Program-made: the position numbers and the translations under genes
Assembly (NCBI GenBank): GCA_963662265.2
Contig: CAXXHA010000001.1
Span: 64,001-128,000 of the forward strand
Direction: 5' to 3'
DNA from: Spirochaetia bacterium
Lineage (GTDB): Bacteria; Spirochaetota; Spirochaetia; CADAEX01
Length of the DNA stretch: 64,000 nucleotides
Part shown: piece after piece, positions 1 to 64,000 of the stretch
Position numbering within the stretch: the stretch's first letter is position 1
Layout of the letters: every line of letters starts with the position of its first letter
Notes under the pieces: model-generated
The model's database searches: none
Told to the model about the DNA's origin: nothing
The model's input: only the letters and a program-made list of their open reading frames with translations

Positions 1-326
1 TGTCGACCAGTATTACAATTTCCAGGTGATACCTTGATATGCATTTAATAAATTTGGGGTAATTCGTATTCAAAAAGGTTTTCTTCCGGAATATCTGACA
101 CAGGCTCTGATTCTATTATTGACTTCAAACCGGAATATGCGGGATAAACAACCTTCGAAAACAGGTCTTCCTTGTTTTTGAAGTAGGAATATATAAGTCC
201 TGTAGGGATTCCGGATTTCTCTGCAATATTTTTCATTGTTGTAAATTTATATCCATTTGAATAAAACATATCGCGGGCAGCATCTTTAATCCTGTTGTAT
301 ATTTCTTCCTTCAGTACCTGTGCCAA
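1..326 (-). CDS. TetR/AcrR family regulator (3'-partial, apparent +1 frameshift near 57)
   Basis: N-terminal HTH (ARDMFYSNGYKFTTMKNIAEKSGIPTGLIYSYFKNKEDLF). Removing one C from the CCCC run restores a frame (LPKFIKCISRYHLEIVILVD) that runs off the window edge. Confidence 0.85.
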
Positions 327-342
327 ATTGCAACCTTCTTCA

Positions 343-364
343 ATATTGAATTCTCATTCAATAT
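343..364. promoter_or_regulatory. Palindromic operator, probable TetR autoregulation site
   Basis: ATATTGAAT-tctc-ATTCAATAT overlaps the -10 of a minus-strand TTGACG-17-TATATT promoter (388-360). Confidence 0.6.
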
Positions 365-594
365 AAAACTATTAAATACAATCGTCAATCACTTTATAAT
401 CACCGATTCAGCAGGCAGATGTCAAACTGCCTGCCTGGGGAACTGTCTGTGCCTTGTAAAGATAAAAAAGCAAAAGGCTACAGCTTCTGTAAGGCGTTAT
501 CCCGGCCGCAGACCACACAACCCTGATCCCCAAAATAAGCACAGAATATCAGATCCGACCTGCAAATATTCCATGAAAATAATTTTATATCCTT

Positions 595-1484
595 TTAATA
601 TGTTGCTGTAACATTTTCATCAACCGCAACTATGTAATCAGCTCTTCCAATATATTGCTCTTCCAGCTTCCCCACTTCTGCCTGAAGAACAGTTGTAAGA
701 GTCTTTATACCTGCCCCTGGAATCTGTTTATTAATATACCAGATAATTGATTCATGATTATCTGAATGATAAGAACCGTTAAAGTGGATGAACAATTCCC
801 CTTCTCTGCAGTTATTCAACACAATTATATGCCATAGAAGCATCCTTGACTGCCTGAGCCTCGGCAAGATGTAGTTTTTTTTCAGATCCAATCATGTTTT
901 TCAGCTTCATTCCCATCGAAGACCCTGATATGTTTTTATAGCAGGGAAGATCACTGTCAAAAAGAACAGGCAGGGGTGGAATATATTTCTTTGCTTCATC
1001 GCTTAGAGACTCAAGAGAATCAAGCCCCCTGTAGTTCACAAATGATGCATAACGCCTCGGAATATTTGTTGCAATAAAACGAATCCCATTTTCACGGGCA
1101 AAGGTGACTATCGGTTTATAATCCGTTGAATAATTCGGCCAGAGCCTCATATTATCCTCAAACCGCTTTTCATCAATTATTCCGGCAAGATACTCATCAA
1201 GAATAAGCTGATTATCTGTCTCAAAGAATTCTGCCCCGAGAACAATGTCTTTTTTAATCCTGTAAAGGTCTTCTGATATTTCAAGTTCAAGCCAGTGGGA
1301 AACAGAATTATTGTGCAATTCCCCAAAAAAGAAATAATCACAATTGGCAATACCATCAATCATTTCAGAATATTTAATCCTTTTTCCCTCAATATCATAA
1401 AAGGCATTATAATTCTTTTGCATTGGCAGCAAAAGGACAAACTGCAGACATACAAAAAACTGATATAAACAACCTGAAAAACAC
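595..1484 (-). CDS. ChaN family iron-regulated (haem-binding) exported protein, two apparent +1 frameshifts
   Basis: GELHNN, LGAEFFETDNQ, AQAVKDASMA and HFNGSYHSD motifs spread over ORFs 812-1432 and 595-891. GTG start at 1484 with RBS and signal peptide; frames join if single bases are removed near 1411 and 818. Confidence 0.8.
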
Positions 1485-1563
1485 TCTTCCCCCCTTATCT
1501 ATTTGACTATCTGTCACTTGACAAATTAACGAACAATGTTCATTATTCATATATATAAGTTTA

Positions 1564-1577
1564 TTAGTTATATCTAA
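1564..1577. promoter_or_regulatory. TTAG-N6-CTAA box in chaN promoter
   Basis: TTAGTTATATCTAA lies in the spacer of minus-strand TTGACA-17-TAAACT. Confidence 0.75.
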
Positions 1578-1628
1578 TCATGTCAATGCAACGACAGTAT
1601 AAGTTAACTATTTATAAAGCAGGTAAAT

Positions 1629-3018
1629 ATGAAAGATATGAGAAAAGATCTTCTTGAAGAAAGCATGGGGAAACTGTTCATAAAAATGGCAATCCCGGGA
1701 ATGGCAGGTATGAATAGTCATTGGACTCTACAACCTTGTAGACAGCATCTTTGTAGGGCAATTCATAGGTCCGGAGGCTGTTTCCGCGGTTACAATGGGG
1801 TATGCGGTAATCCTTGTAAACCAGGCAATCCTGAGTCTTTTTGCAACAGGAGCAACATCTGTATTTTCAAGAGCACTCGGGGCAAATGACAGAAATACAA
1901 TGAACAAGGTATTTGGAAATGTCTTCTGGCCTGTGTCATTTCTCTCACTAATCCTTACATTTTTCACATATTATTTTGCAGAGGAAATACTGCTTCTTCT
2001 GGGAGCTGAAGGGAAAATACTTGTTCTGGGAATTGAATATATGAAAATACTGTCACTTGGTTTCATATTTGGAGCACTTGGACCTGCGCTGAATTTCCTT
2101 ATCAGGGGAGAAGGAAAGATGGGCAGTGCCATGAAAATAATCGCTGCAGGGACAATTATCAACATAGCGCTTGATCCTGTATTTATCATCGTCTTTGGGA
2201 TGGGAATCAAAGGAGCCGCTGTAGCAACAATTATAGGGCAGGCTCTTATAGTTGCAGGTGACTTTATCCATTTCTTTTCAAAGAACAGCTCTATCAGTAT
2301 TTCTCCGAAAAGTTTCAGATTATCATTTGACATAATGCCGGAAATAATAAAAATCGGCATATCAGGAATGTTTATGTCTATCGCTGTTGCTGTTCAGCTG
2401 TCAATACTGCTCTCTCTGAGTTCTGTTTACAGCATTTCAAGCAATATAGTTATGAGCGTAGCTTTCAGAGTCATGAGTTTCTTTTATATTCCTATTTTCG
2501 GTATTTCATACGGGCTGCAGCCTGTAATAGGAGCCAACTACGGGGCAGGATTATATGAAAGAGTGAGAAAATCATTCTTCTTTTTCTTAAAAATATCTTC
2601 TGTTATTTCAGGTGCTCTGTGGCTCTTTTTCCAGCTTTGCGCCCCTTTCATTCTTTCATGCTTTATAACAGATACTGAAATTGTAGCAAAGGGAATTGTT
2701 CTTTTCAGAATATTCATGTCCAGTTTTATTCTTTATGGTTTTATTGCATTGGCAATAATGCTCTTTATGGCTATTGGAAATGCCGGCAAGGGAGCACTGC
2801 TGACAATGGGGAGACAGATATTTTGCTTCATTCCTCTGGCATTCATACTCCCCAGACTGATGGGAGAAAAAGGGGTATGGCTTTCCTATCCTCTTGGAGA
2901 TTTACTTGTAACAGTGTTCGGACTTATAATTGTTTCAACAGAATTAAAGATGCTTAAAAAAATACAATTACAAAAATCAACATCCCCCGCTGCAAGAAAC
3001 AGGGATGTTGATCTGTAA
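1629..3018 (+). CDS. MATE family efflux transporter (MepA-like), apparent +1 frameshift near 1713
   Basis: The N-terminus MGKLFIKMAIPGMAGM joins IVIGLYNLVDSIFVG after removing one A. NIALDPVFIIVFGMGIKGAAVATIIGQ and QPVIGANYGA motifs present. Confidence 0.88.
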
Positions 3019-3203
3019 GGTATTGTTTGTATGACAGTATTAGTACACTTCGGACACAATGTACTATCAAAGCCATACAGTAAAATATAAAAACAGGCAG
3101 CGTGCGGGAGTAATGGCCGCATTGTAAGCGGCTCCCCCGGAAAAGTTAAGACAAGAAGTTAAAACCTTATTAAACACGCCCTGCGAATAAAGGAGACTGA
3201 ATA

Positions 3204-4217
3204 ATGTTTTTGCCTGAACTTTCAATTGATTTTAAGAAACTATACGATCTTCAATACGGAGGGATTAAAGCATGGCTTCTCATGAATGCAGTTGAATTAA
3301 ATATTTTCAACCAGACAGAAAGCTATAATTGTACGGAAAATATAGCTGAAAAACTTAATCTTCATAAAGGCAATACAGAACTGTTTTTAAATGCGCTCTG
3401 TTCTTTAAAGCTGCTGAGAAAAAAAGACAACTGCTTCATAAACACAGAACTGTCAAGCACCTTTCTTGTTGAAGGAAAAGAAACCTATATAGGTGCTTTT
3501 CTTATTATGAATAACGAATGGATACTTCAAAGCAAACAGCAGATGAAGGATTTTCTGATAAAAGGTCCCGGCTCAGGATATAATGAAACTACTTTCTCCG
3601 ATGAAAGTTTTAAAAAACATACCAGAGCTATGAGAGACTTTTCCCGTTCCGGGCCATCTCAAACAGTTTCAGAAATAATAAGCAGACTCCCTGAATTTCC
3701 AAACATGAAAAAAATGCTCGACCTTGGAGGAGCTCATGGAATTGACAGTATTGCAACTGTTCTTAAAAATCCCGGGATAAAAAGCACTGTATTTGACAAG
3801 CCCCCTATTGCAAGAACAACTGAAGAAATAATCCGGGACTACGGAATGGAAAAAAAGATAGATGTGATGGCAGGAGACTATACGACTGATTCAATCGGGA
3901 ATAATTATGATCTTGTTTATGCACGGGCGACATTCAACTTCATAAAAGACAACCTTAATCCTGTATTTAAAAAAATATACTGCGCGCTGAACAAAGGGGG
4001 AGTATTTATATCTCTTCATGACGGTTTTTCTGAAAATAAAACGGCACCGGAAGATATGGTTATCAGCTGGTTCTCTTCTTCAATATCAACATATGATTTT
4101 TCAATGCCGCAGGATCTGGTAGCAGATAAAATGCTTGAAACCGGTTTTAGAAATGTCCATACAAAAACGCTGTCTCTTTCAATAGGGACCATGGACCTTG
4201 TTATTGCAAGAAAATAA
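3204..4217 (+). CDS. SAM-dependent O-methyltransferase with dimerisation domain
   Basis: MLDLGGAHG motif I, AGDY motif, N-terminal winged-helix dimerisation region; RBS AAGGAG. Confidence 0.85.
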   Translation: MFLPELSIDFKKLYDLQYGGIKAWLLMNAVELNIFNQTESYNCTENIAEKLNLHKGNTELFLNALCSLKLLRKKDNCFINTELSSTFLVEGKETYIGAFLIMNNEWILQSKQQMKDFLIKGPGSGYNETTFSDESFKKHTRAMRDFSRSGPSQTVSEIISRLPEFPNMKKMLDLGGAHGIDSIATVLKNPGIKSTVFDKPPIARTTEEIIRDYGMEKKIDVMAGDYTTDSIGNNYDLVYARATFNFIKDNLNPVFKKIYCALNKGGVFISLHDGFSENKTAPEDMVISWFSSSISTYDFSMPQDLVADKMLETGFRNVHTKTLSLSIGTMDLVIARK

Positions 4218-4452
4218 TTTTTTTCAACAAAAGAATAAAACCTGATTGTTCAGTTATTTCATTACAGCTAAACTTAAACTGCCTGGCATAATATTTTTCT
4301 TAAACCAGGCAGTTTTTTATCTTTCAGCTCCCTCCCTGTATTTTATTTACAGGAGACTGTTTTCAGCTTATAAACATTACACTTAAAAAGTTTATAAAAA
4401 TCTCAAACACCCGCTGTTGCGGATTTTAACTTAGATTCCCGCCCATACAGAC

Positions 4453-4800
4453 TTATTTGATTATGCTGTTCACAATTAAAGGGGCAGCTTTTACTCCCGC
4501 GATAACAAACAAAGCGATAATAAATGTCTCAAATCCGGCCTTCACATTTATACCGCCCATTATTACCGCGGCACACAGATCTGTCAGAACACAGACTGCC
4601 AAAGCGCCGGCAATTCCAAGTTTACCAAAAACCATTACCATCAGCATTAGAATAGGAATGGAACATAATGTCCCTGTTAAAACAATCATAAGTACAGATG
4701 AATTTGTGTTTTTAGATATAAGAGGAAGCATTCCGGCCATTCTGGGACAAACAACAAAAAAACCAAATGAAAGGCTTGCAAGAAGCAGTTCTTTTGCCAT
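4453..4800 (-). CDS. Small multi-TM membrane protein of unknown function
   Basis: Hydrophobic 115-aa ORF with RBS AAGGAG. Confidence 0.7.
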   Translation of the reverse strand: MAKELLLASLSFGFFVVCPRMAGMLPLISKNTNSSVLMIVLTGTLCSIPILMLMVMVFGKLGIAGALAVCVLTDLCAAVIMGGINVKAGFETFIIALFVIAGVKAAPLIVNSIIK

Positions 4801-4972
4801 AAAAACTCCTTAATAAATAGTATTCTATTTCATTATTTAAAATTAACATTAAAAAGAGCCGGAAATTTATCCGGCCCTGATCTCATATTTTTAACAGTTA
4901 ATTCAGTACCTTAGGGGATCTCAAAAAACGCTTTAGCGTTTTTTTCCATGAAGGCCCCATCTACCTTATAAC

Positions 4973-5467
4973 CTATTTAATAAGATCTTTTATTTTTTCA
5001 GCCCATGCCTCGACTCTGCCTTCTGTAAGATCAGACTGGTTGTCCTCATCAAGCGGAAGCCCGACAAATTCTCCGTCTATAACAGCAGCTGATGATGAAT
5101 ATGAATATCCGTCTGTACTGCATTTACCCACTATATGTGCCCCTGTCTCAACAACAGCTTCATAAATAATACCCATTGCATCCACAAAAGTGTCACCCCA
5201 TCCTTCCTGGTCTCCAAATCCGAATAAAGCGACATTTTTTCCTGAAAGATCACAATTCTTCAGAGTATTGATTCCTGATTCCCAGTCATCCTGAAGATCC
5301 CCTGCTCCCCATGTTGAGGAACCGAGAACAAGAGATGAACAGCTGTTGATAAATACCTCATCAACATCTGAAATGTTTTTCACTTCAGCGCCGTTGATTT
5401 TATCAGCAATTATTCCGGCTGCTCTTTCTGTGTTTCCTGTTGATGATCCATAAATAATACCAACCAT
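4973..5467 (-). CDS. fldA: Long-chain flavodoxin
   Basis: YGSSTGNT FMN loop, STWGAGDLQDDW, FGDQ and GLPLDEDNQ motifs. Confidence 0.95.
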   Translation of the reverse strand: MVGIIYGSSTGNTERAAGIIADKINGAEVKNISDVDEVFINSCSSLVLGSSTWGAGDLQDDWESGINTLKNCDLSGKNVALFGFGDQEGWGDTFVDAMGIIYEAVVETGAHIVGKCSTDGYSYSSSAAVIDGEFVGLPLDEDNQSDLTEGRVEAWAEKIKDLIK

Positions 5468-5544
5468 ACAAAACCTCCGTTGTACAGCAGATAACCATTA
5501 CAGGTTATCTGCAATTATTTTATTTTTATTTATTGCTTCTTTCA

Positions 5545-6489
5545 TCAGCAGACAGCTTTTATCTGCTCGCTTAAAGTACTAACAGCTGTATTTTTCAGAT
5601 ACAGAATATTCTTATTTTCCTTTTTGCATATTTTTTTCATTGATTTACAGGCTGAATGACTGATACAGTCAAGGGCACAGATAACAATATCTGCCTTAAG
5701 AGCTGTAGATGACAGTTTCTTCTTGGAATCTTCAAGACCTCCGTCATGATGAACGAAAAGGCCGTTTCCGGATTCAACAATTTCCCGGCAGTATTCTTTA
5801 AGCTTTTTACGCCCTCCCACCAGCAGTACTGTTTTACTTGAAAGATCAACAGAACTCTTTATAGAATCTATTCTATTTTTATATTCACAGTTATTCTGTT
5901 CAAAACAGCTGCATTCATCGTCATATTCAAATCCTTCAACACTGCAGTTTTCAAACTCAAGCCTGCTTATCTCTTCCTTCAGAATCATTTCATTGATTTC
6001 GTATTCTTCAATTCTGTTTTTAATAGTTTTTAAATCGTATTCATTTTTCCTGATAATGAAATCTTTTTCCTGCAGGTCTTTCTCAAGATGATTGATTTTT
6101 GTTTTGTAATTACAGGCTACTGTTTTATTCTGATCATGCTGTTCTGTCTTTATTAAATTATTTTTCCTATCCGCTCCATTCTTACGCTTCACAAATCTTC
6201 TGCACTGTATGATAAGATCATACCCAAGCATTGCGCCCAGAATAAAATCCTCGGTATCAGAAAGTTTATCAAGCTCAAGTGTTTGGAAATTACGAAGAAC
6301 ATTTATACATTCTCCGGCACCGAAAAATACATTTATTTTCTCAGAAGAAACATCATCAACAATATAACTTATTTCATGTTTTTCAAGCTTATCAATAATT
6401 CTTTCTTTTTCACTTACAGGGCCGGTGTACAAAACAAGTTTTCTCAACCCTTTTTTATATTCATATATGTGATGCACAAAGATCTTCAT
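5545..6489 (-). CDS. DUF2023 - coiled coil - DUF2325 fusion protein
   Basis: N-terminal HHIYEYKKGLRKL...DFILGAMLGYD (DUF2023). C-terminal VLLVGG...HHDGG...ADIVICALDCISH (DUF2325). Confidence 0.75.
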   Translation of the reverse strand: MKIFVHHIYEYKKGLRKLVLYTGPVSEKERIIDKLEKHEISYIVDDVSSEKINVFFGAGECINVLRNFQTLELDKLSDTEDFILGAMLGYDLIIQCRRFVKRKNGADRKNNLIKTEQHDQNKTVACNYKTKINHLEKDLQEKDFIIRKNEYDLKTIKNRIEEYEINEMILKEEISRLEFENCSVEGFEYDDECSCFEQNNCEYKNRIDSIKSSVDLSSKTVLLVGGRKKLKEYCREIVESGNGLFVHHDGGLEDSKKKLSSTALKADIVICALDCISHSACKSMKKICKKENKNILYLKNTAVSTLSEQIKAVC

Positions 6490-7118
6490 CCATTATCTCC
6501 TTACTGCTGATATATCTTCCCAGAACATTAACCATTGATTCAACAACTTCACTGGAGTATTTTATCCCTGCCTCATTTTTTATCATCCTGACTGCTTCAG
6601 CGGGATTTACAGGATCCTTGTAAGTCCTGAAAGTTGTCATGGCATCATAGGTATCAGCAACAGCAATTATCTTAGCCCCGGTGCTGATTTTATCACCACT
6701 CAGTCCGCAGGGATAACCGCTCCCGTCAATCCGTTCATGGTGCTGAACAACTATCTCTGCAATTGATTCAAATCCAGGTATATCTTTCAGAATTTTCCAG
6801 CCTATCCTTGAATGCTCTTTTATAACTTCATACTCACAGTCTTTCAGACTTCCTGTTTTCAGCAAAATACCATCAGGTATTCCAATCTTGCCAATGTCAT
6901 GCAGATGCCCCGCAATGTGAAGACCTTCACAACTGCTTTTTGACAACCCCATATCTCCTGCTATAAGCTCAGACAGAACAGCCACCCGGTCTGAATGACC
7001 AGCTGTATACTGATCCCTCGCCTCAAGAGCATTGGTCAAACTCTCCAGAAAACTGTGAAAAGTTATCCTGTTGATATTGAAATCAGCCACAAACCATATC
7101 CATATTAACTACTGTCAT
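6461..7118 (-). CDS. Stand-alone HD-GYP phosphodiesterase (apparent +1 frameshift near 7092)
   Basis: ARDQYTAGHS, LHDIGKIG and HHERIDGSGYP motifs. The ATG at 7118 has RBS AAGGGAG and joins the frame after removing one T. Confidence 0.9.
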
Positions 7119-7168
7119 AAGACTCCCTTAAATATCCATGTCACACTAATAAGTTTTTACTATTTTTG

Positions 7169-7182
7169 TTAGTCTTATCTAA
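7169..7182. promoter_or_regulatory. TTAG-N6-CTAA box at HD-GYP/flavodoxin operon promoter
   Basis: TTAGTCTTATCTAA abuts the -10 of minus-strand TTGACA-17-TAAAAT. Confidence 0.78.
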
Positions 7183-7304
7183 TTTTATATACTACATCTC
7201 GTTGTGTCAATATTTATTTGAAAGAATAATTACTTAATCATAACTTCGACAAATATTCCTGATGAAACTCAGGCTATGATTATCCGTTTTTTTAAAAAAA
7301 AGCA

Positions 7305-7341
7305 AAAAAAGGGCCGGATATAATTATTCCGGCCCTTTTCT
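7305..7341 (-). terminator. Rho-independent terminator (bidirectional-looking)
   Basis: AAAAGGGCCGGA...TCCGGCCCTTTT stem with A/T tails. Confidence 0.7.
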
Positions 7342-7615
7342 ATTTAAAAATACTTTTTTAATTCCGAAAAGATACATTTTACAGGAAACATATCCTTTCA
7401 CCTCCATTTCATGTCTGCAGAAAATAACGTCGGCACTTTTCAACGCAGCCATCATGGAGACCAACACAATAAGAAAATTCACAAGCTGATAAAAATGTGC
7501 ATATGGGGCAACATTTTCATCTGGCACTAACAACCTGTATAGCTGCAGAAAACTTCCGCAGCTGTCAGATCTATATCTTCGGGACGGGAAAATCCCGGAA
7601 GAAACTGTTTAATTT

Positions 7616-7792
7616 TTATTTTTTTAAATCCTTACAGGTGCAATTGTCTCCGCAGCATGTTCCCTCGCTGCAGCTGCACGATCCTTCACTGCAGCTGCAG
7701 GAACTTTCTTTTCCTGTAAACAGCCTGTATGACCGTCTGAGCAGAAATACAACAGCAATTGTTACCAATCCACCAACTAGAAATATTTTCAA
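7616..7792 (-). CDS. FeoB-associated Cys-rich small membrane protein
   Basis: TTG start after GAGGAG; one TM helix followed by SSCSCSEGSCSCSEGTCCGDNCTC. Confidence 0.8.
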   Translation of the reverse strand: MKIFLVGGLVTIAVVFLLRRSYRLFTGKESSCSCSEGSCSCSEGTCCGDNCTCKDLKK

Positions 7793-7809
7793 AACACTCT
7801 CCTCGTTTA

Positions 7810-7842
7810 TTAGACACATCTTATATTATTAGTTTATACTAA
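7810..7842. promoter_or_regulatory. Tandem TTAG-N6-CTAA boxes
   Basis: Perfect TTAGTTTATACTAA (7829-7842) overlaps the -10 of TTGACA-17-TAGTAT. Near match TTAGACACATCTTA at 7810-7823. Confidence 0.75.
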
Positions 7843-7973
7843 CTCCAAAACTATAAGATGTCAACAAAATATTTTCTTTAAGCCCAGTCACTATTTTTAA
7901 TATTATTTAATAGCAGTTATTATAAAATATCCAGCTGGTTTTAACCTTTCGCACTGTAAGTATTTATAACTAT

Positions 7974-8813
7974 TTATTCAATCTCTTTTGCTTCTATCCA
8001 GATAACTGCATCCTGTGAAAGCTCTTTTCCATCGAATGTAAGTTCTCCGCCAGCACCAAGTGCAGCAAATCCCCAGAAACCGGCCCTGTTGGGAACAAAT
8101 GAAAAGTTTCCATTTTCATCTGCAATCAGGACTGCAGCACCATGTCCATCTTTTTTAATTTTCTTTTCACCTGTAAAAGCGTTGCTTTTCATATCGATAT
8201 CATAGTTGATATATTCTACTTCAATTTCAGCCCCTGCAACAGGATTTCCCCTGCCGTCTACAACAATACCTCTGAAAATTCCGCCTGCCCACACATCATA
8301 AGGTTTTACAAGAGGAAGTATTTCCGGGTACCCGTCTGCAACCCTGTCTGACCAGTCTGTTGCTATATCAGATTTATTAAGAATAACTTTTGTTATCTGC
8401 TGAATATAGATATCTTCAGCCCCTTCATAGTAGGGATGAGGGATTGCTGTAATTACCCAGTCGCCTGCGCCTCTGAATTTTGATTCTTTATTAAGAACAA
8501 AGTCATATGCAACACCTGAGTTCTCGAGTGATTTAAATTCAATTTCCTTAAGCTTATCTGCAGAATCTACAGTTTTACCTGCATGTGTTATATTAAGTTT
8601 TTCAATTCCCTTAACTTCCCCTTTTTCATTTTTACCAATATCCATTGTGTGGCCGGCATCAAAGGGATGTGTAAAGACAAGTTTCATTGGGACTTCTGTT
8701 GTACTTTCATCAATTACAAATGAATCTGTATGAACCAGCTGAAAATGCGCGAAAGCATTGGCGCCGCTAAAAACAAACATTAAAGCTGATAATATTAATA
8801 ATCCTTTTTTCAT
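7974..8813 (-). CDS. DUF4198 (NikM-like) periplasmic protein, soluble paralog
   Basis: Signal peptide then HFQL, FTHPFDAGHTMD, PYYEGAEDIYIQQITK, GFWGFAALG and QDAVIW motifs. Confidence 0.85.
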   Translation of the reverse strand: MKKGLLILSALMFVFSGANAFAHFQLVHTDSFVIDESTTEVPMKLVFTHPFDAGHTMDIGKNEKGEVKGIEKLNITHAGKTVDSADKLKEIEFKSLENSGVAYDFVLNKESKFRGAGDWVITAIPHPYYEGAEDIYIQQITKVILNKSDIATDWSDRVADGYPEILPLVKPYDVWAGGIFRGIVVDGRGNPVAGAEIEVEYINYDIDMKSNAFTGEKKIKKDGHGAAVLIADENGNFSFVPNRAGFWGFAALGAGGELTFDGKELSQDAVIWIEAKEIE

Positions 8814-8826
8814 TATATTACTCCTT

Positions 8827-9795
8827 TTATTTTTTCTTTTTTCTAAATACTGCTAAAGCAACAACTGCAACAAAAGCAATAACAATATAAATAACAGTAT
8901 TACTGCTCTTCTCTTCTTTTACTTCAGCTTTAGTATCTGCAGAAGGTACAGCTGCTGCTTCAACTTCAAGATTAGCAGCTTCTATCCACAACACTGCGTC
9001 TGAAGAAAGCTCTTTGCCGTCATGAGTCATTTCTCCACCTGCTCCAAGAGCTGCAAATCCCCAGTAGCCTTCTCGGGGTGGAATAAAGTCAAAACAACCT
9101 TCAGCGTTTGCAAGAATTACTGCCGCGCCGTGTCCGTCTTTTTTAATTTTCTTTTCCCCGGAAAACTTGTTTGCTGCCATATCAATATCGTAGTTCATAT
9201 ACTCAACCTCTATTTCAGCAAAAGGCACAGGCTGACCTTCAGAATCAACAACAACTCCGCTGAAAATTCCGCCTGCCCATACATCGTACGGTTTCACCAG
9301 GGGCAGTATTTCAGGATAACCGGGAGCAAGACGTTCCTGCCAGTCTGTCGCAATATCAGACTTGTTTATCATTACCTTTGTGATCTGCTGGATGTAGATA
9401 TCCTCAGCTCCCTCATAGTAGGGATGAGGAACCGCTACAAACACCCAGTCACCGCTTCCTCTCAGCCCGAATTCTTTGTTGAATGTAAAATCAAATGCTG
9501 CTCCTGAATTTTCAAGAGATGCGAATTCAATTTCTTTCAAGCCGGGTTTGATATCTGTTTTTTTCCCTTTATGAACAACAAAGAATTCCTCAAAACCTTT
9601 TACTTCACCAGATTCGTTTTTTCCGATATCCATTGTATGGCCGGCATCAAACGGATGAGTAAAAACCATTTTAAAATCAACTTCTTTCACATCTTCTGCG
9701 ATTTTTGATACAGGTGTATATATCAACTGAAAATGTGAATAAGCTGAAGTAACAGAAAAAAGCAGAAAAACTGCGAGCAATTTAACTATTTTCAT
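8827..9795 (-). CDS. DUF4198 protein with C-terminal membrane anchor
   Basis: Same motifs as 7974-8813, plus a linker, a TM helix and an RKKKK tail. Confidence 0.85.
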   Translation of the reverse strand: MKIVKLLAVFLLFSVTSAYSHFQLIYTPVSKIAEDVKEVDFKMVFTHPFDAGHTMDIGKNESGEVKGFEEFFVVHKGKKTDIKPGLKEIEFASLENSGAAFDFTFNKEFGLRGSGDWVFVAVPHPYYEGAEDIYIQQITKVMINKSDIATDWQERLAPGYPEILPLVKPYDVWAGGIFSGVVVDSEGQPVPFAEIEVEYMNYDIDMAANKFSGEKKIKKDGHGAAVILANAEGCFDFIPPREGYWGFAALGAGGEMTHDGKELSSDAVLWIEAANLEVEAAAVPSADTKAEVKEEKSSNTVIYIVIAFVAVVALAVFRKKKK

Positions 9796-9928
9796 TCTGT
9801 ACCCTCCTTAAAAAATATTTTTATTAAATAATTTATTTTCATCACCACATAATTATTTTTTATGAGGTGAAGAAATCCATATTATAAAGCAAACCGATAT
9901 CAGCCTTTCACCTTTATAAAACCCACTA

Positions 9929-10483
9929 CTACTTTTTCTTTAAAACAAGGATGAGAAGACACATATTTATAAGGCTTACTACAAGTGCAATAATACTTAC
10001 AACAGGAGTTCCTGTATCAGGCATTGCCGCAGCTGTATCCAGGGGAGTCCAGTCCACAGGGGCCTGACTGCCGGAAGAGGATGATTCAGCACTTTTTTCT
10101 GCAGAACTGCCTGAAGATTCGTTTTCTGAAACTTCTGAACCTGCACCGAATCCACCGGGAGGAACAGGTCCCTCTTTTGTAACAACATGGCCGGGGCCGG
10201 CATCAAATGTAATAGTGTATGGCTCACCCGGTATATCAAGGTCCATTTCACTTATATCGGGGAGTTCACCTTCCCATAATGTTTTTCCTGTTTTTATGCT
10301 TTTTACATAAATCGCTACACCTGCAGCGCTTGAACCGTTTGAAAATCCACCCTGAACAAAAACTGTTCCATCGCCATTATCCTCAATGTAAAGAATGGGG
10401 GTATGGGCAAAAACTCCGGAAACAACAACAGCTGCCATAAAAACCACAATTAATAATCTTTTTTTGCATGCAGTCAGATTCAT
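9929..10483 (-). CDS. FpvJ-like exported protein with Ser-rich linker and C-terminal anchor
   Basis: Signal peptide, then HTP...DNGDG...GGFSNGS and FDAGPGH motifs resembling Pseudomonas FpvJ (recalled, not searched); MPDTG-TM-KKK tail. Confidence 0.7.
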   Translation of the reverse strand: MNLTACKKRLLIVVFMAAVVVSGVFAHTPILYIEDNGDGTVFVQGGFSNGSSAAGVAIYVKSIKTGKTLWEGELPDISEMDLDIPGEPYTITFDAGPGHVVTKEGPVPPGGFGAGSEVSENESSGSSAEKSAESSSSGSQAPVDWTPLDTAAAMPDTGTPVVSIIALVVSLINMCLLILVLKKK

Positions 10484-10718
10484 TATTTAAACTCCTTTTA
10501 TATACAGACAGGTTTATTAAGTAGTCATATCCCTGCTTTAATTTCTCAGCAAAACAGACACATATAAAGCTCTGCAATACACCTGCATCTGTTTTAATTT
10601 GTTTTCAGGATCATCATCTATCAGCATACGGAGGTAATTCCGCAACAGCAATTTCAGATCCTGCAGTACAGACTGAAAGACTTCCATACTGTTTATACAG
10701 ACTGATAGAGGCCTGTTG

Positions 10719-13610
10719 TCAGAATCCAAGCAGAGTTCCGACCTGATACACAATTACAGCTATAATCCCTCCAAGAGCTACCGGGTAAACAACAGAAAAT
10801 GCCATCCACAGCCAGCTGCCAGTCTCGCTTTTTATAGTCATCATTACAGCGACACAGGGAGGGAACAACGCGATCAGAAGCATTATTACAAGACCATCCA
10901 ATGCACTGAGGCCTGTTTCGCCACCCTTAATTCTTTCTTCAAGCTGACTGCCGTCATCACCGCTTCCCGACTCAACGCTGTATATTGTTCCGAGAGTCGA
11001 GACAAGAGCTTCCTTCGCAGCAAAAGCGCCGAGCACAGCAACATTCACCCTCCAGTCAAATCCTGCAAGCCGGCTTACAGGCTCAAAAAACTTGCCGGTT
11101 CTTCCGAGAACAGATGATTCAAGAATTTCTTTTTTATATTCTCTTCTTAGCAGTTTCAAATCGGCATTAACAGAGCGGAGTACTTTTGCAGTCTTTTTAG
11201 CGTCACTATCAAGAACAGTATCACCTTTGATTTTCAAATCACCTGTCCTGACAATTGCAAAGAAATACGGATTAGCCTTCATCCATTTTGTATAGAAATC
11301 TGATTTAACCAGATCCCTGCTGCTTTCAGATGCATTGCTGTAACTTTCCTTAAACATATCAAAATCTTTTTCATATGATTCAAGATATGACTCAAAAAGC
11401 GGCATATTTTCCCCGAGAAAGATTTTCCCTTTAAGAACAATTTTTGCAAACTCGGGATTTTCGAGGAAAAACCTCGAGTTGATCTGTTTCCTGACTTTTT
11501 CAGATTTCAGAAGATTCATGGCGCTGGCAATTTTATACTTTTCTTCAAACTGCATATAATCAACAAGCTGCTTTTCTGATGCTATATACTTTGTATAGGG
11601 ATTTGACAGCTTTATACCGAATTCCTCAATCTTCCTTTCCTGTTCAGTAAAATACCTGCTTTCCGCTTCACTGCTAATACCAGGAAAAGTTATTCCGGCC
11701 CAGATAACAACAGAAACAGCAATAACAATAGTCACAACCTTCTGAATAAAATGCCAGAGTCTTTCCCAGGTTCTGACAACTATTCCGCTTAATGTCGGAA
11801 GATTGAAGGAAGGAAGCTCAAGAACAAAAGGTTCAACCTCTCCGTGAATAACATATGTACTGAGGAATTTCGCAACCAGAAGGGCAGTAATAAGGGTAAA
11901 AAAAGATAATCCTCCCAGAATAAGCCACTGGCTGTTTACAAAAAAGATACTTGTTATAAGCACATAAAACGGGATCTTCGCCATGCAGTTAAGAAGAGGA
12001 AGTATAAGTATTGTAACAAGACGTGATTTATTATCCCTGATAGTCCTGGTTGACATTACACCGGGGACAACACACCCTCCCATAATAACACCGGAGAGTA
12101 TCATGGGCAGAGTTGACTGCCCGTGAAGACCGAACTTCCTCAAGATCCTGTCCATAATAAAGGCAATTCTTGCCATATACCCGACATCTTCCAGAAATGC
12201 GACAAGAGCAAACAGGCAAAGAAATATGGGAAGGTAGTTTAGAATCATTATCGCGCCGTCTATTACACCATTAAGGAGAAGCCCCCTGAGAAGTCCCCCT
12301 TCAACAATGCCGTCAGGAGGAATAAGCTGCGACACAACTGATCTGAAAAACTGGAAAACAGGAAATACCTTGTCTGTCATCCTGTATCCGAGTATTACAG
12401 TTATCCAGTAGAACACAAGAATCAGTTCAAGCAGGATAAGTGGTCCGTAAACCCTGTGACACAGCACCTGGTCAACCCTGTCTGTCCTGTTGACAGACAA
12501 TCCCTCTCTGTAAATTTTCAAAGCTCCGTATGTAAACAGGACTGAGAAAAATGAGGAAAAAAACCATCTGAAGAGATTATAATTTCCCGGATTATCAAAA
12601 ACCGCTATCCAGGAAAATGAAAAGTTTCTTAAAAACCCGAAAACACTATCAACAATACTGTTCAGAATAAACACAGAAACAAAACACAGGATTCCCATGC
12701 CTATTGAAAGGAAGGCTTTTTCCCTGGTCCTGTTTTTTTCAATAGATTGATCATCCAGCTCAATTTTTTTAACACATTTTTTTACTATTCTTTTGGCAGC
12801 AAAAGATCTGGCAAGCGCAATTTCTATCTCGAAACTGTGGCCGTGTTCTTTTTTATGTTCTTCCTCAAGCTTGTCGACAAGAGACAGAATAGAGTCAAAA
12901 TCTGAAAAATTCTCCCGCTGCTCCTTAATAACTTTCTCATCATGCTCTATCAGCTTTACTGCAAGCCATTTTAAAGGCAGATCCCTGTCAATTCTCTCAT
13001 TACCCTCAAGAGCAGCTTCAATCTTCCTTATCTGGGGTTCCATTCTTTCACTGTAATCAAGCTGATAAGGATTTATATCTATATTCTTGCGGTAAACATC
13101 ACGAATTACATTTTTGAGATCATCTATATACTGTTTTTTCTTTGCACTTCCGGAAATTACAGGAATACCAAGTTCCTTTTCCAGAAGTTTACTGTCTACC
13201 AGAAGACCGCTGCTTTCCGCTACATCCATTTTGTTCAAGTACATTACAACAGGTCGCCCCATTTCAAGAATCTGAAATGTAAGATAAAGCTGTCTTTCAA
13301 GATTTGAACCATCAGCAATATTGACAATTACTTCAGGCTTTTCATTTAAAATAAAATCACGGGAAACTCTTTCCTCTGGAGAATATGAAGTAAGGCTGTA
13401 TGTCCCCGGAAGGTCAGTAATACAAACCTCGCTCCCGTTGTATGTATATTCTCCGGTCTTTTTCTCAACAGTTATACCGGGGTAGTTTGCAACATGCTGC
13501 CTTGCCCCTGTCATCATATTAAAAAGTGTCGATTTGCCTGAATTAGGCTGCCCTGCAAAAGCTATATTACAACTGTTAACTGCTGTGGTAATTTCTGAAG
13601 TATTACTCAT
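10719..13610 (-). CDS. feoB: Ferrous iron transporter FeoB, enlarged (963 aa)
   Basis: GQPNSGKS, VANYPGITVE, DLPGTYSL and NKMD GTPase motifs; EDVGYMARIAF, ELPSF, FAAKE and PPC membrane motifs. Confidence 0.96.
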   Translation of the reverse strand: MSNTSEITTAVNSCNIAFAGQPNSGKSTLFNMMTGARQHVANYPGITVEKKTGEYTYNGSEVCITDLPGTYSLTSYSPEERVSRDFILNEKPEVIVNIADGSNLERQLYLTFQILEMGRPVVMYLNKMDVAESSGLLVDSKLLEKELGIPVISGSAKKKQYIDDLKNVIRDVYRKNIDINPYQLDYSERMEPQIRKIEAALEGNERIDRDLPLKWLAVKLIEHDEKVIKEQRENFSDFDSILSLVDKLEEEHKKEHGHSFEIEIALARSFAAKRIVKKCVKKIELDDQSIEKNRTREKAFLSIGMGILCFVSVFILNSIVDSVFGFLRNFSFSWIAVFDNPGNYNLFRWFFSSFFSVLFTYGALKIYREGLSVNRTDRVDQVLCHRVYGPLILLELILVFYWITVILGYRMTDKVFPVFQFFRSVVSQLIPPDGIVEGGLLRGLLLNGVIDGAIMILNYLPIFLCLFALVAFLEDVGYMARIAFIMDRILRKFGLHGQSTLPMILSGVIMGGCVVPGVMSTRTIRDNKSRLVTILILPLLNCMAKIPFYVLITSIFFVNSQWLILGGLSFFTLITALLVAKFLSTYVIHGEVEPFVLELPSFNLPTLSGIVVRTWERLWHFIQKVVTIVIAVSVVIWAGITFPGISSEAESRYFTEQERKIEEFGIKLSNPYTKYIASEKQLVDYMQFEEKYKIASAMNLLKSEKVRKQINSRFFLENPEFAKIVLKGKIFLGENMPLFESYLESYEKDFDMFKESYSNASESSRDLVKSDFYTKWMKANPYFFAIVRTGDLKIKGDTVLDSDAKKTAKVLRSVNADLKLLRREYKKEILESSVLGRTGKFFEPVSRLAGFDWRVNVAVLGAFAAKEALVSTLGTIYSVESGSGDDGSQLEERIKGGETGLSALDGLVIMLLIALFPPCVAVMMTIKSETGSWLWMAFSVVYPVALGGIIAVIVYQVGTLLGF

Positions 13611-13846
13611 AATACCTCTACCTTTATCTGTTTTGCCTCATTTTCTCTTATAGCAACTTTAGATCCGCAGACCATTACATCAAACGGATCAAGAAAAGGA
13701 GCTCTTCTTACAACAACAGCCTCTTCTCCGGGAGTAAAACCGAGACTGACAAGTCTCTGCAGAGTAATACCTGAAACAGCTATTTCCCTGATAACACATT
13801 TTTCCCCCTGTTTCATCTCATTAAGTGTACTCATTATATTTCCCAT
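13607..13846 (-). CDS. feoA: FeoA
   Basis: QRLVSLGFTPG...APFLDP...AIRENEA. Confidence 0.93.
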   Translation of the reverse strand: MGNIMSTLNEMKQGEKCVIREIAVSGITLQRLVSLGFTPGEEAVVVRRAPFLDPFDVMVCGSKVAIRENEAKQIKVEVL

Positions 13847-13852
13847 CTCCTT

Positions 13853-14083
13853 CTACAAAGGCTGTACCATGATTTTTACAGCCAGATTATAGTCAATTGC
13901 ATATCTTGAGCCATTTACGCTTACAAGGACAGGTCCGTTAATATCTGCCTGTGACGTAACAACAGAAAGCGGAGTATTTATATCAATCCCCATACTTCTT
14001 ATCCTTGTAAAACTGCTTCCATTTTCTTCAAAAAATTTAACAACAGCATTATCACCGGACTGCAGCATAATTAATGGCAGCAT
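13853..14083 (-). CDS. feoA: FeoA-family protein (second copy)
   Basis: MLPL start after GGAGGAG; RIRSMGI...GPVLVSVNGSRYAI...AVKIMV. Confidence 0.85.
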   Translation of the reverse strand: MLPLIMLQSGDNAVVKFFEENGSSFTRIRSMGIDINTPLSVVTSQADINGPVLVSVNGSRYAIDYNLAVKIMVQPL

Positions 14084-14163
14084 ACCTGTCTCCTCCCCGT
14101 AAGTTATACGAACAAAATGCATCTATTACAGAACACTAGCTCATTATTACTTTTCTAATATTA

Positions 14164-14177
14164 TTAGTCAAGACTAA
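14164..14177. promoter_or_regulatory. TTAG-N6-CTAA box in feo promoter
   Basis: TTATTAGTCAAGACTAATAA near-perfect palindrome directly downstream of a TTGCCT -35. Confidence 0.8.
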
Positions 14178-14359
14178 TAATAAGGCAAAAAAATCACCAT
14201 ACCCCTGCGGATTCTTACTTACAACTCTTACAGGACATATGATTACAAATACAGCCGGGACTAAACTCCCGGCTAAGCATCATTTCATGAATTATCAGAG
14301 CCTGCCAATCTTTAAAATATCCTGAATCAATCAACTCTCAAAACAGGGAATCTGATGAA

Positions 14360-14791
14360 TTATTCTTCACCCCTGAGTTTGTTTTCCCATTTTCTTATCT
14401 TCTTCTTATTCTCTTTAATAGCAGTTTCCCAGTCCTCTTTCTCCTCATCCATAAGCTTCGGACCTTTTACAGTTGCGATATGCCCGGGACCTGCATCAAA
14501 AACAACAACATACTTTGAAGCGGAAGGCTTGACAATTTCCATACAACCTGTTTCATCGAGACTGCCTGCAAAAAGGATTTTTTTCCCCTCCCAGCTTTTT
14601 TCAGATCCTGTATAAGCTTTATCTTCAACAATCAGCACCGGAAGCCGGGAAGCTGATGCCCCGTTGGAAAATCCCCCTTCAATAAATATTGTACCGTCTT
14701 CATTATCTTCAATAAATAAAAGAGGTGTATGCGCCCATACGCATACAATGCTGAAAAACAGCAGCGCTGAACATATTGCAAACTTCTTCAT
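14360..14791 (-). CDS. FpvJ-like exported protein, soluble paralog
   Basis: Signal peptide, then HTPLLFIEDNEDG...GGFSNG...FDAGPGH; paralog of 9929-10483. Confidence 0.72.
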   Translation of the reverse strand: MKKFAICSALLFFSIVCVWAHTPLLFIEDNEDGTIFIEGGFSNGASASRLPVLIVEDKAYTGSEKSWEGKKILFAGSLDETGCMEIVKPSASKYVVVFDAGPGHIATVKGPKLMDEEKEDWETAIKENKKKIRKWENKLRGEE

Positions 14792-14793
14792 AA

Positions 14794-15303
14794 TTATTCT
14801 CCTTCATAATCTGTTTCAACTGCCTGAATAATGCATTCAAGAACTGCAGCCGAAGTTATTGTAGCGCCGGAAACATCATCTATACCGCAACCATCAAATT
14901 CATACTTGTTATACGGCACATTGCTGCAGTCAAGGCCAATAAACTGATCAAGCCAGCTTTCTTTCAGGCATTTTCCTGCAATTTCCGGAGTTTCTTTTTT
15001 TGCCTCATAGGCAATCACTTTGTTTATTTTTTTTTCATTATCAAGACAGATAAGACATTTCACAGGACCGGCATACCCTTTCTCACTGCCGAAATAGGCA
15101 TATCCGAGAAGGTTGCTGCTTTTATCGCTGATTCTGTAATAAACAGATTTGCCTGATTTTATTTCATCAATACTTTTTGTGTGTTTAAAAACATATTTAA
15201 TTCTCTGAACAGAAAACCTGTCCAGAGAATTCACAGGAAATATTAAACATAAGATGAACAAAACTGAAAATAATACTGTTATTAGTTTTTTCCGATTATT
15301 CAT
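14794..15303 (-). CDS. FMN-binding (RnfG/NqrC-like) flavinylation-domain protein
   Basis: ATG at 15303 after AGGAG; N-terminal TM; GYAGP, ETP and the DDVSGATITS covalent-FMN motif. Confidence 0.85.
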   Translation of the reverse strand: MNNRKKLITVLFSVLFILCLIFPVNSLDRFSVQRIKYVFKHTKSIDEIKSGKSVYYRISDKSSNLLGYAYFGSEKGYAGPVKCLICLDNEKKINKVIAYEAKKETPEIAGKCLKESWLDQFIGLDCSNVPYNKYEFDGCGIDDVSGATITSAAVLECIIQAVETDYEGE

Positions 15304-15322
15304 GCCTTGACTTCTCCTGTTT

Positions 15323-16279
15323 TTAAAGAGAACTGAAAGCTTCAATCCATTTTGTGAGGATTTCAGGATACTCAAAAACATCAGATCCGATAAACCACGG
15401 AAGGTCTGTGATAATTTTATTATTTTTAATTGCAGGGATATCTCCGAGTTCAGGATTTTTTGAGACAGCTTTATCAATAGCTTTTACAAGACCTTCTCTG
15501 GCTCCGAAAAGAACAATAACATCAGGATTTGCTTCTTTCAGAACAGAAAGATCAAGAACAGGAAAATAACCTTTAACAATCTGGTTTTTGTTTGTATTAA
15601 GCTTGTCACTTATATTTGAACAGCCGAATGGCTCAAGAAAGTATTGATCTGTATAAAATCCTTTTGATTCTGCGCTGATAAATATTCTGCCTGTATCAGC
15701 CTTTTCAATACCTCTCAGCACTACTACATTCGTACCTGGGTTTACAGAACTGATCTTTTTTTCCGCTGCCGCAAGATCTCTCCTGTATTTTTTTACAAGT
15801 TTTTTACCCTCTTTTTCCTTTCCGAAATATTCAGCAACAGCCATTATTCCCTCTTCCGGACTTTCGGAGAAATCAAAAGTTTCTATTTTTACATTTTTGT
15901 CTTTGATAACTGGAACTATCTTCATACAGTCTGCTTTCTTCATGAGAACACAGAAGTTGTCATTTTTCTCAACAAGTACTGTATCAAGACTGTATTTATC
16001 AATCATTGCGGGAAGAATAGTCTTGTCCTTCATTGTTACTTTAACAGGACAACCGACAAGTTTGGCAGGATATTCTTTTGCCTTTGGCCACTGGCTGGCT
16101 CTTACCGACATGACTTTCGGCATATACCCGAGCCTTGCTGCAACATTCATTACCCTGTCGCCTACAACAGCAGCATTAATTGTCTCATATACTGCTTTAT
16201 CAGCACTTTCTGAATCTTCAACTGTAGCACATCCGGCAAGCAGAATAACTGCTGCCAGCAATATTATACTTTTTTTCAA
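15323..16279 (-). CDS. Fe-chelate/TroA-superfamily substrate-binding lipoprotein
   Basis: Lipobox LAGC; EANPDVIV and IPAIKNNKI class III SBP motifs. Confidence 0.78.
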   Translation of the reverse strand: MKKSIILLAAVILLAGCATVEDSESADKAVYETINAAVVGDRVMNVAARLGYMPKVMSVRASQWPKAKEYPAKLVGCPVKVTMKDKTILPAMIDKYSLDTVLVEKNDNFCVLMKKADCMKIVPVIKDKNVKIETFDFSESPEEGIMAVAEYFGKEKEGKKLVKKYRRDLAAAEKKISSVNPGTNVVVLRGIEKADTGRIFISAESKGFYTDQYFLEPFGCSNISDKLNTNKNQIVKGYFPVLDLSVLKEANPDVIVLFGAREGLVKAIDKAVSKNPELGDIPAIKNNKIITDLPWFIGSDVFEYPEILTKWIEAFSSL

Positions 16280-16313
16280 AATAAAAACCCCTTATTAGAC
16301 TGGTATTTAATTA

Positions 16314-16341
16314 TTAGATGCATCTAATTCATAATGTCTAA
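16314..16341. promoter_or_regulatory. TTAG-N6-CTAA box plus adjacent degenerate copy
   Basis: Perfect palindrome TTAGATGCATCTAA (16314-16327) followed by TTCATAATGTCTAA, upstream of the SBP operon. Confidence 0.78.
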
Positions 16342-16474
16342 TAAAACAATTTTACTCAAGCGTTATTGCATTTTTTTTGATAGATAAAAGATAAAAACCC
16401 GCTATTTTTTATAAGGAAAAAATTCCACATGTCAGAAGATTATTATTTGAGCATTAAACCAGGTAAAGATATAT

Positions 16475-19400
16475 TTATTTCAGGGTCCTGCTGACCCGCC
16501 CGTAAAGGTCATGGTCAATGCTGTTATAGATTACAGGTGAATCAAGAGACATATTGTCGCTGCTGTAGGGAACAACGCTTTTTGCATAAGTACTGTTCTT
16601 CCATCCCGAATTGAGAAGGATCCATTTCATGTTGAGCTGTGCAAGCGGCTTTGTAAGTGTCTTATCCATAGTCACAGGATCACGCATTAAAGTATCATAA
16701 AGCTCTGATGACTGTGACAGATATACAAGAGATTTTGAATAGTATTCCTGGTTATGATTTTTCTCAGCAAGTTTAAAAAGGGTAACTCCCTGGTTGTTAT
16801 AAACCTGCATCAATTTTTCAAGAACTTCCCGCTGGTCCTTTCTTCTGTCAAGATCAAATACTTTTTCATGTTCCCGCCAGTATTCCATCTTTTCTATCAC
16901 ACGGTCATAGTAGGCCTTTGCAGGGGAGAAAACATCATAGTTGAATGAAGCATTGGCAAATGCAAACAGAGCAGCTTCATTTTCTCTCGCATTCAGCGAT
17001 ATGTCATAGAATTTTTCTGCTGCCTTGCTGTAGTTTCTGTTCTTGTAGTTGATAAACCCTATTTTATAATCAAGATTATCTGTTTTATACCCGGTATTAA
17101 ATGCCTTTGCATAATATTTAAGAGCTTCGTTGTATTTTCCCGCGTTATAATAATATACATCACCGAGATCCTCATATATATGACCGTAGGAAGCTGTATC
17201 ACCGGGAAGAGGATAATATTTTTCAAACCTGTCGACAGCTTTTTTATAATAACGCTGGGCATCCAGGATTTCATTATCATTATAATAGAATTTTCCGAGC
17301 CTGTTCTGGGTTAAAATATCCATACGGTTACGCTGGGAAACAGCATAGTTATATGAATGCGGATAATTATCGCGTATGTAACCCATATCTGTTTTATTCA
17401 AAAGATTTTCTATTGTACTCAAGGCTCTCCTTTCAAGATCTTTCTTTTCCATTCTGTTCCAGTATCTTGAAAGCTGATAGTGAGGTTCGATCAGGTTCTT
17501 GTCCTGGTTTGAAACAGAGATCAGTTTTTCTTCAACACCGTCAAGATTATCATGATCAATCATATACCTGTAATAATCTGCAATCATGTAGGAATCTGCA
17601 TATTTCTCTTTTATGTTTTCAACATAATTCCTGAATTCTCCAAGAATTGAATAATATTTTCTGGCATCAACAGATTTCGCTTCTCCTGCTTCAACATCGG
17701 AGAGTGCTTTTTCCTCTAAAATATTGATTTTACCGGAATGAAAATAATATGCCATTTTTCTGAAAATCAACCCCGGTTTGTTGCCGAATTTGGAAAGTGA
17801 ATCATTAAGAACATATTCTGCAGAATCAAACTGCTTGTTTTCCAGTTCCCCCCAGTTAAGGAAATTATCTATCCTGGCAAGGAGAGCTTCATAATCCCAC
17901 TTGTTTCCTTTCTGCAGGATAAAATCATCAAGAATCCTGTCACTTTCAGCATATTCACCCATATAGAATGTTTTTAAAACTGCAAAATCAAGAAATCCTT
18001 TCTTGTCGGTCGGGAAATAACCTGTATGCTGATCTTTCCGGCTTTTCTCCCGTTCACTGCTCAGCGCACGACCGAGCATTTCTGTATATTTCTGTTCGGC
18101 ACGTGTATATTCTCTCCTTTCAATATAACCTTCGGCATACCTGTAAAACTGTTTTTTAAACGGTTTCAGCCTGCTTGCCTTGTTAAACAGCCTGTCAGAT
18201 GCTTTGTAATTTTCATTTTCAAGCTGCTCAAACCCCCTGTTATAAAGATAGGATGAATAAACAGGATCATATACCTGCTTTTTAATGACAAAAACAGTAA
18301 AGAAAAGAGCTACTGTAAAAAGAGCAACCTTGCCTGCGTAAGGAAGAATCTGGTGCCTGAGAATATAGGCAAAAGTCTTTTTTTCCTCTTCAAGCTCTTC
18401 CCATGTTTTTCTTTCATACTGTGAAGGGATTCTTATTTTTCTGCCGGTGATTTTTTCAGCAAGACCTGCTATTTCCTTTACAGATGCACCTGTTGCAAGT
18501 TTATCCACAAGGTTATTGAGCCTTTTACCGGATAGTCCCTTGTTGCCGATTAAATCTTCGATAGTAAGTTTCAGGTTTCTCGGCAGCTGATTAAGAGTAT
18601 CTGTTACACGTCCGAGTTTCTCCTGATCTATGCTGAACTCAAGGTCTTCTTCTGCAGTCTCGGGAACAGCGTAATCCTGTCCGCCTGAAAAATCACCCGC
18701 CCCCGGGCTTTCAGGAATTATTTCCTCTTCTATCTCTTCAAGACTTGAATATTCCTCGCCAAGGTCTTCAAGGCTGAATTCATCAGCCTCTCCAGCTGAG
18801 GCTTCAGGAGCAGCGCTGATATCTCCGACATCTTCAAGATCTCCAAGATCTTCAAGACTGCCAAGGCTGTCTTCCCCTTCCAGATCATCATCAGGAGTTA
18901 TTTCAAATTCATCATCAAGGGATATATCTTCTAGCGAGCCGAGATCAAACTCTTCATCTGATTCAGCAGCCGGTTCTGCCTGGGGAAGTTCTGCGGATTC
19001 TTCCGCAGCTGTTTCAGGTTCCAGATCTGCATCAAGGTCCTCGGGAAGGTCAAAATCTTCAAATTCGGAAACATCATCCTGAGACTCCTCTGAAATATCA
19101 GGAATTTCAAAATCTTCAGTTTCACTTTCAAAACTTTCAATATCTGTATCGCCCCTTCCTTCGGCAGGTTCAGGCGGCATTTCGAATTCTTCATCAATTC
19201 CGGCATCCTGGGGAACTTCATCAAAAACAGGTTCTTCTGCTAAATCTGCTGTCTCTGCTCCATCATCAAGGTCATCAGGGAGATCAAAGGCTTCCAGTTC
19301 ACCAGCATCAAAATCAAGCCCTTCATCAAACTCATCTGAAACAGCTTCCTCCCCTTCCAGCAGTGAAAAATCTGAATCAGGAACATCAGTCATACCGGAA

Positions 19401-20224
19401 AAATCATCAGCAGAAGACTCATCGAAAGGCGGCGCAGCTTCATCCGGGGTTATAATATCATCAGGCATCAAATCTTCCGAAGTTTCTTCAGAAGAAATCA
19501 CATCTGCCTGTTCTGAATCAATATCAGGAATTGAAAAATCCTCACCAAGATCTGATATATCAAAATCTCCGGCTTCGGAAGGCTCAATATTACCGAAATC
19601 TTCTATAGTTCCGCCGATTTCCTCAGCTGATTCTTCAGGAGCTGCAAATTCCTCAGATGACGGAATATCAAAACTCTCCGGTTCAATATCACCGATATCA
19701 GAAGTGTCTGAAATTAAATCCTCATCAAGATCAAGATCTTCAGGCATATCAAACATACCCGACATATCTTCTGATAAGTCTTCAGAAGCTTCACCTTCAG
19801 CAGTTTCTGGTAATTCTTCAAGATCCGGAAGTGAAAAATCCTCTTCAGCTGTTTCAGCAACAAGCTCATCAGACATTAGATCGCTTTCAATATCAGATTC
19901 AGAACTTTCAAACATTGAATCAAGATCAGGAATACTGCCGGTTTCATCGAAAGCAGAAGTCTCAGGACCTGTTTCACCTTCATCGGGCAAAGATCCAAGA
20001 TCAGTATCAAAAACATCGGGAGATTCGCCTTCACCGGGAATTACATCAGAAGATTCAGCAACATCTGAGATATCATTGAGAAGGGCAGAAATATCATCAG
20101 GCACACCCTGTTCAGGAGGGGGTATATCTACAATTTTCTCCCCGCGCTCAGCAAGTATCTGCTCTTCGTTTCCCAGTGAGTTAATTTGTCTTTTAAACTG
20201 CTCAATATCTTCTAACTTAGGCAT
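16475..20224 (-). CDS. flcA: Periplasmic-flagellum collar protein FlcA-like (acidic region, TM, TPRs)
   Basis: MPKLEDIEQFK N-terminus, long D/E-rich region, LNQLPRNLK segment, single TM, C-terminal TPRs: spirochaete FlcA architecture. Confidence 0.75.
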   Translation of the reverse strand: MPKLEDIEQFKRQINSLGNEEQILAERGEKIVDIPPPEQGVPDDISALLNDISDVAESSDVIPGEGESPDVFDTDLGSLPDEGETGPETSAFDETGSIPDLDSMFESSESDIESDLMSDELVAETAEEDFSLPDLEELPETAEGEASEDLSEDMSGMFDMPEDLDLDEDLISDTSDIGDIEPESFDIPSSEEFAAPEESAEEIGGTIEDFGNIEPSEAGDFDISDLGEDFSIPDIDSEQADVISSEETSEDLMPDDIITPDEAAPPFDESSADDFSGMTDVPDSDFSLLEGEEAVSDEFDEGLDFDAGELEAFDLPDDLDDGAETADLAEEPVFDEVPQDAGIDEEFEMPPEPAEGRGDTDIESFESETEDFEIPDISEESQDDVSEFEDFDLPEDLDADLEPETAAEESAELPQAEPAAESDEEFDLGSLEDISLDDEFEITPDDDLEGEDSLGSLEDLGDLEDVGDISAAPEASAGEADEFSLEDLGEEYSSLEEIEEEIIPESPGAGDFSGGQDYAVPETAEEDLEFSIDQEKLGRVTDTLNQLPRNLKLTIEDLIGNKGLSGKRLNNLVDKLATGASVKEIAGLAEKITGRKIRIPSQYERKTWEELEEEKKTFAYILRHQILPYAGKVALFTVALFFTVFVIKKQVYDPVYSSYLYNRGFEQLENENYKASDRLFNKASRLKPFKKQFYRYAEGYIERREYTRAEQKYTEMLGRALSSEREKSRKDQHTGYFPTDKKGFLDFAVLKTFYMGEYAESDRILDDFILQKGNKWDYEALLARIDNFLNWGELENKQFDSAEYVLNDSLSKFGNKPGLIFRKMAYYFHSGKINILEEKALSDVEAGEAKSVDARKYYSILGEFRNYVENIKEKYADSYMIADYYRYMIDHDNLDGVEEKLISVSNQDKNLIEPHYQLSRYWNRMEKKDLERRALSTIENLLNKTDMGYIRDNYPHSYNYAVSQRNRMDILTQNRLGKFYYNDNEILDAQRYYKKAVDRFEKYYPLPGDTASYGHIYEDLGDVYYYNAGKYNEALKYYAKAFNTGYKTDNLDYKIGFINYKNRNYSKAAEKFYDISLNARENEAALFAFANASFNYDVFSPAKAYYDRVIEKMEYWREHEKVFDLDRRKDQREVLEKLMQVYNNQGVTLFKLAEKNHNQEYYSKSLVYLSQSSELYDTLMRDPVTMDKTLTKPLAQLNMKWILLNSGWKNSTYAKSVVPYSSDNMSLDSPVIYNSIDHDLYGRVSRTLK

Positions 20225-20512
20225 AAATCCCTTATTCAGAATGTCGGAAAAGTGGGAATACTTACTTAGGCCGAAATTCCTAATTTTGTTATTTTATGCA
20301 ATTTTTTTACTTCATATCGAAAATATAAATTGTTATTACAAACCGCAGTATATTTTTACCCGGATAAAATTATTATTTCCAATTATAAAACAGGTAAAAC
20401 AAATACAAACTGCCGGCTCAGTTAAACTCTATACTATTTTAATAAATAAAAAAAGCTTAAAAACAATAGCGTGATCAGATGTTTATTATTGAGAACGCTG
20501 TATATGGTTATT

Positions 20513-20683
20513 AAAAAAGCGGTATTCAGGTGAATACCGCTTTATGAAAAAACAGGAAGTTTAATGTCTTACATTCAGCGTTTATGACGGATAAAAGCTG
20601 AATACTCTGTGTATCCCAATACACATCAATTAATAGGAGTGTGATGAGTCTAACTTTAGTTATCTATTAAAGTTAGACTCATC
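20513..20683 (-). ncRNA. Candidate iron-regulated small RNA (~170 nt)
   Basis: Four hairpins, the last an intrinsic terminator with a U6 tail. -10 candidates and a TTAG-N6-CTAA box lie at the predicted start. No ORF of note on this strand. Confidence 0.6.
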
Positions 20684-20686
20684 TAA
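20673..20686. promoter_or_regulatory. TTAG-N6-CTAA box
   Basis: TTAGACTCATCTAA immediately downstream of minus-strand TATTCT (20694-20689). Confidence 0.7.
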
Positions 20687-20706
20687 TAAGAATATCGCAT
20701 TATTAT

Positions 20707-20747
20707 AAAAAAAAAGCAAGCCGGAAAAACAAATTCCCGGCTTTTTT
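20707..20747. terminator. Bidirectional terminator after pdxT
   Basis: AAGCCGG...CCGGCTT stem flanked by A and T runs. Confidence 0.7.
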
Positions 20748-20764
20748 ATTAAATATTTCAATAA

Positions 20765-21340
20765 TCAGTATACAACTTCATTGAAAAAATATCTGTGAAG
20801 AGAATTATCATCTGTAAGCTCGGGATGAAAACTCGCTGCCAGTACATTTTTTTCCCGGAAAATTACTGCCTGCCTTTTTAAATACCCAAGCTTATCAACA
20901 TGCTTTCCCACACCTGTTACTTTAGGGGCTCGGATAAAAATCCCCCTTAAAATTCCGCTGCCTGACAAGGGTGTAGAAATTTCAGCATGAAAACTGTCCT
21001 TCTGCCTGCCGTAGCTGTTTCTCTCAACCTCAATATCAATAAGTCCAAGCGGTTTGAACGGGAGCCTGTCTGCATCCCTTGAAGCAATAATAAGCCCCGC
21101 ACATGTACCGAAATAGGGCAGGCCTGTTATAACAGCATCAGAAAGATATTCTCGCAATCCCCTCCTTTCCAAAAGACGGAGCATGACAGTGCTTTCCCCG
21201 CCGGGAACTATTATTGATGAAATATGATTAAAATCAGACCGGTTTTTAACCAGTCTGACCTTATAACCAAGTTTGCTGCAAACCTGCTCATGCTTTTCAA
21301 ATCCCCCCTGTAGGGCAAGTATTCCCGCAGTATGAGACAT
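20765..21340 (-). CDS. pdxT: PLP synthase glutaminase subunit
   Basis: ILALQG, PGGEST, GTCAG, RNSYGRQ, FIRAP and FHPEL motifs. Confidence 0.96.
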   Translation of the reverse strand: MSHTAGILALQGGFEKHEQVCSKLGYKVRLVKNRSDFNHISSIIVPGGESTVMLRLLERRGLREYLSDAVITGLPYFGTCAGLIIASRDADRLPFKPLGLIDIEVERNSYGRQKDSFHAEISTPLSGSGILRGIFIRAPKVTGVGKHVDKLGYLKRQAVIFREKNVLAASFHPELTDDNSLHRYFFNEVVY

Positions 21341-21343
21341 AGG

Positions 21344-22252
21344 CTACCATCCGCGTACAGACATCTTCTGCTGTGGAATCAGCTCATCACAGTTTATTCC
21401 TGTCATCGGAACTCCGAGTGATTCTGATACTTCAGCAAGTCTGAAAGGATCATCATAACAAGTTACAGCTTCGACTATTGCCTTTGCCCTCTTTTCAGGA
21501 TTGGATGACTTGAAAATACCTGATCCGACAAAAACAGATTCAGCCCCGAGATGCATCATAAGCGCAGCATCTGCAGGTGTTGCAACACCGCCTGCGGAAA
21601 AATTAGGCACAGGAAGCTTGCCTTTCTGTGCCACTTCAAGTACCAGCTCGTAGGGAGAGCCTATTTCTTTTGCTGCTGTCATCAGAGACTCCCTGGGAAG
21701 AGCTGCTATCCGCCTGATATCTTCCTTCAAAGTCCTCATATGCCTTACTGCTTCAACTATATCGCCTGTTCCGGGTTCACCCTTTGTCCTTATAAGGGCA
21801 GCTCCTTCACCTATACGCCTCAGAGCCTCGCCAAGGTTTCGACAGCCACATACAAAAGGTACTTTAAAGCGGGATTTATCAACATGATACAAGTCATCGG
21901 CAGGGGTGAGAACTTCGCTTTCATCGACAAAATCAATTTCAAGAGCCTCAAGAATCATGGCTTCAGCAAAATGCCCGATCCGGCATTTTGCCATTACAGG
22001 AATTGATACTGCATCCTGAATACCTTTAATCATTGCGGGGTCTGACATTCTGGAAACACCGCCGGCTGCACGTATATCTGCGGGAACTCTTTCAAGCGCC
22101 ATAACTGCGCAGGCACCTGCATCCTCGGCAATTTTTGCCTGATCAGGAGTAACAACATCCATTATTACCCCCCCTTTCAGCATTTCAGCAAGGCCCAGGT
22201 TTACTCTCCATCTTTCCGGCTGCCTGTCTGACCAGTACTCTTTTTTTTCCAT
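21344..22252 (-). CDS. pdxS: PLP synthase lyase subunit
   Basis: [23 protein letters not shown] and [13 protein letters not shown] motifs. Confidence 0.97.
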
Positions 22253-23037
22253 CTGTTTTTCTCCTCTTTTCTGTTTAACACTAACGCCTGATAAACACCG
22301 AGAAGAACAAGGTCGGGGATTATAACATCAAAAACATCTTCACGCTTGTAGAGCCCTGCATAATTACCTGTCGCAATAACAACCGGCATGCTTTCAGGAA
22401 ACAGTTCAGATATAAACCTGTTTTTAATTTCCTTGATCATACCGAGGTTGCTGAAATAGAGCCCCGACTGGATACCTTCAACTGTTGATTTGCCGCAGAC
22501 CGACTTGGGCCTTACAATTTCAACCTCGGGAAGCCTTGCTGTTTTCTTTGACATTGCTTCCATCGATATTTTCAGTCCGGGAAGGAGAACTCCCCCCAGG
22601 TATTCACTGTTTGCCGATACACCGCAAACAGTGGTTGCAGTCCCGAAATCATAAATAATAATATTTCTGCCGGGATACATGTTAACAGCTGCAATAGCAT
22701 TTGCAACCCTGTCTGATCCTACCTCTCTGGGCTGTGAATAACGGATCTTTAGTCCTGCCTTTACACCGGCCTGCAGCTGAAAAGGTTCTATATTAAAATA
22801 CCTTCTGCAGCATGAAAGCATGACCTGAATAAGTTCCGGGACTACGGAACAGAACCCTATATCAGAGATTTCTGACGGGTTATATCCGTTTTCCCTCAGG
22901 ATAGCAGTAAAAAAAAGACCAAGTTCATCAGAAGAGATAGCTTCATTGCTGACTCTGTGGAAGTCCAGACACAGCTTACCATCATTAAAGAGTCCTCCAA
23001 AAACCTGGGTATTTCCAATATCAATACACAAAATCAT
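22201..23037 (-). CDS. coaX: Type III pantothenate kinase
   Basis: IDIGNT, SVVP, VGSDR, DFGTATT, GGVLLPG and ATG motifs. Confidence 0.93.
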
Positions 23038-23154
23038 AGATTCTCCTTTTAAAACGGGTCAGAATAATAAATGTCCGGTTTTCTCTGTTTTTTCCCAAAC
23101 GGTACCTGTCCTCCAATCAAGATCAAGTCCGGTAAAACAAAATAAAAATAATTC

Positions 23155-23230
23155 CAGCTGTCACATTCTCCTGTAAACAGAGATATGTGCAGTCTGATAA
23201 AACTTTAATAAGTATATTATGAAAGGTCAA
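23155..23230 (-). promoter_or_regulatory. Sigma70 promoter and bulged leader hairpin upstream of coaX
   Basis: TTGACC-17-TAAAGT (23230-23202), followed at about +1 by a 42-nt bulged hairpin (23196-23155). Confidence 0.55.
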
Positions 23231-23397
23231 GAAGGTGACTGGAAAGATTCAGTTCCTGATTTCCGGCACTTTTTTCATATCAGAAAAAATCTGATAAAAC
23301 CTTTTTAAAATACAGAGAACTGCCTGAGCCGTAAATATCCCGCAAATTATATATGATAAAAATCAAGCCCTGTCATATTTCAGCCGAAAAAAAGAAT

Positions 23398-24096
23398 ATG
23401 AAGAGATTTCTCACAGGACTCGCTGCATTTACAGTATTGCTTGTGTTGCCTCTAACAGCAGGTGCAATAGAACTTGAAGGATATAATATAAACAAGAAAC
23501 TCATTAATCTTGATAAATCAGGTCCTCCGGATCTTGTTGACAATTATATTATATTTTCTCTTGAAAGCAATGATAAACCTGCATTTGTCGGGGCTGCATT
23601 TGATTTTGAAAACTATACAAAAATCCACCAGTACAAAAGAACACATGAGGGAATATATTATCTTGTGATCAATAAACCCGATGTAAGTGAAATAAAATAC
23701 AGGGTAATAGTTGACGGAATCTGGCAGGCAGACCCCCATTCAGTCCATATTCTTAAAAAACCGAACGGTGTGGAAATTTCATTATACAAACTCCCGGAAA
23801 TTCCTGACAATGAAGCTGTATATCCCTATACCGAGGATCATTACACATACTTCTACCACAGGGGAAATCCGGGCAGCAGCGTATATCTTTCAGGAAGCTT
23901 CAACAACTGGGATCCTTTCATGTATTATATGAAGGAAAAAAAACCGGGTGAGTACTATATAAGACTCAGGCTGAACCCGGGACAGCATCATTATTATTTC
24001 ATTGAAAACGGCGTTAAAATTTCCGACAGGAGAAACCCTGAACTTGTCTGGGATGCTGATTTTGACGAAATATCAGTTTTTTCAATAGAAAAATAA
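23398..24096 (+). CDS. Exported protein with two CBM48/AMPK-type glycogen-binding domains
   Basis: Signal peptide MKRFL...AGA; YRVIVDGIWQADP and VYLSGSFNNWDP...PGQHHYYF motifs. Confidence 0.8.
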   Translation: MKRFLTGLAAFTVLLVLPLTAGAIELEGYNINKKLINLDKSGPPDLVDNYIIFSLESNDKPAFVGAAFDFENYTKIHQYKRTHEGIYYLVINKPDVSEIKYRVIVDGIWQADPHSVHILKKPNGVEISLYKLPEIPDNEAVYPYTEDHYTYFYHRGNPGSSVYLSGSFNNWDPFMYYMKEKKPGEYYIRLRLNPGQHHYYFIENGVKISDRRNPELVWDADFDEISVFSIEK

Positions 24097-24248
24097 TCGC
24101 CTCATCTCTCTTATCTTTAGAGCAGGGTATTCTGTGTAAGCGTCCTGCAACCGGTGATTTTCCAAGCTACCCGCCCCTGCATACTGCTTACTTCACTCAC
24201 CCCTCTTAATAAGCTATAATAGACAAAAATCAATTCAGGAGTAATTTT

Positions 24249-25211
24249 ATCAAAGTATTAATCATCGGCGGAGCCGGATATATAGGATCACATGTAGCAA
24301 GAAAATTTCTTGACAATAACCACTCAGTAACTGTTTTTGATAATTTCTCATCAGGATGCAGGGAGAATATATTTGAGGATGAAACTCTTATGGAAGGAGA
24401 TATCCTGAATACAGATGATCTTGATTCTGTCATGAAAGAGGGATTTGACGGAATAATACATCTTGCGGCATTCAAGGCAGCAGGAGAATCAATGATAAAG
24501 CCGGAAAAATATTCAGTTAACAATATTACAGGGACAATAAATATACTCAACTCGGCAGTAAAAGCCGGGATAAAAAACATAGTTTTTTCATCTTCAGCAG
24601 CAATTTACGGGGAACCTGCCTATCTCCCTATAGATGAAGAACATCCAAAAAACCCTGAAAACTACTACGGGTTCACAAAACTGGAAATTGAAGGATTTCT
24701 CGAATGGTACGACAGGCTGAAGGGGCTAAAATATGCATCGCTCCGGTATTTCAATGCAGCAGGTTATGACATAAACGGAAAAATAAAAGGGCTTGAGAAA
24801 AACCCTGCAAACCTGCTGCCTGTGATAATGGAAGTTGCATGCGGAATGAGGGAGCAGCTTGAAGTATTCGGCAATGACTACCCTACCCCGGACGGGACCT
24901 GTATAAGGGATTATATCCATGTTACAGACCTTGCAGAGGGACACCTCAAGGCAATGGAATATATTGCAGAGAAAAAAGAAAGCATAAAAGTAAACCTTGG
25001 AAGCGAAAGCGGGATAAGCGTCACTGAAATGCTTGAGTCAGCAAGAAAAATAACCGGAAAAGAAATCAAGTCCAAAATATCTGGAAGAAGAGCAGGAGAT
25101 CCGGTAAAACTGATAGCAAAATCCGTCCTTGCGGAAAAAATACTCGGATGGAAAGCAGAGTACTCTGATGTTGATACTCTTATCAGGACTTCATGGGAAG
25201 TCTATAAATAA
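24249..25211 (+). CDS. galE: UDP-glucose 4-epimerase (apparent ATC start)
   Basis: The frame extends upstream of the tracked ATG to IKVLIIGGAGYIGSH after an AGGAG RBS. FSSSAA, YGFTK, LRYFN and DGTCIRDYIHV motifs. Confidence 0.93.
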   Translation: MKVLIIGGAGYIGSHVARKFLDNNHSVTVFDNFSSGCRENIFEDETLMEGDILNTDDLDSVMKEGFDGIIHLAAFKAAGESMIKPEKYSVNNITGTINILNSAVKAGIKNIVFSSSAAIYGEPAYLPIDEEHPKNPENYYGFTKLEIEGFLEWYDRLKGLKYASLRYFNAAGYDINGKIKGLEKNPANLLPVIMEVACGMREQLEVFGNDYPTPDGTCIRDYIHVTDLAEGHLKAMEYIAEKKESIKVNLGSESGISVTEMLESARKITGKEIKSKISGRRAGDPVKLIAKSVLAEKILGWKAEYSDVDTLIRTSWEVYK

Positions 25212-25488
25212 ACATTCAGAATAAATATGCCGGAACAGTCTTTCGGCAGGCAGCGAAATAAAACTGTAAACCAATATCAGAAAAATCCCGGATCACAGAT
25301 TGTGAATACCGGGATTTTTTTTATCCGGATTTATATTATATACCTGGAAACAAACAATCCCCCTTTCAACTCATAACTCCAAATTAGACTTTATATTTTA
25401 TCAATAAACTGAAGTTATCAAAAAAAGATTAAATAATTTGATTTAAGCCTATCTATAAACTACAATAATTGCAGGAGGATAACTTTAA

Positions 25489-26658
25489 ATGGAGAGCAGA
25501 ATACCTGATATTGCAGCTGATCTTCCAGAACTTGAATCCCGGATAAATGAACTGAGGGAAACTCTTCTTGCAAATCTTGTAATGATCAGCGAAATACCTG
25601 CACCTACATTCAACGAAAGGGAAAGAGTTGAATTTATACTCGACAAATTCACAGAAAGCAACCTGCAGAATACTTCAACAGATGAAACAGGCAACGCGCT
25701 GGGGCTTCTGCCCGGAACAGAGGGGGATAAGAATATACTTCTTGTTTCACACCTTGACACCCTCTTCAGTGAAAAGATTGACCACTCGGTAAGTGTTGAA
25801 TCAGACCGAATAACTGGGGCCGGAATAGGCCACAATGCTGTGGGGCTTGCAACACTGACAGTTCTACCAATGATTCTTGAAAAACTGGATATCAAGCTGA
25901 AATCAAACCTTATCCTGATGGGATCGGCAAGAAGCCTTGGCAAGGGCAGCATAGGAGGAATAAGGTTTTTTCTTTCAAACACAAAATACCCGATTAAAGC
26001 GGGAATATGTGTCGATGGAGTCAAACTCGGAAAAATAAGCCACAGTTCAGTAGGTATGATGAGGTTTGAGATTACCTATCATCTGCCTGAAGACTATGAC
26101 TGGAAGAGGTTCGGTACAATCGGGGCTATTCCGACTTTAAGCGAGATAGTAACACAGATACAGCAGATCCCTATCCCGAGCAAGCCGAGGACAACCATAA
26201 TTCTTGGATCAATGGAATGCGGAACTGCATTCAACACAATACCTACAGAAGGTGTTCTGAGGTTTGAAATCAGAAGTGAATCGGAAGAAATGGTAAACAA
26301 CCTTAAATACAGGATACAGAATATTGTTGCTGAAGTTTCCTCATTTTACGGAATTGATATTGCATTGAATATTATTGCACAGAGAAAACCCGGAGGCATT
26401 CCCTTTTCCCACCCTCTTACAAACTGTGCCAGAAACATGCTCAGGCACCTTGATATAAAAAGCTGGATACAGCCTGATACATCTGAGCTGTCAGCCTTCA
26501 GCGACCGGGGAATACCTGCAATAACCATAGGAATGACAAGAGGCATGAGAAAAGACAAGATATATGAACATGTTGATATTTCTCTGATTACAAAAGGGCT
26601 TATACAGCTGATTGGAATAATTGTATCAATTGACAGGGGGTACTGCGATGAATCCTGA
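25489..26658 (+). CDS. M20/M28 peptidase-fold protein with degenerate metal ligands
   Basis: EIPAPTFNERER, SHLDT, dimerisation domain and GIPAITIG motifs. Confidence 0.78.
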   Translation: MESRIPDIAADLPELESRINELRETLLANLVMISEIPAPTFNERERVEFILDKFTESNLQNTSTDETGNALGLLPGTEGDKNILLVSHLDTLFSEKIDHSVSVESDRITGAGIGHNAVGLATLTVLPMILEKLDIKLKSNLILMGSARSLGKGSIGGIRFFLSNTKYPIKAGICVDGVKLGKISHSSVGMMRFEITYHLPEDYDWKRFGTIGAIPTLSEIVTQIQQIPIPSKPRTTIILGSMECGTAFNTIPTEGVLRFEIRSESEEMVNNLKYRIQNIVAEVSSFYGIDIALNIIAQRKPGGIPFSHPLTNCARNMLRHLDIKSWIQPDTSELSAFSDRGIPAITIGMTRGMRKDKIYEHVDISLITKGLIQLIGIIVSIDRGYCDES

Positions 26659-27625
26659 TAAATGGCTGCAAAACAATACTTTTCATCATTCGGAATTTGT
26701 AGACCTGAAAGCCCTTGTTAAGGAAAAAGAGAAAAAAGGTCTTAAGATATCCCTTTGTATTCCCACCCTGAATGAGGAAAAAACAATAGGCAAGGAAATA
26801 ATTATTTTCAAATCAGAACTGATGACACGTGTTCCCCTGCTTGATGAAATCGCAGTAATAGATTCAGGTTCAGAAGACAAAACACTTGAAACAGCTGCAT
26901 CATTCGGAGCTGACACTTACCTGGCATCGGATATTCTTCCTGATCTGGAGCCGAAGAGGGGAAAAGGAGAAAATCTCTGGAAAGCAATTTACCAGCTTAA
27001 AGGGGATATAATAGTCTATATTGATGCGGATATAAAAAACATCCATTCAAGATTTGTATACGGCCTTGTAGCGCCTCTCATCTACAAGGATGAGGTAAAA
27101 TATGTGAAAGCGTTTTATGACCGTCCGCTTGCTTTTTCCGACGGGATAAGACCGTCAGGAGGTGGGCGCGTAACAGAGATACTCATAAGGCCGCTTTTTT
27201 CACTTTTCTATCCCGCGCTCACTCCGATTATCCAGCCTCTCTCAGGAGAATACGCGGTAAAAAGAGATGTGCTTGAAAAAATACCATTCCCGATAGGCTA
27301 CGGGGTTGAAACATCCCATCTTCTCGATGTCTATAAACAATGGGGGCTTGAGGCATTTGCTCAGACAGACCTTGACCAGAGGGTGCACAGAAACCAGCCG
27401 ACCAGAGACCTCGGAAAAATGGCATTCGGCATTCTCCAGGCATTTCTGAAAAGAGCAGAAGCGCATGAGCTTATTACACTGAAAGACCACTATGCTCACA
27501 TCCTGCGGCAGTACCAGGCGCATAACAACAACTACGAATCAATTGAAATTCACATCAGGGAGGAGGAACGTCCCCCCATGATTGAAATTCCTGAATACAG
27601 GAAAAAATACAAAATAAAGGATTAA
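26648..27625 (+). CDS. gpgS: Glucosyl-3-phosphoglycerate synthase
   Basis: PTLNEE, GKGENLWK, DAD, GGGRVTE, QPLSGEYA, GYGVE and RVHRNQ motifs. Confidence 0.9.
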   Translation: MNPDKWLQNNTFHHSEFVDLKALVKEKEKKGLKISLCIPTLNEEKTIGKEIIIFKSELMTRVPLLDEIAVIDSGSEDKTLETAASFGADTYLASDILPDLEPKRGKGENLWKAIYQLKGDIIVYIDADIKNIHSRFVYGLVAPLIYKDEVKYVKAFYDRPLAFSDGIRPSGGGRVTEILIRPLFSLFYPALTPIIQPLSGEYAVKRDVLEKIPFPIGYGVETSHLLDVYKQWGLEAFAQTDLDQRVHRNQPTRDLGKMAFGILQAFLKRAEAHELITLKDHYAHILRQYQAHNNNYESIEIHIREEERPPMIEIPEYRKKYKIKD

Positions 27626-27626
27626 A

Positions 27627-27652
27627 AAAACGGCTCCCTGAAGGAGCCGTTT
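27627..27652. terminator. Terminator between convergent gpgS and PPi-PEPCK
   Basis: AAACGGCTCC-ctgaa-GGAGCCGTTT. Confidence 0.75.
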
Positions 27653-27671
27653 AATTAAACACATATCTGAA

Positions 27672-30600
27672 TTATTCTTCCATACCGTAAACAGGATCAA
27701 GCCCGATAGTACCTTCGAGAAATTTAAGATACTTGTCAGATTTTACCTCTTTGAGCTGGGCTTTGCATTTCTTAAGCCTTTCATCTATACAAAGCTTAAC
27801 AGCAAGTTCACTGTTTATTTTATTTGACATGAATTTTTCAAGATAACTGATAATCTTCTTGTAGTGGGCTATATCCCTGTTCTGTTTTTTCCTGAGTCTC
27901 TCTTTATACCAGTCGCTGCCAAGGACATAGTCCCTGTCAAACAGTTTCCTGATTTCTGGATCATGAATATCCTTTCCTTCATAACTGTCATTAGCCATAA
28001 TATGAAGAAGAGCCTTCAGCGGAGGTATGGCACCTTCGACACTGCCGTCTTCAAAATAAATTTTGGAAACTCTCTTCTGGGCATCAAGAATCTCATTCAT
28101 ACCTTCGATAAAACCGTCAATATCCTGTCTTTCCGGTCTGAGCATATCCTTGTTGAAAACAGCAAGAGGCTCATCAAAAATCCTACCAAGATAATTGAAA
28201 AGGAAATTTTCAGTAATTCTGTATCCAAGCCTGCTTGTAAGTACTTTCTTTCCGTTCCATTCCATATCTTCAACTTTTTCGAGAGAACCTTCTTTTATGA
28301 GTTTCGCAGGTTCTCTTTCTTCAGGCTTCAGACGGCTCCATATTTCCGGAATAAGAATACTTATATCATGGTCAAACCTTGTCTGGCTTCCTACCCATCC
28401 TGCAACAGATGTGTAGCCTGAATACCCTGTAAGAATAAATGAGAGAAGTGCGTTGTTGAGATCTGTAACCGGAGAAAGCATATTGAAAGGCCCCTTTGTA
28501 AGAGCACCTTCGCTTCCTGCCCCTGTTGTAGATGGGGACTTCCCTGAAAGGCTGCAGATAAAATCCATGAAAAGTTCAGGAAGTTCCTGATAATGGACAG
28601 GATTATATACACTCAACCCCTTGATACCTTTCTTCTTGTCAGGAGGGTTGTTTCTTCTTGACGGGAGTACAGCATCAACCGGAACATAACACGGCTGATC
28701 AAGAGGAATTTTCTTGTAGAGCCTCTGTCCTATTTCACCCCTGTAATAGAGTTCCGGATCTGTAAGGTCAGGCCTTGTCTGGAGATACCTGGGGTTTGTA
28801 CTTCGTCCGCTTGGAAGAACCCGCGGGTGGGAAGGTGCAATAAACCATGTACCCTCTTCAGCACTTGCTCCCTCTTTTATTATATCTTTGATAGGTTCTG
28901 TATATTCTTCAAAACTTATTGCGCTTTCAATAAGTTCCTTTGCGTTATCCCTGGTAAGAGGTTCATAGTTTGATATGAAGTTATTATTTCCCGCAAGGTC
29001 CTGTTCAGCTTCAATATCATAACCTCTGTGAATAGCTTCATCAGGTCTCTGGAAAAGTCTGAATTCACAGTTTTTAATCATCTTGACACTGTTTTCATAT
29101 TTCCCTGAAAGGCCTTTAAGCTTGTCAGCTCCAAGAGTAACAGATACAGAAATGTCATCCTCCTGCTGAAGTTTTTCAGATGCAATAAAGTCTGTCCTTA
29201 GTTTATGGATATACCACATATCATCCGGCGCAAAACCTACCCTAAGGTAACTTGCAGTAATTTTTCTTCCGTTGAAATGAAGAGCATTACCTTCCTTGCC
29301 GTTTATGATTCTAACAGAAAAATACTTTCTCCATTCATTACCCCATTCCGGCCTGTAGAACCGCTTGATGTAAAGGGCAAGCGCCTTTATCCGGTTTGGA
29401 TATGAGTTAAGGAAAGCATTATATTCCTTTGTATAAAGCACAGAGGGGGTGAGAAGCTTGATAACAGAGCCTACAGATCTCCTGGGACTCAGGAAAGGTC
29501 TCGAAGGCCTTGTTCTGTCTTTGTCTTTTTCCCACCTGTTTTTATAATCAAAGTTTATGATTTTCTCAACAAGATCAAAATCTTCCTTCAGATTATTTAT
29601 ATAGAAAGTATCATAAATCACAGAGTTAAGAAGGGATTTTGAAATTTCAGACTTTCCGCCTCCCGATACAGTAAACGGCTTATGACAGAAAGTACCAAGC
29701 GGATGTGTACCAATAAGTCTCCATACAGGAGCTGCAGGATGCTTCTGCATATGCACCTTGCTTCCGTCAGGAAGAATATATCTCTTTTCAGGAAGAAGTT
29801 TTATTGATTTCTCCTCCCCGTTGTATTCCCAGATTATTTTCTGCTTGTAGAGACTTACATCTGATTTTTCAGGGATATAAATGACATTAGGATATTTTTT
29901 ATCAACACCGTAATTGTCGGGATGTATATCCATGATATCGCCGTACATCTTCTTTACTTCTTCGAAAGAATACCCTTTTGCCTCTGCATAGTACTGCTCG
30001 CCAAGACTCCTTCGGGGAAATACCAAGGCGCCTCCTGCATGCTCCTCTTCTGCAAGGCCGAGGAGGTTTGCTGCAAATGAAATCTGGGTTTTAACCTCTT
30101 TCTTACTGTATCCAAAATAGTTATCACCAATAATTGTAACAACGACACCGTCGGAATTTCTGCATGTAATCTTGAAAGGAACCCCGTCATTATAAAGTTC
30201 AGCGTCATCTTTCCAGCACATGCCGTCTTTTCGCTCTCGTGCTGTTGCATCATCATAATGGGGAAGACCAAGTTCTTTCTTGGTAAGGCTTCCGGTAATA
30301 TGCGGAGCAAGAATAATACAGCCGGTATGCCCGCTCCATCTGTCAACATCGAGAGCAGAATCATTCTCAACAAGTCCAGGATCACCGGCATTGCCGAAAA
30401 TTGATTCAACAAAATCAATATTACTTATAAGGGAAGATGGAGCAAAATACCTGATCTCCATTCTCTTCTCAGACATGACACCGGGGACTTCCGGGGAAAC
30501 AAGCGGTTTCATATAAACCGAAGTAAAAAGTTGAGCCTTCTCTTCCTGCGAAGAAGTGAATGGAAGAGTCATAAGTTCATCCGGCGGATTACATGCCGCC

Positions 30601-31148
30601 TTGAGAAGCCTTGCAAAAGCAATTCTTGGAACCTCTTTCTTGTCTGCCGGAACAGGAAGCCCGTCAGCAACAATATGGAATGTCCCTATAGTAGTTCTTC
30701 TGTCATGACGGGGATTATGAAGAACCCCCTGTTTTATTCTGTATGATTCAATGTACGGATTTATAAATTCATTACGGTCAGGAGGAAGACTCATCTGCCT
30801 TGCAAGACCATATCTGTCAAGAACAAACGTACCGGAAGGAATATTTACAATTTCCTCCCCTATTCCGTCAAAATACCTTTTTAGAAAACTGTTGATTCTC
30901 TTGTCTGCAGCGCAGAGATAATCTGATAAAAGACGGTTTCTTTCGCTGTAGTTCTGAATCAGGTTTCCTGCTATGTCGATAAAGTTTTTGGTTGAAATTT
31001 CACCAGTTCCGTTGTCACCGACTCCATGGTCTGGTTTCAGGCTGTAAAAATAGGGTTTACCCATAGATGCCAGCTTGAAGTTAATATACTGGAGCTGGTT
31101 GTTGTCGGAGAGAAACTCCACCAGATCCCTACCAGGAATTTTATCCAT
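27672..31148 (-). CDS. PPi-dependent phosphoenolpyruvate carboxykinase (EC 4.1.1.38)
   Basis: ~1160 aa with GVLHNPRHDRRTT, NYFGYSKKEVKTQIS, EEEHAGGA, TVSGGGKSEISKS and GKSPSTTGAGSEGALTKGPFN motifs, typical of the Entamoeba/Propionibacterium PPi-PEPCK family. Confidence 0.88.
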   Translation of the reverse strand: MDKIPGRDLVEFLSDNNQLQYINFKLASMGKPYFYSLKPDHGVGDNGTGEISTKNFIDIAGNLIQNYSERNRLLSDYLCAADKRINSFLKRYFDGIGEEIVNIPSGTFVLDRYGLARQMSLPPDRNEFINPYIESYRIKQGVLHNPRHDRRTTIGTFHIVADGLPVPADKKEVPRIAFARLLKAACNPPDELMTLPFTSSQEEKAQLFTSVYMKPLVSPEVPGVMSEKRMEIRYFAPSSLISNIDFVESIFGNAGDPGLVENDSALDVDRWSGHTGCIILAPHITGSLTKKELGLPHYDDATARERKDGMCWKDDAELYNDGVPFKITCRNSDGVVVTIIGDNYFGYSKKEVKTQISFAANLLGLAEEEHAGGALVFPRRSLGEQYYAEAKGYSFEEVKKMYGDIMDIHPDNYGVDKKYPNVIYIPEKSDVSLYKQKIIWEYNGEEKSIKLLPEKRYILPDGSKVHMQKHPAAPVWRLIGTHPLGTFCHKPFTVSGGGKSEISKSLLNSVIYDTFYINNLKEDFDLVEKIINFDYKNRWEKDKDRTRPSRPFLSPRRSVGSVIKLLTPSVLYTKEYNAFLNSYPNRIKALALYIKRFYRPEWGNEWRKYFSVRIINGKEGNALHFNGRKITASYLRVGFAPDDMWYIHKLRTDFIASEKLQQEDDISVSVTLGADKLKGLSGKYENSVKMIKNCEFRLFQRPDEAIHRGYDIEAEQDLAGNNNFISNYEPLTRDNAKELIESAISFEEYTEPIKDIIKEGASAEEGTWFIAPSHPRVLPSGRSTNPRYLQTRPDLTDPELYYRGEIGQRLYKKIPLDQPCYVPVDAVLPSRRNNPPDKKKGIKGLSVYNPVHYQELPELFMDFICSLSGKSPSTTGAGSEGALTKGPFNMLSPVTDLNNALLSFILTGYSGYTSVAGWVGSQTRFDHDISILIPEIWSRLKPEEREPAKLIKEGSLEKVEDMEWNGKKVLTSRLGYRITENFLFNYLGRIFDEPLAVFNKDMLRPERQDIDGFIEGMNEILDAQKRVSKIYFEDGSVEGAIPPLKALLHIMANDSYEGKDIHDPEIRKLFDRDYVLGSDWYKERLRKKQNRDIAHYKKIISYLEKFMSNKINSELAVKLCIDERLKKCKAQLKEVKSDKYLKFLEGTIGLDPVYGMEE

Positions 31149-31273
31149 AAAAAACCTCACATAATTTATATTTCACACCTTTCATAAAAATTAATAGCAA
31201 AAATCAAAGAAAGATTAAACACTTTTGTCTGACAATCACCATGTTTTATTTTTTTTTGTTATATAATAATTAT

Positions 31274-31582
31274 ATGACACCTGACCGTAAATTATATAAA
31301 CTAATTCATAATTCTGACAGGATAACAACAGAGCGAATTCTCAACTCAACAGATGATAAAGAGATAGCAGTTTCTGTTATTTATTTTTCAGATTTTGAAA
31401 GGGGAATTCTCTTATCCTACCTTGCTCCCGGCAAGAAAGAGAGGGTAATTGATGAGATCAGGAGGTCTCCCGAAATAAAATACAGCACATACAAGCTGAT
31501 TATAGAAAAGCTTATCAGGGCACTGGAATCGGGAAAACAGAATAAACCGGAACAAGGATATTTCAGACCCTCAGGCAGATAA
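31274..31582 (+). CDS. Small protein resembling the FliG C-terminal ARM/helix region
   Basis: ILNSTDDKEIAVSV...ILLSYLAPGKKERVIDEI pattern; ATG lies just after a TATAAT. Confidence 0.55.
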   Translation: MTPDRKLYKLIHNSDRITTERILNSTDDKEIAVSVIYFSDFERGILLSYLAPGKKERVIDEIRRSPEIKYSTYKLIIEKLIRALESGKQNKPEQGYFRPSGR

Positions 31583-31661
31583 AAAAATACAGTCATATAA
31601 AATTATTTGCAGAACCGTCAGTAACAACACCGGAACTTAACCTTTTTTCAAAATATAACAA

Positions 31662-31949
31662 TCAGGTCACCGGATTGTATTTTACCCCCTCTCGCGGCAA
31701 AGCCATCATATCTTCAACTGTTTCCCGCCACTTAAGATAATGGGAAGTCTTTTTATGAGCTGCAACTGCTTCATCAGATTTATAAACTTCATAAAGAATA
31801 AATTCACTGCTGTTTTCAATTTCCTGAGAAAGATCAAACTGGATATTCCCCTCTTCTTTCCTCGTCCCTTCCCTGTTCAGGAGAGATGCTTTGATAAACG
31901 CATCTTCAAAACCGTTCTTTACATGTATTTTTACAAGATATACAACCAT
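31662..31949 (-). CDS. ABM-domain protein (LsrG-like)
   Basis: TRKEEGNIQFD...FILYEVY...AHKKTSHYLKWRETVEDMMA. Confidence 0.85.
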   Translation of the reverse strand: MVVYLVKIHVKNGFEDAFIKASLLNREGTRKEEGNIQFDLSQEIENSSEFILYEVYKSDEAVAAHKKTSHYLKWRETVEDMMALPREGVKYNPVT

Positions 31950-32405
31950 TCACTTCTCCTTATTATAATTATAGTCCAATTCCGACAGCTTTCAACTTCG
32001 CATATTCAGTTAATGAAAATTTCAAGCTGAAATAAATTTTTGTTGCAAAATAACATATATGTATATACAATAAAGCCAACACACATACATTTCATGTGTT
32101 TTTAAATCCTTCTGTACCGGGAAATTATTCGTTTTGATATAAAACTTCCGACTAACTTCCCGGTATTTTATTTATCCGAAATGCTGCAAGATAACACCTG
32201 TTTCTTAGTGGATATTTATTCGTGTACAAAGTTGAATAAACGATAAAAACCAATATATGCCGCATTCCGGGGAATTTTATCATTGATTCCTTCAGCTTGC
32301 TTTAGATTATTTTTGAGTCATCAAACAGAAAATTGGAATCTTAATATAACAAATTTTAAAAGAACCGTAAATTTATTTTGCGGTTCAATTGATGAGCACA
32401 AGATT

Positions 32406-34583
32406 ATGGAAAAGATTAGAACAGAAGAAACAACTCAAATCACAAATAAAGCAAAAACAAAGCTTGAACAGCTGCTGGCAGAAAACAGCAGACTCAAAGA
32501 AATACTGATTTCATCCAACAATGAATCAGAAGTAAACAGCTCTTTAAAAGAGTGGTCAACATACGAACTTCAAAAAAATAAACAGGCTTATATGTTTTAC
32601 AAGAATGAAGTAAGCGGCCGTAAAATCTATGAAAAACTGACACAAAAAGAAACTGCAGCAATAAGGATTCTTGATTATATAGATCACAGCAATATCATAT
32701 ATGATGATCTCAATGTAAAAAACAAACGGATAATAAATAACCCGTTTAAGATATTATGGCTGGCAGCTAAATACGGGACAGGCGGAGGCAAATATTTTTT
32801 CTTTGCCGATATGCTTGAACTGTTCCGGCAGTTTTCAGGAACAGAATATCCCCTCCCGTCAAAACAGCAGGTTGAGAATTGGATGGAAAAACATCCATCC
32901 GGCCTGGATGAGAACATAATCATAAAAAGGGGAAAAAACAAGGAACGTATAATAAATATAATTATTGAGCTTATTGATTCGGGAAAAATAAAAAGCAGGA
33001 AATATGTATTTGATCATGATATGACTCATGAAAAGAAAAAAGAGAAAGTAAATGAATGGTGGAATACAAAACGATTTCATATCAAATTTTCCGCACGGGA
33101 TCCTGAAATGCTGAACCGGATGCTGAATTACTCACTCGATTCTGAAACCATGACAGTCTTAAGAGATGCAGAAAAAAAAGGGATACCATTCTTTGTTAAT
33201 CCATATTATCTTTCCCTTCTTGATACTGATAAAAGAAAAAAAAGCTATGCAGATTCTGCAATCAGGGCTTACATGTTATACAGCAGAAATTTTGTCAATG
33301 AATTCGGAAATATTATTGCATGGGAAAAAGAGGATATTGTAGAACCAGGGAAACCCAACGCTGCAGGATGGATACTTCCAACAGCGCATAACATACATAG
33401 AAGATACCCTGAAGTTGCAATACTGATCCCCGAATCCATGGGAAGAGCATGCGGCGGATTATGTTCATCATGCCAGAGAATGTATGATTTTCAAAATGGA
33501 AATCTGAACTTCGATTTCAAATCACTGATTCCGAATGAAAAATGGCCGGAAAAACAAAAAAAGCTTTTAAACTATTTTGAAACAGATAAAGAGCTCAAAG
33601 ATATACTTATTACCGGTGGCGATGCTTTTATGAGCTCTGATAAAACACTTGATGAGCTACTGAATGCTGTCTGTGAAATGGCACAAAGGAAAAGAGAAAA
33701 TAATAAACTGAAAAGTGAAAAATCGGCAGAAATAATACGTGTAAGACTAGGCTCAAGACTACCTGTGTATCTTCCCCAGAGAATAACACCCAAGCTGATT
33801 AAAGTACTTTCAGATTTCAGAAAAAAGGGTTCTGAAGCAGGTATCAAACAGTTCATCATACAAACCCATTTTGAGTCTGCAATGGAAATCACACCTGAAG
33901 TAAAAAAAGCTGTAAGAAAAATAATTAAAGCCGGATGGATTGTCACAAACCAGCTGGTTTTCACTGCAGCAGCATCAAGGAGAGGACACACAAACAAGCT
34001 CAGGAAAGTCCTAAACAATATTGGAGTTATTACATACTATACATTTTCTGTTAAAGGCTACATGGAAAACTATCACAGTTTTGCGACAAATGCCCGGGCT
34101 GTTCAGGAACAGATTGAAGAAAAAAAAATAGGCAGAATCCCGGACAAGTATATTGATTTCCTGAAATCCAACCAGCTTGACGCAGGTAATATTGTTGAGA
34201 ATATAAATCTTATAAGAGATATGGAAAATCTTCCTTTCCTTGCTACAGACAGGAATGTATTAAATCTCCCGGGGGTAGGAAAAAGCCTGACATTCCGGAC
34301 AGTGGGGATCACAAGAAGAGGCAGGAGAATTCTGAAATTCGACCATGATACAACACGAAACCACAGTCCTGTTATTGAACAGATGGATAACATCATAATT
34401 ATTGAATCAAAACCTGTCGGAGAATACCTGAGGCAGTTATCTCACATGGGTGAAGACCCTGATGAATATAAAACAATATGGGGATATTCCATAGGAGAAA
34501 CAGAACCCAGATTTCCGGCTTTTGAATACCCTGAGAAGCCTGATAATTCTTATGAAGAAAACAGGCAACCTGTTTTAGTATAG
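32406..34583 (+). CDS. Large KamA-family (lysine 2,3-aminomutase-like) radical SAM protein
   Basis: HRRYP, CGGLCSSCQR, DILITGGD, RLGSRLPVYLPQRI, QTHFES, NQLV and PGVGK motifs. Start chosen at MEKIR. Confidence 0.85.
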   Translation: MEKIRTEETTQITNKAKTKLEQLLAENSRLKEILISSNNESEVNSSLKEWSTYELQKNKQAYMFYKNEVSGRKIYEKLTQKETAAIRILDYIDHSNIIYDDLNVKNKRIINNPFKILWLAAKYGTGGGKYFFFADMLELFRQFSGTEYPLPSKQQVENWMEKHPSGLDENIIIKRGKNKERIINIIIELIDSGKIKSRKYVFDHDMTHEKKKEKVNEWWNTKRFHIKFSARDPEMLNRMLNYSLDSETMTVLRDAEKKGIPFFVNPYYLSLLDTDKRKKSYADSAIRAYMLYSRNFVNEFGNIIAWEKEDIVEPGKPNAAGWILPTAHNIHRRYPEVAILIPESMGRACGGLCSSCQRMYDFQNGNLNFDFKSLIPNEKWPEKQKKLLNYFETDKELKDILITGGDAFMSSDKTLDELLNAVCEMAQRKRENNKLKSEKSAEIIRVRLGSRLPVYLPQRITPKLIKVLSDFRKKGSEAGIKQFIIQTHFESAMEITPEVKKAVRKIIKAGWIVTNQLVFTAAASRRGHTNKLRKVLNNIGVITYYTFSVKGYMENYHSFATNARAVQEQIEEKKIGRIPDKYIDFLKSNQLDAGNIVENINLIRDMENLPFLATDRNVLNLPGVGKSLTFRTVGITRRGRRILKFDHDTTRNHSPVIEQMDNIIIIESKPVGEYLRQLSHMGEDPDEYKTIWGYSIGETEPRFPAFEYPEKPDNSYEENRQPVLV

Positions 34584-34651
34584 ATTTCAGTTTAATATGC
34601 TATTGGAATTATTTATGAGACACAGAAAAGCTGGCTGAAATATACTGATAA

Positions 34652-34680
34652 TTGACAGGAATTCAGTAAAATGCTAATCT
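34652..34680 (+). promoter_or_regulatory. tRNA promoter
   Basis: TTGACA-17-TAATCT. Confidence 0.75.
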
Positions 34681-34694
34681 TTTCCTTGCAAATA

Positions 34695-34768
34695 CGGGCT
34701 GTAGCGCAGGGGTTTAGCGTACATGTCTGGGGGACATGGGGTCGGCGGTTCAAATCCGCCCAGCCCGA
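34695..34768 (+). tRNA. tRNA-Pro (GGG)
   Basis: Acceptor stem CGGGCTG/CAGCCCG, anticodon arm CATGT-CTGGGGG-ACATG, T-loop GGTTCAAATCC; CCA not encoded. Confidence 0.96.
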
Positions 34769-34800
34769 ATAATTTATTCCTTGCTGGACAGGGACTTACG

Positions 34801-34833
34801 AGGCTATTTAGAATCATCTAAGTAGCCTTTTTT
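34801..34833 (+). terminator. tRNA terminator
   Basis: AGGCTATTTAGA...TCTAAGTAGCCT followed by a T run. Confidence 0.75.
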
Positions 34834-34890
34834 GTTTTTGTAGCCAAAATTGTAGCCAATTTTCAAGTCTATTTCTTAATTATTTCCAAT

Positions 34891-36027
34891 CGCGTACCGT
34901 TGCAAAATTATGTCCGCAACTCTTTCTATGCAGAACTTCTGTAATAATGGTGGTGCAGTCCGAATAAAACATCGGCACAAACGACCTTGCCAGAACTTCT
35001 ACTTACAGACTTCTCTGGAATATCATCTATTCCCTGATGATGCCTGTATTTATTATAGTAGTTAACGTATTCATCAACAATCTTTTTTATCTGCTTCTTT
35101 GAAAACAAGATAAAATGATCAAGAGCTTCTTTTCTGATTGATCTTATAAATCTTTCGGCATGTGCATTCATATTTGGTGCTCTGATTCCAGTACGGACTC
35201 CAGTTATTCCATAATCAGAATAATCTATCGTTGTATATTGAGATCCATTATCATGAATTAAATAAGCATGTTCATTATCAAGGGATTCTTCAAAGTCTAT
35301 TATCTGCTGCCTGACAAACTCCCTTGTAGGATGTTCTGTTATTCTCCACTGTACTAATCTGCGGGATTTTAGCTGTATTATGAAGAAAACATACAATCTC
35401 TTACCAAAAAGACTGTCTATTGTGAAGAAATCTGTTGCAAACAAAGATTCCCAGTGTGATTTAAGGAATATCTCCCAGCTGCCTGATGGTTTTATATAGC
35501 CATTTTTTCTGAAAGTCTGAATTACTCTGTAAACTGTAGTGTAATGAATATCTATTCCCAGCTTATTCAGTTCACCAGAAATCCTTCTTGCTCCCCAGAG
35601 AAAATTGTCTTTTTTCATCTGCAAAATTAGTTGTTTGACTTGCTTTGTTAAAGCTGGTCTGCCCGGCTTTTTTCTTTTATAAGTCCATTGTTTCTTGATG
35701 AAAGCTCTCTGCCATTTTAGAAGTGTTTCAGGTTTTACAATGCAAAGATGCTTCTCTACCCTGCCTGATATGCTGCAAAGAACTGACAGAATAAAACGTT
35801 CTGATTTCTTAGTTTTTATTACCTTCTCAGACACTTTAAGATGCCGCTTCAGGATATCATTTTCTTTCTTCAACGAGAGAATTATAAGAATCAAAGATCT
35901 TCTTTTCTTGAATGTGAATAACAGTAGAAACTTTACCAAACTGCAGAACAATTTAAACATATATTACTATCGACAATATGAAATATAACCGAAAATATCT
36001 ACGGACGTAATTTTGCAACGGTACGCG
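34891..36027 (-). mobile_element. Insertion sequence with 26-bp terminal inverted repeats
   Basis: CGCGTACCGTTGCAAAATTATGTCCG at the left and its reverse complement (1 mismatch) at 36002-36027 flank an rve transposase. Confidence 0.9.
34926..35960 (-). CDS. Integrase-core (rve, DDE) transposase with HTH
   Basis: VKPETLLKW, WGARRISGEL, TDFFT, HDNGSQY, NAHAERF and YYNKYRHHQGI motifs. Confidence 0.92.
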   Translation of the reverse strand: MFKLFCSLVKFLLLFTFKKRRSLILIILSLKKENDILKRHLKVSEKVIKTKKSERFILSVLCSISGRVEKHLCIVKPETLLKWQRAFIKKQWTYKRKKPGRPALTKQVKQLILQMKKDNFLWGARRISGELNKLGIDIHYTTVYRVIQTFRKNGYIKPSGSWEIFLKSHWESLFATDFFTIDSLFGKRLYVFFIIQLKSRRLVQWRITEHPTREFVRQQIIDFEESLDNEHAYLIHDNGSQYTTIDYSDYGITGVRTGIRAPNMNAHAERFIRSIRKEALDHFILFSKKQIKKIVDEYVNYYNKYRHHQGIDDIPEKSVSRSSGKVVCADVLFGLHHHYYRSSA

Positions 36028-36220
36028 GTACGTGACTGAATATTACAAAAAATATTTTTAATTTATACTGCAGTTTAATCAAGTTTCTCCTGCCCAAAAA
36101 TAAAAGCTCCAATCTTTTTTATATCAAAGATTCAGAGCTTTATATAGATTTATTAAGAGACTCATTTTTCTATAACAATATTTATAATTACGCTAATAAT
36201 TCATCATTTTTTAAACATTT

Positions 36221-37918
36221 CTATTCAGAAAGTAAATATGGCTTACAAAAGTTTCTGACAGTTTCAGCATCAGAAGCACTAATGCAATTCTCAACAAGCA
36301 GGGACAACTCACTCTTTTTATATCTACGCAAACGGTCTTTTATACCAGGGATCATGCCAGCGGCCATGCTGAATTCATCAAGGCCCATACCCAACAGAAG
36401 AGCTGATGCAAGAGGATCTCCAGCCATTGAGCCACACATTCCTACTTTCTTACCATGTTTATGGGCATTTTTTATAACCATTTGAATTAATCGCAATACT
36501 GACGGATCAAAATAATCTGCAATATCTGCAATCATCTCATTAGTCCTGTCAACAGCCAATGCATACTGGGTAAGATCGTTTGTTCCTATACTGAAAAAAT
36601 CAACCATTTTTGCAAAGACATCTGTCATTAGTGCAGCTGAAGGTAATTCAACCATAATTCCAATTTCGACATCAGAATATTCTTTTTGCTCTTTTTCCAG
36701 TATTTGGCAGGCTTCATAAAGAGCTTTTTTTATCTGAATCACTTCAGATGTGCGTGCAACCATGGGAAGGAGAATCTTTACATTATGCTTTGCTCGTGTC
36801 CTTAAAATTGCTTTTAGCTGGGGAATAAGCAGAGATTCAGGCTCAGCCAGCGCAAGGCGGATAGCTCTTTGCCCAAGAAAAGGATTTTGTTCTTCAGGAA
36901 GGTTGAAAGAAGGGAGTTCTTTATCACCTCCGATATCCATAGTTCTGATAATAACTGTGGATTCACGGAAAACAGAAGCAATCTCACAATACCACTTATA
37001 CTGTTCTTCTTCATCTGGCAGGACATTTCGATTAAGAAACATAAATTCAGTTCTTAACAGTCCAACACCTTCAGCTCCAAATTGTTTTCCAAGCCTGGCA
37101 TCTGAAACTGAACCGATATTTGCAAAAACCTCAATATATTCACCATCACGGGTAATTACTTTTTCACATGCCCGGGCATTTATTTCCATTTTTTTCTTTT
37201 TATAGTTTTCTTCTATTATTTTATATTCACTTTGAAGATCTTCTTCCGGTTCGAGAATAAGAGCCCCCTCAATAGCATCCAGTATTACATCAGTACCTGA
37301 ATCAATTTCAACTTTTTTCAAACCGACAAGAGAAGGTATACCGATGCTCCTTGAAATAATTGCTGTATGAGATGTAGAACTTCCAGTTTCGGTACAAATT
37401 CCAAGAAGCATATTCCTGTCGATATAAGCAGTATCACTTGGAGTTAGATCATGAGCAATTACAATAGACGGTTCTGTCATGTCGTAAAAGGGTTTATTAC
37501 TAATACCAAGGAGATTCTTTATTATTCGTGAGCCAAGATCCTTTATATCTGATGCTCTTTGTGCAAAATATTCATCTTCAATTTCAGAAAACTCTTCTGC
37601 CAGCTCATCAGTTACACTGGAAACAGTATATTCAGCATTACAACCATCGGAAGTTATTTTATCTTCAATCATTCCTCCAAAAGAAGGATCGGTTAAAAAT
37701 TCAATCTGTATCTCAAAGATTTCCGCTCCTTCCTTGAAATTATTGGAAAGATTAATTAAATCTAATTCAACCTGTTTTCTGACAGCTTTAAACCTATCAA
37801 GTTCAGCAACTGTATCAACAACAATTTGCTTTTTCACAGTAAGTTCCGGTTGTTTATAATAGTAAGCTTTACCACGGACAATTCCGCCGCTGGCAATAAC
37901 TCCGGAGATTTTTTTCAT
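36221..37918 (-). CDS. ptsI: PTS enzyme I
   Basis: TSHTAI phospho-His, GLLRTEF, RTMDIGGDK, SIGTNDLTQY and MCG motifs. Confidence 0.96.
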   Translation of the reverse strand: MKKISGVIASGGIVRGKAYYYKQPELTVKKQIVVDTVAELDRFKAVRKQVELDLINLSNNFKEGAEIFEIQIEFLTDPSFGGMIEDKITSDGCNAEYTVSSVTDELAEEFSEIEDEYFAQRASDIKDLGSRIIKNLLGISNKPFYDMTEPSIVIAHDLTPSDTAYIDRNMLLGICTETGSSTSHTAIISRSIGIPSLVGLKKVEIDSGTDVILDAIEGALILEPEEDLQSEYKIIEENYKKKKMEINARACEKVITRDGEYIEVFANIGSVSDARLGKQFGAEGVGLLRTEFMFLNRNVLPDEEEQYKWYCEIASVFRESTVIIRTMDIGGDKELPSFNLPEEQNPFLGQRAIRLALAEPESLLIPQLKAILRTRAKHNVKILLPMVARTSEVIQIKKALYEACQILEKEQKEYSDVEIGIMVELPSAALMTDVFAKMVDFFSIGTNDLTQYALAVDRTNEMIADIADYFDPSVLRLIQMVIKNAHKHGKKVGMCGSMAGDPLASALLLGMGLDEFSMAAGMIPGIKDRLRRYKKSELSLLVENCISASDAETVRNFCKPYLLSE

Positions 37919-37989
37919 ATAATACCTCAATTCATAAAAAGCCGGTCAGTAAATGCTATCACCAACCGGGATTTAAGTAAAAATACAAG

Positions 37990-39282
37990 TTAATTAAATA
38001 TCTTATCCTGAATCTTTCTCATATGAACAATCGCTGAATCATTATCAACAGAAACTGAATCATAAGTTACAATATCTCCTGACTTAATATCCTTTAGTAC
38101 CTTTGTACGGGGAGTAATAAGTCCCAAAGGCAACGCATTTTTCGATTTAGCTTCTTTATATTCACATATTGATCCAAAAACAGTAAATCCACCGATACCA
38201 TCAAGGTATTCTCCAGCTTTAAGATCTCTTTTTGCAATAGTGATAGTCTCGGAAACAAGACCTCCCTTAGGAATAATTGTGGGTTTTCCTTCAAGATAGG
38301 CTCTTGCAACAGATATAGGGGTTTCCAGATTACATAAATGGAACGGCCTGTACAGAATATAATTTGGACCTTCTCCCATACTGTGATAATTCATCTGATA
38401 ATGCAGCTCTTTGCTTTCGCTGGAAACCATGACAAAAACGCCAGGGGCAATACCATTGATATACTCAACAGTCCCATAGCGGTTCATAATTCCCCCCTCT
38501 TCTTTGAGGCTCAGCAACTTAGGCATTTCTTCAATGGTAGCAGAAGGCCCATGCCCGCCAATAACATCAGGAACAAGTCCTGTTGCATTTGACATTGCAG
38601 TCATTTCAACCATTGTCTTTGTCCCGTCTTTAAAAGCACAGAGCATTTTAGGACTCACGCCCCGTCGGACAGCTTCATCTTGAACTGTTTCTGGAGTACA
38701 TCCGGCAACAACAACATTATTTTTACCTTTGCCCATGCAGCGTATTTCCAAACCTATGGCTTCTGCAAAATCGTATAACTCCATTACAGCGCCGGGTTCA
38801 TCCCCTGCAGAACCTGTATATACAACACCATTAGATTGCGCCATTTTATTTAACATTGGACCAATAACTACATCAGTTTCAACATTAAGCATGACAACAT
38901 GTTTCCTGTTCTGAATAGCGTCATAGGCCATTACAGCCCCAACTTCAGGAACACCTGTTGCATCAATACATGCATCAATAATATCAGACCTGGAAACTAT
39001 TTCCTGGTTATCAGTAACTACACGCTTACCAGCTTCAAGCCAGCGGTTTGCTTCAGTTACATTTCCAACTTTTTTTATATCATTTTCAGCAACACCAGCG
39101 TTTTTAAAAGCCTCTACAGCAAGATCGACATTGATATCAGCTACAACAACAGTCTCCATCCCATTCATTGTCTCTATCTGATTAGCCATACCCCGGCCCA
39201 TCTGACCGGCGCCGATCAAACCGACTTTTATTGATTTTCCCTCTTCAGCCAGGGATCTGAGCTTATTATTTATTTGAATCAT
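37990..39282 (-). CDS. NAD(P)-dependent homoserine-dehydrogenase-like oxidoreductase with C-terminal SAF domain
   Basis: GAGQMG Rossmann, NVETD, GDEPG, GKGKNN, DGTKTMVEM, RPFHL and AKRDLKAGEYLDGIGG motifs. Confidence 0.85.
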   Translation of the reverse strand: MIQINNKLRSLAEEGKSIKVGLIGAGQMGRGMANQIETMNGMETVVVADINVDLAVEAFKNAGVAENDIKKVGNVTEANRWLEAGKRVVTDNQEIVSRSDIIDACIDATGVPEVGAVMAYDAIQNRKHVVMLNVETDVVIGPMLNKMAQSNGVVYTGSAGDEPGAVMELYDFAEAIGLEIRCMGKGKNNVVVAGCTPETVQDEAVRRGVSPKMLCAFKDGTKTMVEMTAMSNATGLVPDVIGGHGPSATIEEMPKLLSLKEEGGIMNRYGTVEYINGIAPGVFVMVSSESKELHYQMNYHSMGEGPNYILYRPFHLCNLETPISVARAYLEGKPTIIPKGGLVSETITIAKRDLKAGEYLDGIGGFTVFGSICEYKEAKSKNALPLGLITPRTKVLKDIKSGDIVTYDSVSVDNDSAIVHMRKIQDKIFN

Positions 39283-39341
39283 TATTTGTCCTTGAGTTCA
39301 TAATTTTATAGTATAATCTTATTTAAATTTTACAGAATCAG

Positions 39342-39617
39342 CTAATCTTCATTCTCAATATTATCAATATATACTTTCAAAGCTTCATAAGCCTTATCTT
39401 CATCATCTCCATCTATCCAGAGCTGGATTTCATGGTTCTGTGCAACTGCCAGTTTAATAAGCTTCACCAGACTTTTTGCATCTATTACATCACTATCTCT
39501 AGTAATATTCTTTATTTTTATATTTGAAGTAAATCCCTTTGCCAGTTTCGTAAATTTTGCTGCCGGCCGGGCATGAAGCCCAATCGGGTGATTAATAACA
39601 AATTTAGCTTCTCTCAT
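39342..39617 (-). CDS. ptsH: HPr phosphocarrier
   Basis: GLHARPA and DAKS motifs. Confidence 0.94.
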   Translation of the reverse strand: MREAKFVINHPIGLHARPAAKFTKLAKGFTSNIKIKNITRDSDVIDAKSLVKLIKLAVAQNHEIQLWIDGDDEDKAYEALKVYIDNIENED

Positions 39618-39636
39618 TTTTCTTCTCCTGGTTGTG

Positions 39637-40005
39637 TTATGATGTTATTTTCAACTCCAGACCGGGTTTTATCACGGGAATTCCCACCTCCGGTACAGTA
39701 ATATCCCCATCCATCTCAGCTTCATTTAAACCATTGAATTTTATTACAATATGTCCCAGATTCTTGATATTTTCATTTGCAACAGAACCGACTGCCAGAA
39801 CAGGGAATTTCTCCCCTCCTAAACTGATAGTATCTCCAACAGCAATATCTGATATCTGAGGTTCGGATCTGTTATGTATAACTGCAACTTCCTTAAGTTC
39901 ATCTGGCGCTGATTCTGCAAAGAATACGAGAACACCTTCATTAATAAATTCACCGGCAAAATCACCTATAGATGTTACCGTTGCTCTGTATTTTTCAACA
40001 CTCAT
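39637..40005 (-). CDS. srlB: Glucitol-family PTS EIIA
   Basis: APDEL...AVGSVANENIKNLGHIVIKF. Confidence 0.9.
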   Translation of the reverse strand: MSVEKYRATVTSIGDFAGEFINEGVLVFFAESAPDELKEVAVIHNRSEPQISDIAVGDTISLGGEKFPVLAVGSVANENIKNLGHIVIKFNGLNEAEMDGDITVPEVGIPVIKPGLELKITS

Positions 40006-40059
40006 ATTTCATCCTTTCAGTTAAAAGGACTGGAATATGAATTCCAGTCCCTAATAATT

Positions 40060-40566
40060 TTATTCAACAATACTGATGTCATTCTCTTTAACACCTGAAA
40101 CAAAATTCTTCTCGTTTATGAATTTTGCCAAAGGACCTGAAGGAGATGTGGGATGAATGTCTACTGTAAGAACACCTTTCATCGGATAAACACCAACACG
40201 AGCAGTTCCACCACAGTCTATTACTGCTACAGCAATTTTGCTGAAATCAGCATTTGATTTAAATCCATCAAATGTTTCGCCCCCAGTAAGATCCGCAATT
40301 TTCTGTGCAACAGGGTGTATTCCTCCGCCAGTAACAGAATATATCAGATTCTTATCATCAGTAGGCTCTATTTCAAGCGGGCCGCCCCATCCTCTTGAAC
40401 CACATTTAATCCGGCATCTTTTATATGCACCATTTGATGATCTTTTTACAGGTTCAACTACAGGATTCTGTTCTAATGCCTCAGTGTTTTCTGCTTCATT
40501 CTTTACCGGTTCGGTTTCAGGAGCTTCCCCCACCATAGCCTTTTTTAATTTATTCCAAAATGACAT
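40060..40566 (-). CDS. Glucitol-family PTS EIIB (stand-alone N-terminal half of SrlE)
   Basis: GWGGPL, VTGGGIHP, IDCGGTARVGVYP and SGPLA motifs. Confidence 0.88.
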   Translation of the reverse strand: MSFWNKLKKAMVGEAPETEPVKNEAENTEALEQNPVVEPVKRSSNGAYKRCRIKCGSRGWGGPLEIEPTDDKNLIYSVTGGGIHPVAQKIADLTGGETFDGFKSNADFSKIAVAVIDCGGTARVGVYPMKGVLTVDIHPTSPSGPLAKFINEKNFVSGVKENDISIVE

Positions 40567-40581
40567 TCATCTCTCCCTTAT

Positions 40582-41127
40582 TTATTTTGAATAGAGACCT
40601 GCACTTGCAAACCAAGCAAGAACAACTGCTAAAGGTCCTGTAACCATACGGGAAAACAGAACTGCCGGAACACCAATCTCAACTGTCTCAGGTTCTGCTT
40701 CTCCAAGAGAAAGACCAACAGGTATAAAGTCGCAACCAACTTGAGGATTAATTGCAAATAAAGCGGGAAGAGCATACTGAGGTGCTATATTTCCTCTTCC
40801 TATCTCAACACCAATCAAAGTACCAATAACCTGAGCTATAACAGCACCTGGGCCAAGAAGGGGAGATAAAAATGGAAGACCAATAATTACAGACATAATA
40901 AGAAGTCCAATTATATTTCCTGCAAGTCCTGTTAATCCTTCTGCAATAATTGTTCCAATATTTGTTGCCAGAATAATACCAATTATCAAACTGATAAATG
41001 CCATAAAAGGAATAACATTTTTTATAACAGAATCAACAGCATCCCGTCCTGCCTGATAAAGAGCTGCTACTACAGTACCGGCTCCCCGTCCAATTTTATT
41101 TAAAGATTTTATTACTGCATTTGCCAT
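40582..41127 (-). CDS. Glucitol-family PTS EIIC2 (stand-alone C-terminal half of SrlE)
   Basis: YQAGRD, IPFMAF, LSPLLGPGAVIAQV, ALPALFAIN and GVPAVL motifs. Confidence 0.88.
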   Translation of the reverse strand: MANAVIKSLNKIGRGAGTVVAALYQAGRDAVDSVIKNVIPFMAFISLIIGIILATNIGTIIAEGLTGLAGNIIGLLIMSVIIGLPFLSPLLGPGAVIAQVIGTLIGVEIGRGNIAPQYALPALFAINPQVGCDFIPVGLSLGEAEPETVEIGVPAVLFSRMVTGPLAVVLAWFASAGLYSK

Positions 41128-41136
41128 ATATTCCCC

Positions 41137-41670
41137 CTATACTTCTGCTTTTTTCCACATAACAGCAGTTATTCTCTCAGTCACAATACCTCTGATAAAA
41201 ATAACAACAAGACCAACAAGCATATATCTTATAGCAAGGTCCCCAAGACCAAGACCCAGCTGGGTAATTCCTGCTGCAATACCTGACCATACAAAGATTT
41301 CTCCAGGATTTATATGCGGGAAAATCCCCAACGGCGGATGCACATATGAAACAGCTGCATCATAAAATGCGGGCTTGAATTTCTCAGGTAAAAATCGCCC
41401 CATTGTATAAGCCATCGGATTTGTCAAAAAGAAAACTGACAGAAACGGTAGCAGTATATATCTGATAGGATAAAAAAGAATCCCATCACGAGCTGCCCAT
41501 TTCCCAACTCTTTCAATTTTTTCAGGACCTATTAATGCTATAAGTGCATTTACAGCTGTCATCAATACGATGAGCAATGGTACAATGCCTGTGACAAGAC
41601 CCAGAAACGTTTGGCCGCCCGTTTGGAATAGCCCGATAAAACTTTCAGCAAATTTTGCTAAACTTTCCAT
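41137..41670 (-). CDS. srlA: Glucitol-family PTS EIIC1
   Basis: FIGLFQTGG, NPMAYTMGRFLPEK and FPHINPGE motifs. Confidence 0.92.
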   Translation of the reverse strand: MESLAKFAESFIGLFQTGGQTFLGLVTGIVPLLIVLMTAVNALIALIGPEKIERVGKWAARDGILFYPIRYILLPFLSVFFLTNPMAYTMGRFLPEKFKPAFYDAAVSYVHPPLGIFPHINPGEIFVWSGIAAGITQLGLGLGDLAIRYMLVGLVVIFIRGIVTERITAVMWKKAEV

Positions 41671-41747
41671 AATTTTCTCCTTAAGAATGTAATTGTTACA
41701 AGCCTGATAATTCAGACTAAAAAAATTATCCTACTTTCAAAACCTTA

Positions 41748-42158
41748 CTAAACAGGCTTTTCAAGTAAGTTTTTTTCCCTATCATGTTTGATTATGAATT
41801 TTGCGGAATTTATAAAAGCTTCAAGCAGTTTTTTATCCAGATCAAGCTTCTCTGGATTTTCTTCCAGTTCATAAATCTTTGATCCTTTCAAACTGTTAAC
41901 TTTTTTCAGATTTGCAAAAACGGTAAATCCAGAAAGTTTACATGCATGAATAATTTCTCTTTCCTTATTAACTACCAGTACTGCATAAATCTTTCTTTTC
42001 CAGTTGCTACCAGCCATACCGATGCTTGAAGCATCTCCATCTTTTTTAAGCTCATAGTATTTCTTATAAAATCTCCTGGTTTGAAAAAGTGAAAGTATAA
42101 GTTGAACCACCCACAGCAAACCAACAACTAAAAAAAGCCATCCATATTTTTCAATCAC
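41748..42158 (-). CDS. gutM: GutM-family activator
   Basis: N-terminal TM ending QLILSLFQ, plus SGFTVFA; position in a glucitol PTS operon. Confidence 0.8.
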   Translation of the reverse strand: MIEKYGWLFLVVGLLWVVQLILSLFQTRRFYKKYYELKKDGDASSIGMAGSNWKRKIYAVLVVNKEREIIHACKLSGFTVFANLKKVNSLKGSKIYELEENPEKLDLDKKLLEAFINSAKFIIKHDREKNLLEKPV

Positions 42159-42176
42159 TAAGTACTCCTTATTTTT

Positions 42177-43130
42177 TTAGCTTGCCATTGAAAGAACTGC
42201 TTTCATGGTTTTATCATCACTAACCAGAATATTTATCCATTTTCCTTTTATTGCAGCATAAATAGGCATAATCTTTTCAGGCCCGGTACTAACTGCAATA
42301 ACTGATTTGATCTTTTTTAATTCTTCCAGATGAAGACCAATAACTCTTTTATTTAAATCGACATCCAGTATTTCACCACTTCTTCCAATTTGATTTCCAA
42401 GAATATCCCCCGCAGGGTGTTTGTTTTCAAGCTCTTTGAGTGATAACTGATCAATCAGTCCTCCATCCATTAAACCGGAATTATGCTTAACAACATTTCC
42501 TATTCCTACAATTGCAAGATCTACTTGTGAAGCTTTTTCCATGGCTATTCGAATTGCGACTTCGTTCATCATTCTTTCTTTCATTTCCTTAGTGCTAACA
42601 ACCATCGGAGCCGGGAAGTAGTAATACACTGCACATATTTTCTTTGCAAGCTTTCTAGTCATATCAATTCCATCATACTCGGGAGAATCAAGAAGAACTG
42701 ATCCTGAAAGCTGTACAACCTCGGACTTGTTGATTTTTATTTCAGGCATGCTCTTCAGGGTGGAATAAATTGTCCTGGACCACCCGACACCCACCTTGAT
42801 ACCTGGCTTGAGATAATCCATTACACAGATGCCTGAAAGTTTACCGACCATTTTTGCGATCATATCCTGATTAACAAGGTTTTCTGTATTAATAATTCGA
42901 ATATCCTTTAATCCAAATTTTCTCATAGCTTCTTTTTCCATTAAATGATTACGCTTAAGAGGGTATCGTACTTTAACTTCAATCAAACCATACTCACGGA
43001 TATCATTAAGCATTCTTGAGACCATTGAACGAGATTTCCCAATCAGTTTACCTATTTCATCCTGACTCAGACGATCCTCATAATACCAAACAGCTACTTG
43101 TGCAAGGATTTCCTTTCGACGAGTATTCAT
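42177..43130 (-). CDS. SorC/DeoR sugar-binding transcriptional regulator
   Basis: YYEDRLSQDEIG...SRSMVSRML HTH, GVGWSRT, VGIG, AGDI and LVSD motifs. Confidence 0.92.
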   Translation of the reverse strand: MNTRRKEILAQVAVWYYEDRLSQDEIGKLIGKSRSMVSRMLNDIREYGLIEVKVRYPLKRNHLMEKEAMRKFGLKDIRIINTENLVNQDMIAKMVGKLSGICVMDYLKPGIKVGVGWSRTIYSTLKSMPEIKINKSEVVQLSGSVLLDSPEYDGIDMTRKLAKKICAVYYYFPAPMVVSTKEMKERMMNEVAIRIAMEKASQVDLAIVGIGNVVKHNSGLMDGGLIDQLSLKELENKHPAGDILGNQIGRSGEILDVDLNKRVIGLHLEELKKIKSVIAVSTGPEKIMPIYAAIKGKWINILVSDDKTMKAVLSMAS

Positions 43131-43153
43131 GTTTCCCCCTGTCCTTCAAAACC

Positions 43154-43218
43154 TCACATATGTGAATTAATATTCATAATGTTGTAAAAATAGTAACTTG
43201 AGGTTTTCTATATGTCAA
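43154..43218 (-). promoter_or_regulatory. PTS operon promoter with palindromic operator
   Basis: TTGACA-17-TACTAT (43218-43190) and TCACATATGTGA (43154-43165). Confidence 0.65.
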
Positions 43219-43288
43219 GTTTTTTATTACAAATGATAATTTTTATAATTATTTTTTACATATTCTAATAATCTTCTATATATAAAGA

Positions 43289-43395
43289 TGGTATTCCCCA
43301 AAACAGTAGACACTTAATATCCTCAGAAACAGAGGAGTATTAAAGAGCCAAAGAGTCCCAACACAGAAGAATTTAAAGCAGAAATATTGAAGTAA
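43289..43395 (+). mobile_element. IS3-family left-end remnant
   Basis: TGGTATTCCCCAAAACAGTAGACAC IR-like end, AGGAG, and a decayed orfA start (TEEFKAEILK*). Confidence 0.55.
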
Positions 43396-43410
43396 ATAAT
43401 GTAAGAAGGG

Positions 43411-43436
43411 CGTATCGTTGCAAAATTATATCTGCA
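43411..43436 (+). repeat. Orphan copy of the IS terminal repeat
   Basis: CGTATCGTTGCAAAATTATATCTGCA versus the IS end CGTACCGTTGCAAAATTATGTCCGCA. Confidence 0.7.
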
Positions 43437-43516
43437 GAAATATTTGATATAAAAAAATTAAATTGAGCTGTTAATTCATTATATTTATGACAAAATCCAA
43501 TATTCGTTCAGCGGCA

Positions 43517-43966
43517 TTAAGAGTTTCTATAACTTCCTGTGTAAAGATTCTTGAATATTGAGAGGGGCAAAATTTCAGCTCCCCCCCCCGGGAGGCTGAT
43601 ATTATAAAAATCATCAGAAACCTGGATAGAGTAAAATATTTTAAGACATTTTATTTTGCCAATAAAATGGTGAAGTGTAAACCAGAGCCTGTCAACAATC
43701 AGTATATCAGGCTGAAGTTCTACAAGAGTCAGATAGAGAGCGAATTCTCGATAATTACTGCTGTCGAGCTGTCTGGACGTTTCAGCCGGTATTTCAAAAT
43801 GCTTAACATTAAGCCTATCTGCAATTGAAGCTGTTACAGCATCTGCATTACTGAGTATTAAAAAATCACAGGAGACCCCCATCCGTCTCAATCCCTGGCA
43901 GATAGAAATCCCCTGTACAATTCTTCCAGTACCTGCAATACTTGAAGTATAATATATTACTCTCAT
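43517..43966 (-). pseudogene. Truncated glycosyltransferase-like gene
   Basis: YYTSSIAGTGR...LQPDILIVD GT-B-like N-terminus; ends early after a G-rich run. Confidence 0.5.
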
Positions 43967-43972
43967 CCTAGT

Positions 43973-45075
43973 TTAGCAGTGCATATAGAAATAAAACGGA
44001 TCATGACCTGGTTCCACATCAGACGGATTAAAAAGAAAAAAATCCTCTTCTCTTCTTGTATCAAGTGCAACTATCCTGTTCATTTTATACTTGTTTTCAT
44101 CATTCATAGGAACCATAGTATTCTCATCAATAATATAAAGCCATCTTGAATCACCAGAAGGAAGAAACCTGCTGGGACCGTAAAACTCCTTGTCTGACAT
44201 TTTAGAAGAGCTTATTGTATCTATAGCATTGAAAGAGGCATCAAAACATATAATCCTGTTGTTTTCAAAAGTATAAACAGGATCCCAGCTTCTCTGTTCA
44301 AAAACTGCACCGTATGTTTTACCGTTAAGAACTGTAATATCTTTCCCGCGCTGTTTTCCAGGAAGAAGATAATATTCCGATAATAAATTCTTCGTAAGGC
44401 TTACTTAACAAAAACCTGATGAAGCACCCGGATCGTATTTTTCAAAAGCTAGGTAGAGATTCCCCTCCCCGTCAAGACACATTCCATTGAACTTGCTAGT
44501 CCTATAACCCTGAAGCATACCGATACCAGAGACTACAGAAGCAGGAGATGAAATATCAAGTGATTTCTTAAAGACTTTTCCTCCCTGTCATTGAGCGTAA
44601 AATACAAGATCCCTTCAGCTATATCGATTGTAAAAGCATCAACCCTGTCGCCATCAACAAACATTTTCTTGATAGAATTACCGGTATCAGATACAGAAAA
44701 TAATCCCGAAACATCTTTACCCGCGCTTGAAATATATATTTTCCCTGAATTGTCAATAAATACATCAGACGGCATAAATCTGTGACAAGAAGAAGCATTC
44801 ACATCAGATGATGTAAACTCGCGCCAGAGCAAAGATTCCTTGTTTATAGAATCAACATATATAACTTTACCAGCATCAGAGTCGGGAATAACAAGTGAAT
44901 CAAAAGGATAATTACGGCCGGATCCTGTACTGTTTGATGCAGAAGCATCTGCACTGCATGACAGAAATGTTAATATTGCCAGAGAATATATAATCAAATC
45001 TCTGGCATGTTGTTTCTTAATGATTTTTTTAAAATTACTTCCAATTACAGAAATATCTAAAACATGAAAAACCAT
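43973..45075 (-). pseudogene. Fragmented lipoprotein (beta-propeller-like)
   Basis: Lipobox FLSC, PSDVFIDNSGKIYIS repeat-type motif; broken into 44533-45075, intervening fragments and 43973-44200. Confidence 0.5.
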
Positions 45076-45180
45076 TTATAACTCCTTTTATATTTTGTTT
45101 TCTTTTAAAGAGAACAGTAACACAATAGTTTTTTTCCATTTTAAATACTTTTCTCAAAAGGATTAATTTAATTCACCTTT

Positions 45181-45345
45181 GTATCATTGCAAAATTATAT
45201 CCACGATAATATTCATACCCGGGATTGCGGGGATAACAGATATTTTGCAGGCAGCAACAGAAATAAGACATATAATATTATCTACACATGGATAAAAAAC
45301 AGAAAAATTATTTATTTTCTCAACGGACGATTTATGCAACCGGAC
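45181..45345. mobile_element. MITE copy 1 (~165 bp) with IS-derived ends
   Basis: Ends GTATCATTGCAAAATT and CGGACGATTTATGCAACCGGAC; colinear with 58748-58907. Confidence 0.78.
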
Positions 45346-45526
45346 GGGCAGGATAATCTTACTAACCACAGAATAATCCCACCTTATCAGCGGGAGTATT
45401 ATTCTGATTACAAATCGATTGGAAAAAACGAACCTTCAAATGTTGGAGAACACGTGGGGGTTAGTTCAATACAGCTGGGAGATCAGTGTTAAAGAAGATT
45501 TATTACTAAATTCATTGATAAATCTC

Positions 45527-45551
45527 CACGAACGACTTTTGTAACGGTACG
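45527..45551 (-). repeat. Additional IS-type right end
   Basis: Reverse complement reads CGTACCGTTACAAAAGTCGTTCGTG. Confidence 0.6.
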
Positions 45552-45563
45552 GGGATAAAGTTA

Positions 45564-47297
45564 TTAAACCTTCAGGTTATCAAATGCATTCAACATTTTT
45601 TTCAGAAGATCCGGTTTTTGGTTTATATCAGAATTTAAAATGAATTGTTTCCTCTGATTGAACCGTTCTTTTAAAATACTCAAGTAATCTTCTTTATTAT
45701 TTACATTGTCTACAGAATATAAATGGCTGTAATTTGGTATAATCCTGTCAATCACTTCAGGCTTGGGGACAAGTGCGCCGCCGAGCATATCCCACTCTTC
45801 CCATTCAAGCTCTCCCATTAAAACAGCAGTCTGTAAGCGAAGACTTGATTTCAAAGATATATCTGTTAAATCTGTATCACTGCTCTTCCAGAATCCACCG
45901 GAATTAAAGACATAACACTCGGTCCCTGCATTTACAACATTTAAAAAGCCTTCTACATCTTTATATAATTCATATACCCTGAACGGATTAGCGTATGGTT
46001 CAAATACAAGCCTTTTCATATCTTCAAGTGATACATTCTCCGCTGTACTCCGCTTAGTCATTAATGTTGCTCCCATGGCAATTCCCAGTTCCCTGCTCTC
46101 ACACTTCAGCACAGGAGGCAGGGTAGAATCTTTCATCAGCCAGCAAATGTAATTCGGGTATCCAATTTTGTTTGTATAATTCCCAAGTAAATCTCTGTCA
46201 AGAATAGCTCTACTGTTGCCGTTTCTTATATCCAGAGCTAAAGGAACGACTTTTCCGTTTTTCTCGATTGTTCCATTATTTTGAGTTGATATCACATAGT
46301 TCCAGTCCGGGTGGTCCGGGTCCCTGGAATCCATTTTATCAAACAGGCTGGGTTCCCAGACACGGCAGCACTTGTTCTTTACATCAATTTGAAATGCATC
46401 ATCATGTAAAATTGTCGTTTTTACCCCATCAGGTAATGAACCTTTATTATCCTTGGAATTTGTATGCGAAGATTTACCGCTTCCGGACAAGCCGAAAAAA
46501 CCAATCACCTTTTTACCCAGTTTCTGAGACTCTTTGCTTTTTGTGAAATCAACTTCTTTTATTCCGCCATGGCAGGCAACCTGTCCCAGTCGCATTCCGC
46601 TCGACCAGGCTAAGGTCAATGTCCCTTTTTTCAGTTCGCCGAAATATCTCATCCCCAGATTAAACACGACATTTTCATAAGGATCAAAAATAGCCAGCAT
46701 ATCTCCGAATTCAGGATATTTTGTGTTTTTCCATTCAGGATATGATATAAAAAGTATATCCTGAAGCGGTAATTGTTTACTGTTCTCATATTCATATCTT
46801 AATGAATCAACCCAGGCAAAATTTACAAGCCAGTTAAACATATTAGAGGCATTTGATTGTGTTGTACTGAGGATTGCCCGCAGCATCAGATCTTTATCCA
46901 TACCGAGAATTGCTTCAGTCATAATAATTTTTTTCTGCTTCATCTCATAAACAGCGTCCAGACAAATATTTTCAAGTTTTTTCCTGGTAGCTGCATCCTG
47001 TTTGTTATAAAAGATCCTTGCCTTTGCTGTTCTGCCGACAACCGAACCGTGACAATCATCCAGAACTGTTGCACCGGGGCCCAGCCCCAGTCTTTTCCTG
47101 GCAGGTTCGTAAATTGGTAAATCTGTAACAGAAATATGAGGCAATTGCCTGGCCATTTCATATGCTCTTTCCGGGCTTACCCGCATTTCAATATTACCGC
47201 TGTCATTTCTGGTGGTAACCATGGATATGGCAATTGCCCTGAGGCGAGACATTTTTTTCAAGTCGGCATAATGATAAATTGAAGATCTGGTAGCCAT
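45564..47297 (-). CDS. pckA: PEP carboxykinase (ATP)-family protein
   Basis: YFGELKKGTLT, CHGG, FFGLSGSGKS P-loop, ILHDD, RNGNSR and PYANPFR motifs. Confidence 0.82.
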   Translation of the reverse strand: MATRSSIYHYADLKKMSRLRAIAISMVTTRNDSGNIEMRVSPERAYEMARQLPHISVTDLPIYEPARKRLGLGPGATVLDDCHGSVVGRTAKARIFYNKQDAATRKKLENICLDAVYEMKQKKIIMTEAILGMDKDLMLRAILSTTQSNASNMFNWLVNFAWVDSLRYEYENSKQLPLQDILFISYPEWKNTKYPEFGDMLAIFDPYENVVFNLGMRYFGELKKGTLTLAWSSGMRLGQVACHGGIKEVDFTKSKESQKLGKKVIGFFGLSGSGKSSHTNSKDNKGSLPDGVKTTILHDDAFQIDVKNKCCRVWEPSLFDKMDSRDPDHPDWNYVISTQNNGTIEKNGKVVPLALDIRNGNSRAILDRDLLGNYTNKIGYPNYICWLMKDSTLPPVLKCESRELGIAMGATLMTKRSTAENVSLEDMKRLVFEPYANPFRVYELYKDVEGFLNVVNAGTECYVFNSGGFWKSSDTDLTDISLKSSLRLQTAVLMGELEWEEWDMLGGALVPKPEVIDRIIPNYSHLYSVDNVNNKEDYLSILKERFNQRKQFILNSDINQKPDLLKKMLNAFDNLKV

Positions 47298-47320
47298 TTT
47301 ATACTCCTTTCCAGCCGCAG

Positions 47321-48604
47321 CTATAATTCTTTAGCTGCTTTGAAAATTATACTATAAAGCTCTTCAATTTTTTCAATATCTACTGAAGAAAAAGCAACCC
47401 TTAGATATTTTCCTGCTATGGAAATTGCACCTGTTTTATATTTGTCCAGAAGCAGCTTTCTGAGCTTTTCAGCATCTTTTTCAATTACTTCAAAAGTCAT
47501 GAAGTATCCTGAATTAAAAGGCAGCGCTTTAAGCGGCACATCAGATGGAATTCCTGATATAACATTCTTAACCTTTAAATACCTTTCATTCATTATTTTA
47601 AAAGCTTCATCCTTTTCACTGTGATAAGATCTGCTTTCAAGACCTTTTAGAAGAAGTGTCTGCGATATCTTGCTGCAGCTTGAAATAGAAGCCCTGACAG
47701 CACCCATTGTCTTGCGTTCTACAGCTTCATACTGTTCAGAACTTATATCCTTGCCGCCATATGTTATAAAACCTACCCTGAATCCCCATACAAGCTCTTC
47801 TTTTGTTGCGCCGTCAATCTTTACCGCAAGAATATTTTTATGAGCATCGGCAAGCTTTGAAAAAAGTGACTCATTGTTTGTCTCGTCTTCATAAAACAGT
47901 CCGAAATAGGCATCATCACATACAACCATTATACTGAATTCCTCATCAGCAAGTTTTACGAAAAGTGAAATAATTTCATCAGCTTCCATCTTTGAAGGAG
48001 AATATCCTGTGGGATTATTGGGGAAATTAAGAAAAACAACTGCTTTTTTGTTTTCAACAGAACGCACGGATTCCTCAAGCGCTTTAAGGTTAATTCTGTC
48101 ACCGTCGAAAAACGGAAAGTTGAGAATTTTTCCTCTGCATCTGCCTTCAACTATAAGCCTGTAATTCCCCCAGAACATATCAGGGACAATTACTGCATCA
48201 TCTTTGTCTACAAATAGATCTGCAATAATTGATATACCGTGAGTAAGGCCTGCAGTTACTATCGGATTTGAAACAGACTTCCCTTCAAGTGAGGGATTTT
48301 TAAAGACCATTTCTTTTTTCCACATTTCACGCAGCCTGGGAAGTCCTGTTGTAGGGGCATAACTGTATATTTCTGATGAATCAAGACCTGAAAGATGTTC
48401 ATTTATTGAAGGAAGAAACATCGGCTTACCTTCAACGGTAGCCATACCTACGGTTGCATTGAATTTTTCAGCTTTGCTGCCTGCTTCTGCAGCCTGTGCA
48501 ATAATACCTTTGGGAAAATAAAATCTTTTCCCAAAATCAGACAACAGTTTATATATTGAGCTCCCATCAAGTGTTTTATTAAGTTCCGTAACAAGAGATT
48601 CCAT
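47321..48604 (-). CDS. Class I/II PLP aminotransferase (aspartate aminotransferase-like)
   Basis: NFPNNPTGY, DDAYFG, DGATKE and GFRVGF motifs. Confidence 0.88.
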   Translation of the reverse strand: MESLVTELNKTLDGSSIYKLLSDFGKRFYFPKGIIAQAAEAGSKAEKFNATVGMATVEGKPMFLPSINEHLSGLDSSEIYSYAPTTGLPRLREMWKKEMVFKNPSLEGKSVSNPIVTAGLTHGISIIADLFVDKDDAVIVPDMFWGNYRLIVEGRCRGKILNFPFFDGDRINLKALEESVRSVENKKAVVFLNFPNNPTGYSPSKMEADEIISLFVKLADEEFSIMVVCDDAYFGLFYEDETNNESLFSKLADAHKNILAVKIDGATKEELVWGFRVGFITYGGKDISSEQYEAVERKTMGAVRASISSCSKISQTLLLKGLESRSYHSEKDEAFKIMNERYLKVKNVISGIPSDVPLKALPFNSGYFMTFEVIEKDAEKLRKLLLDKYKTGAISIAGKYLRVAFSSVDIEKIEELYSIIFKAAKEL

Positions 48605-48691
48605 AGTATTCTCCAAATAATTGCTGAAGGCAATACACCTTCGATTGCTATACTGTCTAATTATATTACCTTTTTTTATTTTCAGGTATTT

Positions 48692-50014
48692 TCAGACTGC
48701 ACTTTTATGATAATCCTGCATATTATCCACCAGGACCTGGATAACTTTTTCATATTTATCAAGAGGAACAGCAATCATCATTGTGATTGGAGATCCTCCA
48801 TAATTTATTGCATCAATTATAATATCAGAGGACTTCAATGCAGTAAGTACTTTAGTAGATATACCAGGATCAGTCTTCAAACCTTCACCTACAACACCAA
48901 TAACCGCAACTTCATCGCCAATTGAGAAACCGTCTGCCTGTATCTCATCTACAAGTTTATTGAAAATAAGTTCCCATTCTTGTTCACTTCTTCCATCAGA
49001 AACAACATATAGACTCAATGTATCAAAACCTTTCATTTCAAATTCAGCATCAACACCTTCACTTTTTAATTTCTCAACAATCTGTGCTGATATTTGAGGA
49101 GACTTGTTCATCATGAATTTTTCAACAGTAATTCGTCTATAAGGTTTTTTTCCGGAAACTCCAACAATCAATGCACCCTCTGTCTCCCTGTCTGCAACAA
49201 TATATGTACCTGGTGCAGAAGGATCATTTGTATTCTTGACATTTATCGGAATACCAATTGACTTCACTGGTGCAATTGCCTCTTCATGAAAAACACTTGC
49301 ACCGATAGAAGCCATCTCCCTGATTTCACGATATGTTATCTGTTTTATAGGTTTTGGATTTTCTGCTACGCGCGGATCTGCCATCAGTATACCGGAAACA
49401 TCAGTCCAGTTTTCATAAACATCTGCGTTTACAGCTCTTGCAGCAATTGCACCTGATATATCTGACCCTCCCCTTGAAAAAGTCTTTAACTCGCCTTTCA
49501 AGGTAGCTCCATAAAAACCGGGGAGAACAACTAGTTTTTCACCTTTCATATATTCAGCTAAAAGCTCATATGAACTATCATGAACCCTTCCATCTTCTGT
49601 AAGCCGTATTACATTTTCAGCATCAATAAATTTAGCTCCAAGAGCATCCGCAATCAGCATGGCGCTTAAATACTCGCCGCGGCTGGCTGCATAATCAGGT
49701 GTACAACCGTTTTTAATCCTGATCCCTATCTCATCAATTACCGGCTCAAGATCTGTAGAAATCTGCAGTTCTTTTGCTATTTCCAGATACCTTGATTTAA
49801 TCAGATTAAAAGGAATATCAATAGATTTCCCCTGTTCAGCCAGAGAATGACATTTATAAAGTAAATCAGTAATCTTTTCATCTGATTGATTTCTTTTCCC
49901 AGGAGCTGAAACAATTACAAGACTTCTTGAAGGGTCCTCTTCAAATATTGCCTTTACTTTTCTGATTTGAGCAGAATCTGCAACAGAACTGCCTCCGAAT
50001 TTACATACTTTCAA
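48692..50014 (-). CDS. lysC: Aspartate kinase
   Basis: KFGGSSVA, VSAPGKR, SRGE, FSRGGSD and WTDVSG motifs, plus ACT domains. Confidence 0.93.
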   Translation of the reverse strand: MKVCKFGGSSVADSAQIRKVKAIFEEDPSRSLVIVSAPGKRNQSDEKITDLLYKCHSLAEQGKSIDIPFNLIKSRYLEIAKELQISTDLEPVIDEIGIRIKNGCTPDYAASRGEYLSAMLIADALGAKFIDAENVIRLTEDGRVHDSSYELLAEYMKGEKLVVLPGFYGATLKGELKTFSRGGSDISGAIAARAVNADVYENWTDVSGILMADPRVAENPKPIKQITYREIREMASIGASVFHEEAIAPVKSIGIPINVKNTNDPSAPGTYIVADRETEGALIVGVSGKKPYRRITVEKFMMNKSPQISAQIVEKLKSEGVDAEFEMKGFDTLSLYVVSDGRSEQEWELIFNKLVDEIQADGFSIGDEVAVIGVVGEGLKTDPGISTKVLTALKSSDIIIDAINYGGSPITMMIAVPLDKYEKVIQVLVDNMQDYHKSAV

Positions 50015-50239
50015 TTCACAAAACTCCTATTCTTCATCAGTAAATTGCAGATCTTCTTTATTACAAGGAACTGCTGTTTCGTAAGCTTTAACTGCATTTT
50101 TATAATCGCAGCTGATTTCTACAGCTTCAATTCCAGATATTGCTTCTCTCAGCCTGAATACAGTTTTCCTTAGATAACATGCAAGAAGATCTGCTTATCA
50201 ATTTTGTTTGAAATTTATTTATTTTTATCCCGCCGGGTA

Positions 50240-51262
50240 TTAAACAAGATTTCTTTCTATAAGGGTTTCAGCCACCTGAACTGCATTCAGAGCAGCTCCC
50301 TTACGGATGTTATTGGAAACAACCCACAGACTTAAACCATTATCAATGGTATAATCTTCTCTCACACGGCCTACCATTGTGAGATCTTCATCATTACTCA
50401 TAAGCGGCATTGGATAAACATCATTATCAACATCATCAATCAGCTTTATACTTTCGCCGTTCTTTAGCAGCTCCATAGCTTTTTCCCTGCTGATCTTTTT
50501 TTCTGTTTCAATATTTACAGATTCAGAATGACCATACCAGACAGGAACTCTTACACAGGTTGCATTAACATTAATTTTTTCATCAAGGATTTTTTTTGTT
50601 TCATTGACCATCTTGTATTCTTCCTTGGTGTATCCGCCTTCCTGAAACACATCTATATGAGGAAGACAATTAAAAGCAATCTGGGATTTATATGCTTTTG
50701 GTTCTTTTAATTCTCCAGTGTTGATATATTCCTCAGCTTCAGCTTTTAAGCCGTCAAAAGCTTTCTTACCTGAACCTGATACTGCCTGGTAAGTAGATAC
50801 AACCACCCTCTTAACTCCTGCATAATCATGAAGCGGTTTAAGAGCAACCATCATCTGAATAGTAGAGCAGTTGGGATTTGCAATAATACCTTTGTTCCAG
50901 TCCAGGTCCTCAGGATTAACTTCAGGAACAACAAGTGGACATTCAGGATCCATTCTCCACTGTGAGCTGTTATCTACTACTATAGCTCCCTGCTTTACTG
51001 CTTCAGGTGCAAGAGCTTTACTGGCATCTCCTCCGGCAGAAAAAATTGCCACATCTATGTCTTTGAAATTTTCAGATTTGGCTTCCAGGACTTTCCAGCT
51101 TTTTCCGTTAAAAATTACTTCTTTGCCTTCATTCTCTGCTATATCAAGCGGCCTGAATTCAGCAACAGGATAGTTTCTTTTTTCAAGAGTCTTTATCATT
51201 TCTGTTCCCACAAGCCCCATTGCGCCGACAACAGCTACATTATATTTATTTTTTTTACCCAT
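50240..51262 (-). CDS. asd: Aspartate-semialdehyde dehydrogenase
   Basis: GAMGLVG, DNSS, ANPNCST, STYQAVSGSG, CVRVPV and RKGAALNAVQ motifs. Confidence 0.96.
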   Translation of the reverse strand: MGKKNKYNVAVVGAMGLVGTEMIKTLEKRNYPVAEFRPLDIAENEGKEVIFNGKSWKVLEAKSENFKDIDVAIFSAGGDASKALAPEAVKQGAIVVDNSSQWRMDPECPLVVPEVNPEDLDWNKGIIANPNCSTIQMMVALKPLHDYAGVKRVVVSTYQAVSGSGKKAFDGLKAEAEEYINTGELKEPKAYKSQIAFNCLPHIDVFQEGGYTKEEYKMVNETKKILDEKINVNATCVRVPVWYGHSESVNIETEKKISREKAMELLKNGESIKLIDDVDNDVYPMPLMSNDEDLTMVGRVREDYTIDNGLSLWVVSNNIRKGAALNAVQVAETLIERNLV

Positions 51263-51386
51263 TTTTTTCTCCATATATATAAGCGTGAAATACAGGGATG
51301 CCCTTTACATACAAAAATTTCAGATTGGATTTGTCGATTAATTTTACATACATATCAGAACCTGTATCTCACGCTGTTTATTTTAT

Positions 51387-52769
51387 TTATGCGAGTTTAC
51401 CCGCTTCAATTTCTCTGATTACATCAGAAAGTATTTCAATTCCCTTCATAAGGTACTCTTCTGTAATTACCAGAGGAGGAAGAAGCCTTGCTACATTTCC
51501 GTGATGGCCTCCAACTTCGATCATGACTCCCCTCTGATGGCCGTACTTTCTAACCATCTTGGCATAATCGGCAGCCGGTTCCCTGGTCTCTGAATCCTTA
51601 ACCAATTCTATTGCTATCATGAGTCCGATTCCGCGAACTTCACCAACAATGGAACTCTCTTTTTCCAGTTCTTTGAGAGGAACCATTGCCTTAGCTCCAA
51701 GCTCAAGGGCTCTTTCCGGAATTTTATTCTCAGACATCCAGTTCAGAGCAGCCGCTCCTGCAGCATAAGCAACCATATTACCCCTGAATGTTCCAATAGT
51801 TTTGCCGGCAGGCCAGCTGTTGAGTTTTTCCCTGTATGCAATTGCAGAAATAGGAAATCCTATACCGCCAAGCGCCTTGCTCATAGTAATGATGTCAGGA
51901 ACAATATCAAAATGTTCAAAAGCAAACATCTTTCCGGTTCTGCCAAGGCCAGCCTGGATCTCATCACAAATCATCAATACATCATGCTTGTAGCAAATTT
52001 CCCTGACACGTTTCATAAACCGTGTTGTAGGAATTATTGTTCCGCCTTCACCCTGTACCGACTCCATAATTACTGCCGCAGGTTTTAAATAACCTGAATG
52101 GCTGTCTGATAAGACACGGTCAAGGTTTTCTGCTGCCTGCAAATCAACATCATCATCAGGACAGCCGAACGGATTACGGTATTTATACGGGTAAGGAAGG
52201 AACTGAACTCCAGGGACAAGCTGTCCGAGTCCTGTACGATGGTGAGCATCACATGTCATGGCAAGAGAAATTCCTGTCATACCGTGATAAGCACCTTCAA
52301 AAGCAATAATTCCGTCACGTCCTGTATTCCATCGGGCAAGCTTAATTGCCTGCTCAACTGCATCAGAGCCTGTCGGTCCTCCAAAAAAGACACGGCTTAA
52401 TTCTTTTGGAAGAAGTTTTCCAAGTGTTTCTACCATTTTTTGTCTGGTAGGTGTCGGAATATCAAGTGCATGAGTTACATCATCTATCTGCTCATGTGCT
52501 GCTTTTAGTACTTCCGGATGGCTGTGGCCTACTGCCATAACTCCTGCGCCGCTGAACATATCGATATAGATATTTCCATCCATATCCTCGATAGTTGCAC
52601 CCCGCCCCTTCTTTAAAGCCATAGGCATACCTTTTGAATAACTAACTGCTGAACTTTCATGCTCATTCTGAAAAGAAAGAATCTTCTGTGATTCCAGTCC
52701 CGGAGGGGTCACCTTGATCTTTGGTGCTCCTTCAAATGAAAGTTTTTCTAATTCCTGTTCACTGATCAT
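51387..52769 (-). CDS. Class III aminotransferase, diaminobutyrate/GABA transaminase-like
   Basis: GPTGSDAVE, AYHGMT, ESVQGEGG, DEIQAGLGRTG, SKALGG and GTFRGN motifs; GPTG and GTFRGN are typical of Dat/EctB-like enzymes. Confidence 0.88.
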   Translation of the reverse strand: MISEQELEKLSFEGAPKIKVTPPGLESQKILSFQNEHESSAVSYSKGMPMALKKGRGATIEDMDGNIYIDMFSGAGVMAVGHSHPEVLKAAHEQIDDVTHALDIPTPTRQKMVETLGKLLPKELSRVFFGGPTGSDAVEQAIKLARWNTGRDGIIAFEGAYHGMTGISLAMTCDAHHRTGLGQLVPGVQFLPYPYKYRNPFGCPDDDVDLQAAENLDRVLSDSHSGYLKPAAVIMESVQGEGGTIIPTTRFMKRVREICYKHDVLMICDEIQAGLGRTGKMFAFEHFDIVPDIITMSKALGGIGFPISAIAYREKLNSWPAGKTIGTFRGNMVAYAAGAAALNWMSENKIPERALELGAKAMVPLKELEKESSIVGEVRGIGLMIAIELVKDSETREPAADYAKMVRKYGHQRGVMIEVGGHHGNVARLLPPLVITEEYLMKGIEILSDVIREIEAGKLA

Positions 52770-53154
52770 TTTGATACCTCTTTAAAAGTTGTTTATAACC
52801 TATCTCTCAGCGGTAGAACCCTTCGAGTTGTTTTTCTTTTATTATTACTTGTCACCTGATATCGATAGTCACGTCCTGAAGTTCAAAAAAGGAAATGACT
52901 CGTATTTCAGAAAAAGCGTTCCGGTAGAGAAAAGGCACGCTTTTCTTTGGGTTTTAAATATTAAAAACTTTTTTAACTGTTATTATTTCCTTAAATTACC
53001 TGGATCGTTCTCTCTTAACCCCCGGCAGTAAATCAAAACCCGCCGGTCCCAATAGATAACCAATATTTTTATTATTCAGATTTAAAATTAAATCCGCTTC
53101 TCTAATCCTTCTCTCTTATTAGAATTTCTGTTCTAACACTTTCATACACCTATA

Positions 53155-53171
53155 TGCATATTACGTGCCAA
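53155..53171 (-). promoter_or_regulatory. Sigma54 promoter for the class III aminotransferase
   Basis: TTGGCACG-TAATA-TGCA with correct -24/-12 spacing. Confidence 0.8.
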
Positions 53172-53296
53172 GACGTTAAATAAGTGTTTTTTGTTATAAT
53201 TACCACAAAAAAATGCTGAAAATGAAATGTTTGGAGTAATTTTCATACAGTTCAGTATTAGAAATCAGAAATATTTGTGAATATTTCGCCTTTAAG

Positions 53297-53437
53297 TGCA
53301 AAATTTTCGGCATCTCTGCCGATTATTTTGCAACATACTCTGTAATTCAGCTTATTTGGACTGGTGGGAGTGCAAAAATATAGGTTATATGCATTCGGAT
53401 ATAAATATTACATAAAATAAGTGCAAAATATTTTGCA
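53297..53437. promoter_or_regulatory. RocR-like enhancer boxes
   Basis: TGCAAAATTTTCGGCA, TGCCGATTATTTTGCA and perfect TGCAAAATATTTTGCA. Confidence 0.72.
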
Positions 53438-53976
53438 GGCATTATCATATTGTGCATATATATGCGCTGATGACCAAAGAAGATTATCAGAATATTCTGC
53501 AAATCATATCAGCCCTTATCCATTCTTCTGTTTTTCAACATACCAACCGGTTAATCCTGATCTTACATATTCTTATCCTGTTTATACCTGTGCCGCCTGA
53601 AAGATTCTTCCATCAGGTCCTGATATAGGGCAGAGAGAACAGCTTGTAGAACATCTTCCATGGAAGGGAGGAACATTGCGTACAATTCCAGATAGAAAAC
53701 AACTTCTTTAAGAGGTTGAGATGACAGGAAGTAATGGATATTTATTTGAAATAAAAGAATGGAATAATGTAATTATCATTCTAAAAATGGATATTAATTT
53801 TCTTCCGGAGAAAAAGCTCATTGAATAAGACAATGAGCTCCTTTTATCTCCGTTTTAATCTATCCTTGTATGTGAAAGAATAAATATGTTTCTCACATGC
53901 AAAATTTTCGTGTATCATTTCATTTAAATCACACAGCTTTTATTTTACAGGTCTGCAGTCTTTCCTGATTATCTAT

Positions 53977-55147
53977 TTATTTTTTTAAATAATTAATAGC
54001 AGTGCGGACATGAAGCTCTGCCCCAACAGGAAGTACATCTTCATCAATATCAAATTTTGGATGATGGTGAGGATAATCTGAACCTATTGCCGGATTATTG
54101 ATCCCTACAAAGGAGAAGGCCCCGGGTGTTGTCTTAAGATAGTCGCTGAAGTCTTCACCAGCCATAGTCCTTATTCTTGAAGTTATTTTGGAAGGGTCAC
54201 AGAGTGTCTCTTTTGCGGCAGAACGAACCACAGCTGCAGCTTCAGGATTATTGGACAGAAGATGATTTCCCACTTTGAACTCAAGCTTGTAACTAACCCG
54301 ATGAGCCTGGCATATGTTTGAAATTATTCTTTCGAAGCTCTCAAAGATTTTCTCTCCCCCCTCGTAAAGGAAACGTATGGATCCCTTTATCTTAACTTTT
54401 TCCGGGACTATCGTCATATTGCTTCCGGCGTGAAATTCTGTAAACATTATGACAGAGGGATTCAGCGCATCTGTTTCCCTGGTCTGGATAGCCTGTACTG
54501 CCTGGATGATTTGAGTTGCAGGATAGATAGGGTCGATGGATTCATGGGCAAAGCCTGCATGACCGCCTTTACCCTGTATAGTGAGGTAGAAGTAGTGGCT
54601 TGCCGCCATCTGAGGGCCGTCAACAATATCAACTGTACCGGATGGGATCTGTGACCAGAGGTGGACTCCGAAAGCAGCATCTACACCGGGGTTTTCCATT
54701 ATACCCTCTTCAATCATTTTATAGGCGCCTGCATCCTCTTCGTTCGGCTGGAATGCGAATTTAATATTACCTTCAATTTCATCCCGCATCCCGGCAAGGA
54801 CTTTTGCAGCTGCCATAAGCATTGCAAGATGACCGTCATGTCCGCAGGCATGCATTATTCCCTTTTCTTTCGAGGCAAAGGAAAGTCCTGTCTCTTCCTC
54901 TACAGGAATAGCAATCCATATCTGAACGAAGAAGAACTGTTTTGCCCGGCTTACTCCCTGACAGGAGAGCAACAACACCAGTCCCTGCAATCTTTTTTAC
55001 ATCATCAAGCCCGCAGGCTTTTAAATATTCAATTACTTTTTCCTGGGTTCTGTATTCCTGAAATCCCAGCTCAGGATTTTGGTGGAAGTCTCTTCTAAGC
55101 TCAACCAGCTCCTGTTTCAGAGTCTCTATCTTTTTTTTTATGTCCAT
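53977..55147 (-). CDS. M20D amidohydrolase, apparent +1 frameshift near 54914
   Basis: RRDFHQNPELGFQE, LRSDMD|AIP, MHACGHDGH, FQPNEE, GGHA, GEDFS and HHHPKF motifs split over two ORFs. Confidence 0.9.
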
Positions 55148-55168
55148 ATGTTTCTCCAATAAAAAAGA

Positions 55169-55190
55169 GGAGCAGGAGTACTCCTGCTCC
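55169..55190 (-). terminator. Perfect intergenic palindrome with T tail
   Basis: GGAGCAGGAGTACTCCTGCTCC followed by TCTTTTTT on the minus strand, between symporter and amidohydrolase. Confidence 0.55.
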
Positions 55191-55214
55191 CTTAAAAAAG
55201 TAATTACGCAGTTT

Positions 55215-56576
55215 CTATTCTTTGACCCCTACTGTGCTAGTAAAAAATTCTTTTGTTAATTCTACAACTTTTTTCCTCATTCCTATAAGGAGGATAAGGT
55301 TAATCGCAACAGTTATACCCATAAACAGGTCAAGAAGGCCCCAGATAATTCGAAGTCCGCCTACAGCTCCGATAACAACAGCTATAAGAAATACAATTCT
55401 TACAGGCATAATCGCTTTATTACCAAAGCAGTACACTGCTCCAGTTTCGCTGTAATATTCTGCTACTAAAATTGTTGTGTAGGCAAAAAACAGAATTGAA
55501 ATTGTAACAATCAAATCTCCAGGTCCAGGTAAGCCTGTCTGAAAAGCTGTAGCTGTAAGACTTGCTCCAACCTCACCGCTTGGAATAACGCCTGTTATAA
55601 CGATAACAAGACCAGTCATTGTACAAACAATTATTGTGTCTACAAAGACTTCAAATATGCCCCAGATACCCTGTCTGACAGGATGATCGACTGTCGCTGT
55701 TGCATGCGCAACAGGTGAAGTTCCCATTCCTGCTTCGTTAGAGTATACACCTCTGGCAAAACCATTTCGAATAACTACCATTAGAGTTGAACCTGCAAAG
55801 CCTCCGGCCGGAGCCATACCTGTAAAGGCTGATTTTACAATAGTTGCAAGTGCAGCAGGTATTGCTGTAACATTTGCAAGTATAATAAATAAAGCTGCCA
55901 ATGTATAAATTACTGCCATGATAGGAACCATTTTCTCTGCAACCTTCCCAATTCTTTTGATACCGCCGAGAATAACAAGTCCGGAGAGTACAGCTATAAT
56001 AATACCTACAACAAGATGATTTCCTCCAAAAGAGTGGTTGATAACATCTGAGATTGAGTTGGACTGAACTGCTCCGCTGATGAGAAACTGTAGAAAGAAG
56101 AGAAGACTCCAGATAAAAGCCAGCCATCGCCAGTTTTCACCCAAACCTTTCTTTACAATGTACATAAATCCGCCCCGGTATATACCAGTTTCCGGATCTT
56201 TTTCACGGTAATGCATACCCAGAACAATTTCTGCATATTTGGCAATTGCTGCAAGAAGAGCAACTACCCACATCCAGAAAAGCGCTCCGGCGCCGCCGAT
56301 TGCTACTGCAACTCCAACTCCTGCGATATTTCCAGTTCCCAGAGTTCCTGCCAATGCAGAAGCTGCTGCCTGAAACGGAGTTAAGTTTCCTTCGCCGATT
56401 ACTTCCTTGTTAAACATTTTCCCGAAAGTGTTTTTCATTATAAATCCGAACTTTCTGAACTGGAAAAATCTCAGCAGTAACGAATAAATAATCGCAGTTA
56501 CGGTAATAATACCGATAAGTGGCCATCCCCAGAGAAATCCGACAATAATGCCCACAAAATTCATAAATGTATCCAT
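55215..56576 (-). CDS. Alanine/glycine:cation symporter (AGCS) family amino-acid carrier
   Basis: LGTGNIAGV, GGAGALFWMW, RGVYSNEAGMG and FVDTIIVCTMT motifs. Confidence 0.94.
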   Translation of the reverse strand: MDTFMNFVGIIVGFLWGWPLIGIITVTAIIYSLLLRFFQFRKFGFIMKNTFGKMFNKEVIGEGNLTPFQAAASALAGTLGTGNIAGVGVAVAIGGAGALFWMWVVALLAAIAKYAEIVLGMHYREKDPETGIYRGGFMYIVKKGLGENWRWLAFIWSLLFFLQFLISGAVQSNSISDVINHSFGGNHLVVGIIIAVLSGLVILGGIKRIGKVAEKMVPIMAVIYTLAALFIILANVTAIPAALATIVKSAFTGMAPAGGFAGSTLMVVIRNGFARGVYSNEAGMGTSPVAHATATVDHPVRQGIWGIFEVFVDTIIVCTMTGLVIVITGVIPSGEVGASLTATAFQTGLPGPGDLIVTISILFFAYTTILVAEYYSETGAVYCFGNKAIMPVRIVFLIAVVIGAVGGLRIIWGLLDLFMGITVAINLILLIGMRKKVVELTKEFFTSTVGVKE

Positions 56577-56898
56577 AGATACCTCCCCCTAAAAGAATTT
56601 ATATTTTAAAAAATGGCAAAACATAGAAAATTTCCGCTTAGTTTTTTCATACATCGATCTTTAACGCAAATAAAGTTCTCTGAAGTCATCAAGCTTATTT
56701 AATAGCTCTTACCTTCAAAAAGCAAATGCTTCTTTAAAAAGACCATAAATAGCTATTTTAAAGAAAAAGCCTTTAAGAGTATCTGCTTGACAATAAATTT
56801 CACTTAGGTTATATGAAAAAACTGCAGAATGAATCCCTGATATATTCCTTTTCGAATCAATAAAACAAGGCCTACCGGCTCACGTATATAACTAATAA

Positions 56899-57328
56899 TT
56901 TTATTATTCAGATTTAAACTCTGTTTCTCTAATCCTTCTCTGTTGTCAGTATTTTTGTTCAAGCACCTTAAAAGACCCCATACATATTCCGTGCCAAGTC
57001 ATTAAATAGGTGATTTATATTGTTATTACCACAAAAAAATGCTGAATATGAAATGTTTGGAGTAATTTTTATACAGTTAAGTATTAGAAATCAGAAATAT
57101 TTGTGAATATTTCGCCTTTAAGTGCAAAATATTCGGCAAAAATGCCGAATATTTTGCAACGAACTCTGTAATTCAGCTTATTTGGACTGGTGAGAGTGCA
57201 AAAATAAAGGTTATATACATTTGGAAATATATATTACAGGAAAAAAAGTGCAAAATATTTTGCAGGCATCGTCTTGTTATGTTATTATATAAACTTATGA
57301 CTAAAGAAGATTATCAGAATATTATGCA
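56899..57328. repeat. Duplicated regulatory block, copy B (sigma54 promoter 56981-56997; enhancer boxes 57123-57158 and 57249-57264)
   Basis: TTGGCACG-GAATA-TGTA on the minus strand; TGCAAAATATTTTGCA-type palindromes. Confidence 0.88.
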
Positions 57329-58695
57329 CACCCTCTCCGAAAACGTAAGCGAAGGTATCTACATTGTCAGCTCAGACGGCATGAGCCTCTTATACAACAA
57401 AAGCATGTCGAAGCTCGAAGAAATGAAACCGGAGGATGTTATTGGAAAAAATCTTAATGAAGTGCAGTCAAATATTCCGGATGGAGAAAGCACTCTCATC
57501 AGAGCATTGAAATTTAAAAACAAGACCAATAACTGCAATCAAACATATATCAACCATTACGGCAAAGAAATTACTACCATAAATACCACCATACCTGTCC
57601 TTAATAAAGAGAATGAAGTAATTGCTGCCATAGAAATAGCTTAGAGATGTTACAGATATCAAGAAGATGTCTGATACTATTATTGATTTGCAGAATGAAA
57701 ACATTAATTCAAAGAAAATTGGCAAGAGAATAAAAACCTATACATTTAAGGATTTTGTGTGTCATGATGATGTTTTTCAGAAAGTTCTTACAAGATCAAA
57801 AAAAGCAGCAAAGGTGAATGCCTCTGTTCTTATTTACGGAGAAACCGGGACCGGTAAAGAATTAATTGCACACAGTATTCACAATGAAAGCATCAGACGA
57901 AACAAACCGTTTATAGCTCAAAATTGCGCAGCACTTCCCGATAGCCTGTTAGAAGGTATACTCTTTGGAACAGCAAAGGGAAGCTTCACAGGAGCGGTTG
58001 ATCGCGCAGGAATATTCGAGCAGGCCAACGGCGGCACCCTGCTGCTTGATGAAATCAATTCCCTGCCTGTTGATCTTCAAAGTAAACTCCTGCGCGTACT
58101 GCAGGAAAATTATCTACGGAGAGTCGGTGGCTCAAAAGATATCCCGGTCGATGTAAGAATCATTGCAACAATTAATGAAACCCCTAAAGATTTAATTGAC
58201 GGTGGAAAGCTTAGACAGGATTTATATTACAGGTTGAAGATTATCGAGATAAACCTCCCGCCTCTTCGAAGCAGAAAAAAGGATATTCTGCCGCTGGTTG
58301 AATATTTTATCAGTAAATACAACAAAGAATTCGGAAAAAATGTAATGGGCATAACGGAAAAAGCAAAAGAAATGCTTATCAATTATGATTATCCAGGAAA
58401 CATAAGAGAACTGGAGCATATGTTCATGTCCATTGTTTCCATGAGTGAAGATGCAATTTATGTTGATGAAAAACACCTTAACCTGTCTGCCCGTTCTAAA
58501 CCAGATATTCAGAGATATCATATTAATGAGGTAGAAAATCAGAGCCTCGACACATATCTGGAAAATATTGAAAAGGCTCTTATCTCAGAAGCCTTCGAAG
58601 CTGCCGGCCAATCGGTTACAAAAACAGCAGCTTATCTGAAAATAAAGCGACAGACTTTACAGTATAAGTTAAAGAAATACGGCATTAGAACTTAA
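57297..58695 (+). CDS. RocR-like PAS + sigma54 AAA+ + Fis-HTH activator, apparent +1 frameshift near 57641
   Basis: PAS domain, GETGTGKE, QNCAALP, GSFTGA, LLDEI, DLYYRL, YPGNIREL and RQTLQYKLKKY motifs; EIA|RDVT restored by removing one T. Confidence 0.9.
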
Positions 58696-58747
58696 AGACC
58701 AGAGCGGTATCAGGATTCTATTGAAACAGGTTTAAAAAACGTATCCC

Positions 58748-58907
58748 GGACCGTTGCAAAATTGTCCGAGACTATATTCATGCCTGGAGGTTGTGGGAAT
58801 AACAAATATTTTTGCAGGCAGAAACAGAAATACGCCATATAATCTACACATAAATAAAAAATAGAAAAATTATTTCTTTTCTCCAAGGACAACTTATGCA
58901 ACCAGAC
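58748..58907. mobile_element. MITE copy 2
   Basis: GGACCGTTGCAAAATTGTCCG...GGACAACTTATGCAACCAGAC; the interior matches 45181-45345. Confidence 0.78.
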
Positions 58908-59165
58908 GAACCTGAGACTGATCTGAATCTGGAAGAATTATACAAAAATCAAGATCACTATCTTTGATAGGAGGAGGCCCCAGACAGAAGAACCATATAA
59001 AAAGATCTATTTGGGATGATATAAATCTATAGAAAAAATATTTATTGATGTAATTATACATTGATACGATGTCTTGTATTGAGACTACCTATATAAATAA
59101 TAAATTATAATTTCTCTTTTTCGTTCTTTACTTTTTTAGAAAAATGCATTTATATAATTTTACTT

Positions 59166-59233
59166 AGGGATCAGATGGTTTTATTTAAATAAAATTAATC
59201 GGGCATTAGCAGCGAGTATTTCGTGGGACCCCT
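59166..59233 (+). ncRNA. NiCo (czcD) riboswitch candidate
   Basis: AGG-GATCAG...P2...GGGC-P3-GCAGC-P4-GTGGGAC-CCCT matches the NiCo four-way-junction pattern. Starts just after a TATAAT and precedes a CDF gene. Confidence 0.7.
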
Positions 59234-59262
59234 CGAATAATTATTCAAAGGAGACCCAATAA

Positions 59263-59703
59263 ATGCGGAATACGAATTCATCAACCAATTCTAAAGAACG
59301 TTTAAAGCAAGCAAACAAAACAACCGGTATCGGAGCAATATTTAATATCGTTTTGAGTCTAACCAAGATTATTACCGGTATATTACTAAGTTTATTTATT
59401 ATCAAAGAAGCATTTCATATTGGAAAAATCAGTATAAATGAACTTTTAGAAATCGCATTACCTAGAGAGATCCAGAACCAAATTCTGCAGGTAGCATCTT
59501 CAACACAAGGTGTTTACAACCCCCACAATTTAAAAACAAGACGAATTGGTAATATATCTGCAGTAGATCTACATATTTTAATAGACTCAAATACTACTGT
59601 TGAGAATGGCCATAATATAGCACATAAGGTCGAATCGGCTGTAAAAGAAGAATTAGGTGATGATATGATATGAGATTTTCTATCCACATAGAGCCAAATC
59701 ATA
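59263..59703 (+). pseudogene. CDF (FieF/CzcD-like) cation exporter with internal deletion
   Basis: TM1 is fused directly to TM6 and the cytosolic dimer domain (HNLKTRRIG, VDLHI, GHNIA); the terminal IHIEP is out of frame. Confidence 0.78.
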
Positions 59704-60218
59704 GTAAAATATAAATAATCATTATGACAATTACAGATACTATTTTTTAGTGTGTATCTTACAATAATCAGTTGTCGTCTTGTTGCGATATTACATCTGC
59801 GAATAATATTCACACTTGGGGGACCTGGGGGTATGCCAAGCCCAATATTAGGGACTTTGCTATTTGGTGGAGTCCTTTTTTATTGATTGTCAGCCTGTTT
59901 GAAATCAGTTTATTCCAGTTTCAGTTTTTATGATAAAGAGAATACAATCTCTCTAATGTATTGTTTTAAAAAAGTTCCAGATCTAATAATAAAAGAATTG
60001 AAAACCAGTCAAATTTCACTCCATGTATCATACTTGAACTATTAAAAAGAAAACCTGTACTTCTATTATTTTTAAACAAACCAAAAGGGACATATATAAA
60101 AAAAATCTCTCCAAGTAAGAATTATTTTTTCTCTGCCAGAGCTGAACCTTTTATACTATTACAGTTTAAAATATGGTGCTATTATTCGAAGGTCATAAAT
60201 CAGCAAGGAAGTGAAGCA

Positions 60219-61439
60219 TTGGAACATTGGAAAATCAATCTGACAACTTTATGGGTATCACAAACTATGTCGATCGCGAGTTTTGGGTTGGGACTTCCAT
60301 TTATTCCCTACTTTATTCAGCAGTTGGGGCTGACAGATCCAACTGAAATCAAAATCTATACAGGGGTACTTGCTGTTGCCCCTGCTGTAACTATGGCTAT
60401 TATGGCTCCCATCTGGGGTTTGCTGTCAGATCGTTTTGGACGGAAAATGATGATTATGCGGGCTATGGGCGCAGCAGTAATCGTTATCGGCTGCATGGGG
60501 CTGGTGAATCACGTATGGCAGCTTGTGGCATTAAGAGCTCTTCAGGGGGCATTTACAGGAACTATTACTGCCTCTACTACTTTTATTGCAGCGAATACCC
60601 CAAAAGAACGTCTGACATATGCCCTTGGGGTTATATCTTCTTCTAATTTTTTAGGTTATTCATTAGGACCTCTTGTGGGGGGGGGTATCGCGGAAGCCTT
60701 TGGCTATCGGGCCAGTTTTTTTACCGGTGCCAGCTTGATGCTTTTGGGCCTTGTTCTTGTTGTTTACTTTGTTAGAGAAGACAAAAGCAGTTATGGGAAA
60801 AAACTTTATAAGCCGGGGATGAAGCCAAAGTGGAATAATATTTTCACACCCTATATTATTCTTTTGCTTTTTATGCTGTTTTTTCAACGTATATCAAGAA
60901 GTGTATTCAGCCCCTATATGCCACTGTATGTACAGGGTGTTCTTGGTGGTATAAAAGGGGCAGCACAGACTACAGGATCTATAAATGGGATAGTTGGTTT
61001 TGCTACAGCCATGGCAGGTATTATATTCGGCCGCTTAGGAGACCGGGTAAATAAAATGAAATTGTCAATTCACTTATTAGCGTTAGGGGTTATACTGAGC
61101 TTCAGCCTGTACTTCGTTAATACTCTGCCATGCTTTATCGGGTTTTATGGACTTTTGTTTTTCTTAATCGGTGGAATAGAACCTGTTATTACATCAAGTA
61201 CTGCAGAGAAGACCCCTGCTAATCATAGAGGTTTTCTTTTTGGAATTCAGGGATTGGCAGGAAGCATCGGGTGGATCATGTCTCCAATTCTTGGTACCTG
61301 TATTTCTATCACCTATGAGATTAAAGCTATTTTGTTTGTTATACCTTGTGTTTTGCTTTGTTCCCTGATAGTTGCGATGACCAGTTTAATATTTGAGAAA
61401 CCAGCTGGTCATTTAGTTTATAAAAATAAGGCGAAATAG
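60219..61439 (+). CDS. MFS transporter (DHA1/MdtG-like)
   Basis: WKINL, PFIPYFI, APIWGLLSDRFGRKMM, RALQG and GPLVGG motifs. Confidence 0.92.
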   Translation: MEHWKINLTTLWVSQTMSIASFGLGLPFIPYFIQQLGLTDPTEIKIYTGVLAVAPAVTMAIMAPIWGLLSDRFGRKMMIMRAMGAAVIVIGCMGLVNHVWQLVALRALQGAFTGTITASTTFIAANTPKERLTYALGVISSSNFLGYSLGPLVGGGIAEAFGYRASFFTGASLMLLGLVLVVYFVREDKSSYGKKLYKPGMKPKWNNIFTPYIILLLFMLFFQRISRSVFSPYMPLYVQGVLGGIKGAAQTTGSINGIVGFATAMAGIIFGRLGDRVNKMKLSIHLLALGVILSFSLYFVNTLPCFIGFYGLLFFLIGGIEPVITSSTAEKTPANHRGFLFGIQGLAGSIGWIMSPILGTCISITYEIKAILFVIPCVLLCSLIVAMTSLIFEKPAGHLVYKNKAK

Positions 61440-61783
61440 GATACTGAACTGGAAAAAACTCCAAAATTCGACAGGTTACCTGAAACGTAAATAAATCTTT
61501 CACTCCTTTTTATTTTCTTTTCTAAAAGATTCAGTTGTTTTTTATTATCTCGTTTTCTTTCTTTAGTAAAAGGATAATTTAAATCAATGATTTTTTTTTA
61601 CAGAATGTTCTTAATACAGTAATTTCAATAAATTACAGATTAAATTGAACATATTTTTCTATCGGCATGTTAAAATATAATCGAAGATATCTACGGACTT
61701 AATAAAACGACACTACGGGATTTAAGAGTAATTTATTTAGTCAAATCCCTTAACAACGAAAATTATCTGCTATAGGTTACAAA

Positions 61784-62740
61784 ATGGATGAAAGAGAATT
61801 TTTATATGTATTGAAAGTTGCAGAAGAAAAATCAATTTCAGAAGCTGCCAGAAAATTATTTATATCACAACCATCATTAAGTCAATATATCAAAAAAATA
61901 GAATATAATATTGACGAACAACTATTTATCAGGACTCATGGTGGGTTTAAATTAACACATGCAGGCAGAAAGTATCTTGAATATTCAAAGAAAATAATTG
62001 ACCTTAAAAAAGGGCTGTCCAAGGAAATAAATGATATCAAGAATTTAAAAACAGGGGAAATTATAATTGGAGTCCCTGTTTACAGAGGATCTTACATACT
62101 CCCGACTATTCTTCCCCATTTTTATAAAAAATATCCTAACATTACAGTAAAAGTAATAGAAGAAAATTCTGAAAGACTTGAACAAATGGTATTAAACGGT
62201 GATATTGAACTTGCTTTTTTATGCCTCCCAATAATATCAGAAGAATTATCGTATGACATCTTGATAAAGGAAGAACTCCTTGTTGCTTTTTCCTCTAATA
62301 ACCCATTATATAAATCACTGAAAAAAGAAAAAAGGAATTCCCTTTCAATCAAAGATTTATTAGATGAAAAAATTATTCTTTTAAAAAAAGGGCAAAGGAT
62401 TCGTTATTATATAGATGAACTTTTTGAAGAACTGAAATGCAGCCCCAAAATAATTCTTGAAACAAAAAGCATTGATACTGCCAAAAGATTATCAGCTCTG
62501 GGAGTAGGAATCACAATTATGCCAGATACTTATGCAAATTATTTCAGAACAAAAATCAATCCGTGTTACATCCCTCTTGATACAAAAAACAAAGAAAGAA
62601 CACTGGTTCTGGCATATAATAATAATTATTATCAGTCAAAATCTCTTCTGGCCTTTAAAGAAATGGCAATTGATAAAATAAAGGAAACATTAGGCAGTCC
62701 ATTCCCTGAAGAAACTCTGCCTAATGATTTTTTTCCTTAA
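61784..62740 (+). CDS. LysR family regulator
   Basis: SISEAARKLFISQPSLSQYI HTH and substrate-binding domain. Confidence 0.94.
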   Translation: MDEREFLYVLKVAEEKSISEAARKLFISQPSLSQYIKKIEYNIDEQLFIRTHGGFKLTHAGRKYLEYSKKIIDLKKGLSKEINDIKNLKTGEIIIGVPVYRGSYILPTILPHFYKKYPNITVKVIEENSERLEQMVLNGDIELAFLCLPIISEELSYDILIKEELLVAFSSNNPLYKSLKKEKRNSLSIKDLLDEKIILLKKGQRIRYYIDELFEELKCSPKIILETKSIDTAKRLSALGVGITIMPDTYANYFRTKINPCYIPLDTKNKERTLVLAYNNNYYQSKSLLAFKEMAIDKIKETLGSPFPEETLPNDFFP

Positions 62741-64000
62741 ACACTTTCTGTCTGCTTCACACTTCTTTTAGATTTTACAAATGGTATCAGTAAAGCTATA
62801 ACTATAATTATACATAGAACTTTTGAAATTGTTGAACCAACAAATATACTATATGAATTGTTAGAAAGGACAAGTGCCTGTCTAAAATTTATTTCCATTG
62901 TTTTACCAACAATCATACCCAGGATAAGAGGAGCAGTAGGTATTTTAACTTTTATAAAAAACATTCCGAGGATCCCGAATATTATCAAAAGGAAAAAATC
63001 TATCACACTGCTTGTGATTGCATAAACCCCGATAAATGACAATCCCAGAATAATGGGATACAGTATTTTGGGTGGAATTGAAAGAACTCTTACCAGAACT
63101 CCTGCAAGAGGAATGTTTATTACAGCAAGAACAACATTGCCTATAAGCATACTTGCCATTAATCCCCATACAATATCAGGATTATTCTGAAAAAGCAAAG
63201 GTCCTGGCTGTAATCCAAGCATCATCAAAGCACCCATCATAACAGCTGTAGTACTTGAACCGGGGATCCCCAGTGTCAGCATAGGAATCATAGAACCTAC
63301 AGATGCAGCATTATTTGCTGATTCAGGAGCAGCTAGACCAATTATTTCACCTTTACCGAATTTATCAGGATCTTTTGCCAGCTGCCTTTCAGTATTATAA
63401 GCCATAAGCGAAGCAATTGTTGCTCCCGCTCCGGGAAGGGCCCCTATTGCAAATCCTAAAGGAGCACTCCTGATGATAGGCATTTTGCATCTTTTCCAAT
63501 CATCTTTAGTTATCCATATTTTACCAAATTTCTTTTTTATTTCCTTCTTACCTTCGTTTATATCTTTATAACACTTAAAAACCTCTACCAGTGCAAATAA
63601 TGCTATTATAACAGTTAAAAATTCAATTCCCTGCTGTAATTCCATTACTCCGAATGTAAACCGGTTTACACCTGATTGAGCATCGAGACCTACTGTTGCT
63701 AAAGCAAGTCCGAAAAACATACTGACAAATCCCTTTATATAATTTCCGCGGGACATGGTAATTGTCATAGCAAGAGCGGCAAGCATTATTAAAAAATATT
63801 CAGCCGGTCCGAATTTTATTGCAAATTTGGCAACAGGAAGAGCTAAAAAGATCATTGCCGCAGTAGCAAGAATACCTCCGACAAATGAAGCAATAGCCGA
63901 TATTGCAAGAGCAGCTTCACTCCTGCCGTTTTTTGTCATTTGATATCCGTCAAAAGTTGCAGCAATCGCCGCCCCGTCTCCTGGTGTATTAATAAGTATT
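62737..64000 (-). CDS. tctA: Tripartite tricarboxylate transporter permease (5'-partial)
   Basis: Open from the window edge (ILINTPGDGAAIAATFDGY); FGPAEYF, APESANNA, LTLGIPGS and QPGPLLF motifs. Confidence 0.93.
   Translation of the reverse strand, partial: ILINTPGDGAAIAATFDGYQMTKNGRSEAALAISAIASFVGGILATAAMIFLALPVAKFAIKFGPAEYFLIMLAALAMTITMSRGNYIKGFVSMFFGLALATVGLDAQSGVNRFTFGVMELQQGIEFLTVIIALFALVEVFKCYKDINEGKKEIKKKFGKIWITKDDWKRCKMPIIRSAPLGFAIGALPGAGATIASLMAYNTERQLAKDPDKFGKGEIIGLAAPESANNAASVGSMIPMLTLGIPGSSTTAVMMGALMMLGLQPGPLLFQNNPDIVWGLMASMLIGNVVLAVINIPLAGVLVRVLSIPPKILYPIILGLSFIGVYAITSSVIDFFLLIIFGILGMFFIKVKIPTAPLILGMIVGKTMEINFRQALVLSNNSYSIFVGSTISKVLCIIIVIALLIPFVKSKRSVKQTESV

What the first reader, a model, noticed from the sequence alone, without database searches (positions are those of the whole stretch)
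20513..20720. Candidate iron-repressed small RNA (RyhB/FsrA analogue) in a spirochaete
Seen on the minus strand between pdxT and flcA: -10 candidates TATTCT (20694-20689) and TATAAT (20707-20702), and the iron box over the predicted +1 (~20683). Then a perfect 16-bp hairpin (20643-20658/20668-20683), single-stranded ACACUCCUAUUAAUUG, hairpins at 20608-20625 and 20573-20603, single-stranded AAACUUCCUGUUUU, and a strong terminator (20516-20543) with U6. It is the only promoter box with no protein gene behind it. Established: iron-sparing sRNAs are repressed by the iron regulator, and FsrA uses C-rich loops against RBSs. Inference: the CUCCU and CUUCCU segments are anti-SD seeds that silence iron-protein mRNAs. 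I know of no such sRNA described in spirochaetes. Caveat: the TTGCTT -35 is 19 bp from TATTCT.
Basis: partly seen in the sequence, partly recalled or inferred. Interest (0 to 1): 0.85.

Follow-up and report, generated by a model that had tools for sequence, protein, structure and literature searches.

The report
Possible iron-controlled small RNA, one spirochaete
A short gene-free stretch next to a spirochaete flagellar gene carries a genuine binding site of the organism's iron-uptake control system followed by a terminator, so it may make a small iron-controlled regulatory RNA, but it exists only in this one species and nothing yet shows that it is transcribed.

Summary
The "iron box" is real. 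Its 18-mer TATTAGATGAGTCTAACT (20688-20671) matches the operator upstream of a haem/siderophore-type binding-protein gene at 15 of 15 specified bases. The same palindrome sits in the promoters of feoA-feoA-feoB, a flavodoxin operon, a TonB-dependent receptor operon and others, and in the syntenic island of two sister species.

The RNA part is weaker. The fold z-score of -7.8 comes only from the 16-bp palindrome and the terminator. The body between them is at chance (z -1.4), and the plus strand folds equally well. The -35 is poor, whereas four of five other boxed promoters in the window score at least 10 of 12.

The roughly 220-nt stretch is a lineage-specific insertion between pdxT and its ancestral terminator. 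It was found in none of the 40 relatives searched, and relatives in sequencing runs lack it. It has no Rfam match, no Shine-Dalgarno-led ORF and no RNA-seq data. Target prediction is non-specific.

Verdict: a plausible but unproven species-specific analogue of FsrA/IsrR; confidence about 0.4.

The parts
20544..20764 (-). Lineage-specific insertion ('insert A') between the pdxT stop codon and the ancestral pdxT terminator. It contains every new element of the candidate.
   Evidence: The pdxT-to-flcA gap is 540 nt here, about 190 nt in G001 and about 95 nt in G002. Contigs of relatives in runs X5 and X6 join 20269 to 20775 with 53 other letters between. No DNA match was found in 40 relatives, 19 family genomes, plasmids or phages, or elsewhere in the own genome.
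20718..20743 (-). New terminator-like hairpin directly after pdxT (T1), followed by G C T9. It insulates the candidate from pdxT read-through.
   Evidence: Flagged (10 pairs, 5 of them G-C). Energy -15.5 kcal/mol.
20689..20719 (-). Putative promoter: TTGCTT (20719-20714), TATAAT (20707-20702) and TATTCT (20694-20689).
   Evidence: Read. TTGCTT matches 3 of 6 and lies 19 nt from TATTCT. TATAAT has no -35. Neither combination passes the sigma-70 scan.
20671..20688 (.). Operator ('iron box') TATTAGATGAGTCTAACT, an 18-bp imperfect palindrome that starts right after TATTCT and covers the predicted +1.
   Evidence: PWM score 20.0 bits. Leave-one-out score 18.95 bits.
20643..20683 (-). Perfect 16-bp inverted repeat with a 9-nt loop (HP1). 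It begins at the predicted +1, and its 5' arm is part of the operator. The 3' arm carries a weak second box copy (8.4 bits).
20627..20642 (-). Unpaired stretch ACACUCCUAUUAAUUG containing CUCCU (20639-20635).
   Evidence: Unpaired in the centroid structure. Mean unpaired probability 0.82 for the stretch and 0.67 for CUCCU.
20572..20625 (-). Two small hairpins: HP2 at 20625-20608 and HP3 at 20604-20572.
   Evidence: Energies -5.9 and -10.5 kcal/mol. The body that contains them folds no better than shuffles (z -1.41).
20544..20571 (-). Unpaired stretch ...GACAUUAAACUUCCUGUUUUUUCAU. CAUUAAACUUCCUG is complementary to an SD-spacer-AUG string (CAGGAAGUUUAAUG).
   Evidence: CUUCCU unpaired probability 0.80. 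This stretch pairs with more translation-initiation regions than shuffles do.
20510..20543 (-). Intrinsic terminator T2 (12-bp stem, U6). It is the ancestral pdxT terminator, reused as the 3' end of the candidate.
   Evidence: Energy -16.8 kcal/mol. Both arms, AAAGCGGTA...TACCGCTTTTTT, are identical in G001, where it directly follows pdxT.
16312..16329 (.). Sister operator upstream of the Peripla_BP_2 / IsdE-like lipoprotein gene (16279-15323, minus strand).
14162..14179 (.). Operator overlapping the -35 of the feoA-feoA-feoB promoter (TTGACT-17-AATAAT). It was not used to train the PWM.
   Evidence: (16.5 bits).
7167..7184 (.). Operator at the promoter (TTGACA-17-TAAAAT) of the HD-domain / DUF2023-DUF2325 / flavodoxin FldA operon.
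7808..7844 (.). Two adjacent operators at the promoter (TTGACA-17-TAGTAT) of a 67-aa Cys-rich membrane ORF (7819-7616, minus strand).
1562..1579 (.). Operator downstream of TTGACA-17-CATTAT, upstream of a MATE transporter gene.

Best explanation
The stretch is a young, species-specific transcription unit. It arose when about 220 nt were inserted between pdxT and the ancestral pdxT terminator.

The insertion brought three things. The first is a new pdxT terminator. The second is a weak promoter whose -10 abuts a full-strength copy of the operator that controls this organism's iron-acquisition/iron-sparing regulon. The third is a perfect 16-bp hairpin starting at the predicted +1.

Proposed mechanism (inferred, not shown): when iron is sufficient, the regulon's repressor sits on the box over +1. 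When iron is scarce, a non-coding RNA of about 172 nt (about 20683 to about 20512) is made and ends at the old pdxT terminator. Its 5' hairpin would stabilise it. Its two unpaired pyrimidine-rich stretches (CUCCU, and CAUUAAACUUCCUG) could pair with Shine-Dalgarno/start regions of mRNAs without Hfq, as FsrA and IsrR do.

Shown here: operator identity, regulon composition, the terminator, absence of a credible ORF, and the insertion history.

Inferred: promoter activity, iron response, and any target.
For: Operator:
- The box matches the Peripla_BP_2 operator at 15 of 15 specified bases. It is one of only two exact hits in the window.
- Its leave-one-out PWM score is 18.95 bits.
- Genome-wide, 8 sites reach 18 bits or more against 0 expected.
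- These sites include promoters of feoAAB (independent of the training set), the fldA operon, a TonB-dependent receptor with an ABC transporter, a hypothetical gene with a TonB-like gene, the IsdE-like gene and a MATE gene.
- Boxes recur in the syntenic island of G001 and G002.

Geometry:
- The -10-like TATTCT directly precedes the box, as at the fldA-operon and Peripla_BP_2 promoters.
- HP1 starts at the predicted +1.

Transcription unit:
- It is flanked by its own upstream terminator T1 and by T2 with U6.
- None of the 8 ORFs of 10 aa or more has an SD.
- flcA keeps its own conserved promoter and leader downstream of T2.

Seeds:
- The seeds are mostly unpaired.
- Segment 2 pairs with more translation-initiation regions than 12 shuffles do: 1347 against 892 +/- 155 at -12 kcal/mol or lower.
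- The segment-1 top 10 includes a GltB-type glutamate synthase N-terminus and a [2Fe-2S] thioredoxin-like ferredoxin. The segment-2 top 10 includes HypC.
- No Hfq gene was found. This fits an Hfq-independent mode.
Against: - No homologue exists anywhere, so no covariation is available: 0 of 40 relatives, 0 of 19 family genomes, none in plasmids or phages, and no Rfam family.
- The promoter is sub-consensus and is not flagged by the scan. Four of five other boxed promoters in the window score at least 10 of 12 with TTGAC(A/T) at a 17-nt spacing.
- The RNA body is not significantly structured (z -1.41).
- The overall z-score is carried by a palindrome that overlaps the DNA operator and by a pre-existing terminator. 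The plus strand folds as well.
- Two anti-SD-like motifs occur in 9.1% of intergenic windows.
- Segment 1 pairs no better than shuffles: minimum -20.5 against -20.95 +/- 1.74, and 339 against 371 +/- 94 hits.
- No single outlier target was found. Two Fe-S proteins among ten is not significant.
- The regulator is unknown. A TetR-family gene lies directly behind a box in both sister species, so the signal might not be iron itself.
Confidence: 0.4

Rival explanations
1. Non-functional relic. The insertion is patchwork DNA acquired during the same rearrangements that placed the Peripla_BP_2 / FMN_bind / NikL-like cassette on the other side of flcA. It carries an operator copy and promoter debris, for example the 5' end of a lost iron-regulated gene. 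It binds the regulator, but it yields no RNA or only a spurious short RNA without targets.
For: - The element is absent from all relatives, and the whole pdxT-flcA spacer of this genome is swollen by at least three extra pieces: 20544-20764, about 20446-20515 and 20268-20419.
- flcA is flanked by near-identical boxes at 20688 and 16329. In G001 and G002, feoAB follows flcA directly, so the neighbourhood was rearranged in this lineage.
- The -35 is weak, the body is unstructured, and target prediction is non-specific.
Against: - No trace of coding remnants or of a donor sequence was found in the genome: blastn with short words and tblastx.
- The box is full-strength, not decayed.
- A perfect 16-bp hairpin starts exactly at the predicted +1.
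- A dedicated upstream terminator plus a downstream terminator give the layout of a complete unit.
Confidence: 0.3
2. DNA-level element only. The palindrome with its strong and weak box copies is an auxiliary or high-affinity regulator-binding site, or a quasi-palindrome made by template switching. It would have no role as RNA.
For: - HP1 overlaps the operator, and its 3' arm repeats most of a box 33 bp away, about three helical turns (8.4 bits).
- Both strands fold equally.
- The Peripla_BP_2 operator is also embedded in nested TTAGAC/GTCTAA half-sites.
Against: - The second copy scores far below the functional sites (8.4 against at least 15.8 bits).
- No gene nearby would be regulated from it. 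The flcA promoter lies about 240 nt away behind a terminator.
- A binding site alone does not explain T1 or the -10-like hexamers.
Confidence: 0.12
3. An iron-regulated upstream promoter and long leader of flcA. Transcription from the boxed promoter would partly read through T2 into the flagellar-collar gene, with T2 acting as an attenuator.
For: The element is on the same strand as flcA, about 460 nt upstream of its ATG. No other gene lies between them.
Against: - T2 is a strong terminator (-16.8 kcal/mol, U6) that serves as the pdxT terminator in G001.
- flcA has its own promoter-like TAGTATA(G/A)AGTTT and an almost invariant leader, conserved in three species, downstream of T2.
- The sister species manage without the upstream element.
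- I know of no reason for iron control of a flagellar collar protein (own knowledge).
Confidence: 0.08
4. A small protein gene: the 32-aa GTG ORF at 20624-20526 or the 14-aa ATG ORF at 20626-20582.
For: Open frames exist.
Against: - No Shine-Dalgarno motif lies upstream of any of the 8 ORFs of 10 aa or more in 20480-20770. The sequence before them is CUCCU, which is anti-SD-like.
- There is no conservation.
- The 32-aa frame runs through the terminator stem.
Confidence: 0.03

Closest known systems
IsrR (Staphylococcus aureus) and FsrA (Bacillus subtilis): iron-regulator-repressed, Hfq-independent iron-sparing sRNAs
   Same: - An operator of the iron regulon lies in the promoter.
- It is a stand-alone non-coding unit of about 170 nt ending in an intrinsic terminator.
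- It has unpaired pyrimidine/C-containing stretches that could cover ribosome-binding sites.
- No Hfq gene was found.
- A GltB-type gene is among the predicted targets. FsrA represses gltAB according to passages of PMC11257911.
   Different: - There is no sequence or structure homology.
- The seeds are CUCCU and CUUCCU rather than runs of C.
- The operator is a TTAGAT..ATCTAA palindrome, not a classical Fur box (my recollection of Fur boxes), and its regulator is unidentified.
- Expression, iron response and targets are untested.
- It is present in a single genome.
RyhB (Enterobacteria), also PrrF and NrrF: Fur-repressed, Hfq-dependent iron-sparing sRNAs
   Same: The proposed logic is the same: a repressor on the promoter when iron is replete, and an sRNA that down-regulates iron-rich proteins when iron is scarce. 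The co-regulated flavodoxin gene fits an iron-sparing programme.
   Different: - No Rfam match was found even at E up to 10.
- No Hfq was found.
- The length and architecture differ.
- It is not conserved even within the genus.
sRNAs catalogued in spirochaetes (Borrelia and Leptospira transcriptome maps; PerR-linked non-coding RNAs of Leptospira)
   Same: Same phylum, and a stand-alone intergenic candidate.
   Different: In the listings and abstracts of three searches I saw no iron-sparing riboregulator described for a spirochaete. I did not read those papers in full, and supplements were closed.

Membership tests
RyhB / PrrF / NrrF / FsrA families in Rfam | Match to the family covariance model (sequence plus structure) | tested here: not met
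   With gathering cut-offs, only a tRNA was found in the window. At E up to 10 on 20150-20850 there were 29 weak hits, none to an iron sRNA family and all far below gathering scores.
Iron-sparing sRNA (functional class: RyhB, FsrA, IsrR) | Promoter carries the operator of the iron-responsive regulon | tested here: met
   The box scores 18.95 bits leave-one-out. The same operator lies at the feoAAB, fldA-operon, TonB-dependent receptor and IsdE-like promoters. The regulator itself was not identified: two Fur-family, two DtxR-family and box-linked TetR candidates exist.
Iron-sparing sRNA (functional class) | A functional promoter and a discrete transcript induced by iron limitation | not testable with these tools
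   No RNA run was listed for this organism. The promoter is sub-consensus in the sigma-70 scan.
Iron-sparing sRNA (functional class) | Non-coding, ending in an intrinsic terminator | tested here: met
   There is no SD-led ORF. T2 has an energy of -16.8 kcal/mol and a U6 tail, and is conserved as a terminator in G001.
Iron-sparing sRNA (functional class) | Accessible seed regions that pair specifically with mRNAs of iron-containing proteins | tested here: inconclusive
   The seeds are mostly unpaired. Segment 2 shows generic enrichment over shuffles, and segment 1 shows none. The top-10 lists contain 2 Fe-S proteins (segment 1) and HypC (segment 2) among unrelated genes.
RyhB-type (Hfq-dependent) | Presence of Hfq | tested here: not met
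   PF17209 was not found in the genome, which is 90.6% complete.
Conserved structured sRNA (any) | Homologues with compensatory changes, and a structure beyond chance | tested here: not met
   No homologue was found. The body has z -1.41, and the structure signal is confined to HP1 and the terminator.
TroR/DtxR-type operator (Treponema tro operon) | Similarity of the box to the 18-bp tro operator | tested here: inconclusive
   The only operator string printed in the passages I read of PMC2628430 is the four-base mutant version. It shows no TTAGA..TCTAA core. The wild-type figure is not held.

The most novel reading that the evidence does not exclude
This would be a riboregulator caught at birth. 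A single insertion placed an iron-regulon operator-promoter module and a 5' stabilising hairpin upstream of the pre-existing pdxT terminator. That would have created, in one species only, an Hfq-independent iron-sparing sRNA with anti-SD/anti-start seeds. As far as my searches show, it would be the first such regulator in the phylum Spirochaetota. It would be controlled by a previously undescribed TTAGAT-N2-ATCTAA operator, whose regulator may be an autoregulated TetR-family protein rather than Fur.
Probability: 0.2. Interest if true: 0.7.

Novelty: new member of a known kind. Interest (0 to 1): 0.45.

Why it matters
If the RNA is real, it would extend the iron-sparing sRNA principle (RyhB, FsrA, IsrR) to spirochaetes. 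My three literature searches (listings and abstracts only) showed no such regulator there.

It would also be a dated example of how an sRNA gene arises: an operator-bearing promoter inserted in front of an existing terminator. Sister species that lack it would serve as natural controls.

Whatever the fate of the RNA, the work defines a conserved 18-bp operator and a compact iron regulon in this genus. The regulon comprises feoAAB, flavodoxin, a TonB-dependent receptor with an ABC transporter, a TonB-like gene and an IsdE-like binding protein. This gives a handle for finding the unknown regulator.

If the RNA is not made, the locus is an ordinary piece of lineage-specific intergenic DNA carrying a stray operator.

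Tried and rejected
- Rfam. Gathering cut-offs on the whole window and E up to 10 on 20150-20850 found no relevant family.
- Homologues by DNA. The own genome gave only self-matches and internal inverted matches. I found 0 of 40 relatives, 0 of 19 family genomes and no plasmid or phage match.
- Syntenic loci via the PdxT protein. In metagenome contigs the best identity was 48%, so there were no close relatives. In genome contigs the best was 48%, and close relatives seem to be withheld. Neither gave usable comparators, and both scans are now spent.
- RNA evidence. No RNA holder was listed.
- Laying contigs of X1 and X4-X6. This showed an identical strain at low depth. It also showed relatives that lack the insert. 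It gave no expression information.
- Coding remnants. tblastx of the 540-nt spacer against the genome gave nothing below E 0.18.
- Small ORFs. These were rejected for lack of an SD.
- Target prediction. I used a home-made gene call (3250 genes) and RNA.duplexfold on 3246 translation-initiation regions. There was no outlier. Segment 1 was no better than shuffles. Segment 2 was only generically better. Pfam labels of the 20 top hits showed no clear iron theme.
- Orphan boxes in the sister species. None of the stored box loci that scored 13 bits or more lacked a nearby gene.
- TroR operator comparison. Inconclusive.
- My label 'FeoB-associated Cys-rich membrane protein' for the 67-aa ORF at 7819-7616 is recalled. 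It had no NCBIfam or Pfam hit.
- Supplementary files of papers were not opened. Supplements of spirochaete transcriptome papers could list iron-responsive sRNAs that I did not see.
Full report
**The locus.**
- All features discussed lie on the minus strand.
- pdxS (22252-21344) and pdxT (21340-20765) match the SOR_SNZ and SNO families.
- A 540-nt spacer follows them.
- Next comes a 1249-aa TPR protein gene (20224-16475). It matches the NCBIfam models for the periplasmic flagellar collar protein FlcA above their cut-offs.
- The genome is 3.77 Mb, 38.5% G+C, in 41 contigs.

**Checking the observation.**
- A terminator-like hairpin lies right after pdxT: 20743-20718, -15.5 kcal/mol, followed by T9.
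- TATAAT lies at 20707-20702 and TATTCT at 20694-20689.
- TTGCTT lies 19 nt before TATTCT.
- The box TTATTAGATGAGTCTAA lies at 20689-20673.
- A perfect 16-bp hairpin lies at 20683-20643 (-22.0 kcal/mol).
- Two small hairpins have energies of -5.9 and -10.5 kcal/mol.
- A 12-bp terminator lies at 20543-20516 (-16.8 kcal/mol) with U6.
- The 181-nt region folds at -57.1 kcal/mol against -27.5 +/- 3.8 for shuffles (z -7.8, 0 of 200).

**Is the 'iron box' real? Yes.**
- TTAGANNNNTCTAA occurs exactly three times in the window against 0.14 expected. One of the three is a tRNA terminator and probably chance.
- The longer TTATTAGATGNNTCTAA occurs exactly twice. One copy is here. The other is at 16311-16327, in front of a lipoprotein gene of the Peripla_BP_2 / IsdE-like family.
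- I built a palindromic weight matrix from nine sites seen by eye. It finds 8 sites of at least 18 bits in the genome, against 0 expected in a Markov simulation, and 10 of at least 16 bits against 3.8 expected.
- At lower thresholds the genome has fewer hits than the simulation: 38 against 90 at 12 bits or more. Only the strong sites are therefore meaningful.
- The matrix is partly circular, so three less circular points matter:
  1. A site not used for training (14162-14179, 16.5 bits) overlaps the -35 of the promoter of feoA-feoA-feoB.
  2. The candidate's box scores 18.95 bits when left out of the training set.
  3. The two sister species G001 and G002 carry strong boxes (14-20 bits) in the syntenic island next to flcA. 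They lie in front of their feoB region, the DUF2023/flavodoxin operon, a TonB-dependent-receptor-like gene and a TetR-family gene.
- The boxed units of this genome are:
  - feoAAB;
  - an HD-domain / DUF2023-DUF2325 / flavodoxin FldA operon;
  - a 67-aa Cys-rich membrane ORF;
  - the IsdE-like binding protein;
  - a TonB-dependent receptor with an ABC transporter;
  - a hypothetical gene followed by a TonB-like gene and a TetR gene;
  - a MATE transporter.
- Ferrous and chelated iron uptake together with flavodoxin is the classical make-up of an iron-limitation regulon (established knowledge). I therefore accept 'iron-type operator' with roughly 0.75 confidence.
- The regulator is not identified.
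  - The genome has two Fur-family and two DtxR-family genes above cut-off.
  - In both sister species a TetR-family gene sits immediately behind a box. It is 47-49% identical to C1:39499-40104 of this genome. This looks like autoregulation and makes that protein a candidate too.
  - The T. denticola TroR operator, as far as the passages show it, is unlike the box.

**Is there a promoter?** This is the weakest link.
- The sigma-70 scan flags nothing at 20690-20740.
- Four of the five other boxed promoters in the window are among its best hits: TTGACA-17-TAAAAT (11 of 12), TTGACA-17-CATTAT, TTGACT-17-AATAAT and TTGACA-17-TAGTAT (10 of 12 each).
- The fifth, the Peripla_BP_2 promoter, reads TTGAGT-17-CATTAT by eye and is also unflagged.
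- The candidate has only TTGCTT (3 of 6) at 19 nt from TATTCT, or a perfect TATAAT with no -35 and no TG extension.
- In its favour, the -10-like TATTCT directly abuts the box, as at the fldA-operon and Peripla_BP_2 promoters. The 16-bp hairpin also begins at the G (20683) where a start would be expected.

**Is there a structured RNA?** Only in part.
- Without the 5' hairpin and the terminator, the 98-nt body (20642-20545) folds at -17.7 kcal/mol against -13.7 +/- 2.8 for shuffles (z -1.41, 18 of 200 as good).
- The plus strand of the whole region folds even better (z -8.6).
- The strand call therefore rests on the two U-tails.
- The 5' hairpin overlaps the DNA operator. Its 3' arm repeats most of a box, but this scores only 8.4 bits.
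- None of the eight ORFs of at least 10 aa in the region has a Shine-Dalgarno motif. A non-coding reading is therefore reasonable.

**History of the locus.**
- Synteny pdxT-flcA is kept in G001 and G002. There PdxT is 70% and 69% identical, and FlcA is 73% and 64% identical. Their spacers are only about 190 and about 95 nt.
- In G001 the terminator AAAGCGGTA...TACCGCTTTTTT follows pdxT after about 45 nt. It has the same arm sequences as the candidate's terminator.
- In all three species the terminator region is followed by TAGTATA(G/A)AGTTT and by an almost invariant leader of about 50 nt before the flcA ATG.
- Contigs of related organisms in public runs agree. One joins 20267 to 20420. Two others join 20269 to 20775 with 53 other letters between.
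- Hence 20544-20764 is an insertion in this lineage. I read it as an insertion rather than a deletion in the others because both sister species and the run-derived relatives are short.
- The insertion lies between pdxT and its old terminator.
- At least two further pieces (about 20446-20515 and 20268-20419) were added to the same spacer.
- The candidate's 3' end is therefore an old terminator. Its 5' part is new DNA with no detectable source: own genome, 40 relatives, 19 family genomes, plasmids and phages.
- This history also shows that flcA has its own promoter beyond the terminator. That argues against the element being merely the flcA leader.

**Seeds and targets.**
- CUCCU and CUUCCU are mostly unpaired in the ensemble (0.67 and 0.80).
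- Two or more anti-SD-like motifs occur in 9.1% of 15,040 intergenic 172-nt windows. Both exact motifs occur together in 0.8%.
- CAUUAAACUUCCUG is complementary to an SD-spacer-AUG string. This is read directly from the sequence.
- I tested 3246 translation-initiation regions from a home-made gene call.
  - The first stretch pairs no better than 12 dinucleotide shuffles.
  - The second pairs with more regions: 1347 against 892 +/- 155 at -12 kcal/mol or lower, and a top-15 mean of -22.0 against -20.5 +/- 0.6. This is what a generic anti-SD sequence would do.
  - No target stands out.
- The ten best for stretch 1 include a GltB-type glutamate synthase N-terminus and a thioredoxin-like [2Fe-2S] ferredoxin. 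Those for stretch 2 include HypC. The rest are unrelated.
- FsrA is reported to repress gltAB (passages of PMC11257911), but the pairing here is only 7-9 bp centred on the SD. I count this as inconclusive.
- No Hfq gene was found (the genome is 90.6% complete).

**Conclusion.**
- The operator is genuine, and the layout has four parts in order: an upstream terminator, an operator over +1, no ORF, and a downstream terminator. This is the layout expected of a stand-alone iron-repressed sRNA of the FsrA/IsrR kind.
- However, promoter strength, body structure, conservation, expression and targets give no positive support, and the element is a recent insertion.
- My confidences are:
  - about 0.4 for 'a species-specific iron-regulon-controlled small RNA'. 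Within that, I put the probability of a true iron-sparing, anti-SD mode of action at about 0.2 overall;
  - about 0.3 for a functionless relic;
  - about 0.12 for a DNA-only site;
  - about 0.08 for a flcA upstream promoter;
  - about 0.03 for a peptide.
- It is not a member of any Rfam family. If real, it is a new functional analogue, not a homologue.

**Literature.**
- Three full-text searches were inspected as listings and abstract starts only. They showed sRNA catalogues for Borrelia and Leptospira and PerR-linked non-coding RNAs, but no iron-sparing sRNA described in a spirochaete.
- I read passages of PMC2628430 and PMC11257911 only.
- Supplements were closed.

Noticed in passing
window 1562-16329, also G000 C1:42124-51769; relatives L196 and L197: An 18-bp palindromic operator (consensus about TATTAGAT-NN-ATCTAATA) marks a compact iron regulon clustered on C1:42-85 kb. 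The regulon comprises feoAAB, the flavodoxin operon, a TonB-dependent receptor with an ABC transporter, a TonB-like gene, an IsdE-like binding protein, a Cys-rich 67-aa ORF and a MATE transporter. The operator is conserved in the syntenic island of two sister species. I could not match it to a described operator.
   Followed up: partly
L196:3571-4242 (G002), L197:15358-16000 (G001), G000 C1:39499-40104: A TetR-family regulator gene lies immediately behind a strong box in both sister species. In this genome it lies at the end of a boxed operon. It may be the autoregulated box-binding regulator, which would be unusual for an iron regulon.
   Followed up: partly
G000 C19:8313-8330: A second strong box (18.1 bits) has no gene behind it. 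It lies in a convergent intergenic region between a 72-aa ORF (plus strand) and the terminator of a minus-strand gene, with a TAAAAT 3 nt upstream on the plus strand. It could be a second orphan unit or chance.
   Followed up: partly
window 20225-20267: The flcA leader (about 50 nt up to the ATG) is almost invariant across three species whose FlcA proteins are only 64-73% identical. Such conservation suggests a regulatory RNA or protein-binding element in the 5' UTR of the flagellar collar gene.
   Followed up: no
window 20268-20419 and about 20446-20515: Two further lineage-specific A+T-rich insertions lie in the same spacer. One is between the flcA promoter and its leader. The other is between the terminator and the promoter. 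Their origin is unknown, and there are no repeats elsewhere in the genome.
   Followed up: partly
window 14360-16279: This genome has a three-gene cassette between flcA and feoAAB: an IsdE-like binding protein, an FMN_bind protein and a NikL-like small membrane protein. It is absent at that place in G001 and G002, where feoAB follows flcA directly.
   Followed up: partly
L010:540-1000 (G002): The N-terminal part of FlcA in G002 contains a long tandem array of near-identical acidic repeat units. This genome's copy does not show the array in the same form.
   Followed up: no
window 34695-34830: A tRNA gene is followed by a terminator whose stem happens to contain TTAGAATCATCTAA. It matches the core box pattern but scores only 12.4 bits, so it is probably chance.
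   Followed up: yes

Follow-up and report, generated by a model that had tools for sequence, protein, structure and literature searches.

A predicted sigma-54 regulon for the lower half of ectoine/2,4-diaminobutyrate catabolism in a Spirochaetia bacterium

Described systems related to the locus

2,4-Diaminobutyrate (DABA) forms the core of ectoine, a salt-protectant. Both the Doe/Eut pathway of ectoine consumption and the system considered here have a TRAP importer, a DoeA/EutD hydrolase and EutABC. Both also include a deacetylation and a class-III DABA transaminase giving aspartate semialdehyde, and both end in aspartate. A review counts 539 predicted ectoine consumers, all of them Proteobacteria. 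The last step of the Doe/Eut pathway is catalysed by an NAD-dependent aldehyde dehydrogenase, DoeC/Ssd, whereas here asd and aspartokinase appear in its place. The deacetylase also differs, being an M20 enzyme that scores below the NCBIfam DoeB2 cut-off, and the regulators are IclR (contig C37 and genome G371, see below) and a sigma-54 activator rather than EnuR, AsnC or NtrYX. Unlike the Doe/Eut consumers, the host is a spirochaete of an anaerobic lineage, and its pathway genes lie at two separate loci.

In Bacillus subtilis, RocR/SigL controls arginine-ornithine catabolism. This system resembles the locus in its PAS-AAA+-HTH activator of ~460–470 aa, its upstream palindromic sites and -24/-12 promoters, and its amino-acid catabolic operons with a class-III aminotransferase, whilst the target genes and presumed effector differ. 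Glyceraldehyde-3-phosphate dehydrogenase and phosphoglycerate kinase oxidise an aldehyde plus phosphate to an acyl phosphate, the phosphoryl group of which is then transferred to ADP; this is a mechanistic analogy only, the enzyme families and substrate being different from those of Asd and aspartokinase. According to the review, ectoine biosynthetic clusters contain Ask_Ect, which like the aspartokinase described here is a dedicated paralogue tied to ectoine metabolism. Ask_Ect feeds synthesis, whereas the present clade belongs to catabolic arrays and, as proposed here, would work in the ATP-forming direction.

Genes and control region of the window

The stretch analysed, here called the window, comprises 64,000 nt of Spirochaetia bacterium GCA_963662265.2 (CAXXHA010000001.1, positions 64,001–128,000, forward strand; coordinates below are those of the window), from a 3.77-Mb assembly that is 90.6% complete. 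With a probability of roughly 0.65, it contains a small sigma-54 regulon for the lower half of an anaerobe-type ectoine/DABA catabolic pathway in a free-living Spirochaetia bacterium. DABA would most likely be converted to aspartate by two "biosynthetic" enzymes, Asd and aspartokinase, working in reverse, and this route could gain one ATP per molecule of DABA. It is the gene context that points to the direction of the enzymes, the conservation of ATP, the inducer and the imported substrate. The genes concerned are as follows.

45564–47297, minus: divergent PEPCK_ATP-family protein (Pfam 41.6 bits only; NCBIfam 92 bits against a cut-off of 369)
47321–48616, minus: class-I/II aminotransferase, PRK08637 family (NF006388, 563 against a cut-off of 301)
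48692–50014, minus: extra aspartate kinase, ectoine-cluster clade (NF006540, 441 against a cut-off of 434)
50240–51274, minus: extra aspartate-semialdehyde dehydrogenase, asd (TIGR01296, 445 bits against a cut-off of 324)
51387–52769, minus: class-III aminotransferase of DoeD-position type, predicted DABA:2-oxoglutarate transaminase (TIGR00709 'dat')
53977–55159, minus: M20 amidohydrolase (TIGR01891)
55168–55191, minus: terminator-like hairpin (10 pairs, T run) in the symporter-amidohydrolase intergenic gap
55215–56576, minus: AGCS Na:alanine-type (Na+/small-amino-acid) symporter (PF01235, 408 bits)

Open reading frames and family profiles confirm the gene order of the initial annotation (symporter, amidohydrolase, transaminase, asd, aspartokinase, aminotransferase and PEPCK, each of them on the minus strand). 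In the window sequence the M20 and activator reading frames are each broken by a 1-nt frameshift. These frameshifts are assembly errors, because the surplus bases are missing from contigs derived from reads: Logan contigs from two studies lack the letters at 53980, 54913 and 57641, with runs X1, X2 and X4 lacking all three and X5, whose contigs do not cover 57641, lacking those at 53980 and 54913. No RNA run was found to contain this stretch. Removal of the three letters restores intact reading frames of 394 aa (M20) and 471 aa (activator).

Uptake of a DABA-type compound would fall to the symporter and its deacylation to the amidohydrolase; the substrate may be free DABA, N-acetyl-DABA or another compound. 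The M20 protein and its DoeB-position counterpart on contig C37 share 46% identity. A search of 401 Spirochaetota genomes at E<=1e-120 found no symporter orthologue in any of the 400 besides the window's own, and it gave no conserved partners elsewhere for symporter, M20 enzyme or activator, which counts against the preferred explanation. The control elements lie ahead of the two gene groups.

53026–53510, no strand: control block copy 2, with palindromes (UAS) at 53297–53332 and 53422–53437, a -24/-12 site and an activator-gene remnant
53156–53170, minus: sigma-54-type promoter P2, TGGCACGTAATATGC, an exact TGGCAC-N6-TGC
56858–57337, no strand: control block copy 1, with palindromes (UAS) at 57123–57158 and 57249–57264, a -24/-12 site and the activator gene start
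56982–56996, minus: sigma-54-type promoter P1, TGGCACGGAATATGT, with one mismatch (TGT instead of TGC at -12)
57279–58695, plus: sigma-54 enhancer-binding activator (PAS, Sigma54_activat (AAA+) and HTH_8 profiles)

The two ~480-nt control blocks are duplicates, 77–89% identical to each other; the remnant in copy 2 corresponds to ~20 codons from the start of the activator gene, and the exact 16-nt palindromes occur nowhere else in the assembly. P1 lies ~400 nt upstream of the symporter gene and P2 ~385 nt upstream of the transaminase gene. On its own the loose -24/-12 pattern is not above chance (8 matches against 8.3 expected), yet both promoter sites sit inside the duplicated palindrome-bearing block, and in this setting the two sigma-54 promoters originally proposed hold up. 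The mismatch in P1 counts against the preferred explanation, as does the strong hairpin separating the symporter from the amidohydrolase.

The activator is transcribed divergently from the catabolic genes. Its PAS-AAA+-HTH architecture, with a GSFTGA loop in the AAA+ domain, agrees with its earlier description as RocR-like; among NCBIfam models PrdR fits it best, but the 313 bits, against a cut-off of 795, are too few to establish orthology. The genome contains rpoN. A single activator is envisaged that would bind the palindromes duplicated ahead of both promoters. P1 would drive the symporter and, past the hairpin, probably the amidohydrolase too, and P2 would drive the transaminase, asd, aspartokinase and class-I aminotransferase.

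The proposed route from DABA to aspartate and its place in ectoine arrays

In the proposed route the transaminase would convert DABA and 2-oxoglutarate into aspartate semialdehyde and glutamate. Asd in reverse would then form aspartyl phosphate and NADPH from aspartate semialdehyde, Pi and NADP+, and aspartokinase in reverse would form aspartate and ATP from aspartyl phosphate and ADP, after which aspartate would be converted to oxaloacetate by the class-I aminotransferase. The Asd and aspartokinase reactions are both reversible, the equilibrium of the latter lying towards aspartate and ATP. Asd has kept Cys136 and His249. The class-I aminotransferase has an 83% identical paralogue on contig C29, and its best solved relative is an Asp/Tyr/Phe aminotransferase. 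The transaminase scores 398.5 bits against the TIGR00709 cut-off of 401.6, and these 3 missing bits count against the preferred explanation.

The link of this transaminase to DABA, suggested by the initial annotation, is strengthened by a copy (97% aa, 94.7% nt identity) at the DoeD position of a Doe/Eut cluster elsewhere in this genome. This cluster, on C37, is a canonical array of the ectoine/hydroxyectoine utilisation type in the order IclR, transaminase, M20, DctPQM, EutA-like, DoeA, EutB, EutC, DoeA, followed by a 122-nt 3' remnant of an aspartokinase gene. It would supply the upper half of the pathway, with a TRAP importer, two DoeA/EutD hydrolases, EutA/B/C, an M20 deacetylase and the second transaminase copy. 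Nucleotide homology between the two loci extends 64 nt into the window asd and only 21 nt into the C37 M20 frame, so asd has evidently been deleted from the C37 cluster, where aspartokinase is reduced to a stub. The C37 cluster would therefore depend on the window genes. Identity between this remnant and the window aspartokinase is only 65%, so that a simple relocation is not proven.

In the spirochaete G371 a tight same-strand array runs IclR, transaminase, asd, M20, DctPQM, EutA, DoeA, EutB, EutC, DoeA, aspartokinase, with identities to the window proteins of 74% (transaminase), 74% (asd) and 48% (aspartokinase). The comparison covered 109 loci, of which 80 came from metagenomes and 29, taken with 1.5-kb flanks, from Spirochaetota genomes. 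Aspartokinase directly follows DoeA in eight of them, namely G371 and seven metagenome contigs; in a ninth, G141, ~1 kb separates it from the preceding DoeA. The 3' end of asd directly precedes M20 at the start of three metagenome loci (95%, 70% and 69% identity to the window asd), these being the metagenome loci that extend far enough upstream to show it. In an aspartokinase tree (FastTree, 104 rows) the eight full-length ectoine-linked sequences and that of the window form an exclusive clade with SH-like support of 97, which supports the view that this clade is confined to the terminal position of ectoine/hydroxyectoine catabolic arrays. The synteny that had been looked for, with asd inside and aspartokinase closing such arrays, is thereby found.

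The omission of DoeC, also part of the initial annotation, agrees with these data. No DoeC-type aldehyde dehydrogenase was found in the arrays, including downstream of aspartokinase, or in the window's genome, which has only two matches to Pfam Aldedh, of 56 bits each. Aldehyde dehydrogenases elsewhere in G371 (281 bits) and G141 (541 bits) count against the preferred explanation.

Alternative readings and flanking genes

The initial annotation cautioned that asd and lysC might be housekeeping neighbours, and both do exceed the NCBIfam equivalog cut-offs for biosynthetic enzymes; moreover, the array asd of G371 (99% complete) is the sole asd_B-type gene found there and may also serve biosynthesis. 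That ordinary housekeeping genes lie here by chance is nevertheless very improbable. The check for second copies gave another asd, which scores 446.7 bits and adjoins pieces of aspartokinase on C24, as well as two further aspartokinases on C28 and C14, with identities to the window genes of 58% and 28–31%, respectively. The closest relative, G401, whose PEPCK-like protein is 91% identical, has aspartokinases of only 30–31% identity, none being of the window type. Together with the exclusive clade and the sigma-54 promoter ahead of both genes, this supports the view that they are not housekeeping neighbours. A forward route from aspartate to DABA through aspartokinase, Asd and transaminase, for an osmolyte, polyamine, siderophore or cell-wall building block, is in keeping with the use of the same three enzyme families by ectoine producers, the 335 bits of the transaminase against the EctB model and the ask_ect genes noted in ect clusters by the review. 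It is unlikely given that an importer and an amidohydrolase come under the same control as the module, that the aspartokinase clade is embedded among DoeA hydrolases, EutBC and TRAP importers, and that the transaminase is almost a copy of a catabolic-cluster gene. Another point against it is that neither ectA (over cut-off), ectC nor a ddc-type group-II decarboxylase was found in the window, as noted originally, or in the 90.6%-complete genome, ectC being a weak negative because its positive control matched in no control genome.

The specificity of the transaminase for DABA or GABA cannot be read from its sequence, which by itself gives no separation. Its best solved relatives are GABA transaminases (274 bits, against 246 for EctB), RocR-type activators control ornithine/arginine catabolism in Bacillus, and the locus is rearranged. 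It could then act on another omega-amine (GABA, ornithine or β-alanine) brought in by the AGCS carrier, with asd and aspartokinase as rearrangement passengers that have no pathway role. There is only a small chance of this, as the GABA and ornithine products, succinate and glutamate semialdehyde, are no substrates of Asd, the transaminase-asd pairing and terminal aspartokinase recur in independent arrays, and the four P2 genes are intact on one strand behind one promoter. Similarly doubtful is a version with the same chemistry in which aspartyl phosphate is hydrolysed or otherwise used, giving carbon and nitrogen salvage without energy conservation. ATP formation is read from context, and G371 and G141 have a different aldehyde dehydrogenase elsewhere, but with simple loss of the phosphoryl group the retention of a dedicated terminal aspartokinase would be difficult to account for.

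The reverse route from DABA to aspartate, as first interpreted, gains from the extra asd and aspartokinase, the ectoine-array clade, the promoters and the activator architecture; its final PEPCK step from oxaloacetate to PEP is unsupported. The PEPCK-like gene starts 23 nt downstream of the class-I aminotransferase and is probably transcribed by read-through from P2. It is evidently a recent neighbour and no conserved member of the pathway, because its homologues adjoin unrelated genes in all eight other loci.

45187–45346, plus: copy of a ~160-nt repeat
58754–58908, plus: second copy, in direct orientation with the first

These direct repeats bracket the whole segment. The locus is visibly rearranged: besides repeats it contains remnants of genes, and a CDF gene is truncated.

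Gene content and reading frames of the segment

Open reading frame calls, together with Pfam and NCBIfam profiles, place seven minus-strand genes and one divergent plus-strand gene between 45564 and 58695.

Genes of the segment, from the divergent activator downwards
57279-58695, plus strand, sigma-54 activator, PAS-AAA+-HTH (PF00158, 211 bits; HTH_8, 39 bits)
55215-56576, minus strand, AGCS Na+/alanine-type symporter (Pfam/NCBIfam)
53977-55159, minus strand, M20 amidohydrolase (Pfam/NCBIfam)
51387-52769, minus strand, class-III aminotransferase of the 2,4-diaminobutyrate (DABA) family (TIGR00709, 398.5 bits against a cut-off of 401.6)
50240-51274, minus strand, asd (TIGR01296, 445 bits against a cut-off of 324)
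48692-50014, minus strand, aspartate kinase (NF006540, 441 bits against a cut-off of 434)
47321-48616, minus strand, class-I aminotransferase, PRK08637 family (Pfam/NCBIfam)
45564-47297, minus strand, distant PEPCK_ATP-family protein (Pfam, 41.6 against 26.5; NCBIfam, 92 against 369)

The M20 and activator genes are each split by an extra base in the window assembly. Single extra bases are found at 53980, 54913 and 57641, and are omitted by every covering contig among the Logan contigs compared over 44000-60000, which represent four runs from two studies (one run, X5, has no coverage of 57641). Once these letters are removed both genes read through, giving products of 394 amino acids for the M20 gene and 471 for the activator. 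The read-derived contigs thus rule out decay of the two genes into pseudogenes, and the frameshifts are assembly artefacts. The gene order of the segment is also present in contigs from the second study. Further apparent frameshifts in this genome may likewise be artefacts of assembly.

The Asd protein keeps the catalytic residues Cys136 and His249, and the best solved relative of the aspartokinase is 3tvi (380 bits). The asd and aspartokinase genes are separated by 225 nt. Among solved structures the class-I aminotransferase comes closest to an Asp/Tyr/Phe aminotransferase (329 bits), and the enzyme could convert aspartate to oxaloacetate; a paralogue that is 83% identical is found on contig C29 in a generic gene context. 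The M20 protein encoded in the window and a second one encoded on contig C37 both exceed the threshold of TIGR01891, the general model for amidohydrolases, and score 233 bits (C-terminal part) and 301 bits, respectively, with the DoeB2 model NF038260 (cut-off 550). A search of the remaining 400 of 401 Spirochaetota genomes at E<=1e-120 gave no orthologue of the symporter, and no conserved context was found elsewhere for the symporter, the window M20 gene or the activator. We infer the substrate of the symporter and the M20 protein, and likewise the inducer of the activator.

asd and aspartokinase in ectoine arrays

When the whole genome was searched by tblastn with the cluster proteins, a copy of the transaminase that is 97% identical was found on C37. 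The genes here are ordered IclR, transaminase, M20, a DctPQM TRAP transporter, PRK07475 (EutA-like), DoeA/EutD, EutB, EutC and a second DoeA/EutD, and the array is a canonical ectoine/hydroxyectoine utilisation cluster. Its two DoeA/EutD copies score 454 and 449 bits with TIGR02993 (cut-off 613); no DoeA/EutD copy is present in the window. In the PDB search the window transaminase scores 274 bits with GABA transaminases and 246 bits with EctB, such that GABA and DABA enzymes score alike. Specificity for DABA or GABA is not readable from the sequence; the position of the gene and its 97% paralogy favour DoeD as the identity of the transaminase.

Nucleotide homology between the window and C37 (94.7% over 1627 nt) extends 64 nt into the window asd and stops 21 nt into the M20 open reading frame of C37, and just past the C37 array lies a 122-nt remnant of the 3' end of an aspartokinase gene. 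C37 is therefore a derivative that has lost asd and nearly all of its aspartokinase gene. The remnant is only 65% identical to the window aspartokinase, so relocation and replacement by transfer are not separable.

The ancestral form of the array exists outside this genome, in G371, a genome of the same class that is 99% complete. Here a single tight, same-strand ectoine array runs IclR, transaminase, asd, M20, DctP, DctQ, DctM, EutA, DoeA, EutB, EutC, DoeA and aspartokinase, with identities to the window proteins of 74% for the transaminase, 74% for Asd and 48% for the aspartokinase. Synteny elsewhere, which the initial annotation had raised as a check for other anaerobes, was examined in 109 loci, of which 80 came from scanning metagenomes with the aspartokinase of the window and 29 from Spirochaetota. 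The aspartokinase directly follows the second DoeA in eight of these (L045, which is the G371 array, L074-L078, L086 and L143), and in one more, G141, about 1 kb separates it from a preceding DoeA. Where the 10-kb flank is long enough to show it, in three loci, the 3' end of asd is found immediately before M20; these ends are 95%, 70% and 69% identical to the window asd, against 43% for the housekeeping asd over the same residues. For L075, L086, L143 and L077 the transaminase and regulator ends are beyond the sequence covered. DoeA-type genes are rare in Spirochaetota (4 of 401 genomes).

A concern had been that asd and lysC were merely housekeeping neighbours of the cluster. Second copies were looked for and found, with another asd on contig C24, beside aspartokinase pieces and 58% identical to that of the window, and further aspartokinases on C28 and C14 that are only 28-31% identical to the window protein. 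In the close relative G401 the only aspartokinases are 30-31% identical to it, and across 401 Spirochaetota genomes the best match to the window aspartokinase outside its own genome reaches 48%. In a FastTree phylogeny of 104 aspartokinases, from which rows were excluded if they had an internal stop or fewer than 380 residues aligned, the eight full-length ectoine-linked aspartokinases and that of the window form an exclusive clade (SH-like support 97). The extra copies in the genome and an aspartokinase clade exclusive to ectoine arrays speak against this concern, and neither asd nor the aspartokinase of the window is taken to be a housekeeping gene. Within G371 no asd_B-type gene was found other than that of the array, so it may serve both directions there. 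This gene (L155, G371:C24:54001-74000, positions 6099-7118) raises the question of how aspartate semialdehyde is supplied for biosynthesis in that organism.

Asd and aspartokinase each catalyse a reversible reaction, and at equilibrium that of the kinase lies on the side of ATP. Running backwards, Asd would convert aspartate semialdehyde, Pi and NADP+ to aspartyl phosphate and NADPH, after which aspartokinase would transfer the phosphate to ADP to yield aspartate and ATP. In the known Doe/Eut pathway, as described in a 2018 review (PMC5924519), aspartate semialdehyde made by DoeD is instead oxidised to aspartate by an aldehyde dehydrogenase, DoeC/Ssd. No such enzyme was evident in the window's genome, where the PF00171 profile gives only two 56-bit matches, and no aldehyde dehydrogenase was found within the arrays or past the aspartokinase, where unrelated genes follow. 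Aldehyde dehydrogenases are encoded outside the arrays in both the G371 and the G141 genome. The simplest reading of these gene arrangements is that asd and aspartokinase would take the place of DoeC. The reported lack of ectA, ectC and ddc agrees with genome-wide profile searches, in which neither ectA above cut-off nor a group-II decarboxylase was found in this 90.6% complete genome; ectC was likewise not found, with a search whose control matched in no control genome.

Probable sigma-54 control and a proposed joint reading

Regulation also differs from the EnuR/AsnC type of the Doe/Eut pathway, with IclR on C37 and in G371 and a sigma-54 activator in the window. Two sigma-54-type promoters, P1 ahead of the symporter gene and P2 ahead of the transaminase gene, lie within a duplicated control block.

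Elements of the control region
56858-57337 and 53026-53510, the two copies of a control block of about 480 nt, 77-89% identical
56982-56996, minus strand, P1 -24/-12 site, with TGT at -12
53156-53170, minus strand, P2 -24/-12 site, exact match

Each block contains two palindromic sites 130-270 nt upstream and the first 20 or so codons of the activator gene, of which those before the transaminase are only a remnant. Because the loose -24/-12 pattern on its own occurs at chance level (8 matches observed against 8.3 expected), support for the promoters comes from their duplicated context. The exact 16-nt palindrome is confined to the two blocks across the 3.77-Mb assembly, rpoN is present on contig C10 (TIGR02395, 393.6 bits, above cut-off), and the activator translation carries a GSFTGA loop of the GAFTGA type associated with sigma-54 interaction. 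On this combined evidence one activator most likely drives both promoters. P1 would transcribe the symporter gene, and P2 the genes for the transaminase, Asd, aspartokinase and class-I aminotransferase. A strong hairpin (55168-55191) lies ahead of the amidohydrolase gene.

The leaders between promoter and first gene (52770-53150 and 56577-56977) are unusually long at about 385-400 nt, and their first 125 nt or so are conserved between the copies. Rfam gave no family for either leader, with only a chance-level hit to Chlorobi-1 (E 0.061), and at the gathering threshold nothing in the window beyond one tRNA elsewhere. The P2 leader has a small hairpin followed by a T run, which could be an attenuator. 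Sigma-54 activator paralogues number at least a dozen in the genome, and there are about 20 strict -24/-12 matches, of which several adjoin an activator gene directly; this spirochaete appears to make heavy use of sigma-54 regulons.

Three features are new in the window: a pathway split over two loci, its rewiring to sigma-54 by way of a duplicated block of promoter and enhancer, and the addition of a symporter and an amidohydrolase. Taken together, we give slightly less than even odds (about 0.45) to a reading in which aspartokinase and Asd form an undescribed substrate-level phosphorylation module of ectoine- and DABA-fermenting anaerobes, with aspartate semialdehyde oxidised to aspartyl phosphate and the phosphate passed to ADP. 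A dedicated aspartokinase/asd lineage would have evolved for this backward job and, here, would have been cut out of the ectoine operon and rewired by promoter-enhancer duplication to a PAS-domain sigma-54 activator that senses DABA or a close derivative. Different sources of DABA, ectoine by way of the C37 cluster and DABA itself, free or acylated, by way of the symporter and M20 protein, would then feed a single ATP-yielding trunk.

In saline habitats few organic osmolytes are more abundant than ectoines. If the module operates as proposed, ectoine and DABA turnover would extend to anoxic sediments and fermenting spirochaetes, and two textbook biosynthetic enzymes would gain their first catabolic, ATP-forming role. 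Annotators would also be warned that asd/lysC paralogues beside doeA/eut genes are not lysine-pathway genes. According to the 2018 review (PMC5924519), the 539 predicted ectoine consumers are all Proteobacteria, and in the known consumers the final step is catalysed by an aldehyde dehydrogenase. Full-text searches, of literature largely from outside the subscription journals, found neither a role for asd or aspartokinase in ectoine or DABA catabolism nor a catabolic, ATP-forming aspartokinase. A paper on Clostridiales sigma-54 regulons (PMC6615313) contains no mention of aspartate, aminotransferase, RocR, alanine symporter or semialdehyde.

The PEPCK-like gene and marks of rearrangement

The PEPCK-like protein has a GLSGSGKSS P-loop, a YFGELKKG-like motif and an HDD motif, all invariant in nine homologues, which we take to be of PEPCK type. 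In the ESM Atlas the clusters named for this protein are PEPCK clusters (0.99); phmmer gave no PDB match, and AlphaFold (AF2) produced a poor model (pLDDT 53.8) from the nine-sequence alignment. No other protein of the genome matches PF01293, and a canonical ATP-PEPCK was not found there. At a contig end (C23:44494-44955) sits part of another PEPCK-like gene, with 65% amino acid identity to the window copy.

The gene starts 23 nt past the aminotransferase with no predicted terminator between, so read-through into it is likely. The initial annotation had extended the pathway to a PEPCK step, a proposal that comparison does not support: homologues in eight other loci have unrelated neighbours, and the surrounding gene order differs in G401. 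The PEPCK-like gene is a recent neighbour rather than a conserved pathway member. Simple insertion of the cluster beside it was considered against G401 and rejected, as the order there is rearranged and offers no clean boundary. The counterpart of this protein in the nearest named record, a Spirochaetia MAG (L010), is 91% identical. A divergent PEPCK-family protein of some 580-620 amino acids, with 46-50% identity, also occurs across distant anaerobic phyla (L012-L017, from Desulfarculales, Latescibacterota and unclassified MAG contigs), where its gene adjoins cofactor-independent phosphoglycerate mutase in L014 and L016 and a LOG-family gene in L014-L017.

The window can be viewed as a case of pathway re-plumbing, in which the lower half has possibly been moved, a promoter-enhancer cassette duplicated and two operons placed under one activator. 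The window spacer contains a small fragment of an IclR-type gene (53550-53617), and ahead of the ectoine cluster on C37 there is one of an AGCS gene (L038, 19830-19912); these cross-fragments point to past recombination between the window locus and C37. A repeat of about 160 nt (45187-45346 and 58754-58908, 80% identity) brackets the segment from the PEPCK-like gene to the activator in direct orientation, with a third copy about 20 kb further on (C1:142795-142921), and may be a small intergenic element that mediated rearrangement. A truncated cation-diffusion-facilitator gene (59263-59673), of which only the C-terminal ZT_dimer part is present, looks like a rearrangement scar next to the cluster.
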